From contig JBHLMN010000006.1 in the NCBI GenBank assembly GCA_048938105.1, positions 160,001 through 224,000 of the forward strand: a DNA stretch of 64,000 nucleotides. Reading direction: 5' to 3'. The notes under the pieces are model-generated. The model ran no database searches. It was not told the origin of the DNA and worked only from the letters and a program-made list of their open reading frames with translations. Below are positions 1 through 64,000 of this stretch, piece after piece. The translations under genes were made by a program, and so were the position numbers. This stretch comes from Promethearchaeota archaeon (lineage in GTDB: Archaea; Asgardarchaeota; Heimdallarchaeia; Hodarchaeales; Hodarchaeaceae). Each line of letters begins with the position of its first letter. Within the stretch, counting starts at the first letter, position 1.

Positions 1-254
1 CCCATCTCTATAGCCCTTGGTTCGAATTGTTTTATTGACTCTACTTTTCTGGATTCCCTAGATGTTTTACGCCAAATAATTAATCCAATAGCTAAGAATG
101 ATAAGAAAATTAGTAATAGAATGTAAATGATATTTTCAAGAGAAAATGCAGGGGGAATAAAGACACCAAGCCAAAAATCAGAAAATAAAATTAATAAAAA
201 AGGCATCAAGAAGAGTAAACCAAAACAGATACTCCAGATTACTCCTTTTTTCAT
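1..254 (-). CDS. Partial membrane protein (runs off left edge)
   Basis: Hand translation from ATG at 254: MKKGVIWSICFGLLFLMPFLLILFSDFWLGVFIPPAFSLENIIYILLLIFLSFLAIGLIIWRKTSRESRKVESIKQFEPRAIEM..., open to the window edge, two hydrophobic helices; not in ORF track. Confidence 0.65.
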   Translation of the reverse strand, partial: MKKGVIWSICFGLLFLMPFLLILFSDFWLGVFIPPAFSLENIIYILLLIFLSFLAIGLIIWRKTSRESRKVESIKQFEPRAIEM

Positions 255-599
255 GTGATTCCCTTATTTAGCTTTTTCCCTACTTAACTTAGATTAGTTT
301 CATTTCAAGTAAGAGAGATGAAATTTCTTTTCTTCATTAAGACCTTTTACTAGATAAAACTACTTCCTTTCTATTTGAACTTTTGAATGTTTTCATTGTT
401 ATTGAGGGTGTTTTGACATATAATCCTCACAATTACAGTTCTAAGAAGGAAAGATACACTAAAGCTTTAAAAATCTCGAGTAGTTTTTTCCTGAGAGAAT
501 ACTTTGTGCCACAAACAATCTTTATTGTATTTGATAATTTACAGTTATGATTACGTTTTCTCGTGCTTATTGAGCAATCATTGCAAATCTATTCACTTT

Positions 600-908
600 T
601 CATTTGTTAGAGATAGCAGCCACTTTGTCTTCCATCTTTCTTGGTTTGTCTTTACGATCATCGATACGTAGTTGAGTTAAAACTCGTAATGCACCAGCTT
701 TCAGAATGGCTTCATGAGCAAGCCTAGTCACATCAAAAATTTGTTCTAGAGAATCAGCTTCAATAACTGTACCCATAGGATGATGGATAACTTTTATTCC
801 TTTGTAATTATCAATCTCTTTTGCTGCTTCTCTCACGAATTTACTTAAACTAGTTCCTACTCCTACTGGAAATGTAGTAATATCTGCTATGATCTTGGTA
901 CTCATCAA
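600..908 (-). CDS. MTH1187/YkoF-like thiamine-binding protein (DUF77)
   Basis: ADITTFPVG..SLSKFV, HPMGTVIE and RVLTQLRIDDRKDK..MEDKV motifs typical of the family. Confidence 0.85.
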   Translation of the reverse strand: MMSTKIIADITTFPVGVGTSLSKFVREAAKEIDNYKGIKVIHHPMGTVIEADSLEQIFDVTRLAHEAILKAGALRVLTQLRIDDRKDKPRKMEDKVAAISNK

Positions 909-969
909 TAACCACCTATTATTTTTGTATAATTATTTAGTAATCAGGAAATATCGAACTTTATCAAAG

Positions 970-1998
970 TTATTTAATTTCTTTCCAAATTCCCTCTGTG
1001 TTACACGGTACTGGTAGGTCCTTCATTGTCAACAATCCTGGATTTGCTAGGAAAATCCTTGGAATTAAGTTGACAACCATTGCAACAGTACCCAAATCCC
1101 CATGTACTCCACCCTCAATTTTTTGAGATATATGTGGTGTTCCTTCAATAATAATGTTATCAAATTCCTCATGATCACCAGCATAAGCAATAAAATCTAA
1201 AATGATCAGATCTGCGTCTCTTTTCTTAGCCACTGCTTTACTCTGGAGGCCACTCACAAATCCTTTTGGTATAGTGCAATAAGAAGTTGTAATATCCCTC
1301 TCTGCTATGACTGCTCTTGGAGGAAATTCAATGATTTCGTCACTAGTCATACCTAAAGCAGACATAATCATCTGCATAGACTGGGTTAAACCAACATGAC
1401 CAGTGATTTCCTTATTGTCAATTTTTTGCCTAAACTCCTCAAGCGAAAGACCTGTTCCGATTTTTTCTTGGAAAGGAAAACGTCTATTTGCAGAGTTCAT
1501 CATCCGTGTTATTGACATCTTCTGAACAGTTTGACAGGGAGCTGTTAGCACAATAGGTAATAAATCCATTAAAAATCCTGGATTAATGCCTGTTCCCACT
1601 ACGGATACATTTTTTGCCTTAGCAAGCTCATCGATTTCGTTAGAAAGCTTCGGAAAATACTCAAAGGGATAAGACAACTCTTCACATATAGAAATGACAT
1701 TACTACCAGCATTTATTGCTTCTATAATGATTGTTGAAACCTTCTCCAAAGAAGAAGATGTCAAAATTATCACAACATCAGCCTGTTTCTGATTTAAAAG
1801 CTTTTTTAGATCTGATTGAATCCTAAGTTTTGGCCCACTTGATAAATCTAATATTTCAATTAACTCCTTGTCCACAAGATTTGGATTAATATCAACTACT
1901 CCAATTAAATCTATATTCTCACGTTCGATTAACAACTTCGATATTTGCTGCCCTATAGCCCCTAATCCTACTTGAATCACACTAAATTTTGTTTTCAT
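970..1998 (-). CDS. NAD(P)-dependent amine dehydrogenase / 2,4-diaminopentanoate dehydrogenase-like (DapB-like N-terminus)
   Basis: Rossmann GLGAIG, NVISICEEL, GTGINPGFLMD, GHVGL and GGVHGDLGT..VVNLIP motifs. Confidence 0.75.
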   Translation of the reverse strand: MKTKFSVIQVGLGAIGQQISKLLIERENIDLIGVVDINPNLVDKELIEILDLSSGPKLRIQSDLKKLLNQKQADVVIILTSSSLEKVSTIIIEAINAGSNVISICEELSYPFEYFPKLSNEIDELAKAKNVSVVGTGINPGFLMDLLPIVLTAPCQTVQKMSITRMMNSANRRFPFQEKIGTGLSLEEFRQKIDNKEITGHVGLTQSMQMIMSALGMTSDEIIEFPPRAVIAERDITTSYCTIPKGFVSGLQSKAVAKKRDADLIILDFIAYAGDHEEFDNIIIEGTPHISQKIEGGVHGDLGTVAMVVNLIPRIFLANPGLLTMKDLPVPCNTEGIWKEIK

Positions 1999-2109
1999 TG
2001 GAATTTGGCTCTTAATAATTTTGATACTTAGTTCTGTAAAGGATAATTCAATACAAATAATTTTTGTTTATTATAAGATCCTGTTATGACTAATAATTAT
2101 TGGGGTCTA

Positions 2110-3069
2110 TTAGTTTAAATCAAAAAAATCTCGTGCATTTTGCCAATAAAATCGTTTAAGGACGGACTGAGGAAGATTAAGTCCATTAATGAAAGTAGGA
2201 GGATTAGGATTGTCCTCATCTGAAAAAGGTAACTCAACTTTAACATTGCTCTCCCAAAATACACGCTGTGCCCAGTAACGAGTCGCAAAATAATCTTCTG
2301 GATGATCACCCCATCCCACAGACAAGTCAGTAGCAAAAAGAATTCTATCCTGGTAACGGATAATGAAATCACGAGCTTTCTGAATATCTTTCCCCAGCTC
2401 ACGTATAATCCATTTTGTAGAAGCCGTATCTACATATAAATTAGGAAATCTCATAAAGAGCTTCTCTAATTGGGCTAAATTTTGGATTTCAGGTAAGCTC
2501 CCAAAGTGAACACTTATCACTTTAAGAGAGGGGTGTCTTTCTAAAACAGCTATAAAATCGTTGACTACTTGAGATTTTGTGTTATACCGTGCAGCATCCT
2601 GATACTTTGTTTCGTACCATATGTCAGGATCAGCCACATGAATATCTAATGGAAGACCATAATCTTCAATTCGAGTAAAAACAGGGTCAAAAATAGGATC
2701 CGAAATAGAAACAAGCTTCTCTGTATTAAAGAAATCTATTTGTCTTGGGCCGAACCACGTTTTGGTGAGGGTATAATTCAGACTATGAGCTTCATCAACA
2801 GCTTCTATTATTGGTTCGGGTTTTTTTTCAGCAAAAGCTTGCATAGGTAAATAATATGCAAATATAATTTCAGCAGCTTTTCCATTCTGTTCCAGAGTTT
2901 TCTTCACTTCAGGTTGGGCAATACCCATATATTTCCTGACGCCATAAAGTTGACCCCATTTTTCAAGTTCGTTAAACGCATTAGCGTCCCAAATATGAAT
3001 ATGAGAATCACAAATTTTTGTTTTAGGGGGGAGTAAACCAGCTAAAGGATCGCTCAGATTAAATTTCAA
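2110..3069 (-). CDS. Amidohydrolase family 2 metal-dependent hydrolase
   Basis: DSHIH, IHVADP, VHFG, NLYVDT and RILFATD motifs. Confidence 0.8.
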   Translation of the reverse strand: MKFNLSDPLAGLLPPKTKICDSHIHIWDANAFNELEKWGQLYGVRKYMGIAQPEVKKTLEQNGKAAEIIFAYYLPMQAFAEKKPEPIIEAVDEAHSLNYTLTKTWFGPRQIDFFNTEKLVSISDPIFDPVFTRIEDYGLPLDIHVADPDIWYETKYQDAARYNTKSQVVNDFIAVLERHPSLKVISVHFGSLPEIQNLAQLEKLFMRFPNLYVDTASTKWIIRELGKDIQKARDFIIRYQDRILFATDLSVGWGDHPEDYFATRYWAQRVFWESNVKVELPFSDEDNPNPPTFINGLNLPQSVLKRFYWQNARDFFDLN

Positions 3070-3233
3070 AAGAAAACCTCATTAAACACACACAAAAAGG
3101 AAATTTATCAGCGTGGATTTGGTAAATAAGATAGATAATAAGAAATTTCCATTCAGTGAAAAAAGAGAAATGAGATAAAGTGTTTCTATTTATCTAAAAA
3201 AGTTAAGCTAGTTACCGCATGGACAGTTAGCTC

Positions 3234-3959
3234 ATGCCCCAAGTAGTTTATATCCCAATAAAAGCAATAATATTTGATTTTGATGGAACACTTGTTGATA
3301 CTAAGCAATATTACTTTGGGATGTTAGCAGAATATCTTCAAGTGGATCTTGTTCGTGTATTCTCTAAAGCAGATGAGTTAATATTCTCTAAGCTCACCTC
3401 ACAGGAAAGAAACGTAAAATGGAAAATAGTAATGGGCCTTTATCAAGTTTCACGAGCTTTAGGATTTAGTTACATTAAATCTTTGAGAGCCATGTTTTTT
3501 GTAGGACGGAATCAATCAAAACAATTTTCTTCAGCTCAACCAACAAAAGATACGATATTAGCTCTAAAGCGATTACATTCTACTGGAATCAAATTAGCTA
3601 TTGTAAGTGATTCACCACGAAAAAAAATAAACATATTTCTGAATAAGCATCTCAAAGGTATAAATTACTTTCCAGAAGACTGTATTTTAGCCTCGGGGGA
3701 ATTTGGAAAACACAAGGAGGAAGGATTTGTATATTTTCTTCGGAAATTTAATCTAACAAGCACACCTCGGAGCTGTGCGATGATAGGAGACTTAGGGGGG
3801 GATATTATTGCAGGAAAAACAATTGGAATTACTACGTTCGCATTCGCCGCAGGTTATTCCACTCCTGAAATTTTACTTGAAAATGAACCAGATGCTATTT
3901 ATGAAACATTACTTGAGATGGAGAGATCTATCCACCTTTTTCTTGCCGAAGAGAAATAA
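3234..3959 (+). CDS. HAD-superfamily phosphatase (phosphoglycolate phosphatase-like)
   Basis: FDFDGTLVD motif I, IVS motif II, MIGD..GD motif IV. Confidence 0.85.
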   Translation: MPQVVYIPIKAIIFDFDGTLVDTKQYYFGMLAEYLQVDLVRVFSKADELIFSKLTSQERNVKWKIVMGLYQVSRALGFSYIKSLRAMFFVGRNQSKQFSSAQPTKDTILALKRLHSTGIKLAIVSDSPRKKINIFLNKHLKGINYFPEDCILASGEFGKHKEEGFVYFLRKFNLTSTPRSCAMIGDLGGDIIAGKTIGITTFAFAAGYSTPEILLENEPDAIYETLLEMERSIHLFLAEEK

Positions 3960-3970
3960 AACAATAGGTT

Positions 3971-5485
3971 TTAAGTATCAATCCATCCTCTGGCTTTACT
4001 TATTGCTTTATTCCAGTAGTGTATCATTTCTGTTCTTCGTTCTTCGTCTATATGGGGTTTAAAAACACGATCAATTTCCCATTTTTCTCTTAATTCATCT
4101 ATATTCTTCCAAAAGTCTACAGCAAGCCCGGCAGCATATACAGCTCCAAGAGCTGTTGTTTCTTCAATTTTAGGACGTATACATTCTATGTTCAACAAAT
4201 CAGCTTGGATTTGCATCAGTAGATTATTCTTGGAAGCCCCCCCGTCTACTCGTAAACTCTGCAATTTAATCCCACTATCTATCTCCATAGCACGGAAAAC
4301 ATCAAAAGATTGGAAAGCAATGGATTCTAGGACTGCTCGAGTGATATGACCACGATTACTTCCCCTAGTAAGTCCAACTAGAGTCCCACGAGCTGTAGTA
4401 TCCCAATGTGGTGCAAATAAGCCTACAAAAGCGGGAACAAAATACACTCCCCCATTATCAGCAACAGAAGCTGCTAAATCTTCTGATTCAGAAGCAGATG
4501 AAAAAAGTTGTAATTGATCTCGTAGCCACTGTATAGCGGCTCCACTAATTGCAATACTACCTTCTAACGCGTAATAATTTTCTTTTTTAAGTCCATAAGC
4601 AACAGTTGTGAGAAGTCCTGAATTAGAGTGTACAATCGTCTTCCCTGTATTTAATAAGAGGAAGTTACCAGTTCCATAGGTATTCTTTGCATTTCCAGGA
4701 TCAAAACATGTTTGACCAAATAACGCTGCCTGTTGATCTCCAAGATCCCCAGAGATGGGAGGGCTACCTTCCATTCCTTTTACGGCTATATGACCATACA
4801 GTTCAGGGTCACTTGATGGTCTAATTGCTGGAAGTACTGATCTAGGTATTGATAACTGCTCTATTAATTCATCATCCCAATCAAGTGTTTTTAAATTCAT
4901 CAACATGGTTCGAGAAGCATTTGAAACATCGGTTACGTGTACACCACCATTAGTGCCTCCTGTAAGATTCCAGATTAACCACGTATCAATATTCCCAAAA
5001 AGTAACTCTCCTTTCTCAGCTTTTGAATGAGCTCCTGGTACATTGTTTAATAACCACCGAATCTTAGGACCAGAGAAATATGTGGCTATAACCAGACCAG
5101 TTCGTTCTTTAATAAGTGGTTCTATATCCTGTCTTTTGAGTTCCTCACAAATTTCAGTAGTTCGTACACATTGCCAAACAACTGCATTATGAATTGGTAG
5201 TCCAGTTGTACGATTCCAAACGATCGTTGTTTCACGCTGATTGGTCACACCAATCGCAATCAGATCTTTAAGAGTAAGATGAGTCTTTTTGAGAGTTTCT
5301 CTAATTACTAATTGGGTATTAGTCCAAATAGCTAGAGGATCATGCTCAACCCATCCTAGCTGTGGAAAAATCTGTTCGTGTTCCTTGTAATGAGACCCAA
5401 TAAGGTTACTATGCTTATTAAACACCATAAATCGTGTACCAGTGGTTCCTTGATCAATCGCACCAATATACTCTTCTTTTGTCAT
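3971..5485 (-). CDS. glpK: Glycerol kinase
   Basis: IDQGTTGTR, GWVEHDP, TNQRETT, YFSGPK, GDQQAALFGQ, KNTYGTG; start placed at ATG 5485 (MTKEEYIGAIDQG) with AGGAG upstream, not at 5659 as in the ORF track. Confidence 0.95.
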   Translation of the reverse strand: MTKEEYIGAIDQGTTGTRFMVFNKHSNLIGSHYKEHEQIFPQLGWVEHDPLAIWTNTQLVIRETLKKTHLTLKDLIAIGVTNQRETTIVWNRTTGLPIHNAVVWQCVRTTEICEELKRQDIEPLIKERTGLVIATYFSGPKIRWLLNNVPGAHSKAEKGELLFGNIDTWLIWNLTGGTNGGVHVTDVSNASRTMLMNLKTLDWDDELIEQLSIPRSVLPAIRPSSDPELYGHIAVKGMEGSPPISGDLGDQQAALFGQTCFDPGNAKNTYGTGNFLLLNTGKTIVHSNSGLLTTVAYGLKKENYYALEGSIAISGAAIQWLRDQLQLFSSASESEDLAASVADNGGVYFVPAFVGLFAPHWDTTARGTLVGLTRGSNRGHITRAVLESIAFQSFDVFRAMEIDSGIKLQSLRVDGGASKNNLLMQIQADLLNIECIRPKIEETTALGAVYAAGLAVDFWKNIDELREKWEIDRVFKPHIDEERRTEMIHYWNKAISKARGWIDT

Positions 5486-5573
5486 TTCTATTTCTCCTAT
5501 GATATGAAAAGATAGGTAATGATTATTAAGATTCCAAAATGACCTTTTACATATAGAATAGTCTCTTAAAATG

Positions 5574-6101
5574 TCATGAGACTGAGATAATTGATTGGTT
5601 AATGTATTTTTTAATGCTGTCGAGGGGTGATCTTGTTTTACGATTCTGTACTGCAACAATTCTGTAATTCTTGGTCTGTGGAAATTGAGTTAAAAATTCC
5701 GTTAAGATCATTTCTCTAACCACAAGAATGTTTCCATGTTCACGTGATAATACTGCTTTCAACACTGGAAAGTAACCACTTCCCTGAAGCTCTAAGGGAC
5801 CGATTTCATCAATAAAGAGATAGTCAGTACCTAAGCTCGTTTGAATACTGGTGATTGTACGCTTAAGATTGGCCTTATGAATACGAAAATGACCTATTGG
5901 TATAAATTCATCAGATTCATTGGCTTCAAATGAAATTTTAGCTCTTTCAGCAATTAAATAGAACCATTTCTTATCATTTTGCAATGTGATTACTCCACCT
6001 TTTGATACAGGCAGTTGATTAAGATATTCTAACACCTGCCAACATAAGGTGGACTTTCCTGCATCCTTTGGGCCTGTAATAATGAATGAATATATTGTCA
6101 T
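5574..6101 (-). CDS. Nucleoside-triphosphatase (NTPase_1/THEP1-like)
   Basis: Walker A ITGPKDAGKST and Walker B LFIDEIGPLEL. Confidence 0.8.
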   Translation of the reverse strand: MTIYSFIITGPKDAGKSTLCWQVLEYLNQLPVSKGGVITLQNDKKWFYLIAERAKISFEANESDEFIPIGHFRIHKANLKRTITSIQTSLGTDYLFIDEIGPLELQGSGYFPVLKAVLSREHGNILVVREMILTEFLTQFPQTKNYRIVAVQNRKTRSPLDSIKKYINQSIISVS

Positions 6102-6121
6102 AATTTCCAGACAATCCTGAT

Positions 6122-6139
6122 CTGATTTATATAAATCAG
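6122..6139. promoter_or_regulatory. Perfect 18-bp palindrome CTGATTTATATAAATCAG containing a TATA box, upstream of NTPase-glpK
   Basis: Sequence equals its own reverse complement; lies 21-38 bp upstream of the ATG at 6101. Confidence 0.55.
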
Positions 6140-6306
6140 TAAAGGCGCTATAACAAATAAATAAGTTATCGGAAAGGGAAAATTGAATGGAAAAAGAAAT
6201 CTTTTAACGAGCAAATAAAACTCTATCTCAAAGAAACAATGAAACTAACATATCTAAACTGAGTAAAACCAAACCCATAAGTAAAATAAGGAGAAATAGG
6301 TGGAAA

Positions 6307-7416
6307 TTACCCAACATCAGTTATTCCATCTCCAGTTATTGCAAAAACAGTCTCATTTTCTGGAAGTAGGGGTGAATCAGCAATTCTGGCAATTCGTCGT
6401 TCACCTTTGGACTTTCGGAGATAAACTCGAGTGTGACTTGCATGAGCGACAATATTCCCCCCGACTGGCGCAGTGGGATCGCCAAAGAACATATCAGGTT
6501 TCGAATGAACCTGATTAGTGACGATAACTGCCAAATTACCAACCTCAGCAATTTTAAGAAGTGTATGAATGTGTTGGTTCAGCTTCTGTTGCCTACCAGC
6601 AAGTGTTCCCCTTCCGACATATTCTGCACGGAAATGTGAAATGAGAGAGTCCACAATAAGTAATCCAATCGTTTCTGTTTGACTATCTTTAGCAACCTTC
6701 TCAGCTAAAACCATTTGATGGTCACTATTGTAGGCTCTGCCATGCATGATGTTTTTCAAGACTCGTTTGATATCTAGATCCCCTTCCCAGCGCTTACTCA
6801 TATCAAGGATTCGTTCAGGACGGAAAGTTCCTTCAGTATCGATATAAACTACTTTTATAGGATTTTTATCGTCGGTATTCAAACCACCCATCTCACGAGG
6901 AAGCTGAGCTGTAATACAAAGTTGATGGGCAATCTGGGTCTTTCCAGTTCGGTATTCTCCATAAAATTCTGTCATTGAACCAGTTTCTACACCACCTCCA
7001 AATAGATCATCTAATGAAGCAGAACCCGTTGTGATTTTTAACATGTTCCGCCGGCGTTCTAGTACTTCCTCGGCCGTTGTAAATCCAAAATCCAAGGCAT
7101 CTCTGGCTGCTTGAATTATTTTCCGCGATGTTGCTTCACCTAGATTCCCCACTGCAACTAATTCCCCAATACTGACTGTTGCAAGGGATTCTAAGGTTCC
7201 AAAGCCAGAATCTTGAAGTTTCTTGGCAGTAGCTGGCCCTATACCTGGAAGATCGTTAATATCGTTTATTCCCGCATTCTTATCTTTCGACACTATTGGG
7301 GAGGAGCTTATATTATCAGTGTTAGGAGGTGTTGTTATTACTTTAGTCTCTTCAGAATTATTAGTCTCTTCACTTTTCTTATTGCGCGATGATGTCTTTC
7401 TTTTACGGGGTGGCAA
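6307..7416 (-). CDS. radA: DNA repair and recombination protein RadA with N-terminal extension
   Basis: HhH domain DLPGIGPATAKKL, Walker A GEYRTGKTQ, YIDTEGTFRPER, LIVDS, HFRAEYVGRG, TNQV, RIADSP; TTG start. Confidence 0.95.
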   Translation of the reverse strand: MPPRKRKTSSRNKKSEETNNSEETKVITTPPNTDNISSSPIVSKDKNAGINDINDLPGIGPATAKKLQDSGFGTLESLATVSIGELVAVGNLGEATSRKIIQAARDALDFGFTTAEEVLERRRNMLKITTGSASLDDLFGGGVETGSMTEFYGEYRTGKTQIAHQLCITAQLPREMGGLNTDDKNPIKVVYIDTEGTFRPERILDMSKRWEGDLDIKRVLKNIMHGRAYNSDHQMVLAEKVAKDSQTETIGLLIVDSLISHFRAEYVGRGTLAGRQQKLNQHIHTLLKIAEVGNLAVIVTNQVHSKPDMFFGDPTAPVGGNIVAHASHTRVYLRKSKGERRIARIADSPLLPENETVFAITGDGITDVG

Positions 7417-7766
7417 AATTAATCAAACCTTGAATGTGTTCTAAGACAGATAATGTGAATTTATGGGTATTTTTAACTCAACAGAGTGTAATGTCAATAT
7501 GATACTGTGTTAATTTACTTATTACTAGTATCATCAAGGAAAAAGCAGATTCACTATAGATTAACTGCGATGAGAAAAAAGATTCAAGTAGTGGATGGGA
7601 ATGTTACTAATACTTGAGCTGGATTCTTAGCGTTTAAATGAACTTTTCCTACTATGATAACGAAATAGTCAGTTCTATCCATTTTCGTCATTTTCACTGA
7701 TCTCACTCTATAATTTGACTGATTGCACTAGAATTAATAGCTTATATTTCACACATTCTTTTTGAT

Positions 7767-8600
7767 CTAACTTTGCCATGTAATGGAAACAGGATTTCGG
7801 ATGGGAATCTTAGAGTACTCATATACAGGATAACCCATTGATAGGACTGCAAAAACCTTGTACTTTTCTATTGAGATCCCTAACTTTTCTGCTATCTTTG
7901 GTTTTCGGCGAATTGCTTCAACAGCGTAACCAATGTTTACGGTTCCTAATCCGTTCACATGTGCTGCCAACATTAAGTAAGCAACAGCGTATCCAACATT
8001 TAATGACGCTAATGAGTCATCATCAGGTGTATACACCACAATAATCACTGGAGGATCATAAAAAAGAGCATCTCTCCCTTTATCAGCTTCTGTTAGCCAA
8101 TAACTCCACTTTCGAATCCGTCGTAAAGTGACAGTATCTTTTAATTGCGATGATTCAAAGATTTTCAATACATTAGCATAAAAACTTCTCACATTCGCCA
8201 CAAATGAAGCTATGGCTTGATCTTGAAGAATAAGATATTCAACATTCTGTAGATTGCTAGCTGTTGGAGCATATCGTGCTTCAGATATGAGTTGTTCTAT
8301 TAAATCCCTAGGGATCGCCTTTTTTTCAAAATTCCTAATCGATCGTCTTGTTTGAAATACAGTATACAAATCTTGAGGACTGATTCTTTGAGTAGTTGGA
8401 ATCTCTCGAAATTGCGTGGAATCGAGTTTGTCATGTCTAATGGCATTTTCAGGGCAAATGGCTATACAGTGTCCGCATAGAATGCAATATTCTTCAAACT
8501 TAACCCTTACAATGTCTTGGTTCATTTTAAAAATAAGTGAGGGACATGTTTTAACGCAATATCCACATTTAATGCATAATTCTGGTATTATTTCGATCAT
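7767..8600 (-). CDS. Nitroreductase with N-terminal 2x[4Fe-4S] ferredoxin domain
   Basis: CIKCGYCVKTCP and CILCGHCIAICP; RRSIRNF, APTASNLQ, GLGTV, MGYP. Confidence 0.9.
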   Translation of the reverse strand: MIEIIPELCIKCGYCVKTCPSLIFKMNQDIVRVKFEEYCILCGHCIAICPENAIRHDKLDSTQFREIPTTQRISPQDLYTVFQTRRSIRNFEKKAIPRDLIEQLISEARYAPTASNLQNVEYLILQDQAIASFVANVRSFYANVLKIFESSQLKDTVTLRRIRKWSYWLTEADKGRDALFYDPPVIIVVYTPDDDSLASLNVGYAVAYLMLAAHVNGLGTVNIGYAVEAIRRKPKIAEKLGISIEKYKVFAVLSMGYPVYEYSKIPIRNPVSITWQS

Positions 8601-8792
8601 TTACGTTTTGCCACTCCTAAAGGTTAAATATTTTTATTTTGATCCTAGTTTTTTTTGTTTATAATTTTTCTTTCGAGAGTAAATATTATGGTTTCCAGTT
8701 GATTTTGGCCTAAAATGTACTGAATTGCAAGTTTATCCTAGGAAAATAGCAAAACTCAATGTTTAAAATATAAAATTATAATAATTTTACCA

Positions 8793-11700
8793 GTGTACAA
8801 GATGACTCTTGAACCTCTTTTACAAAGATACGACATCCCAGATGATGTAAAGAGAGAAATTGAATTAACAATTGCTGATCAAAGAAAAACAAAGAGAAGA
8901 TTTCTTAAAACAGAAACAAGACTCCAGTATCTACTGAAATCCAGTCCAGCAATAATATATTCCTGTGAACTTCGGAATGAGTTTCCAACAACTTTTATAA
9001 GCGAAAATGTAAAGAAGATAACTGGCTATGATGTCCAGGACTTTATAAATAATCCGAGTTTTTGGATTAACCATATCCATCCTGATGATAGACAGAAATC
9101 AGTAGAACACTTCAAGGATATAGTACAAAAGGAGCATGTTCGGGAGATCTATCGTTTTCAACATAGAAACGGCTCCTATCTTTGGATGATGGATGAAGCT
9201 TCTCTTATTCGCGATACACAGGGAAAATCCATTGAAATTGTAGGTTATTGGACTGATATCACAAAACAGAAAGAAGCCGAAGATAAATTGCGAAAGAGTG
9301 AAGAAAAATATCGAACTCTTTTCGAAAACATTCCAATTGGCTTATATAGGAACACACCCGGTAATAAATTTCTCGCAGCAAACCAGACATTTGTCAAGCA
9401 GGTTGGATTGTCTTCTTTTGAAGAACTATTATCCATTACTCCTGATCAGCTAGCAACCAGACGAAATTATAACCGAGAACGTTTTCTAAAGGAAATAAAT
9501 ACTAAAGGAAAAGTTCAAGGATTAGAATTTGAATTGAAAAAATCTGATGGAACATCAATATACATCAGGGAAAATGCTAGAGTAGTAAAGGATTCAAAAG
9601 GAGTAATTATATGTTATGAAGGGAGTGTTGAAGATATTACTGATCGTGTTCTTGCCGAGGAAGCATTACGTGAGAGTGAAGAGAAGTATAGAAGTTTAAT
9701 TGATAATCTTTCTGATATTGTTACAGAATTAGATTCAGAGGGAAACTTTACTTTTATTAGCCCTCAAGTTGTTGATATTCTTGGCTATAAACCAGAGGAG
9801 GAAATTGGTAAAAACGGATTTGATTTTATCCATCCCGATGACTTGGGTAAAGCCTTAGAACTCTTTCAAAAAGTATTCACGGGAGAACAAATATATAATT
9901 TTGAATATAGGGCTAAACATAAAAATGGCCATTATATCCCAGTGTCAGTTTCAGGCCGAATAATAGAAAAAGATGACGAATTTAAACTAATTAGCATAAT
10001 TAGAGATATAACAGAGAGGAAAAAGGTAGAAGAAGCTCTAAAAGAGTCAGAAGAAAAATATCGGCTTCTTTTTGAATCGGCTCCTATAAGTATCGGAGTT
10101 TCCACTATTGAAGGAAAACCAATCGCCTTTAACCAAAAAACTTCCGAAATTATGGGATATCCTTCAGATGAACTTCCACAAGTTGATTTAAATGACACTT
10201 ATGTGGATCCAGAAATTCGCAAAATAGCTATTCAGAAATTACTTACATCAGAGACAATTAAAGATTGGGAGGTACAACGTAAAAAAAGTGATGGCTCAGA
10301 ATACTACGTTGTACTTAATGCTCAAATAGTTGAGCAAGGAGGCCAAAAAGTAATCCTTTCCACCATGCAAGACATAACTGAAAATAAACTTTCAAAAGAA
10401 AAGCTCAAAAGAAGTGAAGAAAGATATCGGATGTTGTTTAACGAGTCTCCAATTAGCTTATGGGAGTTAGACGGTTCCGAGGTTAAACATTACATTGACA
10501 ATTTAATTTCAGATGGAATAACAGATCTTCAAGAATACTTTGAGATTCATACAGAAGAAGTTAAAAAATTACTGAAAAAGGTAAAAATACTTGATATTAA
10601 CTCTGCCACATTAAAACTGTATAAAGCGAAGCGGAAGGAAGATCTTCTTCAGGATTTATCAGTTGTCTTCGGAGAAGAATCGTTCCCAGCATTTAAAGAT
10701 ATCATTCTTTCGGAAGGAAAACAAGCATATGAAATTGAAACAGTTAATTATACATTAAAGGGGGATAAGATTCATGTTCTGGTTAGTATGACTATTGTTC
10801 CTGGATACGAACAGTCTTTTGCAAGGTTAATTGTTTCAATAGTAGACATCACACATCGGATCAAAATGGAAATAGCACTCCGAGAAAGTGAGGACAGGCT
10901 GAGAGGATTTATAGACTCTGCTACAGATAGCTTTCTTCTACTTGATTCTGAATTAAATATAGTTGAGGTTAATAATAATTTAACAAAAGAATGGAGTTTT
11001 AATAGAGAAGAAATAATAGGGTTGAATATTTCAGATTTAAGTGAAAGAGCAATATTTAATTCCCCTATAGAGTATATTGAGCGATATACGCAAATATATG
11101 ATATCTTGAAGACAGAAAAAATGTATGATGAGGAGTTTAAAGTTTTACATCCTAAGCGTGGAGAAAGGTACATTTCTGTTAGAGCTTTCAAAGTAGGTAC
11201 AGGATTAGGAATTATTAGTAGAGATATTACTTTGCAGAAACAAGCAGAAGAGCAGCTTCAGAGAGAAAGGGAAAATCTTTATAGAATCTTAAACTCAACT
11301 GATGACCTAATATATATTGTGGACTCCCAGCATGAAATCCAGTTCATTAATGCTGCTGCAGAGAAAGAATTTGGGCCTTTAGGAGGGAAAAAGTGTTACG
11401 ATTATTTTAATAATTTTACTGAGGCATGTTCATGGTGTACAATGGCGAAAGTTATTAGTGGGGAAACAATACGCCGTGAAAAAACCTTACCTAGAAATCA
11501 AAAGACTTATGATATGATAGATACGCCTTTAAGGAATTTAGATGGAAGTATCTCAAGTTTAGCGATCTTTAGGGATATTACTGAGCGAAAACAAATCGAT
11601 GAGTCTCTCAAAGAGAGTGAACATAAGTTTCGAACCTTTATTGAAACGCTCCCTCAACCTGTATGGATCTATCAAGGCTATTATTGTCGTTACGCTAATC

Positions 11701-14546
11701 CAGCAGCAGAACAGATAACAGGTTACTCAATGTACGAACTATCTTCAATGAAGTTCTTGGACTTTCTCCATCCTGATTACAAAAATATGGCAATTGAAGG
11801 AGGTAAAGCTATAGAAACTGGAAGATCTCCGCCAATCACTAGTGCTATTGTGAAAATCATAACTAAAAGTGAGGATGAAAAGTGGTTAGATGCTCGATTA
11901 GAACTCATTGAATTTGAAGGCAAACGAGCAACTCTTATAACCGCCATGGACATTACTGAGAGAAAACAAGCAGAAGAAGCATTATGTGAAAGTGAAACTA
12001 AATATAGAAACCTAGTTGAGCGTGCGCAAGACGGAATTGTAATTGTTCAGGGTGGTAAATTAGGTGATAATATTACATTCCTCAACCAGCGATTTGCTCA
12101 GATGCTTGGATATAAACCTGAAGAACTCCTAAACAAACCATATACACAGGTAGTTCATCCTGATGTTCTTCCTAAAATTATGGAACGTCGTTATGCACGA
12201 TTAGCTGGTCAGGAAGTTCCCCTTATCTATGATTCAAAACTAATAATGAAAGATGGTAGTTCATTAGATGTGGGGCTTAACCTTGGAATGATTCATTATC
12301 AGGGGGAAGAGGCAGTTCTAGCGATTGTCAGAGACATCACTGAACGGAAACAAGCAGAGGAACAGCTACAATATCAAGCTAATCTGTTGAAATTTGTTTC
12401 AGACGCAGTGATTGCAAGTGACCTAGACTTCCGCATCACAAGTTGGAACAAGGCTGCTGAACTCATCTATGGCTGGCAAGAAGAAGAAGTCCTAGGAAAA
12501 AATGTAGGAGAGCTATTGCAGCAGGAATATCCATATGATATAAGAGAAGATGTGATAAAGGATTTCATGAGAGAAGGGGTCTGGCAAGGCGAAGTTATTC
12601 AGAGAAGAAAAGATGGAATGGTTATTAACATCCTTTCATCGGTAGCTTTAGTCAAAGATAGAACTGGAAAGCCAATAGCTGCACTCGCAGTAAATCGAGA
12701 CATTACCAAACGTAAACAGATAGAACAGGCTCTAAAAGAAAATGAGGAGAGGTATCGGTCTTTTATTGAAAATTTTCAAGGTATTGCTTTTAAAGGATAT
12801 GAAGATTATTCCCAGGAGTTTTTCCTTGGGAAAGTTAAAGAGATAACAGGTTATTCAGAGGATGATTTTTTTTCTGGAAAATTAGTTTTCAAGGATTTAA
12901 TCCACCCTGAAGATATACAACGAATAGCGAATGATGTTGTTAAGTTTTATTCTTCCTCTGAAGAATCACATCGAAGAGAATACCGTATTATAGATAGATA
13001 TGGGACGGTGCACTGGCTTCAAGAAGATATTACGAAGTTTATTAGTGAAAAGGAAAATCGAATGGGTGTTTATGGAACAATTCAAGATATTACCAAAAGA
13101 AAGCAAGCAGAAGAAGCTTTAAGAAAGTCAGAAGTAAAATATCGGCTTCTTTTTGAATCTGCGCCAATTGGAATTGGTATTTCCAATCTTAAAGGCCGTG
13201 TGCTTGAAGCTAATCAAAGAATCTTAGAAACAATGGGTTACACTTCGGATGAGATTAAAAATGTATCTCTTAGTGATACTTATGTTAATCCAGAAGATCG
13301 GAGGAAATTAATCAGAATTTTATTGGAGTCTGGATATATAAAAGATTTTGAGGTAAAGCTCAAACGAAAAGATGGAACTCCCTATCACGCCTTGTATAAT
13401 ATTGCTCTGATGGAATTGGAAGATCAAAAAGTTTTCCTTACTACCCTACGTGACCTGACAGAATGGAGGGAGATGGATAAAGCTAAAAGAGATACAGAGG
13501 AAAGATTACGAAAATTTATGGAATCGGCTACCGATGGATTTACTCTTCTTGATTCGGATTTAAACATCATCGATATTAACATAGCAGGTTTGACTGAGCT
13601 GGGGTTACCAAAAGAAAAAGTAATAGGGATGAATCTTCTGGATATTTTTCCCAAATTAAAGGGTACTAAGACGTACAACCAATATATCGAAGTTTTAAAG
13701 ACAGGAAATCCATATTATATCGATGATATTGCTTCTGCTCCTCGCATCAGACAAAAATACTACTCCTTACGAGCTTTCAAGGTAGGGGAAGGGCTTGGAA
13801 TTATTACAACAGACATTACTGATCGTGTGAAAGCAGAAAAGACTAGAGAAGAACTAGAACAGCGACGTGACAGCTTTGTTTGGATGACCAGTCATGAACT
13901 CAGAACGCCTTTGACTGTTCTTACAGGTTATTGCGACTTTTTAGTTGAACATATCGATGATTTAGCCCAAAAACGCATAACGAATATCTTAAATGTTATG
14001 AAAAGTAATTTAGACAGATTAGAACGATTAACTAGCAAAGTAAGCACGATAGGGCAAATTGAACGAGGTGTATTTGAAATAGAAAAAACCTCAATGAATT
14101 TGTGCGACTTTCTTCAAGATACATTAGAGCCTTATCACCAACTGTTAGGAAACCAGTTTGAATTCAAAGGATGCTTAGAGGATCAACCAATAATTGTTGA
14201 AGGGGATCCAAACAGGTTACAACAGGTGATAGATAATATTATAGGTAATGCGATTAAGCAGACAGATAAAGAACACAGGAAAATTAGGGTTATATCAAAA
14301 ATATCCCCATCAGGTATTATCATTGAAGTTTCTGATAACGGTGCAGGGATTGAACCAGATGATTTAGAGGTAATTTTTGAGCAGTTTGTAAGTATTCCAA
14401 CTGAATTCTCTGCGACTGGTACAGGGATCGGATTGTACTTATGTCGGAAAACACTGGAAGCACACAACGGAAGAATCACCGCCCAAAGTAAAGGGCCTGG
14501 GCATGGAGCAACCTTCATCATTGAGCTCCCAAGGAAAAAACTTTGA
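8793..14546 (+). CDS. Soluble multi-PAS (13 PAS/PAC) sensor histidine kinase
   Basis: 13 DIT/DLT-terminated PAS-PAC units; HisKA SHELRTPLT; HATPase NIIGNAIK, DNGAGI, GTGIGL, GATF; no transmembrane segment. Confidence 0.92.
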   Translation: MYKMTLEPLLQRYDIPDDVKREIELTIADQRKTKRRFLKTETRLQYLLKSSPAIIYSCELRNEFPTTFISENVKKITGYDVQDFINNPSFWINHIHPDDRQKSVEHFKDIVQKEHVREIYRFQHRNGSYLWMMDEASLIRDTQGKSIEIVGYWTDITKQKEAEDKLRKSEEKYRTLFENIPIGLYRNTPGNKFLAANQTFVKQVGLSSFEELLSITPDQLATRRNYNRERFLKEINTKGKVQGLEFELKKSDGTSIYIRENARVVKDSKGVIICYEGSVEDITDRVLAEEALRESEEKYRSLIDNLSDIVTELDSEGNFTFISPQVVDILGYKPEEEIGKNGFDFIHPDDLGKALELFQKVFTGEQIYNFEYRAKHKNGHYIPVSVSGRIIEKDDEFKLISIIRDITERKKVEEALKESEEKYRLLFESAPISIGVSTIEGKPIAFNQKTSEIMGYPSDELPQVDLNDTYVDPEIRKIAIQKLLTSETIKDWEVQRKKSDGSEYYVVLNAQIVEQGGQKVILSTMQDITENKLSKEKLKRSEERYRMLFNESPISLWELDGSEVKHYIDNLISDGITDLQEYFEIHTEEVKKLLKKVKILDINSATLKLYKAKRKEDLLQDLSVVFGEESFPAFKDIILSEGKQAYEIETVNYTLKGDKIHVLVSMTIVPGYEQSFARLIVSIVDITHRIKMEIALRESEDRLRGFIDSATDSFLLLDSELNIVEVNNNLTKEWSFNREEIIGLNISDLSERAIFNSPIEYIERYTQIYDILKTEKMYDEEFKVLHPKRGERYISVRAFKVGTGLGIISRDITLQKQAEEQLQRERENLYRILNSTDDLIYIVDSQHEIQFINAAAEKEFGPLGGKKCYDYFNNFTEACSWCTMAKVISGETIRREKTLPRNQKTYDMIDTPLRNLDGSISSLAIFRDITERKQIDESLKESEHKFRTFIETLPQPVWIYQGYYCRYANPAAEQITGYSMYELSSMKFLDFLHPDYKNMAIEGGKAIETGRSPPITSAIVKIITKSEDEKWLDARLELIEFEGKRATLITAMDITERKQAEEALCESETKYRNLVERAQDGIVIVQGGKLGDNITFLNQRFAQMLGYKPEELLNKPYTQVVHPDVLPKIMERRYARLAGQEVPLIYDSKLIMKDGSSLDVGLNLGMIHYQGEEAVLAIVRDITERKQAEEQLQYQANLLKFVSDAVIASDLDFRITSWNKAAELIYGWQEEEVLGKNVGELLQQEYPYDIREDVIKDFMREGVWQGEVIQRRKDGMVINILSSVALVKDRTGKPIAALAVNRDITKRKQIEQALKENEERYRSFIENFQGIAFKGYEDYSQEFFLGKVKEITGYSEDDFFSGKLVFKDLIHPEDIQRIANDVVKFYSSSEESHRREYRIIDRYGTVHWLQEDITKFISEKENRMGVYGTIQDITKRKQAEEALRKSEVKYRLLFESAPIGIGISNLKGRVLEANQRILETMGYTSDEIKNVSLSDTYVNPEDRRKLIRILLESGYIKDFEVKLKRKDGTPYHALYNIALMELEDQKVFLTTLRDLTEWREMDKAKRDTEERLRKFMESATDGFTLLDSDLNIIDINIAGLTELGLPKEKVIGMNLLDIFPKLKGTKTYNQYIEVLKTGNPYYIDDIASAPRIRQKYYSLRAFKVGEGLGIITTDITDRVKAEKTREELEQRRDSFVWMTSHELRTPLTVLTGYCDFLVEHIDDLAQKRITNILNVMKSNLDRLERLTSKVSTIGQIERGVFEIEKTSMNLCDFLQDTLEPYHQLLGNQFEFKGCLEDQPIIVEGDPNRLQQVIDNIIGNAIKQTDKEHRKIRVISKISPSGIIIEVSDNGAGIEPDDLEVIFEQFVSIPTEFSATGTGIGLYLCRKTLEAHNGRITAQSKGPGHGATFIIELPRKKL

Positions 14547-14994
14547 ACCAGAAGGATACTTCTAGAGTTCTCTTTCTATCATAGATTCAAGGATTTTCTT
14601 GAGATTTAGGTGTTCCTTTCTGATTATGAAAATATAAAATTCATTTTCAACGATCACTCCCTCTCTAATGTTTTAAATTACCAAAGGAAATAGCAATCTC
14701 TAAAGCTATAATAAGTTCATCTCTAATGATTAATTGATAATTACCATAATAAAGCTATGCTAACACACGAGTCTCTTTCTTATTTTTCTGATTTTTCTTA
14801 TTAATCTTATCTCTTCCTAAAAATTTACAAAAAAAGTAAAGAGGATAGTAAAAAAGCGTCTACCAAGATGACAAACAGCCACTAATACTTGGAAATTAGT
14901 CTCCTTAACGTTTAAAGTATCCCAATATATTTCTAGAGCAAGTGATGCAATAATACGAAAGTGAAGTAACTTATCCGACAAAAATGTGAAATAA

Positions 14995-16266
14995 ATGTCT
15001 AATACAAACACAAACTTCTCTGCGCTTTTCGCTAACTTCAAATCAGTTTTTAGAGAAGAAAAAGTGTTCTCAGCTAATTATATTCCTAATCATCTTTGGC
15101 ATCGAGAGGAGGAGATGAAGAGCCTAGTTAACTATTTCAGGTCAATAATAACGGACCCTATCTCATCCTCCCGTAAAGTTGTTTTATACGGCCCAATAGG
15201 TACTGGAAAGACAGTTGTTTCCAGAGCTTTCGGGAAAGATCTCACCAAACATCTTAGAAAAAGACATAAACGAGGGGATCCCGTTTTCTGGTTTTTTCAC
15301 GTTAATTGTCGCAAAACCAAGACTCCTCACCTCATTCTAACTACGATCCTGAGAGAACTGGTTCCAGGTTTTCCTTTGCGCGGGTATAGTGTTGATGAAC
15401 TTCTCCGAATGTTCTCTTTACTATTACACGAACAAAATTTAGTGTCATTACTTGTTTTAGATGAGATCGATTATCTACTTCCTGATAATAGGACTGATTT
15501 TCTTTATGCATTGTCTCGTATCGAGGAGGGTGACCCTAAAATCCGAGAAGACCATTTTTCGAATTTTCCAGGTAATCAAACTGAATCTCGTTTCAATTTA
15601 TTATGCTGTACTCGTGACAAGAATTTTCGCTACCATCTTGACTCCTCTACCGCCTCCTCCCTTGGTAGAAACTTCATTACATTCCCTCCTTATACACGAA
15701 ATCAGCTTTTTGACATTGTGAGCTCCCGTGCAGAACTGGGACTCTGTAAAAAGAGTTTTGATGATGAACTAATTGAATCAATTGCTGGTCTGGCGGAAGA
15801 ATCTGGGGATGCTCGATTCGTAATTGAATTGTTATGGCGAGCTGCTAAACTTGCTGACCGAGAAAAGAACGAACAAATCACAGTTGAGCATGTACGCAAA
15901 GCAATTGTTTCTGTACTTCCTATTGAGAAATCAATTGTTGATGATTTAAGTACCCATCAAAAATTGCTCCTCTTAAGCATTGCCAAGCTCCTTATTAATA
16001 ATAAGTCATTTGTAACTACCCCAGAGGTAAAGAATGCTTATGTGAGTATTTGTGAGGAAGCAGGAGTACGCCCTCGTCGTCAAACTCAAATTTGGGCTTA
16101 TTTGAAAGATTTAACTAGACTAGGCCTCATTCAACAAGAAGTAAAGAACCGTCATAAGAATGGACGGTCGGAAGGGAGGATTACGACTATACAAGTCCGT
16201 GATATCCCCGTAATAGATATCATTCAGTCCTTAGGCCATTTAATTGAGGATTCTTCACAATCCTAG
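14995..16266 (+). CDS. cdc6: Cdc6/Orc1 replication initiator (AAA+ plus winged helix)
   Basis: YIPNHLWHREEE, Walker A GPIGTGKT, VNC, Walker B LVLDEID, FPPYT, GDAR, C-terminal wHTH. Confidence 0.9.
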   Translation: MSNTNTNFSALFANFKSVFREEKVFSANYIPNHLWHREEEMKSLVNYFRSIITDPISSSRKVVLYGPIGTGKTVVSRAFGKDLTKHLRKRHKRGDPVFWFFHVNCRKTKTPHLILTTILRELVPGFPLRGYSVDELLRMFSLLLHEQNLVSLLVLDEIDYLLPDNRTDFLYALSRIEEGDPKIREDHFSNFPGNQTESRFNLLCCTRDKNFRYHLDSSTASSLGRNFITFPPYTRNQLFDIVSSRAELGLCKKSFDDELIESIAGLAEESGDARFVIELLWRAAKLADREKNEQITVEHVRKAIVSVLPIEKSIVDDLSTHQKLLLLSIAKLLINNKSFVTTPEVKNAYVSICEEAGVRPRRQTQIWAYLKDLTRLGLIQQEVKNRHKNGRSEGRITTIQVRDIPVIDIIQSLGHLIEDSSQS

Positions 16267-17283
16267 GCCAAGAAAAAGCCAATTTACGCCAAACCATATT
16301 ACTCCTCCAAGTATAGCAGCGACTGGTACAGTAACTATCCATGATATAACTATCGTTTTTACCATTTTTCTTTGAATAGGTGACCTTTCTGCCCAACCAA
16401 CGGCAATCATGGCTGCTATTAAAACATGAGTTCCACTTAAAGGGAATCCTAGAAGCGTCCCTAATGTCATAATAAGTGTAACCGAAATCATTGAAGAAAG
16501 TCCAGAACTTGGAGTCATCTCAACAAGTTCTTTTGCTACAACCCGAATTACTATTTTTCCTATTATTATTAGGCCTAACGCCATGCCAAGGCCGCCTATC
16601 AGCATCATTACCCACATGTTTGTTGTTATAGTTTCACTTTCAAGTATTGTTAAACCTAAAACTGGTGCAATAGAGTTTGCAACGTCATTTCCGGCCCTAG
16701 ATGCAGAACTAATAATCAAGAATAGGCTTAAAGCATAAATGTATGCCTGATCTTTTTTCTGTTTACCTGTGAATCCTTCAACAGACTCATCAAGACGTTG
16801 TATCCAAAAATGGACTGTAGCTGCAACGGCAAACCCAATTAAGGGAGAGAGAATCCATCCCAGAAAGATCAAGAGGAGTACCCAATAATCGACTGCATTT
16901 ATTCCCCATTCGGAATAAGTAAAACCTGCCGTAATAGCGACTCCTATAATTGCACCAACGACTATTTGAGTAGTTGATATCGGTAAGGGGATGATTGTCA
17001 CATGTCCCACAAGTATGATTATCATAACCAGCAATACAGTAATGACCATAGCATTCGTCAATGTATTACCTTTTATCAAATCTTCCCCTAAAGTTTTCAC
17101 CACAGCTTCTCCTAAAAATACACCTAAAACCGAAAAAATAGCCCCTAAAATCACAGCAGTTCGCAAAGAAAATGCCCCTGCTGCTACTCCTGGTGCCATC
17201 ATCTCATCATTACTACCTGCAGCAAATGCAACTGCAAAAGCCATTAATACTGCAAATATAAGAATGATTATCTCGAAAGACAA
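16255..17283 (-). CDS. Inorganic phosphate transporter, PiT family
   Basis: GSND and GNDVANS signatures, PISTTQ, PLSGTH, SWIVTVP. Confidence 0.88.
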   Translation of the reverse strand: MSFEIIILIFAVLMAFAVAFAAGSNDEMMAPGVAAGAFSLRTAVILGAIFSVLGVFLGEAVVKTLGEDLIKGNTLTNAMVITVLLVMIIILVGHVTIIPLPISTTQIVVGAIIGVAITAGFTYSEWGINAVDYWVLLLIFLGWILSPLIGFAVAATVHFWIQRLDESVEGFTGKQKKDQAYIYALSLFLIISSASRAGNDVANSIAPVLGLTILESETITTNMWVMMLIGGLGMALGLIIIGKIVIRVVAKELVEMTPSSGLSSMISVTLIMTLGTLLGFPLSGTHVLIAAMIAVGWAERSPIQRKMVKTIVISWIVTVPVAAILGGVIWFGVNWLFLGLGL

Positions 17284-17338
17284 TGAATTTTAAACTCCTA
17301 TTAGTTTAAACCTTTTTAAAACAAAGATTAATTCAATT

Positions 17339-18025
17339 TTAACCATATTTCACCGTCATAGTTTGAATATAGTCTGCAGTCTGTTCTGCTGCCTCAGCGA
17401 CTTTAACCATACTTACTGAAATGGTGTACAAATACGCTGAGTCTTTAGGAGTATAATCAGGAGAATGTAATCGCCCAAAAATATGAAAGTCAAGGTCTCG
17501 TGCTTCCTCACGCATAGTTTCAACTTTATTTGCATAGTTTCGGGCTTTATCATAATCTTCATCCAAATACTTAAGAGCATCTTGAAGATAATCGGTGCAA
17601 TGATGTACTTTTTCTGCTAGAATTGGCATTTCATGTGGAATTCGTTTAGGAAAATCCTGTTTTGAAACCAAACGTCGAATAACTACTTCAGTTCGATTAA
17701 CTATAGTATCCATATAGCGGACTAGACGATGACGATCTTCAGTTGCCTGTGGGAGATAAGCACCTTTAGAAAAGATACTGTTAATTAGCTCTGCTTTAAT
17801 ATCGTCACAACGTCTTTCAGCTTCTATTATTTCATCTTTTAATTGGAGAATTTTAAGTCGAGCCTCAGCATCTTCTTCATGATTGGACCATATAATTATA
17901 GCTGTGCATAGCTTAGCAGAGGCGACTTGAAGTTCTTTTGCTAGGTTGTCAAATAGCTCTTCTCCTCGTTTCCAAAGTTTTTTATCTCTTCTGAACAACA
18001 TTATGCTTACCTTCTGACATTTCAA
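17339..18025 (-). CDS. DUF47 / PhoU-like phosphate transport regulator (real start probably ATG at 18001)
   Basis: ERRCDDIK, EDRHRL..MD, E.AD motifs; directly upstream of PiT, a common pairing. Confidence 0.8.
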   Translation of the reverse strand: MKCQKVSIMLFRRDKKLWKRGEELFDNLAKELQVASAKLCTAIIIWSNHEEDAEARLKILQLKDEIIEAERRCDDIKAELINSIFSKGAYLPQATEDRHRLVRYMDTIVNRTEVVIRRLVSKQDFPKRIPHEMPILAEKVHHCTDYLQDALKYLDEDYDKARNYANKVETMREEARDLDFHIFGRLHSPDYTPKDSAYLYTISVSMVKVAEAAEQTADYIQTMTVKYG

Positions 18026-18194
18026 GGATTTAAAATGTCTTTATTAATTTAGACACTCCTTTTTACTTTATAATGTAAAACAAAAGATCTTTTTCTCTAA
18101 TTGCATTTGGTTCCGTCAATAAAAGATTTATAATATTATTTAGGGGGAATCATAATTCAGATGAACCGACTTAATTTGGAGGTCGTATTTTCAA

Positions 18195-19172
18195 TTGGAG
18201 AAAGATAAAGAATTTTTTATCAGAAATTTAACAATTGATGATGAATATGACATTATTACTGCTGATTCAACAGTCAAAGATGCTGCTCTGAAAATGAAAG
18301 AGCTTGGTATCCCTGATTTAGTTGTTGTTGATAATGATAATAATGTATTAGGGGTGATTGCAGATTTCGACATCGTAACGGGACTTGTAGCTGAAGGTTT
18401 ATCTGCTGAAGCTGCTAAAGTAACTGAAATCATGTATACTATTGACCCAGTACACAAAGACACACCTGTATCAACTGCTTTCACTCGAATGCGTGATTTA
18501 GATGTATCGGTTGTTCCAGTTGTTGAAAACGAAAAATTGATTGGAGTCGCAACCATCACGGACTGCTGGGGTTTTTTACCAGAAAAATATGAAGACCAAA
18601 AGGGATTAATCGCAATTAATAATCCCCGATTCGCGAATTATAGCTTTACACTTCTGATGACCTTATTTTACTTTTGTTTTGGGATTTTAGCGCCATTAGT
18701 TGGCATTACAGGGTTCTTAAAAGCACCAGTTATGGGTTACACTGATGAGATAGCAACATATTATCTATTTGAGGCCCGAGGAGGAGGAGGTTTTTGGTTA
18801 CGCTATATTGATGTGCAAGGCGACTATAACCTATTATGGATTGGGGTATTTTTTTACGGGATTTTATTTCTAATCTTTGGTATTATCAGTGCTTTTGCCA
18901 TCTTTCAATGGGCGAATGCTGATTACAATCAGATAAAATTAACTAGAAATTGGCAGATAATTGGACTTGTTGTAGGTACCATAAATTTACTATTAGAATG
19001 GATTTTATTTCTGATCATATCATTAGTTGGTGCTTTACGGGTTTCAGGTGCCGTCAATTTTGATCTCATTGGCCTTGGAGTATCTGGATTAGCTATAATT
19101 TTTCTTATTGCTGCAGTCTCTAGGGATATTCTCTTCCGTGAGAGTATGATATCCACTTCCAAGGAGGAATGA
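18195..19172 (+). CDS. CBS-pair protein fused to a C-terminal 4-TM domain
   Basis: Two CBS repeats (aa ~15-130: TVKDAALKM..LVVVD..GVIADFD; VPVVENEKLIGV) followed by four hydrophobic helices. Confidence 0.8.
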   Translation: MEKDKEFFIRNLTIDDEYDIITADSTVKDAALKMKELGIPDLVVVDNDNNVLGVIADFDIVTGLVAEGLSAEAAKVTEIMYTIDPVHKDTPVSTAFTRMRDLDVSVVPVVENEKLIGVATITDCWGFLPEKYEDQKGLIAINNPRFANYSFTLLMTLFYFCFGILAPLVGITGFLKAPVMGYTDEIATYYLFEARGGGGFWLRYIDVQGDYNLLWIGVFFYGILFLIFGIISAFAIFQWANADYNQIKLTRNWQIIGLVVGTINLLLEWILFLIISLVGALRVSGAVNFDLIGLGVSGLAIIFLIAAVSRDILFRESMISTSKEE

Positions 19173-20830
19173 GTCTCGTGCCTCGCGGTGGTGGTGGTTT
19201 CCGAGGCGGGGGTTTTGGTGGTGGCGGTTTTCGTGGTGGGGGATTCAGAGGAGGTTCACGTGGTTTTCGAGTAGGAAGTGTTCGCTCATCTGGTCGTCCT
19301 TTTGGCCGCACAGGTGCCCGGCGAACTGTATCACGAGCTCCAATGGGGAGAAGTTATCATAGACCTCATCATCGACGTTATTGGGGTGGTTATTGGCGAC
19401 CTTGGTGGAGAAGGCCATGGCATTGGTATTGGTGGTGGGGGCGTCCTTGGAGGCCTTGGTATTATGGTCCAGTTTACTGGGGTGGTGGATTAATTCTTGC
19501 AATAGTTGCATTATTAATTTTTCTTCCACTTATTGGAGTAGCTTTCTGGTTCCCCTTTACTAATGCTTCTTCAAGTGGTATTGTAACCTATTCTGATACT
19601 CAGACATTATACTACAATGAATATTGGTATGAGAAAGAGTATTTATCTCAAGGTCAGACTATTGAATACCGTATCGAATCTAAAAGCGAAGTAACCTTCA
19701 TAATTTGGAACCAACCATTTGAGAATTTTAACACAAAGACTTTATTGGGTAATTACAGCGAAAAAGGTATGGTTGTTCAAGGTAATCATGATTATCAATA
19801 TATTGGTTACTTTCTGAAACCTGGTTCTCGACTAGATTATCAATTTAATGTCACCATAGGAGGACCCATTGAATTCTTCGTCACAGATGCTAACGATTTG
19901 AATCGTTGGAATAACTGGGAAACTATCACCCCTAAAGATTCCTATTTAGGATCTCTTGAATATAGTGGTGGAGTTGACATCATTGATGCTCAGGATTATT
20001 ACCTTGTGTGGTATAATAGTGGATCAAATCCTGTTACAATTGACTACACTGTTGAATATTCTGCAGTGGGTGCATTCGACTTCAGTGAAGCACCTGTAGT
20101 TGAAAGTGATGTGGTTGAACCTGTATCCGGTTCACTATCAGTTCCTTCCAGTAGCGATTGGTACTTCTTTGTATACTTTGATCCTTTTGTTAATCCAGCA
20201 GAATCAGTTGATATTACCTTTGATGTCTCCTATCATACCGAAGTGACTTATGATCAGAAATGGAAAGATTTTACACCAGTTCTACTTCTAATTGGTTTTA
20301 TAATTGTTGTTTTACTGGTTATTGCTATTATTCAACGAAAAACAGCTAAAAAAACTCCCCCGACTGAGACTGTAGCTGCAGCGACCACAACTCCTACAAC
20401 GACCGAAACCGTTCCAGTATCAACAGCGAAGAAATGTCATCGCTGTAATTCACCTTCTAAACCTGGTGATGTCTTTTGTGTAAATTGTGGTGCAAAATTA
20501 ACAGGAAGAGATTACGGTGTTTCAACAATAACCACACCAGCTTCCGCTAAAAACTGTCAAAGCTGTGGTCAGCCCATTATTCCAGGAAGTCGCTTCTGTA
20601 AATACTGCGGTGCTAAGATAGAACAGGAACCCAAGCCACATAAATATTTCCCTGATGAAAGAGAGGCCTTTTTCTGCCAATTAGATAACGAAAAGCACCC
20701 CTCAACTGATTCAGCTTACGAATGCGATCAATGTGCGCGAAAGGTCTGTGGTGACTGTTATGATAATATTACTAAAACAGGCGTAACTCGTTGTCCCTAT
20801 TGTAAAGGAGAGTTGTATAAGATCCAGTGA
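19169..20830 (+). CDS. Two-pass membrane protein: RGG/FG-rich N-terminus, extracellular beta domain, double zinc ribbon, C-terminal RING-like finger
   Basis: RGGGF repeats; two TM helices; CHRC..CVNC and CQSC..CKYC ribbons; C-x2-D-x12-C-x2-C-x4-C-x2-C-x11-C-x2-C; ATGA overlap with upstream gene. Confidence 0.8.
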   Translation: MSLVPRGGGGFRGGGFGGGGFRGGGFRGGSRGFRVGSVRSSGRPFGRTGARRTVSRAPMGRSYHRPHHRRYWGGYWRPWWRRPWHWYWWWGRPWRPWYYGPVYWGGGLILAIVALLIFLPLIGVAFWFPFTNASSSGIVTYSDTQTLYYNEYWYEKEYLSQGQTIEYRIESKSEVTFIIWNQPFENFNTKTLLGNYSEKGMVVQGNHDYQYIGYFLKPGSRLDYQFNVTIGGPIEFFVTDANDLNRWNNWETITPKDSYLGSLEYSGGVDIIDAQDYYLVWYNSGSNPVTIDYTVEYSAVGAFDFSEAPVVESDVVEPVSGSLSVPSSSDWYFFVYFDPFVNPAESVDITFDVSYHTEVTYDQKWKDFTPVLLLIGFIIVVLLVIAIIQRKTAKKTPPTETVAAATTTPTTTETVPVSTAKKCHRCNSPSKPGDVFCVNCGAKLTGRDYGVSTITTPASAKNCQSCGQPIIPGSRFCKYCGAKIEQEPKPHKYFPDEREAFFCQLDNEKHPSTDSAYECDQCARKVCGDCYDNITKTGVTRCPYCKGELYKIQ

Positions 20831-20880
20831 TTTACTACAATCCCCCCTTTACATTTACTTTCCCCATTCTTCAATATTTT

Positions 20881-21852
20881 TTATCTCATTTCAGGAATAA
20901 GATGTGGTGGGTGTTCTCCTCGATGCATCGCAAGAACATTAATTGCTACCATTTCGGCCATTGCATTACGGGCCTGAGTTGTTGCAGATCCAATATGCGG
21001 AGTCAGTACAACATTCTGTAACTCTCTTAGTTCTGCTGGAATAGACGGTTCATTATAAAATACATCTAATCCCGCTCCTGCAATAACCTTGTTTTTCAAT
21101 GCGATTATCAGATCTTTTTCATTGACTACCCTACCTCGAGATGTGTTGATAAGATAAGCAGAGGATTTCATTAAAGATAGTTCATCTTTAGATATCAAGT
21201 GATGGGTTTTTGGTGTGTACGGAACATTTAGACTTACTATATCAGCCTCCTTAAGCACTTCTTCAAAAGTATTTTTGAAAATTAAACCGTATTGATCCTC
21301 AATATCATGTTTACGAGTTCTCGAATGATAAAGAACCTTCATATCAAAACCAACTGCTCGTTTTATTACAGCGATCCCGATACGACCTAAACCTATTATC
21401 CCGAGAGTTTTTCCAGTAATCTCAAACCCAAGCAGATATTCTGGTAACCAACCTGGGAAATCATTATTACGGCAAATCCTATCTCCTTCAACAATTCTAC
21501 GGGTTATTGCGAGAATTAATCCCCAAATTAGATCAGCAGTTGCATTTGTTAATACACCAGGAGTGTTGGTAACGAGAATATTTCTTCTTTTAGCTGCATC
21601 GATATCAATATTGTTGTATCCTACAGCATAATTCGCAATTCCTTTAAGAGAAGGTGCTAGATCCATCAAGCTTTCTGTTATCTCAACAGATAAGAGAGGG
21701 ATCAGAAAGTCAACTGTTGGCAGTACTTTTTGAAGCTGAGTGGGTATTGGAAGCTGTTCATCCAAAATCTCCACTTCCATTATTTCGCTAAGGATCTTCA
21801 GACCTATTTCAGGGATTCTATGAGTACAAAGTACTTTTGAACGTGAAACCAT
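20881..21852 (-). CDS. gyaR: Glyoxylate reductase / D-glycerate dehydrogenase (D-2-hydroxyacid dehydrogenase family)
   Basis: NYAVGYNNID, VTNTPGVLT, GLGRIG, INTSRG, GLDV..EP, TPHIGSAT. Confidence 0.85.
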   Translation of the reverse strand: MVSRSKVLCTHRIPEIGLKILSEIMEVEILDEQLPIPTQLQKVLPTVDFLIPLLSVEITESLMDLAPSLKGIANYAVGYNNIDIDAAKRRNILVTNTPGVLTNATADLIWGLILAITRRIVEGDRICRNNDFPGWLPEYLLGFEITGKTLGIIGLGRIGIAVIKRAVGFDMKVLYHSRTRKHDIEDQYGLIFKNTFEEVLKEADIVSLNVPYTPKTHHLISKDELSLMKSSAYLINTSRGRVVNEKDLIIALKNKVIAGAGLDVFYNEPSIPAELRELQNVVLTPHIGSATTQARNAMAEMVAINVLAMHRGEHPPHLIPEMR

Positions 21853-22064
21853 TCAAACCACTAATTTTCTTCCTTTTACTTAGCTTTAGAGCTTTTTATT
21901 AATTATTTCTAGGAATTATGTAGTTTAATATTCAGAATTTATGTTTTAGTCATTAAAATTTAGTTTTCAAAACAAAATTATTTACTACCACTTTCCATAA
22001 TCGGTAGATAAGTTTTTGTAGATCTTGATGGAGTCATCTTGGACAGTGGATGGTTTGTAAGTAA

Positions 22065-22877
22065 TTGCATAAAGTTGTTCTATTCATCCTGATTTTGACC
22101 TTTGTTATGATTTCAAGAGGAAGTGGAAAGAATGAATTCCCTATAAACGCTTGCCCTTTTTCTCTAGGGGACAGAGCAGAGTATGAGATTTGGGGAGAAT
22201 GGCAAGGAAAGGATCGTGCATTAAACCATGGAAATAATACTGGGCTACAGAAATTTATCACGTTAAATAGGACTCAATCACATATTTTGATTTATGAGAC
22301 CAAATCAGAAAAAATCAGGGGAATATTTGAAGGAATGCTTAAGACATGGTTGGTTGAGGCTAGTTCTTACTGGATCTATGATGTTACATCACGAAATCTA
22401 GAAGGAACTGATTCCTACGCCTGGTTGTGGATCCGCGCCACCGATATTGGAAAAGAAAATCCTAGGATTGAAATTTTCGATTTGATTTTTCAAATAACTG
22501 GTACAAAGGAGTTCTTTTATTTTGGACAAATGAGAAGCGCTTGGGTTGCTACTTATAATAAATTCCTGGACGATCCGATAAATGCTCTTCATGTAATTAG
22601 TTACGAATTTTGGTTTGACATTAAAACTGGATTGATGTTATATTATGTTGTTAGACTTAATGCTTTTGATTTGCAAGGCAGATTGGTCGAATGGTCTTAT
22701 TACTCAACTAGATTGAACTTTACAACAGTTAATCTCAATTCAAGCTATTTATTTAATGAGAAAAATGGAATCTCAGAAAATACACCAACAATACTCTTGT
22801 ATCCAGTTTCAATCATTACCTGTTCACTGATTTTGATATTCATTCGCTTGATACGAAAAGGGAAGGATAGTATGTAA
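22065..22877 (+). CDS. Hypothetical secreted protein with C-terminal membrane anchor
   Basis: Signal-like N-terminus, beta-rich body (WFDIKTGLMLY), C-terminal TM with basic tail, several N-x-S/T sequons. Confidence 0.6.
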   Translation: MHKVVLFILILTFVMISRGSGKNEFPINACPFSLGDRAEYEIWGEWQGKDRALNHGNNTGLQKFITLNRTQSHILIYETKSEKIRGIFEGMLKTWLVEASSYWIYDVTSRNLEGTDSYAWLWIRATDIGKENPRIEIFDLIFQITGTKEFFYFGQMRSAWVATYNKFLDDPINALHVISYEFWFDIKTGLMLYYVVRLNAFDLQGRLVEWSYYSTRLNFTTVNLNSSYLFNEKNGISENTPTILLYPVSIITCSLILIFIRLIRKGKDSM

Positions 22878-22921
22878 ATGATGGAGCTAGATCCATGAAT
22901 CTTTTCGCATTATAACGTATT

Positions 22922-24037
22922 TTATTCAAGATAAACTGCTATTTCTTCTAGGTCAGTGAAACTTGGGATCCTCATATTTTGCATTCTACAGTATTCTTGC
23001 AGTCGTAAATCAAGTTCATTAGTTTTTTTTAATATCTCTTGGAAATTATTTCGGTTTATATCCTCCATAAGATCAGGTAATCTTAATTGATTGTAGTATG
23101 CCTTAATTTCCTCAAAAAAATTGAAGCTATCAACATTTACGATAAGCTTTCCCTCATATTGAGCGAGTTCTTCTGCAATCCATATTTGGAGTTCTGTTGC
23201 AGCATAACAGACAGCAAGGATATCCCTCTTATGACAAGCAGATAAGATTTTATTGATATATGCCTTCATGCTAATATAATTGTTACAAAATGCCTTTTTT
23301 TTATTAGCTTTGATTATCAACTCTTGTTGTTTTTTTAATACTAGTTGTCTTAGGTTATGTAACAATTCTCGCCCTAAGGTTATCATTTCATCAAAATTCT
23401 TAGTTGTACTAAGATTTGTTACCAATTTTGAATAATTAGCAGGCAGGATTGGAAAATGAAAGACCTCATGTAAATTTGATCCCCAATTTTTTGTTAAAAA
23501 GGAATTGTTAATTAGGGAGAGGTTTTTGACCGATTTATTAATTAGTTGCCAAATAGCCCACCGAGCAGAGAGAAGATCATTGTTCTTCTTAGCCAGTATA
23601 ATTTCTTCAAGGTGAGAATATCCAGAATTGAAATTCTTTACTATTTGCTTAAAATTTTCTTCTTCATTACGTTTAGTTTTCTCAACCAATGAATTAAAAC
23701 GGGTTTCATCAGAAGAAGACCGCGTATAAAGCACTTTGCTGTTATTGAATAGGGCTGCTGACACGGCCCAAGGACTACTGTTTTGCATTCCTGAAGCTAT
23801 TAATTCAGCTTGTTTCCAATCCATTTTCCAGAAATCAACCGTATGACCTTGAAACATGAACTCCCAGGGTAAATTAGACTCTTTTTGACTATCAACGATT
23901 GCGAACATATCTAGATCAGAAAACTCATTATCGATTGCTTGAGCAGTAGATCCATAAAGAACAACTATAGCTATCTCATTAGGAAAAAGTTTTACAGCTT
24001 GATCTTTAAGAAATCCTGCTAATTCTATTAATTTCAT
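22922..24037 (-). CDS. Pol-beta-type nucleotidyltransferase, kanamycin nucleotidyltransferase-like architecture
   Basis: LYGSTAQ..SDLD motif with later VDFW aspartate, followed by helical domains. Confidence 0.7.
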   Translation of the reverse strand: MKLIELAGFLKDQAVKLFPNEIAIVVLYGSTAQAIDNEFSDLDMFAIVDSQKESNLPWEFMFQGHTVDFWKMDWKQAELIASGMQNSSPWAVSAALFNNSKVLYTRSSSDETRFNSLVEKTKRNEEENFKQIVKNFNSGYSHLEEIILAKKNNDLLSARWAIWQLINKSVKNLSLINNSFLTKNWGSNLHEVFHFPILPANYSKLVTNLSTTKNFDEMITLGRELLHNLRQLVLKKQQELIIKANKKKAFCNNYISMKAYINKILSACHKRDILAVCYAATELQIWIAEELAQYEGKLIVNVDSFNFFEEIKAYYNQLRLPDLMEDINRNNFQEILKKTNELDLRLQEYCRMQNMRIPSFTDLEEIAVYLE

Positions 24038-24052
24038 ATGACTCCCAAGTGT

Positions 24053-25615
24053 TCATTTCTCCTTTGAAGAAAAGACTTTTGTTCCTCCAACAATAGTATG
24101 TTCTATCAAATTATCATTTAACTGTGATGGGTCTATTTCTAGAGGAGATTTTGACAGAATCATGAAATCTGCATATTTCCCTTCCGTTATACTGCCCAAT
24201 TTAGAACCCATGAATAGTGCTTGGGCGTTATTAATTGTATATGCTTGAATTGCCTTATCAATAGATATTTTTACTTCAGGTGAGGGAAAACTAATTGCCT
24301 GTTTTATGCCATATAAAGGAGAAAGAGGCATATTATCCGAACCAAAATAGACCTTCATTCCGTTTTGAAGGATTACAGCAAATCGATTTAATTTCATAAA
24401 ACGTTCTTTTCCCAGGCGTTGTTCATAAAGTTCGCCTGGATATTCCCATTTAAGAAAATTAGGTTGCATAGAGAGAAGAATTCCTAATTTTTTAGCTTTC
24501 TGTATCTGATTATCATTAACCATTTCAGCGGGTTCTATGCGATGTTGACGAAACGAGGTATTCTTTCCAGCTTCCTTAATTCCTTTCTCATAACAAATAA
24601 GGAGTTTATCTATAGCTAGATCACCAATCGCATGAATACACAAAGTAAAATCATTTTTTTCAGCTAAAATTACTTGGGAAATAAGTTCATCTTCATTCAA
24701 AAACTGGTCTCCGTTCCCTTCTGCATCTTGATATGGAAGATTGATCAAAGCAGTGTACGCGCCGAGTGCTCCATCAAAAAATCCCTTAAAACCTGAAAAT
24801 CGTACTTTAGAGGAACCCCAATTTTGAGTAAGTCCAAGTTGTGCAAATTCAGTTATCAATTCACGAGATGGGTTTAAAAAAATACGGATTGGTAATTTTC
24901 CTTCCAAATCAAGATTAAAATATGCCTGCATAATGTTTTTTTGGCCGTCGGGTATAATTGTGAGATTATCTACCACACTAGTTATACCCTTGGAAGCAGC
25001 GATAAAAGCTGATTTTTCTATGCTCTCTGGAATAAGGTGTTTATAGTATCGTGAAAGATCTAACCAGACATCTTTCAAAATTCCAGTTGGTCTTCCTGAG
25101 GAATCTTTTACGACACCAGGATGAGATTCGGATATTGGTAATTTCTCTAATGCAAGTGAATTTACGACCACTAAATGTCCATCTTCTCGATGCGTGTATA
25201 AAGGATTTTCGGGACTAATTGCATCTAGATCTTCTTGTTTCAGAAACTCTTTTCGATCTTGCCATTTTGATTCGTCCCAATTCGAAGCAAATACCCATTC
25301 TCCTGGTTCTCTTGTTTTAACTTCAGTTTCTAATTTTTTTATTACATCCTCATAAGTTTTGAAAGAACCTAGATCAATGGAAATGACTTTTGCTTCTTTC
25401 CATAAGTGTGTGTGAAGGTCAATGAAACCGGGGATGATAGCTTTTCCTCCCGCATCCCAAGAAGAAATAGCTTTTTCCAAGATTTGTGATTTAAATTCTC
25501 CAATATAAGTAAATTCATTGCCTTTAATTCCTAATGTTTCAGCTAATTCTTTATCTGAGTCCATCGTGATAATGTTAGCATTATAAATTACCCAATCATA
25601 ATATTTAGCAGACAT
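24053..25615 (-). CDS. Amidohydrolase_3 (YtcJ-like)
   Basis: PGFIDLHTH, DGHLVVVNS, GRPTG, KGFFDGALG, HAIGD, FGSD, GKYADF. Confidence 0.88.
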   Translation of the reverse strand: MSAKYYDWVIYNANIITMDSDKELAETLGIKGNEFTYIGEFKSQILEKAISSWDAGGKAIIPGFIDLHTHLWKEAKVISIDLGSFKTYEDVIKKLETEVKTREPGEWVFASNWDESKWQDRKEFLKQEDLDAISPENPLYTHREDGHLVVVNSLALEKLPISESHPGVVKDSSGRPTGILKDVWLDLSRYYKHLIPESIEKSAFIAASKGITSVVDNLTIIPDGQKNIMQAYFNLDLEGKLPIRIFLNPSRELITEFAQLGLTQNWGSSKVRFSGFKGFFDGALGAYTALINLPYQDAEGNGDQFLNEDELISQVILAEKNDFTLCIHAIGDLAIDKLLICYEKGIKEAGKNTSFRQHRIEPAEMVNDNQIQKAKKLGILLSMQPNFLKWEYPGELYEQRLGKERFMKLNRFAVILQNGMKVYFGSDNMPLSPLYGIKQAISFPSPEVKISIDKAIQAYTINNAQALFMGSKLGSITEGKYADFMILSKSPLEIDPSQLNDNLIEHTIVGGTKVFSSKEK

Positions 25616-25751
25616 TCGACCTCAATTTCCTTTTTATAGACATGAAGAGTCATATTAAATGTGGTTTTCTTTTTAACAAAGCTCAGATAAATGGACTTTG
25701 AAAAGACAAATATAGGACATAAATCCCTGCTTTAGATTATATTCAAGCGGT

Positions 25752-26810
25752 GTGTACTCATTCATGGCAAAACAAACAATAAATGACCAAATTGTCGAAC
25801 TCGACATGGGACAAGGTGGGAAAAAAATGGATATCTTATTAGACTTCATTACAGCTCGAATTGAAATCAAAAGAACCCCAAAAGGTGTAGGCGTTGAGGC
25901 TTTTGATGATGGCGCAATTATCCCTTTTGATGTCACTTCCACTGACTTAGTTATTACTACTGATTCTTATACAGTTTCTCCTCTTTTCTTTCGTGGTGGG
26001 AACATTGGAACATTAGCTGCAGCAGGCACAATTAATGATTTATTAATGATGGGAGCAAAACCTCTCGCAATTACACTGGCATTAATTATCAAAGAGGGAT
26101 TCAAGTTCTCTAGTTTAGGAAAAATTGTTGATACAATTTCGGAAATTACTTCTCGATATAATATTGGTATTGTTGCAGGCGATACTAAAGTTCTTCCTCA
26201 AGCTACAATGGTTGAAGCGGGAATTTTCATTAATACCACAGGGATTGGAATGATTCAAGCGGGAAAACGAATCATGGATAGATCTGTTCATCCTGGTGAC
26301 AAAATTATTGCTTCTGGTACTTTAGGGGATCATGGTTTTGCGATGTTAGTTAGCCGAGAAGGGATTGAACTTGAAACCAATCTCAGCTCTGATGTTGCAC
26401 CTCTAAACAATTTAATCGCACCTATTCTTGAATATCGTATTCATGCCATGAAAGATCCAACACGAGGAGGTTTAACGTCAGTACTAGTAGAATGGGCTGA
26501 AAAATCCTCTGTTTCTATTTGGATTGACGAAAATCAAATACCTATATCTGAAGAAGTCCAAATAGTATCAGAAATTTTTGGTATAGATCCTTTGAATGTC
26601 TCCTGTGAAGGAAAAGCCATCATCGCAGTCCATCCTGATGATGCTAAAACAGTTCTTCAAATTTTGAAATCTTCCTCCCTTGGTCAAAATGCTGCGATAA
26701 TCGGTGAGGCAAAAAAAGAAAGAAAAGGACAAGTATTCATGAAAACAGCTATTGGAGGACATAGAATTCTTGACAAACCAGTAGGGGAACCCATTCCCCG
26801 AGTATGCTGA
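25752..26810 (+). CDS. hypE: Hydrogenase maturation carbamoyl dehydratase HypE
   Basis: DDGA, TTDSYTVSPLFFRGG, GDTKV, MKDPTRGGL, C-terminal PRVC. Confidence 0.93.
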   Translation: MYSFMAKQTINDQIVELDMGQGGKKMDILLDFITARIEIKRTPKGVGVEAFDDGAIIPFDVTSTDLVITTDSYTVSPLFFRGGNIGTLAAAGTINDLLMMGAKPLAITLALIIKEGFKFSSLGKIVDTISEITSRYNIGIVAGDTKVLPQATMVEAGIFINTTGIGMIQAGKRIMDRSVHPGDKIIASGTLGDHGFAMLVSREGIELETNLSSDVAPLNNLIAPILEYRIHAMKDPTRGGLTSVLVEWAEKSSVSIWIDENQIPISEEVQIVSEIFGIDPLNVSCEGKAIIAVHPDDAKTVLQILKSSSLGQNAAIIGEAKKERKGQVFMKTAIGGHRILDKPVGEPIPRVC

Positions 26811-26820
26811 TTAACTCAAT

Positions 26821-27078
26821 TTATGTGCCAGAGGTAGATGTTTCTTCTTTTTCTTCTAATTTCCAAATCTCTTCCCACATTGCAAGCGTTTCCATGGCTT
26901 CTTCTGGCTCCATTTTAGAAACAGCATATCCCGTATGAATTAAAATCCAGTCACCAACTTCGATCTTTTCAGGCATCAGTGCGATGCTTACTTCACGACA
27001 AACTCCTTTTCCAAAATCAGCTATAACAAGATTATCGTCAATATACTTCTTGACTTGAGCAGGAATTGCTAGACACAT
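26821..27078 (-). CDS. hypC: Hydrogenase assembly chaperone HypC/HupF
   Basis: MCLAIP N-terminus; GDWILIHTGYA. Confidence 0.95.
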   Translation of the reverse strand: MCLAIPAQVKKYIDDNLVIADFGKGVCREVSIALMPEKIEVGDWILIHTGYAVSKMEPEEAMETLAMWEEIWKLEEKEETSTSGT

Positions 27079-27171
27079 CTTAAGCTAATACATCCATTTA
27101 TCTAATCAGGTGAATAATCTCCTTTTTATGATTTAAATTTTGTTGTTTGATATTCTTACGTCAAAATCAAG

Positions 27172-27951
27172 TTACTCTTGAGGTGAATCAAGAACATTGA
27201 GAATTGTAGGAACATCAATCTGCTCAAAATCTATCCTTAACGATCGTAGCAATGCACCAAGTAAAATTCCTGCATACATCGGTAAATTGAGAAATGTTAT
27301 CCAATCTATTAACACCCATGTTGTAACATCTAAAGATAAATTATCTACTCCTTTCAGCACTAACCACGAAAAACAAGTGATGAAAGTAAATCCTATACAA
27401 CATGTTCCTAAGAAAAATATTAGTTGGGTTAATTCCAGAAGTTTTAACTCTTCTCCTTCGAACTGATCAAGTACGAGATTAATTCGTACAATCGCTTGAA
27501 TGAAGATGTATAGGAGGGAAGTAATCGCTGTAAAGTATACAAATAGCTCTATGTTTAAAGTAATAGTTAATAGGTAGATATTTGGTTTAATGGCAACTAG
27601 TGCGGCTGATCCTATGGCAGCACCGAAAATAGGTAATAAATATCTTTCAATTTCTCGTGAACGATTGAGAAATGCTGATAAATATGAATTTCCAACCTCA
27701 AGAAAAAGTAACCAAACGAAAAAATTAGTAATCAGAAATAGTTGGAGCTGAGCTGATGGGGGGAAAAAAACAGCTATGAAGAGAAGAAAAAATATCAATG
27801 TGCTAAAAAAGAACGTTATCGCGATATGAAGCATAGTTTTTTCCTCTTTCTGCCTATAATTTCTAAAGAATACTAGAAAATTAAGAAAAGACAGACTAGT
27901 TGTAAGAAACAAAGGTAAGGCTAATATTAGGATTTCTAACCAGCCAACCAT
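27172..27951 (-). CDS. Uncharacterised 7-TM membrane protein
   Basis: About seven hydrophobic segments in 259 aa; 1-nt TAATG overlap with upstream gene. Confidence 0.7.
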   Translation of the reverse strand: MVGWLEILILALPLFLTTSLSFLNFLVFFRNYRQKEEKTMLHIAITFFFSTLIFFLLFIAVFFPPSAQLQLFLITNFFVWLLFLEVGNSYLSAFLNRSREIERYLLPIFGAAIGSAALVAIKPNIYLLTITLNIELFVYFTAITSLLYIFIQAIVRINLVLDQFEGEELKLLELTQLIFFLGTCCIGFTFITCFSWLVLKGVDNLSLDVTTWVLIDWITFLNLPMYAGILLGALLRSLRIDFEQIDVPTILNVLDSPQE

Positions 27952-28157
27952 TAATAATACCCCTCTGATTTTTCTTCATTGAGACCTAACTCATGATATA
28001 TCCTAGCAGCGTACTCTTTCGCCCATAATTCTGTTCTTTCCTCAAGAACTTTTGCAGCTAAGACACTAACTTTTAAATTCAAAATTTTTGCATTTTTTTC
28101 CAGAATTTCTCTAGTTTTACTATTGATTCGTATGGATAATACCGTTGTTCGAGGCAT
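27951..28157 (-). CDS. Small ribbon-helix-helix (CopG-like) DNA-binding protein
   Basis: MPRTTVLSIRINSKTREILEKNAKILNLKVSVLAAKVLEE fits the RHH strand-helix-helix pattern; ATG at 28157 preferred over 28172. Confidence 0.6.
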   Translation of the reverse strand: MPRTTVLSIRINSKTREILEKNAKILNLKVSVLAAKVLEERTELWAKEYAARIYHELGLNEEKSEGYY

Positions 28158-28276
28158 AAGGAAATCTCTCACTTATAACAAAAGTAAACGTTGTACACGA
28201 GGAGTTATCAAGTCATCTAATAAATTTCTGTATTAATTGTATTCCTATAATGATCTCAATAGAAGGCATCTAACGT

Positions 28277-29236
28277 ATGGCGGATCTCATTATTAGTGTA
28301 GAAACAGATAACAGAACAGTAACACCTTCTTTTACTAATCGTATTCTGATCTGGATTTTAGCTATCCGAGCACCCTTTTTTACGGCTTCAATCGTTCCAC
28401 TTGTTCTTGGAATGGCGATTGCTTGGTATGATACGAAGATATTTAATCCTCTTTTAGGTCTCTTAACCCTCCTTGCAGGAGTTGCTATTCATGCCGGGAC
28501 TAATTTGGCTAATGATTATTTTGATCAACCCACAGATGATATAAATCAAAACTTTTCTCCATTCAACGGGGGATCACGTATGATTCAAAATAATGTTTTA
28601 TTACCCCGCCAGATTCGTCTTGCCTCAATTATTTGCTATTTTGTAGGTATTGTGACCTCTATCTTCATCATTACAAGCACTGGAGGAATTTTATTACTAT
28701 TCTTCTTAGGAATCGCTGTATTATTGGGTTTATTTTATACGGCTCTTCCTGTTCGGTTGAGTTACCATGGATTAGGAGAAATTGCCGTTTTTGTTGGATT
28801 TGGGCCATTAGGAGTGTTAAGTGCTTATTACATTCAATTAGGTGATATCAACTGGCCCTTAACATTGATAGCTTCTATTCCAATTGCTTTTTTGATAGCA
28901 ATGGTTCTTTTCATTAATGAATTTCAGGATATTGAAGCTGATCAGGAAGCAGGAAAGAGGACACTCGTTGTTGTATTGGGAAAAACTAGAGCAGTTAGAA
29001 TCTACATAATAGGTATGATTTGTGCTTATGTCTTCATTCTGATAGGAATCATTGGTGCAGTTTTTCCTGTTTTCCTTTTATTACCTTTTATCACGATTCC
29101 AATAGCAGCTAAAGCCATTCTAACAGCAAAAAGAAATTATATGTTAATAGAAGAGTTACAACCTGCTAATGCTACAACAATTCTTACTCATTTCACTTTT
29201 GGTATCATGATGGCACTAGCATTCATTTTAGCTTGA
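28277..29236 (+). CDS. menA: 1,4-dihydroxy-2-naphthoate prenyltransferase (UbiA family)
   Basis: IRAPFF, NLANDYFD, FNGGSR, YHGLGE, INEFQDIEADQEAGKRTL. Confidence 0.88.
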   Translation: MADLIISVETDNRTVTPSFTNRILIWILAIRAPFFTASIVPLVLGMAIAWYDTKIFNPLLGLLTLLAGVAIHAGTNLANDYFDQPTDDINQNFSPFNGGSRMIQNNVLLPRQIRLASIICYFVGIVTSIFIITSTGGILLLFFLGIAVLLGLFYTALPVRLSYHGLGEIAVFVGFGPLGVLSAYYIQLGDINWPLTLIASIPIAFLIAMVLFINEFQDIEADQEAGKRTLVVVLGKTRAVRIYIIGMICAYVFILIGIIGAVFPVFLLLPFITIPIAAKAILTAKRNYMLIEELQPANATTILTHFTFGIMMALAFILA

Positions 29237-29244
29237 AAAACAAT

Positions 29245-31164
29245 TTATTCGAATAGATATCGAAGTGTTTTGTGTTCTATATGTTCAGGAAACTCAGGAA
29301 CCTCCCAGGTAAGGATAGTTACTTCGTCAGCTCTTTCAATTGTTGCATTTTTTGCCAGACCACTCTGAGCGAATGATTTCAATAAATGAATTGCTGCCTG
29401 ATTACCAATAATTAACTCAGTTACGAAATGTGTAACCCCTCGTTCAACAGCTCGTTTTGTAAGATACTCAAGGAAGAATCTAGCAAGTCCCATGTTCCGA
29501 TATTTTTCATGGACAAGTAAAGAAATCTCTGCAGTTTGATTATCATATAAGATATAAAAATGACCTGTTCCGATTATCTGTTCAGTTGATATTGGGTTTA
29601 GAAAAGCAGCTATTCCCATATCCCGAGAGAAATCAATATTTGCTTCTTTTTGCGCTTTCTCATGGGGTAAAGCTCTAATTGCGCTAAAATATCTTGAATA
29701 TCTACTTTGATCGGACAGGGAATAAAAGAATGTTCTCAGTTTGTCTTCATCACTGGTTAAAATGGGTCTAATCCGAACAGTGGGCCCATTTTTTAATGTA
29801 TAGTACTCTTGACATTCTAATGGGTGTAACATAATGTCTGGAGGGTCGTTGTATATTTGATCTTGGTAGCAATAACCGTATTCCTTTGCTTTTTCTAATA
29901 GTTGTTTTCGAAATTTTGGATGTGCTAATTCAATCATAGCAAGAACACGTTCTCTAAGAGTAGCGCCATGAAGATAAGCAATCCCATATTCACTAACTAC
30001 ATATTCAATATCTGCTCGTGTTATGGCAACGCCTGCTCCTGGTGACAAATGTGACACGATTCTAGATTTCAAGCCATCGTGAGATGTAGACGGCAATGCA
30101 ATAATTACTTTTCCTCCTTCTGATCGAAGAGCTCCCCTGTGTAGATCCACAGCTCCCCCAATACCACTATAAAGATAATGACCCAAGCTGTCAGCAGCCA
30201 CTTGGCCTGTTAAATCAATTTCCAAGGCTGAGTTCATTGTAACCATTCTAGGATTTTTAGCGATTATATCTGGATCTAAGACATAATCTGAAGAATAGAA
30301 TTTAAATTTAGGATTATTATCAATCGTTTTATATAGTCGTTGTGACCCTATGCAAAAAGCTGATACCGTTTCTCCCTTATGTAGAGTTTTCTTTGAATTT
30401 GTTATTACTCCAGATTCTATTAGTTCTAAAACACTATCTGTAATCATTTCAGAATGAATTCCTAAGTTTTCTCGATTTGAAAGGTATTTTAGAACGGCAT
30501 TTGGCACGCTACCAATACCAATTTGAAGTGTTGATCCATCACCTATTAATGTAGCTACATTTTTAGCTGCCCGCTCTATCTGGGGAGTGGTTCGCGGTGG
30601 AACCCATTCTTGTAATGGTGCATGATTTTCCACCATAAAGTCGATGCTAGATGTGTGAATTAGGCTATCACCATGAGTTACAGGCATTTCAGGATTGATC
30701 TCTGCTATTACTAAACGAGCATTTTCCACAGCTGATTTAGTCACATCAACACCAATTCCTAAACTCACATACCCCGAATCATTTGGCATAGAAGTTTGAA
30801 TTAAAGCTACATCAACCGGTAGAATACGTTTCTTAAATAATTCGGGTATCTTTCTTGAAGATACTGGCGTATAATCAGCTCTTCCTGTTCTCACTGCTTC
30901 TCTGATATTAGCAGTAATAAAGAAACTATTGTATCGAAACCGTTTTGTGTACTGATCTTTGACATATGGAGCTGAGCCAAAAGAAATCACATGATAAATT
31001 TCGTTGTCTTCCGTATGGATTTCCATATTAGAAAGATGGAGTAGTAATAATCGAGGTTGAGCACATCCAGTTCCAACGAAGATCCGATCCCCAGGTTTTA
31101 TATGAGAAAGTGCAAAATCAGGGGAAGTTATTTTCGGTTCTTCTGGTTCAATTGGCTGATACAA
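29245..31164 (-). CDS. Acetyl-CoA hydrolase/CoA-transferase fused to C-terminal GNAT acetyltransferase
   Basis: TLQIGIG, GIHSEM, NSALEIDLTGQV, SGIGGAVD, VSEYG; C-terminal VRIRPI..D, AEISLLVHEKYRNMGLA. Confidence 0.85.
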   Translation of the reverse strand: MYQPIEPEEPKITSPDFALSHIKPGDRIFVGTGCAQPRLLLLHLSNMEIHTEDNEIYHVISFGSAPYVKDQYTKRFRYNSFFITANIREAVRTGRADYTPVSSRKIPELFKKRILPVDVALIQTSMPNDSGYVSLGIGVDVTKSAVENARLVIAEINPEMPVTHGDSLIHTSSIDFMVENHAPLQEWVPPRTTPQIERAAKNVATLIGDGSTLQIGIGSVPNAVLKYLSNRENLGIHSEMITDSVLELIESGVITNSKKTLHKGETVSAFCIGSQRLYKTIDNNPKFKFYSSDYVLDPDIIAKNPRMVTMNSALEIDLTGQVAADSLGHYLYSGIGGAVDLHRGALRSEGGKVIIALPSTSHDGLKSRIVSHLSPGAGVAITRADIEYVVSEYGIAYLHGATLRERVLAMIELAHPKFRKQLLEKAKEYGYCYQDQIYNDPPDIMLHPLECQEYYTLKNGPTVRIRPILTSDEDKLRTFFYSLSDQSRYSRYFSAIRALPHEKAQKEANIDFSRDMGIAAFLNPISTEQIIGTGHFYILYDNQTAEISLLVHEKYRNMGLARFFLEYLTKRAVERGVTHFVTELIIGNQAAIHLLKSFAQSGLAKNATIERADEVTILTWEVPEFPEHIEHKTLRYLFE

Positions 31165-31299
31165 CTATAACCACCCTATAGAAATAGATTGATTGGTTTT
31201 TCGTAAAAAGTTAGCTTCGATTATCATAATGATTGAGGTTGTTAATTCATTCATGCTATTTTTGAATTTGAGGAGTTTTAAATTCAACGTTCATAAGCG

Positions 31300-31326
31300 G
31301 ATATAATTCAATTATTTCATAACTAT
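31300..31326. promoter_or_regulatory. 27-bp element, copy 1 (GATATAATTCAATTATTTCATAACTAT), with core palindrome ATAATT-C-AATTAT
   Basis: Identical copy at 34623-34649; each lies upstream of one of the paralogous dehydrogenases. Confidence 0.65.
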
Positions 31327-31488
31327 ATCATTATAAAATTCACATTCTTAAGTCAGGAACTTTTAACAATAGTTAATAGCAAACTCCTTTATTCTGAGAG
31401 TTAGAGTTTTTAAGCAAAGCTTAAACTCTTTACATAACCAATAATAAGAACTCTTTGACTATTTCTAATGAAAAGAAAGTGATAAAGC

Positions 31489-34455
31489 ATGCTAGATAGT
31501 GTTTTCGATCCAATACAAATTGAAATAGACTTAAAAAGTCGGATCAAAGGAGATATTGCCATTGACGATATCACTCGAAATTTCTATAGCACTGACGCTA
31601 GTGTTTATAGAATCGTGCCTTCATGTATCGTTTACCCCACAGATAAAGAAGATGTAAAAGAAGTAATAAAATACGCCAATAGAAAGGGGATTCCTATACA
31701 CGCAAGAGGAGCAGGGTCTGGATTAACAGGTTCAAGCTTAGGACCTGGAATTGTACTTGCCTTTAGAAGATATATGAACCAGATTATTGATATAAACGAA
31801 AAAGAGAACTATACAATTGTCCAACCAGGAGTAATTTGTGGGAATTTAAATCACGAACTAGCAAAAATCCGAAAAATAGTTTTTGTTGATAATTCTTCAG
31901 AAAATTATGCCTCTATTGGAGGTATGATAGGAACAAACTCATCAGGGGCACATGCTGTAAAGTATGGATATATGGCAAATTTTGTTGAGGAACTTACGGT
32001 TATCTTAAGCAATGGGGAGGAGATCAAAACTCATCCCATTGAGATTGGTTCTGATGAATATAATAATATTATCTCCGCTGATACACTAGAAGCTAATCTT
32101 TACAAATCAGCAGTAAAATTAATTAATAATCCAGAGATCCAGAATCTTATTTCAGAGAGATGGCCCAAGGTTAAAATGAATGTCAGTGGCTATAATATAA
32201 AAGATATGATAACAGATAATATGATTGATTTATCAAAAGCATTTTTAGGATCGGAAGCAACATTAGGGATCGTTGTCGAGGCCAAACTTAAGTTTATTGA
32301 CAAACCAAAGAATGTAACCTTAGTAGTCATGGATTTTGATAATCTTGCTAATTCGGGAAGAGCTGTAGACTTAATTGTCAATCAGATAGGAGTAGCTGCT
32401 ATTGAAGTCCTTGGTAAAAGTGTTATTGATTTCGGAGTTGAAATGAATCCTTCATTAAAACAGTTTATTCCTGAGGGTGTAGATAATATCCTTTACATTG
32501 AATTTGACGAACAAGACGAAAAGATCCGAGCTGAAAAAGTTGAAAAAACCAGGAAATTAATTATGGAGCAAGAAAAACTTGCTACTGATATGAGGTTTTC
32601 TGATGACCCCGTTGAACAAGCAAACCTTTGGAAAGTTAGGAAAGATGCTGTACCGTTACTTCAAAAAGTTCGGGAACCTCGTCGAATCATGGCTTTTGTA
32701 GAAGATCAAACAGTTCCTCTTGAGCATTTAGGTCACTATATGACGAAATTACGAGAGGAAGTATTCCCAAAACATGGAATACAAGCAGCAATATATGGTC
32801 ATGCATCAAAAGGCCTCGTTCATACACGACCATTTGTTAATACGAAAGATCCAAAGGATTTAAAGATTATTAAGGAAGTTGCTGATGAGATCAATTCGTA
32901 TGTCATCAGTATAGGAGGAGCTGTCTCTGGGGAACACAATGATGGCCTTGATCGAGTCAATTATGTTGTTGATATGTATGGAGAAGACCTTTACGATGTC
33001 TTTAGGAAAATGAAGGCGCAATTTGATCCAAATGGAATTCTTAATCCTGGGAAAAAGATTCCAAAAGAGCAAGACCTCTTGATAAAGAATCTACGATTTG
33101 GAGCGGACTATTCAACTATAGATATAGAAACTAATTTAGTCTGGGACAATAAATGGGGATTTAAGGATGTTATCGAATCATGTCACGGTTGTGGGAAGTG
33201 TACTGTAGAATTAATTCCCCAAAGAGATTGTCCCATCTATAGGGCTAAAAAATCAAGTACAGGAGAACTAGCTTCCCCAAGGGCTCGAGCAAACTTGTTG
33301 CGTGGTATTATCTCAGGACAATTAGATCATAAGATTCTTTACTCAAAAGAGGCCAGACAGGTATTGGAAGACTGTGCAGGTTGTATGATGTGTATTGTCG
33401 ACTGTCCATCTGGCGTGAATATACCCAAGACAATGTTTGATGCAAAAATCATGCATTATAAGAGATCAAAATGGCCTTTTATTGGTAGAATTCCGAGAGG
33501 GCATTATTTCACAGGTAATTATGAGCTAATCGCGAGATTAGGAAGTACTTTTGCACCTCTATCAAATCTAGGGCTATGGGGACCAAACAAGTACATGATG
33601 CAACTTTTTGGAGGGGTGCACCGAAAAGCGAATTTTCCGAAGTTTCGTCGTAATACATTCCAAAAATGGTTTAAAAATTATCGAAAGACGAATCCTCCTC
33701 CAAAAAATCCAGTAAAGAAAGTCGCACTTTTCCATGGATGTTTTGCTAATTATACTGAAAACACAGATATTGCTATTGCAGAGGTTCAAGTTCTTGAGAA
33801 GAATAATATTGAAGTAGTTGTTCCAGATAAACAATATTGCTGTGGAATTCCACTTCTATCCAATGGTCTTGGTCATGTTGCGGTAAAGAAAGGTGAAAAG
33901 AACGCAAAAATCTTTGCGGACTATGTAAAACAAGGATATGATGTTATAACTCAATGCAGCTCCTGTTTCGCTACTTTAAAGGATGAATTGCACGATACAC
34001 TTGTTGGTAACGATGATTCCAAGTTAGTTAAAGATAATACCTATTTCTTCTCAGACTACATTCTAAAACTCTTAGAAGAAGGCAACTTAAACACTGATTT
34101 TAATGGAAAAACAGGTAAAAAACTTCGTTTTGGCTACCATGAACCATGTCATCTTCTTAGTACTGGAAAAAAAGGAATTTCAGTAAATCTACTTAAGAAT
34201 GTAGATGCTATAGATCTAGTTCCCCTGAAGACCGAGTGTTGTGGTCAGCTAGGATCTTGGGGTTTTAAATCAAAGAATTATAAATATGGACAAATGATCG
34301 CTGAAAGAAGCTTATATCCTGAAGCAAACAGAGATGATATTGATGTTCTAGTTACCGATTGTCCAACGTGTAAACTCCAACTTCTAAACGTTGATAAAGA
34401 GGTATATCATCCCACTCAAGTTCTTCGAGACGCTTATGGTTTGGAGAAAGTTTAA
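31489..34455 (+). CDS. FAD-linked oxidase/Fe-S fusion (GlcD+GlcF, YdiJ/D-2-hydroxyacid dehydrogenase-like), paralogue 1
   Basis: YSTDAS, RGAGSGL, GSEATLG, GHA..GLVH, GEHNDG, LNPGK, CHGCGKC, CAGCMMCIVDCP, two CCG domains. Confidence 0.9.
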   Translation: MLDSVFDPIQIEIDLKSRIKGDIAIDDITRNFYSTDASVYRIVPSCIVYPTDKEDVKEVIKYANRKGIPIHARGAGSGLTGSSLGPGIVLAFRRYMNQIIDINEKENYTIVQPGVICGNLNHELAKIRKIVFVDNSSENYASIGGMIGTNSSGAHAVKYGYMANFVEELTVILSNGEEIKTHPIEIGSDEYNNIISADTLEANLYKSAVKLINNPEIQNLISERWPKVKMNVSGYNIKDMITDNMIDLSKAFLGSEATLGIVVEAKLKFIDKPKNVTLVVMDFDNLANSGRAVDLIVNQIGVAAIEVLGKSVIDFGVEMNPSLKQFIPEGVDNILYIEFDEQDEKIRAEKVEKTRKLIMEQEKLATDMRFSDDPVEQANLWKVRKDAVPLLQKVREPRRIMAFVEDQTVPLEHLGHYMTKLREEVFPKHGIQAAIYGHASKGLVHTRPFVNTKDPKDLKIIKEVADEINSYVISIGGAVSGEHNDGLDRVNYVVDMYGEDLYDVFRKMKAQFDPNGILNPGKKIPKEQDLLIKNLRFGADYSTIDIETNLVWDNKWGFKDVIESCHGCGKCTVELIPQRDCPIYRAKKSSTGELASPRARANLLRGIISGQLDHKILYSKEARQVLEDCAGCMMCIVDCPSGVNIPKTMFDAKIMHYKRSKWPFIGRIPRGHYFTGNYELIARLGSTFAPLSNLGLWGPNKYMMQLFGGVHRKANFPKFRRNTFQKWFKNYRKTNPPPKNPVKKVALFHGCFANYTENTDIAIAEVQVLEKNNIEVVVPDKQYCCGIPLLSNGLGHVAVKKGEKNAKIFADYVKQGYDVITQCSSCFATLKDELHDTLVGNDDSKLVKDNTYFFSDYILKLLEEGNLNTDFNGKTGKKLRFGYHEPCHLLSTGKKGISVNLLKNVDAIDLVPLKTECCGQLGSWGFKSKNYKYGQMIAERSLYPEANRDDIDVLVTDCPTCKLQLLNVDKEVYHPTQVLRDAYGLEKV

Positions 34456-34622
34456 TCTGCAAGTCTAAAAGTGTCTATAGATTTAACCCTGAAGAATGTT
34501 AAAGCAACAACAAGCAGAACTCAGTTTGTTTTAGTGAAGAACAATATATGTTCTTGAAAAGCTTTACAATTAAGAATTTAGTATATACAGAGTCTATACA
34601 GGATAATTTAGAAACATCTACA

Positions 34623-34649
34623 GATATAATTCAATTATTTCATAACTAT
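34623..34649. promoter_or_regulatory. 27-bp element, copy 2
   Basis: Exact match to 31300-31326 within otherwise diverged intergenic DNA. Confidence 0.65.
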
Positions 34650-34768
34650 TCCAGTCTAGGTCTTGCTTGGTAGGTTTAAGCGTTATAGTTTTAAGATAGT
34701 ATTAACTATTGTAAAGCTGTGGTTTTCACCGAATCAAAGATATTTTCATTTAAAAAGAAAGTGAAAGT

Positions 34769-37735
34769 ATGTCTAATATTAAGCTTGAACCTAAAATAAT
34801 TAAGAATGAACTCGAACAAAGAGTAAAAGGGGAAGTAGCGATTGACGATATAACACGCAACTTCTATAGTACTGATGCTAGTGTTTATAGGATTGTTCCT
34901 TCATGTGTTGTCCGTCCAAAAGATAAAGAAGACGTTAAAGCTGTAATAAAATACGCCCACGAAAGAGGTATCCCTATCCACCCTAGAGGAGGCGGATCTG
35001 GGTTGGGTGGGGCTTGTTTAGGTCCAGGAATTGTATTAACTATTAGAGATCATATGAACCAAATTATTGAAATAAATGAAGAAGAATCGTACGCAATTGT
35101 TCAAACAGGCGCCATTATGGGAAATTTAAATCATGAACTGGCAAAGATAGGAAAAATTGTATATATAGATAATTCTTCAGAAAAATATTCTACAATTGGA
35201 GGGAATATTGGAACAAATTCCTCAGGATCTCATGCTGTAAAATATGGATACATGGCGGATTTTGTGGAAGAGCTGACTGTGATTCTTAGTAATGGAGAGG
35301 AAATAAGAACTCGTCCTATTGAAATCGATTCGGAAGAATACAAAAGAATCACTGCTGCCGACACATTGGAAGCTAAGCTTTATAAATCGGCAGTAGAAAT
35401 GGTTAATAATCCAGAGGTACAAAATCTCATTTCAGAGAAGTGGCCCAAGGTTAAAATGAATGTCAGTGGTTACAATTTGAAAGATTTAATACAAGACAAT
35501 AAGATTAACTTGTCTTATATGTTTTTAGGTTCGGAAGGAACATTAGGAGTTGTAATAGAAGCTAAACTTAGATTCATCAACAAACCAAAAGATAAAACCC
35601 TAATCGTCATGGACTTTGACAATCTTGCTGATTCAGGAAAAGCTGTAGACTTAATTGTCAAAAAGATAGGAGCAGCTGCTATTGAAATTCTAGGGAAAAG
35701 CGTGATACAAATTGGAATCGAAATGAATCCTGCTTTAAAGAAGTTTATCCCTGAAGGTATCGATAATATTCTGTATGTAGAGTTTGATGAGCAAGACGAA
35801 AAGATTCGGTCAGAAAAAGTTGAAAGAACGAGAAAATTGATTATCGAGCAAGAAAAACTTGCCAAAGACATGAGGTACTCTGACGATCCTGCAGAACAAG
35901 CTGAACTATGGTATGCAAGACATAATGCAGTACCACTACTTCAACGAGTTCGTGAACCTCGTCGAATTATGGCATTTGTCGAGGATCAAACAGTTCCCCT
36001 TGAATATCTAGGGAATTATATGGTGCATTTAAGAGAAGATGTTTTTCCTAAATATGGAATTAGAGCAGCAATTTATGGTCACGCATCTAAAGGACTCATT
36101 CATACCAGACCATTCATAAATACAAAAGATCCAAAAGATCTAGAAATTGTAGAAAAAATCGCGGAAGATGTAAATTCATATGTTATCAAAATCGGGGGTT
36201 CAATTTCAGGTGAACACAATGAGGGAATGATGAGAATAAACTTCGTTAAAGAATTGTATGGGGAAGAGCTTTATGAGCGTTTTAGACAAATAAAATTACT
36301 ATATGATCCTAAGAATATTCTAAATCCTGATAAAAAGATTACTGATAAAGAACACCGAATAGTGAACAATCTTCGCTTTGGAGGAGACTATTCCACAATT
36401 GATATCGAACAAAATCTTTATTGGGAGCCAGAATGGGGATGGATGGATGTCGTTGAACAATGTCATGGATGTGGGAAGTGCACAGTGGATTTATACCCCC
36501 AAAGAGATTGTCCAGTTTACCGTGTGAAAAGAGATGACAGAGGAGAGCTAGCCTCGCCAAGAGCGAGAGCAAACCTGATGAGAGGTATAATATCAGGACA
36601 ATTAGATTATAACATCCTATATTCTAAAGAAGCTGGAGAAATAATAGAAGACTGTGCAGGTTGCATGATGTGCACAGTTGATTGTCCTTCAGGAGTTAAT
36701 ATTCCTAAAGCTATGTTCGACGTAAAAACAATACATTACAAGAAGTCAAAATGGCCATTCATTGGAAAAATACCAAGAAGTAATTATTTCACAGGTAATT
36801 ATGGATTAATAGCAAAATTAGGCAGTTTATTCTCTCCTTTATCCAATATTGGTTTGTGGGGCCCAAATAAATATTTCATGCAGGTTTTTGCTGGAGTTCA
36901 TCATAAAGCTAATTTCCCAAAGTTTCGCCATAATACTTTCCAAAAGTGGTTCAAAAAGTATCGTAAAATGAATCCTCCTCCAGAGAATCCAACAAAGAAG
37001 GTCGCACTTTTCCATGGTTGTTTTGCTAATTACACAGAAAACACAGATATTGCCATTGCAGAGGTTCAGGTTCTTGAGAAAAACAATATTGAGGTTGTTG
37101 TCCCTACTAAACAAGTTTGTTGTGGCATACCACTTCTTGCGAATGGTCTAGGTCATGTAGCTAGAAAGAATGGAGAAAAAAATACAGCAATTTTCGCAGA
37201 ATATGTAAAACAAGGATATGATATTGTCACTCAATGCAGTTCTTGTTATGCCACTCTGAAAGATCAACTTTATGAAACTCTTGTTCATACTGATGAAGCA
37301 AAGCTAGTAACAGATAATACATATTTTTTCTCTGAATATATTCTAAAATTACTAGAGGAAGATAACTTGCAGACAGATTTTAACGGAAAAACGATAAAAA
37401 ATCTTAGTTTTGGATATCATGAACCTTGCCATCTTATAAGCACTGAAAACAAAGGAATTTCAGTCAAACTTTTCAAAGACTTAGAAATTATCAATTTTAA
37501 ATCGTTGAATACGGAATGTTGTGGCCAAATTGGTTCTTGGGGTTTTAAATCGAAGAATTATAAGTATAGCCAAATGATTGCTGAAAGATCATTATACCCT
37601 GAAGCAAAGAGAGATGATATCGACGTTCTGATTACTGATTGTCCAACATGTAAGCTACAACTTCTAAATGTTAATAAAGAGGTTTTTCATCCCACCCAGG
37701 TTCTTCGAGACGCCTACAGCTTAGAGAAACCCTAA
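34769..37735 (+). CDS. FAD-linked oxidase/Fe-S fusion, paralogue 2 (tandem duplicate)
   Basis: Same 988-aa length and motifs as 31489-34455, with many synonymous differences. Confidence 0.9.
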   Translation: MSNIKLEPKIIKNELEQRVKGEVAIDDITRNFYSTDASVYRIVPSCVVRPKDKEDVKAVIKYAHERGIPIHPRGGGSGLGGACLGPGIVLTIRDHMNQIIEINEEESYAIVQTGAIMGNLNHELAKIGKIVYIDNSSEKYSTIGGNIGTNSSGSHAVKYGYMADFVEELTVILSNGEEIRTRPIEIDSEEYKRITAADTLEAKLYKSAVEMVNNPEVQNLISEKWPKVKMNVSGYNLKDLIQDNKINLSYMFLGSEGTLGVVIEAKLRFINKPKDKTLIVMDFDNLADSGKAVDLIVKKIGAAAIEILGKSVIQIGIEMNPALKKFIPEGIDNILYVEFDEQDEKIRSEKVERTRKLIIEQEKLAKDMRYSDDPAEQAELWYARHNAVPLLQRVREPRRIMAFVEDQTVPLEYLGNYMVHLREDVFPKYGIRAAIYGHASKGLIHTRPFINTKDPKDLEIVEKIAEDVNSYVIKIGGSISGEHNEGMMRINFVKELYGEELYERFRQIKLLYDPKNILNPDKKITDKEHRIVNNLRFGGDYSTIDIEQNLYWEPEWGWMDVVEQCHGCGKCTVDLYPQRDCPVYRVKRDDRGELASPRARANLMRGIISGQLDYNILYSKEAGEIIEDCAGCMMCTVDCPSGVNIPKAMFDVKTIHYKKSKWPFIGKIPRSNYFTGNYGLIAKLGSLFSPLSNIGLWGPNKYFMQVFAGVHHKANFPKFRHNTFQKWFKKYRKMNPPPENPTKKVALFHGCFANYTENTDIAIAEVQVLEKNNIEVVVPTKQVCCGIPLLANGLGHVARKNGEKNTAIFAEYVKQGYDIVTQCSSCYATLKDQLYETLVHTDEAKLVTDNTYFFSEYILKLLEEDNLQTDFNGKTIKNLSFGYHEPCHLISTENKGISVKLFKDLEIINFKSLNTECCGQIGSWGFKSKNYKYSQMIAERSLYPEAKRDDIDVLITDCPTCKLQLLNVNKEVFHPTQVLRDAYSLEKP

Positions 37736-37847
37736 TATTCATATCTAATTATGTTAAAACGTTGGAGGCCTTCCCAATCCAACCTTTTTTTCATTAAAAG
37801 AGACAAATTTCTGTTTTGTTGAACATCTAAAGGATTTACTTTTTCTT

Positions 37848-39617
37848 TTATTTCAAAAAACGACCTAAGAAGTATCTATCGGGGTCAAAGGATCTCAGAA
37901 ACTGCAACCATTCCACTGAGGGGGATGTAAACTGCTTTAGAGGCTTTCTTATTTCTAATTCCCAATTAATTATTTCTCTGATTTCATCAATTATTTGGGC
38001 TTCGTCTGAAATATCTCCAATATATCCAGTCAATATAAATGTCCCTTTGTTAGTCTTCTCAAGAAGGGCCCGAGTTGTTACACATATCGAAACATTATTA
38101 CCGGGGACCGTGATATAAGGTACCTCAATAGGAAACCTTCCAGCTTTAAGAGGAAGAAGCACGATGATTTCATTAGCATTTAATCCCACATCATTAGCAC
38201 CACCAGATCCAAATAAAATGAAAGAATCAACCCTAGTAGAATTGATATTACCATATATATCAATTTGACCAGCACCAAGCACTCCAAGGCTCTTTGTTTT
38301 TCGTAATAATGGGCCTAGGGATATAATAGAATCAACAATCGCAGTTGAACTGATTAGATTATTGAATTCAAAGATGTAAGGGCTAGCAGGCTTTGGTTGA
38401 TATCCGTAAAAACCCACTTCTGCGAGAAGATTAATATTTTGACCAGTCTCATGAAGTGAATAAGTAGCTAACCATGCTGCAAGATTGGATGCTCCCTGGC
38501 CTGCTAATATCGTTGTATATCCCTTCTTCTGAGCTTGGTTTTTTATAATCTCTGTTGCTACCCAAATCATATTCTCAACAGGAGTTGCAGGGTGATCTGT
38601 TTGGATCATGGATTTCTTGGCGGTTATAGCCCATTTCCAGTAAGATTCGTCCAAACGTCCACAATTTGCGGTTAAACGCTCTAGTCCTATTTTTTGCAGG
38701 TAAGATTCGGAATTTGTTTCATAAACCCATTCTTTCATCCATGAGCGCATTTTTTCAGGTTCTTTTGCTGATTCTCTAAAACTAATCAAGTGTTCAAGAT
38801 CTATATCATAACCAGCGCCTTTTGGCCCGTAATGAGAACCAGGATGCGCACCCCACGGTGATTCAACCACAAAATCTACAATTCCACCTGGTAGTGTGAG
38901 ACATTGATAAGTATTGGCTAATTGTCTAATAATATGAGAAGTTACTATCTTTTCTGCTGTAACTATAACCTTCTTACTTGCAAAACAACCCCAAAGGTTC
39001 TCACTATATGGGGGAAAAATAACAGCGTTTCCTGATTGATCTGCAGCCCAAGCATGAAGGAAACTAATATCTGGCACTAATTCCTTCACAATAGCAACAT
39101 CTTGAACTGAATTGAAAGGATTAGGAACGGTTCTGAAAGAATTTTGATTATCAATTGCCATTGTACTTCCAATAAGTGATGTAGTTGGAATGAATTTCAG
39201 ACCAAGGGCACCAGCGTACAATCGAAGAGAGAAAACCATTAATGACCATTGCTCAATCTCGAGACTATTATCTACAGCACGTTGAAAGACGGGTGAAATC
39301 CCTGGTCTTGGATAAACATCTCCCACATAGCTTGTTACTAACTTTGATACTAATCCTTCAGCTACAAGCATCTGAATTTGACTAGCTGAACCAAGTGATA
39401 TTACTTCGAATTGGGAATCCTGACCTACCGTTTGTCTGATAATTTCCCTGACAGAGGAATAAGGTAATGCACTGATACAAGCTAAATGTAGTTTCATTTG
39501 TGGTCTCAAAGTATCCTTTATTGCACCTGATAGACTAATACGCTTATCAGAATGGGTTTCCTGAATGGTATTCAGCTTTCCTTCAAGATCATGAGAAAAA
39601 AAAGCCATCGGACTCAC
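37848..39617 (-). CDS. Fused alpha+beta family I CoA-transferase (glutaconate CoA-transferase GctAB-like)
   Basis: RLYAGALG, PDISFLHA..AD..GN, VVESPWGAHP; beta part LLAEVG (catalytic Glu), LGAGQID.YGNINST, GSGGAND. Confidence 0.8.
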   Translation of the reverse strand: MSPMAFFSHDLEGKLNTIQETHSDKRISLSGAIKDTLRPQMKLHLACISALPYSSVREIIRQTVGQDSQFEVISLGSASQIQMLVAEGLVSKLVTSYVGDVYPRPGISPVFQRAVDNSLEIEQWSLMVFSLRLYAGALGLKFIPTTSLIGSTMAIDNQNSFRTVPNPFNSVQDVAIVKELVPDISFLHAWAADQSGNAVIFPPYSENLWGCFASKKVIVTAEKIVTSHIIRQLANTYQCLTLPGGIVDFVVESPWGAHPGSHYGPKGAGYDIDLEHLISFRESAKEPEKMRSWMKEWVYETNSESYLQKIGLERLTANCGRLDESYWKWAITAKKSMIQTDHPATPVENMIWVATEIIKNQAQKKGYTTILAGQGASNLAAWLATYSLHETGQNINLLAEVGFYGYQPKPASPYIFEFNNLISSTAIVDSIISLGPLLRKTKSLGVLGAGQIDIYGNINSTRVDSFILFGSGGANDVGLNANEIIVLLPLKAGRFPIEVPYITVPGNNVSICVTTRALLEKTNKGTFILTGYIGDISDEAQIIDEIREIINWELEIRKPLKQFTSPSVEWLQFLRSFDPDRYFLGRFLK

Positions 39618-39741
39618 CTAGTTTGATTTCAAATGAATTCAATATTTCAGCAAAGTCTTTTTAATTTATATTATCTCGATATTTGGCCAGAATAAATAAT
39701 CGTCTTAAGTAAAGAAAAGTATATTTCTAGCTGCGTGGCGA

Positions 39742-40254
39742 ATGTTGAAGTATGAATATCTAATGGATCCAATATTATTTAGACAGCATATTAAACATAA
39801 TTATGCTGATATAGTTTGGAATGCCTACCTTCAAAAAGAAAAAATTGAACAACTACTTAATAGGGAGCTTGTTGGATCTCTAAATTCAATAGTTCAGCTT
39901 TTCTTACAATATGTACTAAAAGAATGGAGTTGTCCAAATTGCTTACAAGTCATCCTTCCATTTATGAAAAATTGTTATCGAGATCTTCCAGAATATGGAG
40001 ATATTGTCTATGTTTCCTCTTCTGTCTTGTTAAGTAACTTTCCTGTATTATCGTGTCCTCATTGTGAAACAAAGATTGTTGTAATCGCTACGAGTGAACA
40101 TAGTGATATTTTTGAATTTCGCTATCAATTTATTAAGGGGGAAATTTTCGATTTGATTGAACAACGAGCTTTAACTGATTCTGAAATAAAAGAACTTCGT
40201 TTAACAAAAAAGGATCAGCGATCGTTGATAGATAAAAAATTAAGAACATTCTGA
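39742..40254 (+). CDS. Hypothetical protein with two CxxC motifs
   Basis: CPNC and CPHC; fills intergenic gap. Confidence 0.55.
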   Translation: MLKYEYLMDPILFRQHIKHNYADIVWNAYLQKEKIEQLLNRELVGSLNSIVQLFLQYVLKEWSCPNCLQVILPFMKNCYRDLPEYGDIVYVSSSVLLSNFPVLSCPHCETKIVVIATSEHSDIFEFRYQFIKGEIFDLIEQRALTDSEIKELRLTKKDQRSLIDKKLRTF

Positions 40255-40316
40255 GTAAAAATATCCAATCAGGGGATTATAAAAAAGAGGAGGAGGTTGA
40301 TGAAAACTTTATTAAA

Positions 40317-41183
40317 CTACAAGTATGTTTTAACTGCTTCAGGAATATCCCACGGTGTTTCAGTGACTTTAGCACCAACAGCTTCCAAGGAAGCGATTTT
40401 TCCTTGAGCTGTTCCAACATTTCCAGAGATTATAGCACCAGCGTGACCCATGCGCTTTCCTTCAGGAGCACTCTTACCTGCAATGTAAGCAACAACAGAT
40501 TTGCTTATATTTTGATCTTTAATATATTGTGCAACCTTTTCTTCGTCATCACCCCCAATTTCACCTATTAATACAATTATTTTAGTTCCCTGATCTTTTA
40601 CGTAATAATCAAAAGCCTCAATCAGAGTTTTTCCTCTAACTGGATCCCCACCAATGCCAATATATGCGGAAACCCCGATATCGGCATTTCCGATGGCTTT
40701 TGTAATCTCATATGATAGTGTACCGCTTTTTGCAATGACTGCTACATTCCCAAAATGAGCCATATCTCCTGGCATGATTCCTAGTTTGATTTTGTCAGGG
40801 ATGAGCATTCCTGGAGTATTAGGACCAATCAAATGCAATTTTTTCGCCTTCGCTGTTTCTACAAGACGAACCATGTCAAAAACTGGAACACCTTCAGTTA
40901 TAATACAGGTCATATTAACTCCAGCATCCAAACTTTCCATAACAGCACTATAAGTGAACCGAGCTGGGACAAAAATGATACTGGTGTCGACTCCACGCTC
41001 ATTGACAGCTTCTTGGACAGTATTGAATACTGGTACCCCAAGAACTTCTTGGCCACCTTTTTTAGGAGTGACTCCTGCAACGATATTAGTACCGTACTTT
41101 AGCATCAATTGGGTATGGAACTTTCCCTGATTACCAGTAATACCTTGCACAACGACTTTCGAATCTTCATTAATATACATCAA
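40317..41183 (-). CDS. sucD: Succinyl-CoA synthetase alpha subunit
   Basis: VQGITG, GPNTPG, KSGTLSYE, GIGGD, GEIGG, phospho-His motif RMGHAGA. Confidence 0.93.
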   Translation of the reverse strand: MMYINEDSKVVVQGITGNQGKFHTQLMLKYGTNIVAGVTPKKGGQEVLGVPVFNTVQEAVNERGVDTSIIFVPARFTYSAVMESLDAGVNMTCIITEGVPVFDMVRLVETAKAKKLHLIGPNTPGMLIPDKIKLGIMPGDMAHFGNVAVIAKSGTLSYEITKAIGNADIGVSAYIGIGGDPVRGKTLIEAFDYYVKDQGTKIIVLIGEIGGDDEEKVAQYIKDQNISKSVVAYIAGKSAPEGKRMGHAGAIISGNVGTAQGKIASLEAVGAKVTETPWDIPEAVKTYL

Positions 41184-41192
41184 AACACCTAC

Positions 41193-42329
41193 TTAAGCCA
41201 TAACCTCTTTGAGCTTACCAACTGCATCCATCATATCTTGGTAAGCATCAATACCCGCATTTTTGAGTATTGCAACACCTTCAGCCTCTCGTGTTCCAGT
41301 CAATCTTATTACCATAGGGGGAGCATCTGGAAATTCTTTCATTGTCAGTAATATAGCTTCTGCCACAACATCACACCTTGTTATACCACCATAAATGTTG
41401 ATTAAGACTGACTTAGGTCTCATTGTATAAATGAGCTTAAGTGCTTCATATACTCGTTCCTTACTGGCACCTCCACCAACATCCAAGAAATTCATACCTG
41501 CCAAGCCGTGTTGAGCCAAAACATCAAGTAAAGCCATTGTTAACCCTGCTCCATTTGCTAGAATTCCTATTTCACCATCTAGTTCAACAAAAGAAAAACC
41601 AACCCTTTGAGCAGTTTTTTCTAATTCAGTAAGTTTTCGTTTCCGTAATTCCACGATAAGCTCCTGACGAAACGCAGCATTATCATCCAGAGTCATTTTT
41701 CCATCTACAGCGACCAGGCCTGAAGGAGTAAGCACCAGTGGGTTGATTTCAACAAGTTGTGCTTCTTTTTTAGTTGTAATCTGCCATAGCTTCATGAAGA
41801 GATCTACAGCTGAATTAAGATTTTCACCTGAAAAACCTAATTTTTCAGCGACTCCTTTTGCAGCGACCTCACTCAATCCTTCTGTTAAAGAGATATTCTG
41901 CTTGATTATTGCCTCTGGGCGAGTGGCAGCTACTTCTTCAATGTCAATACCCCCTTCAGCACTTGCAATGAGAACGAAACGTCTTCCAGAAGAATCTAAG
42001 GCAATAGAGCAGTAATATTCATGTTTAATATCAGCAAGACCCTCTATGAGGATTGCTTCGACTCCATATTCTCCCACCATTCTGTCAAAGAATTCGTTAC
42101 ATATCGAAAGAGCTTCTTCTTTTGTTTGAGCTATTTTGATGAGACCTCGCTTCTTTCGACTACCAACTGCTATTTGGCTTTTTACTATAGCAGGGAAGTT
42201 GAATTGACTTATCTTTTCTTCAACATCTTCCCCTTTTATGATAACAAGACGATCAGCAAGGGGAATCTCATATTCACTGAAAATTTCTTTGCTTTCATAT
42301 TCGAGTAAACGAATTGTATATACCTCCAA
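41193..42329 (-). CDS. sucC: Succinyl-CoA synthetase beta subunit
   Basis: LLEYESK, EGGIDIE, EINPL, NGAGLTM, NFLDVGGG, NIYGGITRCD. Confidence 0.93.
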   Translation of the reverse strand: MEVYTIRLLEYESKEIFSEYEIPLADRLVIIKGEDVEEKISQFNFPAIVKSQIAVGSRKKRGLIKIAQTKEEALSICNEFFDRMVGEYGVEAILIEGLADIKHEYYCSIALDSSGRRFVLIASAEGGIDIEEVAATRPEAIIKQNISLTEGLSEVAAKGVAEKLGFSGENLNSAVDLFMKLWQITTKKEAQLVEINPLVLTPSGLVAVDGKMTLDDNAAFRQELIVELRKRKLTELEKTAQRVGFSFVELDGEIGILANGAGLTMALLDVLAQHGLAGMNFLDVGGGASKERVYEALKLIYTMRPKSVLINIYGGITRCDVVAEAILLTMKEFPDAPPMVIRLTGTREAEGVAILKNAGIDAYQDMMDAVGKLKEVMA

Positions 42330-42382
42330 AAATTACCATATAAAAGAAGGTAGTGAATTTTTGATGTATGGATTGGAAATGT

Positions 42383-42988
42383 TCAGAAAGTAATGCCTAA
42401 AAACTCACCTATTTTACCTAGATTTTCTTGAGCCTGCATAGCTACATTTTTAAAAAGACTATCACCGTTTGTATCGATACCTACGATTAATGGCCCGAAT
42501 TTATCGACTTCTAGAACCCATAAACATTCAGGAGTTCCAAGATCTAACCAATGAACCTCTTTAACCCTTTTAATCCCTTTAGCAGCGACTACTGCGGCAC
42601 CGCCTACGAAGGCGGTATATATGGCCTTATATTCCTTCATAGCTTTAGCTGTTCTATCACCCATACCACCTTTACCGATAACAACATTCACATTAAAGGT
42701 CTTAATGAATCTGTCTTCAAAAAGATCCATACGGGTTGATGTCGTGGGCCCAGCAGCAACAATTTCCCATTCATCTCCTATTTGTCTCACAACTGGGCCA
42801 CAATGATAAACAGCTAAACCTTCAAAATCAATGGGCATTTTTTCACCTTTTTTTGCCAGGTGTAATGCTCTCTCATGAGCTTCATCTCTAGCAGTGAATA
42901 TTGTTCCCGATATGTAGATAACATCGCCTATCTTAACTTTTTGTACATCTTCTTTTGAAATTGGGGTTGTAAAATGAAATTCAGCCAT
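42383..42988 (-). CDS. Class I fumarate hydratase (Fe-S hydro-lyase) beta subunit
   Basis: TARDEAH, GPTTSTRM, GKGG, LGTPE. Confidence 0.88.
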   Translation of the reverse strand: MAEFHFTTPISKEDVQKVKIGDVIYISGTIFTARDEAHERALHLAKKGEKMPIDFEGLAVYHCGPVVRQIGDEWEIVAAGPTTSTRMDLFEDRFIKTFNVNVVIGKGGMGDRTAKAMKEYKAIYTAFVGGAAVVAAKGIKRVKEVHWLDLGTPECLWVLEVDKFGPLIVGIDTNGDSLFKNVAMQAQENLGKIGEFLGITF

Positions 42989-42990
42989 GA

Positions 42991-43896
42991 TTATTCCTCC
43001 TTGTGAGTTAGATATTCTACTCGTTTATCTGGGTAGATACGAGCGGTTGATCTTCTAGCAGCCCAGCATTGATAAGCTACAGCAGCAGGTAGGGAAGCTG
43101 GGTGTCGATGAGCATATTCAATCTTTACATCTAACGCTGTAGAGACATCTCCACCTAATCCCATTGCACCAATACCAGTCATATTAATTGCTTTCAAGAG
43201 GTCTTCTTCAAGCTTGGCTATTTCGGGATCAGGATGTCGTTCTCCGATTGGCCGCATTACTTGTTTTTTTGCTAATTTCAACGCGATATCTGCGCCACCA
43301 CCTATACCAACACCAACGACTCCAGGTGGGCAAGGTTGGCCACCTGCGTTTATAATAGTATCAATAACAAACTTTTTTATTCCATTAATTCCTTGGCCTG
43401 GTTTCAACATCCCCAAAGCGCACATATTCTCTGATCCCCCGCCTTTGGGAAATACTGTAATTTCCAGATAATCAGCTCCGGGAATAAAATCATAATTAAT
43501 GAATGGAATATGATTTCCTGTATTGTCCCCAGAATTTCCGCCTACAATAGGATTGACCGCATTTGGTCTTAAAGGAACTTCCTTGGTTGCTCGAACTGAA
43601 GCTTTCCTTAGTGTCTCTTCAATGCCTATAACTTTAGGAAAATTCTCACCAATATTAACATAATATATGTGAATTCCAGTATCTTGACACATTGGAGTAG
43701 ACGTCTCATCTGCTATGGTAAAGTTATCCACAATTGTTTTCAACGCAGCTTTACTTGTTGATTTCGTTTCTTGTTCATACATAGTTTTCAATGCGTCGGA
43801 AACATCTTTTGGTAGTTGAGTTGAGGCAAATTTGTGCAATTTAACAACTACATCTTCAATTATCGTGTTATCGAACGTTTCTGTCATAGTTATCAC
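42991..43896 (-). CDS. Class I fumarate hydratase (Fe-S hydro-lyase) alpha subunit
   Basis: PMCQDTG, KGGGSEN, PCPP..GVGIGG, HPASLP, QCWAAR. Confidence 0.88.
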
Positions 43897-44074
43897 TAAT
43901 CACAAACTATTGTTATATGAAAAACTGATAAAATATTTCTTTTGGTGTAAATAAAAATTCTCTCACTTATAACTTGTAAATACAATGTAGCCTTTCGAGT
44001 TGTTCATTCTTGCCTTGTCAAAATTCACATTGCTATGAAATATGAGAAAGTAGTGAAAAAAAGGAAGTCACGTT

Positions 44075-44815
44075 TTAACGTGACCAAAATTTAAGTGCTT
44101 GCTTCGCTGATTGGCGTTTTAATGCTTGGATAGCTTCTGTAGGATTAAGTTCTTTTGGGCATGCCTCAACACAATTAAATGCAGTATGACAGCGAAAGAC
44201 TCCGTCTTCAGCAGTTACACGTTTTACACGGTTCTTAGTATTTTCATCTCTAGTATCCTTAGTGAAACGGAATGCTTTTAGAAGTGCTCCAGGGCCCAAG
44301 TAATTCTTGTCTGTCCATACTGATACACATGAACTGTGACACGCTCCACATAGAATACATCTAGTTGCTTCTTCGATAATTTTAAAGTCTTCAGGGCTTT
44401 GAATGATTTCATCTTCAGGATCTTTAGAGTGATCCCTTATTAGGAAAGGATTAATAGCAAGTAATTTCTCATAGAAGGGATCCATATCAACTACCAAGTC
44501 TTTTATCACTGGAAAGAATGGTAATGGTTCCAACTTGATTTCTTTTTTGTTTAATTGTAAAACGAGAGTTTCACAAGCTAATTGGTACTTATTATTAACA
44601 AGCATTGCGCAAGATCCACATACGCCTGCACGACAATTGTATCTCATCGAAACGGAGCCATCGTACTTAGCAATGATCTCTTGTACTGCAATTAATACTG
44701 TTGTCCCTTTGTCACAATCTACTTCAAAGCTATCCCAGTATGGTTCATAATCTGTTGCTGGATTGAATCGCTTTATCTTGAAGGTTATTTTTTGAGTTTC
44801 TTTTGTTTCACTCAT
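44075..44815 (-). CDS. sdhB: Succinate dehydrogenase/fumarate reductase Fe-S subunit
   Basis: CRAGVCGSC..LAC, CILCGACHSSC, CHTAFNCVEACP. Confidence 0.93.
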   Translation of the reverse strand: MSETKETQKITFKIKRFNPATDYEPYWDSFEVDCDKGTTVLIAVQEIIAKYDGSVSMRYNCRAGVCGSCAMLVNNKYQLACETLVLQLNKKEIKLEPLPFFPVIKDLVVDMDPFYEKLLAINPFLIRDHSKDPEDEIIQSPEDFKIIEEATRCILCGACHSSCVSVWTDKNYLGPGALLKAFRFTKDTRDENTKNRVKRVTAEDGVFRCHTAFNCVEACPKELNPTEAIQALKRQSAKQALKFWSR

Positions 44816-44825
44816 TCATTTCACC

Positions 44826-46553
44826 TCAATACGTTCGTTCCTTTGGCTCCCATTTTGTTATAACGACATCTAAGTAGCTCAATTTTGCCTCTCCATCTGC
44901 ATAATTGGCCAATGTATGCTTTAAGAAGTTCTCATCATCTCTCTTGGGATAATCGAGACGCCAATGACATCCTCGACATTCTGTTCGTTTCAATGCACCT
45001 AAACACATAACTTCAGCGACATCAAGCATACCTTCAATAGCAAGTACCCACTCTAATTCTCTATTATATTGTCTGACCTTAGACTTTAAATATGCACCTT
45101 CTTTGAAACGCTTTTTAAGTTCCCTAATCTTATTAAGAGCTTCTGTAAGGGGGCCTTCTTCACGATATACAAAAACCTTGGTCATCATTGTAGCTCTCAT
45201 TTCTTCCATAATTGAGAAGGGATCATCCTTACCTTCACCATTGAACCATCGATCAAGTTTTGCTTCTTGTTTTTGTAATTCTGAAAAAAGGACATTTACA
45301 TCAGATGAGGATGTTACCCCCTTTGCATATTTAGCTGCCTCTAATCCGGCAATTTTTCCCATAACAGCACATTCCAGAAGAGAATTCCCACCTAAACGAT
45401 TAGCACCGTGGACTGATACACAGGAACATTCACCACAAGCAAAAAAGCCCTCTAATTCTTTGCTAGAGCAGTTTTCATCTACATGAATACCCCCCATCAT
45501 ATAGTGAAAACCAGGTTGAACTGGAATAGGATCTTTGATCATATCTTGGTTAGTAAATATTAATGCTAGCTCACGTATCTGAGGAAGACGCTCAAGAATT
45601 TGTTCTGCTGGCAAATGAGTCAAATCAAGGTGGACATAACCATTTTCTTTTGTACCAAATCCTCGTCCTTCAAGAACTTCTTGATAAATTGACCGAGAGA
45701 CAATATCTCTTGGAGCAAGTTCCATTTTCTCTGGCGCGTATTTTTCCATGAAGCGTTCACCCTTATTATTTCGTAAGTAACCACCTTCACCTCGTGCTGC
45801 CTCAGAAATTAGGACATTATTCCCATATAATGTTGTTGGGTGAAATTGAATGAATTCCATATCCTTGAGACCGACACCTGCCCAATAGGCTATTGCCATA
45901 CCAAAAGCGTTACAGCTAAGAGCATTGGATGTTGCTCCATAAACCTGTCCAGCACCACCAGTGGCGAAAATAACTGCATCACATTCCCACATCTCAAGAT
46001 CGCCTGTTCTAAAGTTATAAACAATGAGTCCTTGAACTTTTTTGTCTTTAACTGCTAATCGGGTAACAAGGCGATCTTCATAAACAGAGACACCGAGTTT
46101 GACAGATCTTTCCCAAGCTACATGAAGTACAGAGTGGCCAGTTCGGTCTGCAGCAAAACATGTTCTTGGGTATCCAGCTCCTCCGAAAGGTCTCTGTCCT
46201 ATTCTTCCATCTTCAAACCTTGAAAAAGGACAACCCCAATGTTCTAGTTCATAAACTGTTTCTTTAGCCAAACCTATCATTTTAATGACAGCTGGTTGAT
46301 CAGCCAGATAATCTGAACCTTTAACTGTATCGAAAGCATGTCGTTCAACAGAATCATCCTCTGATTCTGGATTATTGCATAATGGTGCATTAATTCCTCC
46401 TTGAGCTGCAACAGAGTGGCTTCTCACTGGTTGACATATTGAAATAACGGCTACATCTGCTCCAGTTTCTCTGGCAGCTACTGCTGCACGCATTCCAGCC
46501 AGACCTGACCCCACTACGAGTATTGAATGTCTTTGTATCTTCATTTTTATCAC
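44826..46553 (-). CDS. sdhA: Succinate dehydrogenase/fumarate reductase flavoprotein
   Basis: [10 protein letters not shown] (FAD-His), [39 protein letters not shown]. Confidence 0.95.
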
Positions 46554-47080
46554 TCACCTGCTAAAATCACAATTTCTGGAACAATTAGAATGAATACTAA
46601 AGCTACAAGCCAAGTAATGATCCCTAGGATCAGTAAAATCCAGAAAATTGTTTTTTGACTACGAATTCCTATTCCCAAGTCAAAAAGGACAACCCGAATG
46701 CCATTAAATCCATGATATACAAGAATCGCAATTAAACCTATATCTATCATATATCCGATACTAATAATGTTTTGGATGTTGATAACAATGTTCCCAAATT
46801 CTAGGGGAGCAAGGTCGGGGAAAATTGGTGAATTAACCCAGTGTATTAGGCTATTGTAGAATTGGCCAGCATTTAAGCCCCAAATTGAGTCTACAGCGAG
46901 TGTAAAGATCATTCCGAAATGGAATATTACATAAAATATTAGAAGAAGACCTGTAATTCGTTGAAGTAACCACGCCCACATTCCAATTCCGCGGGCAAAA
47001 GGATTGAACCATTGAAGAAAGTTTGTTGCTTTACTACTCGTATTTATTTGTGAATCATGTAGTTCCTCGTTTTTTGCCAT
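46550..47080 (-). CDS. sdhC: Succinate dehydrogenase cytochrome b subunit
   Basis: [11 protein letters not shown] and [13 protein letters not shown]. Confidence 0.85.
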
Positions 47081-47086
47081 TAAAAA

Positions 47087-47530
47087 TCACCTTATTCCAA
47101 TACTTGCGACAGTAAGATTCAACCAAAGAGTGTAACTGATAGCCAAAATTCCTATGATTATTAACAAGAATGCGATTAATTTTCGAAGTGTTTGATTTGT
47201 TGTGAGGTCTAATATTACTGTTCGAAATCCATTCAACATGTGAAAGACTAATAGTGTAACCATGCAGAAAGATATTACAAGATACAAAGGTATTCCTAAG
47301 TATGTATATTGCATCTTCCATTGAACTGCTTCAAAAGAAGCAACACCAAATGCCCGTATGTCCTTTGGTAGGAGAGCTGTTAGATAATGATTTGCCAGCA
47401 TGTGAAATAAAATAAAGAAGAATAATAAAAACCCAGAGACCCGCTGGAAAACCCACCAAATTGCACTCCTTGCCTGATGTTTGGGCACAAAACGCTTAAG
47501 TTTACTTTCAGAAGAAATTTCTATTCCCAT
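47087..47530 (-). CDS. sdhD: Succinate dehydrogenase membrane anchor subunit
   Basis: WVFQRVSG..H and FHMLNGFR. Confidence 0.82.
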   Translation of the reverse strand: MGIEISSESKLKRFVPKHQARSAIWWVFQRVSGFLLFFFILFHMLANHYLTALLPKDIRAFGVASFEAVQWKMQYTYLGIPLYLVISFCMVTLLVFHMLNGFRTVILDLTTNQTLRKLIAFLLIIIGILAISYTLWLNLTVASIGIR

Positions 47531-47899
47531 ATTTTGATCACATCATGTAACTATATTGCGATAGACTTTCAATTTTTACGAATATCGAAAGTTAAAGGCT
47601 CTGTGGAATATATTGGCAACCAGCTAATAGTATCTTATCTTTTTTTTCATTGGAAGGAAAAAAAAAGGCTATTTTTTAAACATAAAATAAATTCAGTTAA
47701 CAATTGTGGACTGATTTTAAAATTAAATTTTCAATTCAAAGCAATTCTGAGTACACAATTGTAAAAAGAAATTACTTGATGATATAGAAGCAAAAAGTGT
47801 CTGGAATATTAGTAGGTGAAAAATTAGGGATTGCCGTTTATCTTCAAGAGAAAATAGATTAAAGATAAAAAATGAGATGTGATTAAGAATCTCATTTCT

Positions 47900-49258
47900 T
47901 TATCGATTCTTCACATCAATGTAATTCCCAGCATCTGGTAAAACATAAATAAGGGGATCTCGATTCCTTTCTTCTCTGTACTTCTGAATCCATGAACGAA
48001 GACTCTCTTGAATCGTACCTGTTCGTGGGACATATTTCATTTGAAAAACATTTTCAATCTCGTCTTTATCCATTTCAGTGATTATATGACAAGTACAGCG
48101 CTTTAAAATTCGTAGTAAATCGACTACCTTTTGATTACCAATTTTAAAAGTTTCAATACTGCACTTTGTTTCAATAACATGATTCATTGCTTCACCAAGA
48201 TCCATTCCCTTAATTTCTTGCATTGTGTCATAGTAATTCTGAGATCCATGACCAAAAGGGCAGTGAGCAAGTAGTAAAACATTTCCACCTTGTTTAACTG
48301 CATTCCAGCCAGCGTGAAAACCTTTTCCACCTTGGTATAAATTAATACTCAATGCTCCTGTAGATACAATTACTAGATCAGCAGGATCCTCAACTTCAAC
48401 GATTCGAAGGGGTTTTAACGTTTCTAGTACTAATTCATGTAAAGAGTTGATATCTCCTCCGTTAAGAATAACAATATCATCACCCTCCATAACAGCATCG
48501 ATACAGAATACAGGGACTAGTTTCTTGGTAGATTTAGCCATCTCAATCATGTCTTGAATGACTGGATTACCTGTTGTATTCCCTAGACGACATTCTGGTT
48601 TAAATCCATGAACCTTATCAAACATTTGTGGATGATTTCTGGCAATGGTTTCTTTACCAGCACATCCTGGGAAGAAGGATTTAACTGTTCCTGCAACTCC
48701 AGCGAAATAGTGATATTCGCTATCTGAGACAGCAATAACTAATCCAGATTCCAATACATCAATATCAACTTCAATCGGTGTACCTAATGACGAGGTTCCA
48801 AGATTTTTGCAATTTTCATCTTGTTTATGAATTATAACATGATCTTTCCATGCATTGTAAATCTCAGAACCAAGGATTTTATTTTCAAGTAAATCATCAC
48901 TTGGAGGACTATGGGATCCACTTGCGATCATAAGACGAATATCATCTTTATTTACTCCAAAATCAAACAGTTTTTCTAAAAGTATTGGAAGTAAAATCTT
49001 CGTATGCTTATTTGGTCTGGTTGCATCATCCACAAGAATCATTATTCTCGGTCTTGCCCGATTTTTCACCATTTCCTCTAAGGGAGGTGAATCAACAGGA
49101 TTTTTGATGATTTCGTCAAAACGAGCTTGGAGATCTGTGAAAGTACGTTTTGCTTTCTCGGGCTCCAGAACTCGTACATTCAAATCTGCTGGGATGAAAT
49201 CGGAAATCATTTCATCCCCGTATGCTAACGATATATCCTTGTAAGACATAAGTATCAT
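47900..49258 (-). CDS. larA: LarA-family nickel-pincer-nucleotide-dependent 2-hydroxyacid racemase/epimerase
   Basis: DDATRP, ASGSH, HYFAGVAGTVKSFFPG, ARNH and NLYQGGKG retain the LarA catalytic, NPN-binding and Ni residues; substrate unknown. Confidence 0.85.
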   Translation of the reverse strand: MILMSYKDISLAYGDEMISDFIPADLNVRVLEPEKAKRTFTDLQARFDEIIKNPVDSPPLEEMVKNRARPRIMILVDDATRPNKHTKILLPILLEKLFDFGVNKDDIRLMIASGSHSPPSDDLLENKILGSEIYNAWKDHVIIHKQDENCKNLGTSSLGTPIEVDIDVLESGLVIAVSDSEYHYFAGVAGTVKSFFPGCAGKETIARNHPQMFDKVHGFKPECRLGNTTGNPVIQDMIEMAKSTKKLVPVFCIDAVMEGDDIVILNGGDINSLHELVLETLKPLRIVEVEDPADLVIVSTGALSINLYQGGKGFHAGWNAVKQGGNVLLLAHCPFGHGSQNYYDTMQEIKGMDLGEAMNHVIETKCSIETFKIGNQKVVDLLRILKRCTCHIITEMDKDEIENVFQMKYVPRTGTIQESLRSWIQKYREERNRDPLIYVLPDAGNYIDVKNR

Positions 49259-49552
49259 CCCTATTAAATCCGTAATTTACAATATTTTATAATAATTTTT
49301 CCTCCAGTGATTTACAAGATGCAAGGAAAAGCAAGTTTCACTTAATATTCTTTTTCTAACCACAATAAAACACAAATGTAATTAGAATGTAGAATACACT
49401 TTTTGTAATAAAATTCTTATTGACTTGACAATTTTTTTGTAACTAAACTAAAGAACCCCCTCACAAGCAAATAAGAGGGAAATTAAATACGTACGGCACT
49501 TCCTGCCTTTTTCTATATTATATTTAGTAACTAGATTTAGAGAGGAAAGAAT

Positions 49553-50836
49553 ATGGCCCAAAAGTCAATATATGAATTTTCAGCAAAAACTTTGTTAATG
49601 TCGGAGTTACCCAAATATTTTCCTGAATATAATTATCATGGAAAACTTGCGGTTATTACTCCTGATACTGACTGGAATAAATTAGTTACCGACCATCCTT
49701 GGCTTAAGACTGATAAGCTTGCAGCAAAGCCTGATCAACTATTTGGGAAACGTGGTAAGGCAAAATTATTATTATTAGATGCAAACTTTGATGAGCTGAA
49801 ATCATTCTGTTCAGATAGATTGAATAAAGAAGTAGAGATTGGGGGTATTAAAGGCACTCTCAACAGATTCTTAGTTGAGCCATTTATCCCACACGAGAAG
49901 GAATTTTATGTTTCAATAACTTCTGATATGGAAAATGACATCATTCACTTCTCTTTTGAAGGAGGTATCTTCGTTGAGGAAAACTGGGATAAGGTTGTGC
50001 ATATTCCTATTCCCATAGGAACTGATATCTCTTCTTTTGACCTAGCAAGTAAATTACCTGATTTAGGTGATCTTAGAGACAAGCTAATACAATTCATCAA
50101 AGGAGTATTTCAAGTCTATGTCGAACAAGATTTCGCTTTCTTGGAAATAAATCCTTTTGCAATCACTGAAGATAAAACAATTGTACCCTTGGATCTAAAG
50201 GCAAAACTTGATGATACTGCTAGCTTTCAACACATTGACACCTGGGGAAACCCAGATAATCCAATAGAATTCCCAAGAGCATTTGGACAAGTATTATCCA
50301 AGGAAGAGCATTTTATTTCTGATTTAGATGAGAAAACAGGGGCTTCATTAAAATTCACTATTTTGAACAGAGACGCCCGAGTATGGACAATGGTAGCAGG
50401 GGGTGGTGGATCAGTTGTATATACAGATACTATAGCTGACATGGGTTTTGCTAAAGAACTAGGTAATTATGGAGAATATTCAGGAAATCCAAATAGAGAG
50501 CATACACAACTTTATGCTCAAACAATCATAGATATTCTGACAGAAAAACCTGATCCTCAAGGACGACCTAAGATTTTACTTATCGGAGGTGGAATTGCGA
50601 ATTTCACCGATGTGAAAGCAACCTTCATGGGTATTGTAGCTGCGTTACGGAATTCTGCAGAAAAACTACGTAAAACCAACGTTAAAATTTACGTCCGACG
50701 AGGCGGACCAAATGAAAAAGAAGGTTTAAAGCTGATGAAGGAAGTTGGGGAAGAAATAGGAGTTCCTATCGAAGTGTTTGATAGATACACTCACATGACA
50801 AAGATTGTTCCATTATCACTTAAAGGAGATAGTTAA
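49553..50836 (+). CDS. aclB: ATP-citrate lyase ATP-grasp/citrate-binding subunit
   Basis: KPDQLFGKRGK, LEINP, GASLK, WTMVAGGGGSVVYTD, NYGEYSGNP, GGGIANFT, VRRGGPN. Confidence 0.93.
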   Translation: MAQKSIYEFSAKTLLMSELPKYFPEYNYHGKLAVITPDTDWNKLVTDHPWLKTDKLAAKPDQLFGKRGKAKLLLLDANFDELKSFCSDRLNKEVEIGGIKGTLNRFLVEPFIPHEKEFYVSITSDMENDIIHFSFEGGIFVEENWDKVVHIPIPIGTDISSFDLASKLPDLGDLRDKLIQFIKGVFQVYVEQDFAFLEINPFAITEDKTIVPLDLKAKLDDTASFQHIDTWGNPDNPIEFPRAFGQVLSKEEHFISDLDEKTGASLKFTILNRDARVWTMVAGGGGSVVYTDTIADMGFAKELGNYGEYSGNPNREHTQLYAQTIIDILTEKPDPQGRPKILLIGGGIANFTDVKATFMGIVAALRNSAEKLRKTNVKIYVRRGGPNEKEGLKLMKEVGEEIGVPIEVFDRYTHMTKIVPLSLKGDS

Positions 50837-50849
50837 AGGAGGATAATAA

Positions 50850-52682
50850 ATGACATCAGAACTATTTAAGCGAAGTACACGAGCGATTATTTATGGTTTT
50901 CAACGTAATGCTATTCAACGAATGCTTGACTTCGACTTTGTATGCAAAAGAGAAACTCCTTCCGTTGCTGCGGTAATTAGACCCAGCCAAGCAGGCGCAA
51001 TTGGTTATCACAAGGTGTTTTGGGGGGGGAAAGAAATTGTTATACCAATCTATCGAAAACTGGATCTTGCAGTCAAAAAGCATCCTGACGCGGATGTTTT
51101 GATCAACTTCTCATCATTCCGTTCTGCATATCCAACAACAATGGAAGCACTGAACTTTGATACAATTAAGACCGTAGCAGTAATTGCAGAGGGAATACCA
51201 GAGCGAAGAAGTCGTGAAATGAATAAATTAGCTAGAAGCAAGGGTAAAGTAATAATTGGCCCCGCTACAGTTGGAGGAATACAAGCAGGAGCATTTAAAA
51301 TCGGTAATACGGCAGGAACAATAGAGAATGTTGTTCTTTCAAAACTCTACCGTCCTGGCAGTGTCGGATTTGTATCAAAGAGTGGTGGTATGAGCAATGA
51401 AATGAATTTTGCTATTTCCCAGAACTCCGATGGTATCTATGAAGGAATAGCTATTGGAGGTGACCGTTATGCAGGATCAACATTGCTAGATCATCTACTT
51501 CGGTACGAAGCCAATCCTAAGATTAAAATGATGGTTTGTTTAGGTGAAGTAGGTGGTACTGGAGAAATTAATATAGTAAATGCCGTAAAAGATGGCCGTA
51601 TAACAAAGCCCCTAGTTATGTGGTGTATTGGAACAGCAGCAAGTCTTCTCCCATCAGGTTTACAATTTGGCCACGCTGGTGCAATGGCTGGAAGCGAGAT
51701 GGAAACAGCCAGTGCGAAGAACAAAGCTCTTGCAGAAGTAGGTGTAATAGTTCCTGAATCATATGATGATTTTGGGGACAAGATTAAAGAAACCTTTGAG
51801 AAACTCAAAGCTGAAGGGAAAATTGACCCTATAGAGGATTTCGAACCTCCTGAGTTGCCCATGGATTACGCTAAAGCTGCGAAAGCTGGACTTGTAAGAC
51901 GACCAACAGATGTTGTATGTACGATCAGTGATGAACGGGGAGACGTTCCAATGTTCTCTGGTGTCGGTCTTGACTCAATTGTAGAACAAAATAAATCTCT
52001 TGGATATACTATTGGTCTTCTATGGTTTAAGAGAGAATTACCTAAGTTTGCTCAAGATTATATTGAAATTGTTGTCAAATTAACATCAGATCATGGCCCT
52101 GCAGTTTCTGGAGCTCATAATGCTATTGTTACTGCCCGTGCAGGACGAGATCTGATGTCTTCACTCGCAACTGGGATTCTTACAATAGGTCCAAGATTTG
52201 GTGGAGCAATTTCTGATGCAGCAAAATATATGAAAATGGCCCTTGAAAAGAACATGACTCCTCTAGAATTTGTTGACCACATGAAAAACGTTGTTGGTAT
52301 TAATATTCCTGGTATTGGCCATAGAATCAAATCAGTTCAGAATCCTGATGTACGAGTAAAGCTATTGAAAGAATTCGTTCTTAAAAACTTTGAAAAACAT
52401 CCATATCTTGATTTTGCTCTGGAAGTCGAAAAAATCACGACAGCTAAGAGGAATAATCTAATCCTCAATGTTGATGGCTGTATTGGAATCTGTTTCATGG
52501 ATCTCTTAGAGAACTTGGACTTTTCAGAGGAGGAAAAGAATGATGTTGTTGAAAGCGAAGTTTTGAATGGATTATTCGTACTTGGACGATCAATTGGAAT
52601 GATGGGTCATATCTTCGATCAAAAGAGACAGAGAGCTGCATTATATCGACAACCTTGGGACGAAATACTCTTTGCGGATTAA
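50850..52682 (+). CDS. aclA: ATP-citrate lyase CoA-binding/citryl-CoA lyase subunit
   Basis: MLDFDFVC, GPATVGG, KSGGMSNE, QFGHAGA, DHGPAVSGAHN, GPRFGGA, GIGHRIKS, LNVDG. Confidence 0.94.
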   Translation: MTSELFKRSTRAIIYGFQRNAIQRMLDFDFVCKRETPSVAAVIRPSQAGAIGYHKVFWGGKEIVIPIYRKLDLAVKKHPDADVLINFSSFRSAYPTTMEALNFDTIKTVAVIAEGIPERRSREMNKLARSKGKVIIGPATVGGIQAGAFKIGNTAGTIENVVLSKLYRPGSVGFVSKSGGMSNEMNFAISQNSDGIYEGIAIGGDRYAGSTLLDHLLRYEANPKIKMMVCLGEVGGTGEINIVNAVKDGRITKPLVMWCIGTAASLLPSGLQFGHAGAMAGSEMETASAKNKALAEVGVIVPESYDDFGDKIKETFEKLKAEGKIDPIEDFEPPELPMDYAKAAKAGLVRRPTDVVCTISDERGDVPMFSGVGLDSIVEQNKSLGYTIGLLWFKRELPKFAQDYIEIVVKLTSDHGPAVSGAHNAIVTARAGRDLMSSLATGILTIGPRFGGAISDAAKYMKMALEKNMTPLEFVDHMKNVVGINIPGIGHRIKSVQNPDVRVKLLKEFVLKNFEKHPYLDFALEVEKITTAKRNNLILNVDGCIGICFMDLLENLDFSEEEKNDVVESEVLNGLFVLGRSIGMMGHIFDQKRQRAALYRQPWDEILFAD

Positions 52683-52736
52683 GTCCCAATGTCTCTTTTT
52701 ATTTTAAACTAAAAATGAAATATAAGGTGATAAAAA

Positions 52737-53936
52737 TTGTCTGAAGAAAATATCAAAAAAGCACTCGAACATTTTGAGAACCTTGTTCGTGAACAACTTG
52801 AACGTGTAGAAAGAATGAAAAAAGAGCCAGATTGGACTGATTTCAGCACATTAAAACCAATTATCATTGGTGCCTGCGGTGGAGATGGTATTGGTCCGAA
52901 AATAACTGAACATGCAGTTGCCATTCTAAACTTCCTCTTAGAAGATGATATTAAATCAGGAAAGATTGAGATCCGGAATATTACAGGTTTAACAATTGAA
53001 AATAGAGCAAAAGTGATGAAAGCAATTCCTGATGATGTTTTAGAGGAACTTAAAAAATGTCATGTTATATTGAAAGGCCCAACGACCACACCCTGGAAAG
53101 GAAACAAATATGGCTGGCCAAACATTGAATCTGCCAACGTAGCAATGCGTCGGGAATTAGATCTTTTCGCCAACGTTCGTCCTGTTCGTGTACCCGAGAA
53201 GAATATCGATTGGATGTTTTATCGTGAGAACACAGAAGGAGCATACATTCTCGGCTCAAAAGGTGTTGAAGTCACAGATGATCTAGCTGTTGATTTCAAA
53301 GTAATTACCAATCAAGGTTCAGATCGCATCATCAGAGCAGCATTTGAGTATGCAAAAAAGAACAATATCAATAAAGTCACGGTGGTCACTAAAGCTAATG
53401 TTGTCAAGAAATCAGATGGAAAGTTCTTAGCTATTGCTGAAGAAGTAGCAAAAGACTATCCAGAAGTGGAATGGGACGATTGGTACGTTGACATCATGAC
53501 TGCAAAGCTCATTGATCCTGCACGACAAAGCTCCTTCCGCGTGATAACTGCTCCTAATTTGTACGGGGACATTGTTACCGACGAAGCAGCTCAAATCCAA
53601 GGAGGACTTGGTACAGCTGGAGCCGCAAATATTGGTAAGAGATATGCAATGTTCGAAGCAGTTCACGGTTCGGCCCTTCGGATGGTTGAAGATGGAAGAG
53701 TTGATTATGCTGATCCAACTAGTATCATCAAAGCCACAGCTATGCTTTTGAACCATATAGGGTTCACAGAAAAAGGAAATACACTGGACAAAGCTCTAGA
53801 CATCTGTTCTCAGTATGAAAAGAAGTTAACCATGACAGGGCGAGATACAGGCGCTACTGGCGAAAAATTTGCTGAATATATCATGGAAACGCTTCAAGAT
53901 CCCAACTTAGATCAGAAATGGCAAAGCTATCAGTGA
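52737..53936 (+). CDS. icd: Isocitrate dehydrogenase (isocitrate/isopropylmalate family)
   Basis: GDGIGP, KGPTTTP, SANVAMRRELDLFANVRP, RENTEGAY, TKAN, NLYGD..D, FEAVHGSA; TCA context. Confidence 0.8.
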   Translation: MSEENIKKALEHFENLVREQLERVERMKKEPDWTDFSTLKPIIIGACGGDGIGPKITEHAVAILNFLLEDDIKSGKIEIRNITGLTIENRAKVMKAIPDDVLEELKKCHVILKGPTTTPWKGNKYGWPNIESANVAMRRELDLFANVRPVRVPEKNIDWMFYRENTEGAYILGSKGVEVTDDLAVDFKVITNQGSDRIIRAAFEYAKKNNINKVTVVTKANVVKKSDGKFLAIAEEVAKDYPEVEWDDWYVDIMTAKLIDPARQSSFRVITAPNLYGDIVTDEAAQIQGGLGTAGAANIGKRYAMFEAVHGSALRMVEDGRVDYADPTSIIKATAMLLNHIGFTEKGNTLDKALDICSQYEKKLTMTGRDTGATGEKFAEYIMETLQDPNLDQKWQSYQ

Positions 53937-53940
53937 GTTG

Positions 53941-53968
53941 CTTTCCCTTCCCTTTTTCCTTTTTTTAT
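53941..53968 (+). terminator. Oligo-T/pyrimidine tract terminator after aclBA-icd
   Basis: CTTTCCCTTCCCTTTTTCCTTTTTTT just after the icd stop, between convergent genes. Confidence 0.4.
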
Positions 53969-54064
53969 AAATTGACTAGTCTCTATTTTATTTGATTATA
54001 ATTTTTTAATATAATTTATCTTAATCTTGAAAAACTATAAAAAAAAGAGGGGGAGGATGCCAAA

Positions 54065-55984
54065 TTAAATGTAGCTTAATGTGCCTCCAGCAATCAGAAT
54101 TTTTCGGTCACGCTCAGAAAGATCATATGATGTTTTAATATCAAATCCTTGAGTAATATCTCGGATGACGATTGGTTTATTTCCTTCTAAAGCTTTCCGT
54201 ACTCCTTTAATCTCTAGAACATCATTCTCTTTTATTTTATCATAATCTCCTGAATTTGAGAATGATAGAGGAAGAATTCCGAAGTTTATTAGATTATCCC
54301 GATGAATTCGCGCAAAAGATTTTGTCAGTACCGCTTTTATTCCAAGGTACATTGGAGCAAGAGCAGCGTGTTCTCGACTAGAACCTTGACCATAATTTTC
54401 TCCTCCAATGATAATTCCACCACCTTCCTTTTTACTTTCAAGAGCTCTTTCGGGGAAAGTGGGGTCTACTTGTTCAAAGACATATTTACTAATCTCTGGG
54501 AGATTGGACCTTAAAGGTAATATTTTTGCTCCTGCAGGCATAATATGATCCGTTGTGATGTTATCCTCTGTTTTAATTAGAACTTTAAACTGGAAATCAT
54601 CAGGTATCGCGTGAAATTCTGGTAATGGAGCAATGTTTGGGCCTCGGATAATCTCTACATCTTCAGGTTTGCCAGAGGGTTTTAGAATCATTGAATCGTC
54701 TATTTCGATTGAGGTTGGAATATTAACATTTGGATAATCTCCTAACTTCCGAGGATCTGTGAATTCTCCAAAAACAGCAGCAGCTACCGCAACTTCTGGG
54801 CTAACCAAATATGCATTTGCACTCTTTGTTCCACTTCTCCCATAAAAGTTCCTATTGAAAGTCCGAGCTATTGTAGCATTTGTTTTAGGAGCAAAACCCA
54901 TACCGATACAAGGTCCACAGGCAGTTTCCAGAATTCGAGCACCCGCTGTAATCATATCAGCTAAACTACCATCTTTTGATAATTGCATTAATACTTGACG
55001 TGATCCAGGGGAAATGCCTAAAACTGTATGTGGATGAATTTTACGTCCTTTTAAAAGAGCTGCAGCAGTTAACATGTCTTTTAATGAACTATTAGTGCAA
55101 GATCCAATTGCCACTTGATCTACTTTCATCCCCTCAACTTCAGAGAGAGGAACAACATCACCAGGAGAATGAGGTTTAGCAACGAGGGGTTCCAGCTCAG
55201 AGAGATTAATCTCAATTATCTCATCATAATCTTCATCTGTTCCTGCAGGAATTTCCACCCATTGATCTCCCCTTTCTTGCCATTTGAGAAAATCATGTGT
55301 GATTTCATCAGAGGGGAAGATTGAAGTTGTTGCTCCAGTTTCAGCCCCCATATTTGTAATTGTGGCGCGTTCAGGAACAGACAGTGTTTTCACTCCTGGT
55401 CCATAATACTCTAAGATCTTACCAACGCCACCTTTTACTGAAATTCTCCTGAGAACTTCTAAGATCACGTCTTTTGCCGTAACGTAATCTCTTAACGCGC
55501 CTGTCAATTTCACTCCAACAATTTTGGGTGCTTTAAGGTAGAATGGGCCACCTCCCATTGCTACAGCAACATCAAGACCACCTGCACCAATTGCTATCGC
55601 ACCCATACCGCCAGCTGTCGGGGTGTGCGAATCAGAACCGATTAAGGTCTTTCCTGGTCTGGCAAATCGCTCAAGAAACACTTGATGGCAGATACCATTC
55701 CCTGGTCGAGAAAACATGATCCCATACTTGGCTGCAATAGATTGTAGATATCGATGATCATCAGGGTTTTTAAAATCCGTTTGTAACGTGTTATGATCTA
55801 TGATTGACACAGATAACTCTGTCTTGACCTTATCAAGACCCATTGCCTCAAATTGAAGGTACGCCATAGTTCCAGTGGCATCCTGAGTCAGAGTGTGATC
55901 GATTCGAATAGCTATCTCTTCTCCAACTTCATATTTCCCTTCAATAATGTGTTCTTCTAATATTTTCTTTGCTATGCTTACCAT
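54065..55984 (-). CDS. acn: Aconitate hydratase (short, Aquifex/Clostridia-type)
   Basis: QDATGT, DHN, GICHQ, GSDSHT, GSCTN, CGPCIG, NRNF, TTDHI, NYGQGSSREHAA. Confidence 0.92.
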   Translation of the reverse strand: MVSIAKKILEEHIIEGKYEVGEEIAIRIDHTLTQDATGTMAYLQFEAMGLDKVKTELSVSIIDHNTLQTDFKNPDDHRYLQSIAAKYGIMFSRPGNGICHQVFLERFARPGKTLIGSDSHTPTAGGMGAIAIGAGGLDVAVAMGGGPFYLKAPKIVGVKLTGALRDYVTAKDVILEVLRRISVKGGVGKILEYYGPGVKTLSVPERATITNMGAETGATTSIFPSDEITHDFLKWQERGDQWVEIPAGTDEDYDEIIEINLSELEPLVAKPHSPGDVVPLSEVEGMKVDQVAIGSCTNSSLKDMLTAAALLKGRKIHPHTVLGISPGSRQVLMQLSKDGSLADMITAGARILETACGPCIGMGFAPKTNATIARTFNRNFYGRSGTKSANAYLVSPEVAVAAAVFGEFTDPRKLGDYPNVNIPTSIEIDDSMILKPSGKPEDVEIIRGPNIAPLPEFHAIPDDFQFKVLIKTEDNITTDHIMPAGAKILPLRSNLPEISKYVFEQVDPTFPERALESKKEGGGIIIGGENYGQGSSREHAALAPMYLGIKAVLTKSFARIHRDNLINFGILPLSFSNSGDYDKIKENDVLEIKGVRKALEGNKPIVIRDITQGFDIKTSYDLSERDRKILIAGGTLSYI

Positions 55985-56125
55985 TCAACAAACATCCTTA
56001 TCTTATAAGGTTTTAAGCTGTTTTTTCAGGATTTAGCTCGCTTTACCAAGCGCTTTCACAAATTTATAAATTCTTTTTACGAAAGATTCTGATCGTGCGG
56101 TAAAAATAACTCAAATTTTATGAAT

Positions 56126-56557
56126 CTAGAACATCTGCCTGCTTAATTTCACGAGCGATTCTTCATCTGAGGAAAAAGGGCGTAATCGAAAGCTATAGGA
56201 ATACTCTTGTGGTGGAAGTGTATATTTAGTATGTACAGGTGCACTCCAGCTATTATCCCCTCCAACACCCATTTGTTTGTAGTCGAGATTACATGATATT
56301 ACATTTCTAGGTTTAATTCCATTAGAATGACTTCTCACATCATCTTTGTTTTCTAGTTCCCCTAATTTAAATTGATAAACACTTATACTTAATAGAGGTA
56401 ATCCGATAGCTAACAAACCAAATCCCTCAATATTCGATAGAGCTACCCAACGAACGTCAGGTTTGTTTCCATTTTCCTGTAGACGAACATTTGGATGATA
56501 TTGGTCCCACACCTTTCCAGAGAAAACCCCAATAGCTGCCCCCGTTTATCGATCTCA
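56126..56557 (-). pseudogene. Truncated 3' remnant of a GH2 beta-galactosidase
   Basis: Aligns with the last ~145 aa of 59402-62512; homology continues upstream through in-frame TAA (56546-48, Lys position) and TGA (56555-57, Trp position), then ends. Confidence 0.85.
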
Positions 56558-56637
56558 GATTTTGTCCTTTTATTATATAGGAATCACAAATATTCTCAGA
56601 TTTTGTCTTTTTATTATATAGGAATCACAAATATTCT
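56553..56637. repeat. 41-bp tandem direct repeat (2 copies, 1 mismatch)
   Basis: TCTCAGATTTTGTC(C/T)TTTTATTATATAGGAATCACAAATAT at 56553 and 56594. Confidence 0.9.
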
Positions 56638-56760
56638 TAATAATAAATTCTTAGATTGAAGCTTTACAAGATTAAGATTGAATCATAAAGCAAAGTATGG
56701 TAATAAGTTTATACTATAAGTGAAAATTAGAAATCTTCAAAGACGATCAAGTGAAAGTGA

Positions 56761-62521
<5,761 letters not shown>

Positions 62522-62747
62522 TCATCTTCATTTTATGCATACTAACCTAATAATGTATTCATGATGTTATTCAGCCCATTTGAATGCTATGTATCCATCT
62601 CTGAAATCTACCTACATATAAGGGACAGATCTGCTTAATCTACCAACAAAATCTTTGTCGCAAATCTCATTTCCCAATCATTTTCGGCTAAAACTTTAAA
62701 AAATTTTTTATAAAACATCTACCATCAAGTAAGGTTGGTTAAATACT

Positions 62748-63215
62748 ATGAGTAAACAAGAAAGAATCGATTTTTACAAGGATCAAGTCGAATTAGAGAA
62801 TACAATCGTTGAAAAAGCTGAAAAAGCTGTTCAGGGTTTGGACAATGTCCTCATTCGAGAATTGATTCTAGGGATCGCTCTAGACTCAAAAAAACATGCA
62901 GGAATGTTGAATGCACTGGTTAGCATATATACCAAGCCGACTCCCTCTGTAGCAGAAGAATTTGGAGATGAGCTTAAAAAAACTATCGCAGAACATATTG
63001 AGCTAGAACAACAAGCTATAGATACCTATCAAGAAAAATTGGAAACAACTGATAACGAAAGTGAGAGAATTATCATTAAAGCAATACTAAACGACGAAAA
63101 GAAACATCATAAGCTCTTAACAACTATTCAAAAAATGATTGTGGAGAAACTGACTTTATCAGAAAAGGACTTATGGGAAATGGTTGAAGAGAGCTATTTC
63201 GATTTTGGGGAATAG
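62748..63215 (+). CDS. Ferritin-like (rubrerythrin-type) four-helix protein
   Basis: LE..DSKKH and HIELE..DEKKH repeats. Confidence 0.7.
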   Translation: MSKQERIDFYKDQVELENTIVEKAEKAVQGLDNVLIRELILGIALDSKKHAGMLNALVSIYTKPTPSVAEEFGDELKKTIAEHIELEQQAIDTYQEKLETTDNESERIIIKAILNDEKKHHKLLTTIQKMIVEKLTLSEKDLWEMVEESYFDFGE

Positions 63216-63497
63216 GACGATTACACTTGTAGAGCTCTTATACTTAATATTACCTCTCTCTTTTTTCACTAAAGCTTTACAACGGTGTTAAATCATATAT
63301 ATTCTAGCTTGATATGTCCCTGTAAGGGGTACTGGTAATTTTCTATTTTGACTTACTATTATGTAATTCATTCCTATTGTTTTTAAGAATGTTTAAAAAC
63401 TTGAAACTTCATATAATGATTATCTATTTAATTTTATATAACATTAAATAGTAATTTGAAAATAATTTCAATATTTAAATAAGATGAGGTTAGGTAA

Positions 63498-64000
63498 ATG
63501 GATTTATTCAAAATTCTCAAATTAAACAAAATCGCATATAAAATAGCTGCATTAGCTCTAGTTATAGCGTTAGTACCTATAGTAGTTATTACTGTTTTTA
63601 ATGCATCAGCTCTTCAAAATGAACTTTATTCAAATGTAAAACATGATTTGACCAACAGAGCAACAGATGTAATGCATATCAGCAATGAAATGCTATTAAA
63701 TCCTGTAGAGAGCGTTGAAAGCTTAGCTGAAAGCACAATGGTTCGAAGAAGCGCTTTAAATGCAACAAAACAAAATTTGACTGTATTATGGGATAGTTAT
63801 GAAGGAGCAAACTTTGATAATGATGAGAATATGAAAAATAATAAAACAGCGAAGACATGGAATCCAGATAATGACATTGATCCTGGACTCTCTTCATACT
63901 TGGATACTTTTGCAATCAGATTTGGTTTTTCAGAGGTATTTATTGCCGATTCCCGAGGTTATGTATATGCTTGCTCCCAATCGGTTCCAGGTGATTTTTT
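63498..64000 (+). CDS. Partial membrane sensor with Cache-like extracellular domain (chemoreceptor or kinase)
   Basis: Hand translation MDLFKILKLNKIAYKIAALALVIALVPIVVITVFN...FSEVFIADSRGYVYACS...: TM1, long helix, dCache-like EVFIADxxG strand; open to the right edge. Confidence 0.7.
   Translation, partial: MDLFKILKLNKIAYKIAALALVIALVPIVVITVFNASALQNELYSNVKHDLTNRATDVMHISNEMLLNPVESVESLAESTMVRRSALNATKQNLTVLWDSYEGANFDNDENMKNNKTAKTWNPDNDIDPGLSSYLDTFAIRFGFSEVFIADSRGYVYACSQSVPGDF

Follow-up and report, generated by a model that had tools for sequence, protein, structure and literature searches.

In plants, the APD1-4 proteins are described as transmembrane RING E3s that belong to the endomembrane system (PMC13210498; PMC6118397). 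They are considered 'orphan' E3 ligases, as their substrates are unknown (PMC13210498). In Arabidopsis APD1-4, two transmembrane (TM) helices flank a luminal/extracellular beta-sandwich, and a RING-type zinc finger follows the second helix (TM2) on the cytosolic side. In archaea, RING E3s have been described as small soluble RING-H2 proteins encoded within ubiquitin operons, namely srfp of Caldiarchaeum (PMC5654768) and a Helarchaeial RING E3 (bioRxiv 10.1101/2023.07.25.550441). Residues I30, W58, and R69 are needed for the activity of srfp (PMC5654768), and Asgard E1/E2/RING cascades function in vitro (bioRxiv 10.1101/2023.07.25.550441).

The locus described here belongs to an Asgard archaeon of the Hodarchaeaceae and lies in a stretch of DNA of 64,000 nucleotides (the window). 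It consists of two coupled genes, the second of which encodes a protein that, like Arabidopsis APD1-4, has two TM helices around an outer beta-sandwich and a RING-like zinc finger after TM2 on the cytosolic side. However, gene 2 carries a double zinc ribbon inserted ahead of the finger, and the finger, which occurs in one genus only, is of C3DC4 type and has C4C4 spacing rather than C3HC4. The archaeal gene is also coupled to a partner, gene 1, that joins a CBS pair to a tetraspan-like membrane domain. As in srfp and the Helarchaeial RING E3, an eight-ligand finger is found in a genome with ubiquitin, E1, and E2, whereas the finger of gene 2 is membrane-anchored, has Asp as its second ligand, and is predicted from sequence. 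A literature search of limited coverage found no published report of an Asgard APD-like system, in agreement with an earlier note on this DNA that knew of no described prokaryotic system with this layout.

Organization and Conservation of the Gene Pair

The two open reading frames (ORFs) and their domain layouts are as first described from the sequence, judging by ORF, Pfam, and AF2 analyses. The locus contains the following elements:

18195..19172, + strand: gene 1, CBS pair plus tetraspan-like membrane protein (ORF, 325 aa, TTG start)
19169..20830, + strand: gene 2, APD-like two-pass membrane protein (ORF, 553 aa from ATG 19169)
18178..18182, + strand: Shine-Dalgarno-like GGAGG before gene 1 (sequence, 12 nt upstream of TTG 18195)
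19163..19167, + strand: Shine-Dalgarno-like GGAGG for gene 2 (within the end of gene 1, 10 nt before GTG 19178)

Upstream of gene 1, a TATA-like TTTATAAT can be read at ~18127-18134, and we infer that this element and the GGAGG at 18178..18182 are the putative promoter and Shine-Dalgarno elements of gene 1; a sigma-70 promoter and terminator scan of the locus is uninformative for an archaeon. The earlier note had proposed co-translation of the genes from an ATGA overlap (19169-19172) with GGAGG just upstream. Both motifs are present and the coupling is kept in 21 of 21 loci, but the overlap is not the likelier start of gene 2. The GGAGG ends just 1 nt ahead of the ATG of ATGA. Among gene 2 homologues, 89 of 112 begin with MPRGGG. 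In all 21 loci, the codon that initiates PRGGG follows the stop of gene 1 after 1-5 nt, and a GGAGG or GAGGTG precedes this start codon by 8-12 nt. Given this conservation and spacing, gene 2 probably starts at GTG 19178 (MPRGGG), which leaves a 5-nt gap after gene 1 and gives a protein of 550 aa. The tight coupling of the two genes stands for either start.

In 23 of 23 other sampled Asgard genomes with a full-length gene 2, gene 1 immediately precedes it on the same strand. The synteny check suggested earlier thus confirms that the pair is conserved together, and the adjacency is far above chance. Genomes with the pair span three families, and the wider homologue sets comprise 392 sequences for gene 1 (at E<=1e-20) and at least 252 for gene 2. 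When flanking ORFs were clustered across the pair loci, no further gene turned out to be conserved alongside the pair. In 11 Loki-type loci, a HAD hydrolase lies nearby, at variable positions. A PiT phosphate transporter gene and a PhoU_div gene adjoin the pair at two loci, that of the window and L009, and also adjoin a distant gene 2 family member in locus L037, where the upstream gene shows no homology to gene 1 (hhalign probability 0.3%). Since this PHO4/PhoU_div neighborhood occurs in just 2 of 21 pair loci, the window included, it was rejected as part of the module.

Conserved adjacency could reflect co-transcription of genes whose products form no complex and either play separate roles in a shared pathway or share regulation alone. 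We consider this very improbable, as the 1-5 nt adjacency is kept at ~40-45% protein identity while all flanking genes change, and each product is a membrane protein with elements on the outer face. A complex prediction for gene 1 with residues 36-490 of gene 2, run without controls, scored 0.11 against a mark of 0.32, a result that favors neither reading. The preferred reading, to which we give about as much belief as doubt, is that the two proteins are subunits of a conserved Asgard membrane module in which gene 2 is an APD-family member whose finger would recruit an E2 in this genus.

The CBS Pair and Tetraspan-Like Domain of Gene 1

CBS pairs regulate MgtE, CNNM/CorC, and ClC, and such transporters typically have their CBS pairs fused to membrane domains. 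Two domains can be assigned in gene 1:

18213..18584, + strand: cytosolic CBS pair (Bateman module), residues ~7-130 (Pfam PF00571, Foldseek/VIA)
18624..19118, + strand: four-TM domain, residues ~144-308 (AF2, fold matches)

The initial description of gene 1 as a CBS protein with four TM helices holds. It matches PF00571 in two stretches with 51.4 bits (cutoff 24; E 1.3e-13), and its AF2 model (mean pLDDT 87.6) places TM helices at residues 144-169, 212-244, 253-278, and 291-308 and shows that the first outer loop contains strands (175-203). The best solved match of the CBS pair is 1xkf (Z 16.8, rmsd 2.7 Å, 120/120 residues), and the CBS pairs of MgtE and CNNM are among its structural matches. 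NCBIfam returned generic CBS matches alone for gene 1 and none for gene 2.

In an atlas shape search, the membrane domain resembled PMP22_Claudin, SUR7, and DUF4293 clusters (TM-score 0.67-0.74), and it aligned with TARP gamma-7 over 165/181 residues (Z 11.7). Atlas feature searches scored at most 0.83, which is in the chance range. By sequence, neither PF00822 nor PF13903 was matched by the membrane domains of 45 gene 1 family members at E<=1, where scattered DUF matches alone were found, and the membrane-domain profile had no match among PDB sequences. Thus gene 1 has a predicted claudin/TARP-like tetraspan domain by fold only. It shares four TM helices and a beta-sheet in the first outer loop with the claudin, PMP22, TARP-gamma, and SUR7 families, but differs from them in the absence of sequence similarity and of the Cys pair of loop 1, as residues 170-211 contain no Cys. 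The bacterial DUF4293 matches the domain as well as these families do. We know of no N-terminal CBS pair in the claudin, PMP22, TARP-gamma, or SUR7 families.

Fusion of a CBS pair to a membrane domain, the MgtE and CNNM matches, and the PiT and PhoU_div neighbors in the window, L009, and L037 are features that a CBS-regulated channel- or transporter-like complex would share, with the 4-TM and 2-TM subunits forming or controlling a pore. Yet the membrane domain of gene 1 matches tetraspan auxiliary and junction proteins rather than transporter folds, no transporter family was detected with Pfam, and the PiT neighborhood is confined to the two pair loci noted above. A large ectodomain and zinc-binding tails are also not transporter features, which makes a channel very improbable. 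The conserved module with an APD-like subunit is retained as the preferred reading.

The Membrane Core and Tails of Gene 2

Pfam and AF2 analyses bear out the layout first proposed for gene 2, namely a basic tail, TM1, a beta-rich domain, TM2, a Thr-rich linker, zinc ribbons, and a finger. The parts that precede the finger are as follows:

19178..19486, + strand: cytosolic N tail with RGG/FG repeats (low pLDDT, conserved columns)
19487..19549, + strand: TM1, residues ~107-127 (AF2 helix 101-127; aligned to APD-type proteins)
19550..20248, + strand: extracellular APD1-4_N/M-like beta-sandwich ectodomain (pLDDT above 90, residues ~128-360)
19742..20077, + strand: GOLD-like sandwich within the ectodomain, residues 192-303 (VIA-align)
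20264..20332, + strand: TM2, residues ~366-388 (AF2 helix 361-393; aligned to APD-type TM2)
20435..20611, + strand: cytosolic double zinc ribbon, two CxxC...CxxC ribbons (Pfam PF12773)

The N tail has an RGG/aromatic composition and contains a PFGRTG motif followed by an Arg/Trp/Tyr-rich juxtamembrane stretch. Across 112 sequences, the columns P44-F45-G46-R47-T48-G49, W97, P101, and Y103 are invariant, as are all eight Cys of the zinc ribbons, which match PF12773 at residues 423-481 (37.8 bits, cutoff 27.3; E 2.1e-9). The Gly-rich N tail is shared with eukaryote-type relatives, in which an MP[RH]GGG start is likewise seen. A Thr-rich linker follows TM2, and N-glycosylation sequons are found at NAS132, NYS195, and NVT227.

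The likeness of this core to eukaryotic membrane E3s, first noted as one of layout, exceeds analogy. Judging from profile, Pfam, and shape comparisons, the eukaryotic APD1-4_N/M family and the TM1-ectodomain-TM2 core of gene 2 are homologous. In hhalign, the gene 2 family aligns with APD1-4_N/M-type proteins from TM1 to TM2 (99.8%, E 2e-28, 247 columns). The target consisted of seven proteins, six of which have an hmmscan match to APD1-4_N and/or APD1-4_M, four above the gathering score, while the seventh is a near-identical cluster mate. A profile search of 1.84 billion representatives also finds proteins that pass the Pfam cutoffs for APD1-4_N and APD1-4_M. One recovered APD-type relative has SF3b10 and ANAPC3 among the neighbors on its contig, and another comes from EukProt. 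The shape search finds a Streptophyta cluster with APD1-4_N, APD1-4_M, and zf-C3HC4_3. Within the gene 2 family, 84 of 111 ectodomains match PF16040 (APD1-4_N), with a best E of 1.6e-7; gene 2 itself stays below the PF16040 cutoff (residues 130-362, 16.7 bits versus 27; E 0.0061) and has no match to PF16041 (APD1-4_M). No match to the ectodomain profile was found among PDB sequences, and gene 2 does not match PF13920, the C3HC4 RING of plant APD1-4. A MUL1/GIDE layout was considered and rejected, as no PF12483 match was found in gene 2 at E<=0.1.

Residues 192-303 of the ectodomain superpose on the GOLD domains of p24/TMED and SEC14L proteins, with p24beta1 (5azw) at Z 11.6 (rmsd 1.5 Å, 89/93 residues) and other GOLD domains at Z 10-11.3 (5gu5, 7rrm, and 4tlg at 10.7-11.3), while other jelly-roll folds come within about one Z unit of these matches. 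Identity to SEC14L/ACBD3 GOLD reaches up to 23%, and a sequence match to PF01105 (GOLD) was found in just 1 of 111 family members (E 0.03). Unlike in the GOLD proteins, the sandwich of gene 2 is embedded in a larger two-sandwich ectodomain.

The C-Terminal Finger and the Ubiquitin System

The C-terminus of gene 2 carries one further element:

20669..20827, + strand: RING-like finger, residues 501-553, C-x2-D-x12-C-x2-C-x4-C-x2-C-x11-C-x2-C (orthologue/paralogue alignment)

Its ligands C503, D506, C519, C522, C527, C530, C542, and C545 are invariant in 27 of 27 orthologues, and position 506 is Cys in three paralogues. Searched against the PDB, the finger profile finds as its best matches the RING domains of CesA, p44, MAT1, BRE1, TRIM32, RNF4, and CNOT4, with marginal E-values (the best, CesA IRX3 1weo, has E 6.7e-4 over profile positions 2-50). 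The model (pLDDT ~80-87) shows short strands and a helix beginning at the third Cys pair, a predicted secondary structure that is consistent with the RING fold but does not reveal whether the zinc sites are cross-braced (pairs 1+3 and 2+4). The spacing of ligands 3-8 is that of the C4C4 RINGs of CNOT4/Not4 and plant cellulose synthase, from which the finger differs in its C-x2-D first knuckle. The claim of a RING-like finger is hence upheld in its eight ligands, RING spacing, and RING-led PDB matches, but none of the Pfam RING models attains its gathering score (zf-RING_4 E 0.0081; zf-UDP E 0.013).

The finger occurs in 27 of 112 family members, all from the clade of the query (a Heimdall/Hodarchaeales-like genus). 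It is absent from the other 85, including all Loki-type orthologues. This limits the reading of the earlier note, in which the pair would couple an outside signal to protein modification. Loki-type and other orthologues without the finger still keep the pair, so the conserved function of the operon is independent of this finger.

Since this genus carries a finger of RING-like type, gene 2 is a candidate membrane E3 ligase. L505, P543, and K546, which are of E2-interface type, are invariant in all 27 finger-bearing orthologues. Assigned by motif, L505, I534, and K546 occupy the positions of I30, W58, and R69 of srfp, so that hydrophobic or basic residues are found at the activity-relevant positions in both. 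The genome encodes a ubiquitin system, with ubiquitin, E1, and at least four E2 homologues, whose absence would have refuted the earlier note; the ubiquitin clusters are on other contigs, far from gene 2. Elsewhere in the genome there are 11 paralogous fingers, in which the linchpin Lys is not retained. They are fused to a CBM96 ectodomain protein, a TPR protein, and winged-helix repeat proteins, or occur in small stand-alone proteins. One protein with two such fingers lies in or beside an ESCRT-II-like/SPFH/E1/Ub-like/E2/JAB cluster.

Several of these features would equally suit a receptor or scaffold without ligase activity, in which the finger is a non-catalytic RING-fold module for assembly or dimerization, as in cellulose synthase, TFIIH p44, and MAT1. 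The genus would then attach the finger to many proteins, with the zinc ribbons and Gly/Arg tail as the conserved outputs. Among the top solved matches are CesA (1weo), p44 (5nus), and MAT1 (1g25), whose RING folds are known to serve in assembly and not as ligases; no ligase role is known for the CesA finger. The very different fusion partners of the finger in this genome, the absence of the linchpin Lys from paralogues, and the fact that most of the family works without a finger point in the same direction. On the other hand, the E2-interface-type residues are invariant in every finger-bearing orthologue, one finger paralogue is inside the E1/Ub/E2/JAB cluster, and the membrane core has acquired RING modules in no fewer than three lineages, namely plants, this genus, and a branch with a RING-H2. 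A scaffold without ligase activity is the most credible of the alternatives, albeit somewhat unlikely, and E2 recruitment by the finger remains part of the preferred reading.

A Proposed Membrane Module

In the preferred module, the tetraspan of gene 1 would associate laterally with the two-pass gene 2 subunit, by analogy with tetraspan auxiliary subunits. The CBS pair may report adenosyl-nucleotide status on the cytosolic side, and the ectodomain of gene 2 may bind a ligand that lies outside or at the surface. A charged E2 would be recruited by the finger in this genus, leading to ubiquitination of membrane-proximal proteins or of the complex itself, which might feed into ESCRT-type sorting. 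Where the finger is absent, cytosolic output would be left to the zinc ribbons and Gly/Arg tail alone. We infer E3 activity, CBS gating, and physical pairing of the gene products.

With this clear archaeal relative, which shares the TM-domain-TM core, the APD family extends to Asgard archaea. There the protein is paired with a conserved membrane partner, and one genus adds a RING-like finger in a genome that has full ubiquitin and ESCRT toolkits. The archaeal system offers a simpler setting for asking which ligand the APD outer domain binds, and it makes testable whether membrane-anchored ubiquitin ligation is older than eukaryotes. A further-reaching proposal, which we consider rather doubtful, is that the pair was present in the Asgard lineage ancestral to eukaryotes as an unlisted eukaryotic signature system, a surface receptor whose outside domain would be linked to ubiquitin ligation at the membrane, its finger-bearing form being a working membrane RING E3 that feeds the ubiquitin-ESCRT route.

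Acquisition of RING Modules

A quick tree of the family puts the finger-bearing clade next to the Loki clade and apart from the eukaryote-like one. This placement suggests that the finger was acquired separately rather than being ancestral to the APD RING. In another, prokaryotic branch of the gene 2 family, a zinc ribbon is combined with a RING-H2, and the recovered eukaryote-type relatives have PPxY-rich tails without a RING. The repeated joining of RING modules and the PPxY-rich tails thus point to a lasting functional tie between the membrane core of gene 2 and ubiquitin ligases.

Organization and conservation of the gene pair

There is good support for the gene 2 product being an APD-like membrane protein of archaea with two TM passes; its conserved partner, a CBS-tetraspan protein, is encoded by gene 1 on the same strand.

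18195-19172, + strand: gene 1, CBS-pair/four-helix membrane protein, TTG start, 325 aa
19169-20830, + strand: gene 2, two-pass protein with zinc ribbons and a RING-like C-terminal finger, 553 aa

Co-translation of the pair had been proposed from an ATGA overlap with GGAGG just upstream. Both elements are found in the sequence, with GGAGG at 19163-19167. However, only 1 nt separates GGAGG from the ATG of the overlap, a spacing too short for ribosome binding, which disfavors this ATG as the gene 2 start. MPRGGG forms the N-terminus in 89/112 gene 2 homologues, and in 21/21 loci an ATG, GTG, or TTG directly before PRGGG falls 1-5 nt past the gene 1 stop and is itself preceded, at 8-12 nt, by GGAGG or GAGGTG. 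Thus, GTG 19178 is the likely gene 2 start, and the tight coupling behind the original proposal is retained.

Sampling of 150 genomes from the phylum found full-length gene 2 in 23 besides the query: six belong to its genus, 16 to family f13, and one to family f26. The pair is conserved together, a condition set in the earlier note: all 23 carry a full-length gene 1 homologue immediately before gene 2 in the same orientation, and an ORF-level check of 20 fetched loci verified the adjacency. When the flanking ORFs were all clustered, genes 1 and 2 proved to be the only genes common to all loci. The closest named homologues come from Heimdallarchaeota/Hodarchaeales MAGs, and remoter ones from Lokiarchaeota/Promethearchaeota and one Hermodarchaeota record.

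Divergent from the pair lie PHO4 (PiT-type phosphate transporter) and PhoU_div (16255-18025, - strand), an arrangement also seen at locus L009; only 2/21 pair loci, window counted, have these genes. On an unrelated metagenome contig (L037:7414-9159), both genes also immediately follow a distant member of the APD1-4_N family. Since a Cdc6/Orc1 gene (14995-16266, + strand) adjoins the locus, as it does in 4/5 fetched same-genus loci, a replication origin may be close. An ORF of 270 aa at 22065-22877 (+ strand), with hydrophobic segments at both termini and no Pfam match, may encode another surface protein.

Homology of gene 2 to the APD family

The AF2 model of gene 2 contains, in order, an N tail, TM1, an all-beta ectodomain (pLDDT above 90), TM2, a low-confidence linker, and two zinc ribbons. 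Together with a Pfam match of the ribbons to PF12773, it reproduces the layout described in the earlier note. Although disordered in the model, the N tail is strongly conserved; it contains RGG repeats, a PFGRTG motif that is invariant, and a stretch rich in Arg, Trp, and Tyr. Residues 192-303 superpose on GOLD domains (p24beta1: Z 11.6, rmsd 1.5 A, 89/93 residues).

APD1-4 have been described as plant endomembrane transmembrane RING E3s with unknown substrates (PMC13210498; PMC6118397). The decisive evidence for homology to this family is at the sequence level. Pfam APD1-4_N is matched by 84/111 ectodomains (best E 1.6e-7), and proteins above the APD1-4_N and APD1-4_M cutoffs were recovered when 1.84 billion representatives were searched with a profile. 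One of these is eukaryotic, given that SF3b10 and ANAPC3 genes neighbor it on its 451-kb contig; a second derives from EukProt. Profile-profile comparison aligned the Asgard family with seven such APD-type proteins from TM1 to TM2 (99.8%, E 2e-28, 247 columns), and the Gly-rich N tail, M-P/G-R/H-x-G-G-G, also opens these relatives. An independent ESM Atlas shape search yielded a Streptophyta cluster with APD1-4_N, APD1-4_M, and zf-C3HC4_3. No paper linking APD/DUF4792 with Asgard archaea was found within the limited collection searched.

The eukaryote-type APD1-4_N/M proteins recovered (P0338, P0376, P0380, P0390, P0407) begin, like the Asgard proteins, with a Gly-rich MP[RH]GGG; they lack a RING and carry Pro/Tyr-rich tails, some with PPxY-like motifs. 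In a separate prokaryotic APD-like branch (P0347, P0354; L039, L040), a zinc ribbon is followed by a C-terminal RING-H2, which matches zf-RING_2 over the full model length just under the cutoff (E about 3e-5), and no CBS-tetraspan gene adjoins.

The CBS-tetraspan partner

Residues ~7-130 of gene 1 form a CBS pair (Pfam E 1.3e-13; Z 16.8 to 1xkf), followed in the AF2 model (mean pLDDT 87.6) by four TM helices; the first outer loop holds a four-stranded sheet. The membrane domain has no relatives by sequence in Pfam or PDB. Its shape matches are PMP22/claudin, calcium-channel gamma/TARP, SUR7, and bacterial DUF4293 clusters (TM-scores 0.67-0.74), with TARP gamma-7 the top non-CBS solved match (Z 11.7, 165/181 residues). 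As modeled, the domain is claudin/TARP-like in fold only and has no loop-1 Cys pair.

The C-terminal finger

Gene 2 ends in an eight-ligand motif (residues 501-553), C-x2-D-x12-C-x2-C-x4-C-x2-C-x11-C-x2-C. This finger occurs in only 27/112 family members, all sharing 60% identity or more with the query, and its ligands, L505, P543, and K546 are invariant in all 27. All Loki-type orthologues end past the second zinc ribbon without it, and within the 150-genome sample residues 495-553 were matched in this genus only. A quick maximum-likelihood tree separates eukaryote-like proteins and four prokaryote-context APD1-4_N proteins from the Heimdall-type, Loki-type, and remaining archaeal proteins (SH-aLRT 99), with the finger-bearing clade adjoining the Loki clade. 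Given its long branches and the lack of a root, this tree is read on one point only: the finger seems to have been acquired separately.

The finger had been described as RING-like. A 15-finger profile places RING domains first among solved structures, led by CesA 1weo (E 6.7e-4) and followed by p44, MAT1, BRE1, TRIM32, RNF4, and CNOT4, all at marginal E-values, and no Pfam RING model reached its cutoff. The profile also matches the whole 72-residue chain a ('aS34') of PDB 9fhl (E 0.0042).

It is proposed that the tetraspan would associate laterally with the two-pass subunit, that the CBS pair would sense adenosyl nucleotides, that the outer domain of gene 2 would bind a ligand, and that, in this genus, the finger would recruit an E2. 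The main rival explanation has the finger serving in assembly, as a RING fold with no catalytic role, and the pair acting as a receptor or scaffold. With regard to an E2-recruiting finger, L505, I534, and K546 would correspond, by motif position and not by alignment, to I30, W58, and R69, which an archaeal RING E3 needed to be active (PMC5654768). The ubiquitin system assumed in the earlier note is present in the genome, which encodes at least four E2 homologues, five ThiF/E1-type genes, and ubiquitin-like genes in three clusters.

Eleven further fingers of the same type occur in eight other proteins of this genome, and in 3/11 position 6 is Cys, giving a plain C4C4 pattern. A 588-aa protein with two fingers (G000:C38:93766-95532, locus L029; also L034) is encoded between SPFH and E1 genes in a cluster of EAP30/Vps36-like, SPFH, E1, ubiquitin-like, E2, and JAB genes, and is a candidate E3 of this ESCRT-ubiquitin cluster. 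A 381-aa protein (G000:C8:33393-34538, L026) combines a CBM96 outer domain, one TM helix, a Pro-rich linker, and the same finger (53% identical), and is a second receptor-shaped protein with a finger tail. This genus shows an expansion of the finger; on contigs C43, C38, C56, C49, C20, and C39 (L027-L033), its carriers include small stand-alone proteins (89-101 aa), a 974-aa TPR protein, winged-helix/PCI-like repeat proteins, and a 914-aa multi-TM protein with an E3_UFM1_ligase-like stretch.

Follow-up and report, generated by a model that had tools for sequence, protein, structure and literature searches.

A conserved cluster of TCA-cycle genes built on ATP-citrate lyase in a Hodarchaeales archaeon

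In a contig of a Promethearchaeota archaeon assigned to the Hodarchaeales, genes for TCA-cycle enzymes surround those of an ATP-citrate lyase (ACL), which raises the question of whether this neighbourhood is a genuine metabolic module and, if so, in which direction its cycle would run. The stretch analysed, hereafter the window, spans 64,000 nucleotides (C41:160001-224000). A first-pass annotation of the window had described a TCA module built on ACL at 40317-55984, and this description is supported: Pfam and NCBIfam profiles recovered all 13 listed genes, contiguous and at the coordinates given, comprising sucCD, fumAB, sdhCDAB, larA, aclBA, an IDH-type gene and acn (Table 1). It had also reported a window devoid of citrate synthase (CS), malate dehydrogenase (MDH) and 2-oxoglutarate oxidoreductase, in agreement with genome-wide scans for CS, MDH and OGOR/OFOR (PF00285, PF01855, PF02866 and PF02615), in which aclA was the sole match within the window. 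The korDAB genes start just 1.6 kb past its end.

Table 1. Genes of the extended cluster, with window coordinates and the profile matches behind each predicted assignment
Feature	Position	Strand	Profile evidence
menA-like 1,4-dihydroxy-2-naphthoate prenyltransferase	28277..29236	+	Pfam UbiA; TIGR00751 (menA) 115.5 bits vs cut-off 102
Cat1-family (acetyl-CoA hydrolase/transferase) CoA-transferase + GNAT fusion	29245..31164	-	Pfam AcetylCoA_hydro, AcetylCoA_hyd_C, Acetyltransf_1; top NCBIfam butyryl-CoA:acetate CoA-transferase, 235 bits, under cut-off
Two tandem YdiJ-like FAD/Fe-S/CCG D-2-hydroxyacid dehydrogenases, 988 aa each	31489-34455, 34769-37735	+	Pfam FAD_binding_4, FAD-oxidase_C, Fer4_8, CCG; NCBIfam YdiJ D-2-hydroxyglutarate dehydrogenase 376-382 bits (cut-off 1350), GlpC 264-266 (cut-off 278)
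Family-I CoA-transferase, 589 aa	37848..39617	-	Pfam CoA_trans 55.7 bits; NCBIfam search without match
Conserved 170-aa protein (hyp170), two CxxC pairs	39742..40254	+	No known family; no Pfam or NCBIfam match
sucD	40317-41183	-	Pfam CoA_binding + Ligase_CoA
sucC	41193-42329	-	Pfam ATP-grasp_2, 171 bits; NCBIfam NF001913 369.5 vs cut-off 370
fumB	42383-42988	-	Pfam Fumerase_C, 163 bits
fumA	42991-43896	-	Pfam Fumerase, 318 bits; NCBIfam NF004885 343.7 vs cut-off 276
sdhB	44075-44815	-	Pfam
sdhA	44826-46553	-	Pfam; TIGR01812 717.8 vs cut-off 567
sdhD	46550-47080	-	Pfam Sdh_cyt anchor
sdhC	47087-47530	-	Pfam Sdh_cyt anchor
LarA-family nickel-pincer 2-hydroxyacid racemase homologue	47900-49258	-	Pfam Lar_N + LarA_C; top NCBIfam malate racemase LarAH6, 254 bits vs cut-off 500
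aclB	49553-50836	+	Pfam Citrate_bind 264 bits; Citrate_synth_N 229 bits vs cut-off 83
aclA	50850-52682	+	Pfam Ligase_CoA + Citrate_synt
Atypical IDH-type beta-decarboxylating dehydrogenase (icd)	52737-53936	+	Pfam Iso_dh 221 bits; operon with aclBA; below every NCBIfam cut-off, best NADP-IDH, 249 bits
acn, 639-aa aconitate hydratase	54065-55984	-	Pfam Aconitase 386 bits; NCBIfam NF005558 973 vs cut-off 612

The module exceeds the span first noted, a supercluster of ~37 kb having 40317-55984 at its core. In the source genome and two congeners (G058 and G063), it starts at menA, takes in two CoA-transferases and the YdiJ-like dehydrogenases, and reaches korDAB-hdrA/mvhD, the gene order in both congeners being menA, Cat1, YdiJ-like, CoA_trans, hyp170, sucDC, fumBA, sdhBADC, larA, aclBA, icd, acn, lacZ and hdrA/mvhD-korBAD. 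The menA-like gene, with a predicted role in menaquinone synthesis, forms the left edge and is syntenic in G058, as is the Cat1-family gene (87%). The Family-I CoA-transferase (71-75%) and hyp170 (81-85% identical) are syntenic in both congeners, each of which has one copy of the YdiJ-like gene in place of the two paralogs found here (75.6% identical to each other). Neither CoA-transferase reaches a curated family cut-off, which leaves its substrate uncertain; the Cat1-family protein is a candidate acyl-CoA:acetate or succinate CoA-transferase, and the succinyl-CoA:acetate enzymes of Desulfobacter and Desulfuromonas belong to this family (PMC9768450).

The grouping could be a relic of chance gene order inherited within one genus, its operons being functionally uncoupled. 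Descent alone predicts a common order within the single genus to which the full cluster is confined, and the more distant congeners G050 and G056 retain just larA-aclBA-icd, with or without acn. This explanation is nevertheless very improbable, considering that 13-20 genes of the same pathway are adjacent, with tight operon spacing in sdhCDAB (gaps of -4 to 10 bp), fumAB-sucCD (9 bp between sucC and sucD) and aclBA-icd, the last adjoined by acn, which is convergent with icd. Moreover, aclBA again adjoins icd at all five loci with an AclA identity of 68-74% (Loki-type, with one record labelled bacterial), with sucCD adjacent in three of the five and acn nearby in one, and one record labelled bacterial (L023) carries acn-aclBA. 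The core cluster is also kept in L014-L017. Scattered genes in relatives had been proposed as an argument against a module, and the relatives proved syntenic instead. Given that gene order recurs in related genomes, the clustering is not due to chance; the cluster is real and conserved. ACL is present in 17 of 20 congeners, where canonical CS is patchy (14/20). Within the class, ACL and the cluster IDH type are distributed together, almost confined to this genus and found elsewhere in Loki-type families. Neither the supercluster, nor the missing dedicated CS, nor the restriction to one Hodarchaeales genus within the class was found in the available passages of published accounts of Asgard ACL.

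The aclB and aclA genes are predicted to encode a two-subunit ATP-citrate lyase, the AclA subunit being of the Methanothrix/eukaryote type. AclA scores 790 bits against Methanothrix ACLY-B, 750 against human ACLY and 417 against Chlorobium AclA, and the alignment retains catalytic residues equivalent to human E599, H760, H900 and D1026. In our tree, the Asgard ACLs form a single clade to which eukaryotic ACLY is not sister, so the link to the eukaryotic enzyme implied by the first-pass annotation finds no support here or in published phylogenies. That Asgard archaea carry ACLs which do not group with eukaryotic ACL has been published, in accounts that treat ACL as presence/absence or in phylogenies (bioRxiv 385732; bioRxiv 2022.10.25.513756; PMC11976288).

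Among the remaining core genes, sucCD is predicted to encode an ADP-forming succinyl-CoA synthetase, fumA and fumB a two-subunit class I Fe-S fumarase, and sdhCDAB a four-subunit succinate:quinone oxidoreductase/fumarate reductase. The SdhC and SdhD anchors have ~3 TM helices and two membrane His apiece, and the complex probably carries two haems. The larA-like gene, divergent from aclB, adjoins ACL in at least 10 congeners; its top PDB match, at 166 bits, is Mar2 (6d6z), to which it aligns in the GxH, HY.AG..G..K and NH motifs, and LarC is encoded in the genome. The icd product has the motif HGSALRM and, as top PDB matches, small NAD-IDHs (183 bits) and IDH3 alpha; best match and context point to an IDH of uncertain substrate.

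Partner enzymes were sought genome-wide. No dedicated CS was found, the only canonical CS being PrpC-type, in a methylcitrate operon between prpB and prpD-acs, and Ldh_1-type MDH is absent from the genome by PF02866/PF02615 scans, which leaves two Ldh_2 genes as candidates for the MDH step. Ferredoxin-dependent 2-oxoacid synthases, whose absence had been put forward as evidence against a reductive TCA (rTCA) cycle, are plentiful: the genome encodes eight strong ferredoxin-type OFOR alpha subunits plus IorA. At least four of the OFORs are PorA-like and many are amino-acid-type. Beside the cluster, a KorA-like alpha subunit (494 bits vs cut-off 411) and a KorB whose best match is the 2-oxoglutarate type are encoded in a korDAB operon with hdrA-mvhD; at this locus no kor gamma gene was found, and a fused HdrA-MvhD is the sole Hdr-type part.

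Gene identities, catalytic residues, synteny and the genome-wide partner inventory are observed here, whereas we infer the direction of the cycle, the substrates of the LarA, YdiJ-like and CoA-transferase proteins and how many haems the anchors carry. On balance, a complete TCA cycle resembling that of Desulfobacter, reversible and dependent on ferredoxin and menaquinone, which serves a heterotroph in a mainly amphibolic or oxidative mode, is somewhat probable. Such a cycle would take in acetyl-CoA and amino-acid carbon. Citrate would be interconverted with acetyl-CoA and oxaloacetate by ACL rather than citrate synthase, the enzyme working near equilibrium in an ATP-conserving, citrate-forming role, as in Desulfobacter postgatei; aconitase and the IDH-type dehydrogenase would follow, and the 2-oxoglutarate step would fall to the KorDAB ferredoxin oxidoreductase, encoded with hdrA-mvhD beyond the window. 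Succinyl-CoA would be handled by succinyl-CoA synthetase plus the CoA-transferases, succinate would be linked to menaquinone by the four-subunit, probably two-haem enzyme, and fumarate would be converted by the class I fumarase. An Ldh_2-family dehydrogenase encoded elsewhere, rather than an Ldh_1-type MDH, would probably serve the malate/oxaloacetate step, which the LarA-type racemase and the YdiJ-like quinone-linked dehydrogenases may serve too, or instead. Reverse operation would be possible when reductant is plentiful.

The alternative that an rTCA (Arnon-Buchanan) cycle fixes CO2 autotrophically or mixotrophically is unlikely. ACL would then cleave citrate, PFOR would carboxylate acetyl-CoA, HdrA-MvhD would feed low-potential electrons to KorDAB as 2-oxoglutarate synthase, and the Sdh-like complex would act as a menaquinol:fumarate reductase. 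All marker enzymes are present, and with complex II linked to MenA, fumarate reduction would be exergonic by established redox potentials. Malic enzyme, also encoded, could provide anaplerosis, and CODH/ACS was not found in the genome, so that no Wood-Ljungdahl carbonyl branch would compete for fixation. An rTCA cycle has been proposed for ACL-bearing Lokiarchaeia (bioRxiv 385732). However, ACL, cited in the first-pass annotation as the rTCA marker, is not diagnostic, since Desulfobacter employs it oxidatively (PMC9768450, citing Moller et al. 1987). Pyruvate carboxylase, PEP carboxylase and GTP-PEPCK were not found in the genome and an ATP-PEPCK match is marginal; for a large-genome heterotroph (5.85 Mb, with lacZ, IOR and CoA-transferases by the cluster) lacking an anaplerotic carboxylase, a mainly amphibolic/oxidative cycle would be expected. 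The missing CODH/ACS, together with MenA, cytochrome bd (on the same contig), the Cat1-type CoA-transferase and the quinone-type D-2-hydroxyacid dehydrogenases, likewise argues for heterotrophic or oxidative use, the last two suiting oxidation and acetate activation better than reduction. A Gln in a 10-residue SdhA motif points the same way under a Gln/Glu rule for SdhA versus FrdA that comes from E. coli work and is not general. Hodarchaeota have also been reconstructed as respiring heterotrophs (bioRxiv 2020.10.19.343400).

Against this oxidative preference, KorDAB with HdrA-MvhD, several PFORs and menaquinol-driven fumarate reduction fit the reductive direction equally well, and menaquinone renders succinate oxidation endergonic. 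No haem-copper oxidase was found in the genome, so a sufficiently strong terminal acceptor for complete acetyl-CoA oxidation is established no further than cytochrome bd. The bin also has 7% contamination. The genes may also serve as branches instead of a full cycle, which is again an unlikely arrangement. In that case, citrate, whether taken up or derived from glutamate through reductive carboxylation via IDH and aconitase, would be cleaved by ACL to acetyl-CoA and oxaloacetate; oxaloacetate would pass through malate and fumarate to succinate as an electron sink, favourably driven by menaquinol, while 2-oxoglutarate would be oxidised to succinate with ATP gained. The aclBA-icd operon and neighbouring acn form just such a citrate to 2-oxoglutarate segment, aclBA-icd (with sucCD in three of five loci) is the portion common to Loki-type relatives, the amino-acid-type OFORs are many, and contig C6 bears further citrate-cleaving genes (citF beside a SucC-like gene, and a SucD-citryl-CoA-lyase fusion). 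On the other hand, the genes identified in the cluster include no citrate transporter, all closed-cycle steps are encoded and conserved together in the genus, a grouping that branched use does not need, and the ATP cost of ACL would be regained only if conversion of acetyl-CoA to acetate yields ATP. Of the earlier suggestions of a reductive cycle, a reversible cycle or citrate catabolism, the reversible cycle is the favoured one, the context leaning more to heterotrophic amphibolic/oxidative use than to autotrophy; the earlier statement that sequence does not reveal the direction still holds.

Compared with known systems, these are the same genes as the ACL already known in Asgard archaea (the three accounts cited above). 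AclA aligns end to end with Methanothrix (Methanosaeta) soehngenii/concilii ACLY-A/B and human ACLY (PDB 6hxi, 6znw, 6hxh, 6poe), sharing the two-subunit layout of the former and, unlike animal ACLY, being split rather than fused. Unlike both, the Hodarchaeales ACL is set in a full TCA cluster. The obligate photoautotroph Chlorobium has the classical rTCA cycle, in which ACL is used reductively. Enzyme family, domain order and two subunits are shared with C. limicola AclAB (PDB 6hxj), whose AclA is far more distant than that of Methanothrix. The cycle of Desulfobacter postgatei and D. hydrogenophilus employs ACL, 2-oxoglutarate:ferredoxin oxidoreductase and succinyl-CoA:acetate CoA-transferase (PMC9768450, citing Brandis-Heep 1983; Moller 1987; Schauder 1987). 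Unlike Desulfobacter, the Hodarchaeales host is archaeal, with an ACL of the Methanothrix/eukaryote type, and its cluster also has a succinyl-CoA synthetase, a LarA-type racemase, YdiJ-like dehydrogenases and a kor locus in one operon with hdrA-mvhD. As in Desulfobacter, ACL would replace a dedicated citrate synthase, the 2-oxoglutarate enzyme would be ferredoxin-dependent, complex II would be of menaquinone type with a Cat1-family CoA-transferase by the cycle genes, and a single enzyme set would serve both directions.

The first-pass annotation had described a thirteen-gene TCA cluster built on ATP-citrate lyase (ACL), and Pfam and NCBIfam searches recovered every one of these genes in its place. 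Curated NCBIfam models support fumA and sdhA, with sucC borderline. The module is larger than first described, reaching a menA gene on the left and a kor-hdrA-mvhD set beyond the window on the right. The same contig, C41, carries a two-subunit 2-oxoacid:ferredoxin oxidoreductase (OFOR) and cytochrome bd farther on. Citrate synthase (CS), malate dehydrogenase (MDH) and OFOR had been reported missing from the window, and genome-wide family scans gave no match in C41:160001-224000 other than aclA. The host assembly spans 5.85 Mb and is 99% complete with 7% contamination. Its attribution to a probable Asgard archaeon is borne out by AclB relatives at 85-93% identity in Candidatus Hodarchaeota, Heimdallarchaeota or Promethearchaeota, and by AclA relatives that include Candidatus Hodarchaeum mangrovi. 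The DNA runs in which at least one third of the sampled words of the stretch occur are metagenomes of sediment, mangrove and marsh.

Features of the extended TCA cluster, from left to right (positions in the window)
Feature	Position	Strand	Remarks
menA-type prenyltransferase	left edge
Cat1-family CoA-transferase fused to a GNAT domain	farther left of sucD
Two tandem 988-aa YdiJ-like FAD / Fe-S / CCG D-2-hydroxyacid dehydrogenases	31489-37735 (31489-34455 and 34769-37735)	+	farther left of sucD
Family-I CoA-transferase	farther left of sucD
Conserved 170-aa protein	39742-40254		left of sucD; two CxxC pairs, no known family
sucC, sucD	42329 to 40317	-	9 bp between genes
fumA, fumB	43896 to 42383	-	2 bp between genes
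sdhC, sdhD, sdhA, sdhB	47530 to 44075	-	spacing -4 to 10 bp
LarA-family gene	47900-49258	-	divergent from aclB-aclA-icd
aclB-aclA-icd	49553-53936 (aclB 49553-50836, aclA 50850-52682, icd 52737-53936)	+	gaps 13 and 54 bp
acn	54065-55984	-	convergent with icd; 973 bits, cut-off 612
korD-korA-korB, then hdrA-mvhD fusion	1.6 kb past window end		right of cluster

Scattering of these genes in relatives had been named as evidence against a module, but gene order proved to be conserved. On their long contigs, the congeners G058 and G063 keep the whole order (menA, Cat1, YdiJ-like, CoA-transferase, the 170-aa protein, sucDC, fumBA, sdhBADC, larA, aclBA, icd, acn, lacZ, hdrA/mvhD-korBAD) at 71-96% protein identity, and more distant congeners retain larA-aclBA-icd, with or without acn. 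Five further loci, Loki-type and with AclA at 68-74% identity (one in a record labelled bacterial), likewise have icd beside aclBA, with sucCD adjacent in three of the five and acn nearby in one. The 170-aa CxxC protein is 81-85% identical in G058 and G063, where it is likewise flanked by the CoA-transferase and sucD; it may be a small zinc-ribbon protein that regulates the cluster. The YdiJ-like genes form a tandem duplicate in the window (75.6% protein identity) and occur as a single copy at the same site in both of these congeners. In the window, acn is separated from a complete lacZ (59402-62512) by a segment (56126-59412) with a 128-aa beta-galactosidase C-terminal fragment and an FtsX/MacB-type permease gene; in G058 and G063, acn is directly adjoined by lacZ. 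The segment has the appearance of an insertion that includes a duplicate of the lacZ end.

AclB has both ACL-specific domains, Citrate_synth_N (228.8 bits, cut-off 83) and Citrate_bind (264 bits). End-to-end alignments of AclA score 790 bits with Methanothrix ACLY-B and 750 bits with human ACLY, and Chlorobium AclA is a far weaker match (417 bits). Its motif LQFGHAGA matches the human QFGHAGA, with His275 at the position of human H760, and E114, H415 and D542 align with E599, H900 and D1026 of the human citryl-CoA-lyase module. In ACL, the GHAG-motif histidine (human H760) is the phospho-histidine, and E599, H900 and D1026 are catalytic residues. Of the Methanothrix structures, 6hxi has Asp at the position equivalent to D1026 and 6znw has Ala, which is probably an engineered change. 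On sequence grounds, the AclAB of the window is a two-subunit ATP-citrate lyase.

A second citrate-cleaving set lies on contig C6 at 279-284 kb (L027:9035-14066), comprising a 444-aa SucC-like gene, a 713-aa SucD-citryl-CoA-lyase fusion and a stand-alone citF by iorAB. In layout the fusion resembles a type II ACL or a fused CCS-CCL, and many genomes from a different genus of the class have it as their sole match to the CS family model PF00285. An aclA-icd pair on the 2.9-kb contig C19 (L028) was considered as a paralogue and rejected, being 93% and 91% identical to a Loki-type MAG (L021) and only 74% and 70% identical to the window copies; it is probably mis-binned contamination (bin contamination 7%).

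Quick maximum-likelihood trees of AclA-homologous regions with SH-aLRT support, in 67-row and 31-row versions, place Hodarchaeales and Loki-type AclA in a single clade (support 100) and sequences named as fungal and dinoflagellate in a separate one (97-98). The clade with eukaryotic ACLY also holds a prokaryotic group of ~1020-aa proteins with two AclA-like regions each. The metagenomic proteins P0040, P0046 and P0057 (about 1020-1040 aa), which group with eukaryotic ACLY, have a full AclA-like region followed by a second, shortened one. The Asgard clade is not sister to the eukaryote-containing clade, and the branches between them are weak (85). This placement agrees with bioRxiv 2022.10.25.513756 and PMC11976288, in which ACL in Asgard archaea, not grouping with eukaryotic ACL, is already described. 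Nesting of Hodarchaeales ACL within Loki ACL, with 82% support in the 67-row tree, was set aside as it collapses to a polytomy in the 31-row tree.

A scan of 82 genomes of the class detected the ACL citrate-binding domain in 17 of 20 congeners, the source genome and one other genome (a weak match). Homologues of the cluster's IDH-type protein (E <= 1e-60) were found in 12 of 15 sampled congeners and in none of 45 sampled genomes of the class's other families; elsewhere in the phylum, they occur in 45 of 59 genomes of two families at 66-79% identity, and one of these families includes a locus with a Loki-type ACL. In the phylum sample, the IDH-type protein is confined to where ACL occurs. Exchange of an aclBA-icd block among Asgard lineages would account for this patchy distribution, and so would loss from all of the class's other families; the tree names no donor and does not favour either. 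ACL and the IDH type are present in one genus of the class and otherwise in Loki-type families, and eukaryotic ACLY groups with another prokaryotic group. Such a distribution speaks against ACLY having come by simple vertical descent from a Hodarchaeales-like host.

The IDH-type protein finds its best matches among IDH models and IDH structures, all below cut-off. It has a ~40-residue N-terminal extension and carries HGSALRM at the IDH/IPMDH cofactor-specificity site, a motif that differs from both the K-Y (NADP) and the D-I (NAD) type. The KorA-like alpha subunit passes a generic 2-oxoacid model (494 against 411) and scores 368 against 579 with the 2-oxoglutarate equivalog, while KorB is closest to the 2-oxoglutarate type at 244 (cut-off 364). 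SdhA passes only the direction-neutral TIGR01812, with the sdhA_forward and fumarate-reductase models under cut-off. Typing complex II from SdhA as succinate:quinone or quinol:fumarate was abandoned, as PDB scores are similar and neither these nor the NCBIfam scores discriminate. Complex II has two anchors with two membrane histidines each, a predicted arrangement consistent with a di-haem menaquinone enzyme; menA lies at the cluster edge, alongside this menaquinone reading. The anchors (46550-47530) are 47-54% identical to those of the congener loci L015 and L016, whose flanking sdhA and sdhB are at 84-92%, and 83% identical to those of a third congener, G063; the loci compared with the window were L015, L016 and L034. 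The genus seems to have two complex II anchor types, which suggests replacement of anchor genes.

PF00285 has four matches genome-wide: the cluster's aclA, the aclA fragment on contig C19 (2.9 kb), the 713-aa fusion on C6 beside the SucC-like gene, citF and iorAB, and a canonical 380-aa enzyme between prpB and prpD-acs, which passes solely the '2-methylcitrate synthase/citrate synthase II' model. Since these are aclA, a fragment, a fusion and a PrpC-type enzyme, the source genome is without a dedicated TCA citrate synthase. The last of them belongs to a methylcitrate-cycle operon on contig C49 at 195-202 kb (L025:7347-15477; prpB, PrpC-type synthase, prpD, acyl-CoA synthetase), and an Ldh_2-family dehydrogenase (C49:200427-201443) lies two genes away; in the congeners G058 and G066, an Ldh_2 gene likewise lies ~2.4 kb from a PrpC-type (~384-aa) synthase. 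A clean anticorrelation of ACL and CS in the class did not hold, canonical CS being patchy (14 of 20 congeners, PrpC-type or a ~620-aa form) and ACL present in 17 of 20. For this genome we also rejected a shuttle linking cytosolic ACL, by way of citrate, to the microcompartment that has been published for Hodarchaeales and encloses citrate synthase: the genome has no BMC shell gene or ~620-aa CS, and ACL presence in the genus does not track microcompartment presence.

The family scan found no Ldh_1-type MDH in the source genome, and one is present in 10 of 20 congeners; Mqo was not found in the source genome or the genus. Two Ldh_2-family genes occur in the source genome, one of them beside the prp operon, with candidates in 15 of 21 genomes. 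The cluster's LarA has Lar_N and LarA_C domains, and its catalytic His pair, cofactor Lys and Ni-binding His align with Mar2; the cofactor synthesis gene larC lies on contig C4 (286 bits). Its best matches, the malate racemase models LarAH6 and LarAH5, stay well under cut-off (254 against 500 and 233 against 462, respectively), and by sequence comparison, it belongs to a separate LarA lineage whose nearest relatives are malate racemases. LarA is linked to ACL in at least 10 congeners, with or without MDH, and the phyletic pattern lends no support to a simple replacement of MDH by LarA, which adjoins ACL in congeners both with and without Ldh_1-type MDH.

These genes nonetheless allow a coherent candidate for an oxidative, energy-saving cycle, although we rate it as quite improbable. 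L-malate from fumarase would be racemised to D-malate by the LarA-type enzyme, and the YdiJ-like dehydrogenases would oxidize D-malate to oxaloacetate with menaquinone as acceptor. Menaquinone-linked malate oxidation would be exergonic, unlike the NAD-linked MDH reaction, and the resulting oxaloacetate pressure might reverse ATP-citrate lyase, making it an ATP-forming citrate synthase with extra ATP per turn. If true, this would be a new closure of the cycle without MDH or citrate synthase. The Ldh_2 enzymes may, however, perform the malate step without LarA or the YdiJ-like proteins.

As to direction, the first-pass annotation had held that it cannot be read from sequence. This stands, and what follows is what we infer. 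A lack of ferredoxin-dependent 2-oxoacid synthases, proposed as an argument against the reductive TCA (rTCA) cycle, was not seen: the genome scan found eight strong OFOR alpha subunits (four PorA-like, two divergent PorA-like, one KorA-like and two fused alpha-gamma), and IorA. CO2 fixation by rTCA would also accord with the kor-hdrA/mvhD link, the many PFORs, the exergonic nature of menaquinol:fumarate reduction, and citrate cleavage by ACL plus a second ACL-like pair on C6. Against it, the PorA-like OFORs are not accompanied by an anaplerotic carboxylase (PYC or PEPC), as pyruvate carboxylase, PEP carboxylase and GTP-PEPCK had no match genome-wide (PF02436, PF14010, PF00821), and we consider CO2 fixation by rTCA unlikely. 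ATP-PEPCK (PF01293) gave a marginal partial match of 26.5 bits, and the sole C3-C4 link detected is malic enzyme. The genome also has LarC and cytochrome bd; genome-wide scans found neither acetyl-CoA synthase (CdhC) nor a haem-copper oxidase. Branched use, in which citrate or glutamate would be cleaved and the full cycle not run, is similarly doubtful. The absence of anaplerotic carboxylases, the lacZ and IOR neighbours, cytochrome bd and the quinone-type D-2-hydroxyacid dehydrogenases incline us, by a little, to a heterotroph that uses the cycle amphibolically or oxidatively. The genome encodes candidates for each step of a closed cycle, with enzymes of the anaerobe type that include a probably ferredoxin-linked 2-oxoglutarate step and a class I Fe-S fumarase. 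The ACL reaction itself is near equilibrium.

Hodarchaeales rank with the archaea most closely related to eukaryotes so far known, and their central carbon metabolism therefore informs host models of eukaryogenesis. Our analysis shows one Hodarchaeales genus with a citric-acid cycle on a eukaryote/Methanothrix-type ACL, with predicted ferredoxin- and menaquinone-linked steps and no dedicated citrate synthase. Most of the individual facts, namely ACL in Asgard archaea, ACL-based cycles and non-monophyly with eukaryotes, were already known. The cluster is of moderate interest because of its lineage and because so compact a gene set makes direction and ATP conservation testable, offering a defined target for testing ATP conservation by an ACL-based archaeal cycle.

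The initial observation is confirmed and extended: the cluster is a well-organised gene set for a predicted ACL-based reversible TCA cycle. The first interpretation is supported in part, as regards an ACL-based TCA module, and a reversible cycle of this kind is already a known type. According to work cited in PMC9768450, Desulfobacter postgatei uses ACL oxidatively and gains ATP, and the same cycle operates in the reductive direction in D. hydrogenophilus. That source also places the succinyl-CoA:acetate enzymes of Desulfobacter and Desulfuromonas in the Cat1 family, the same family as the cluster's GNAT-fused CoA-transferase.
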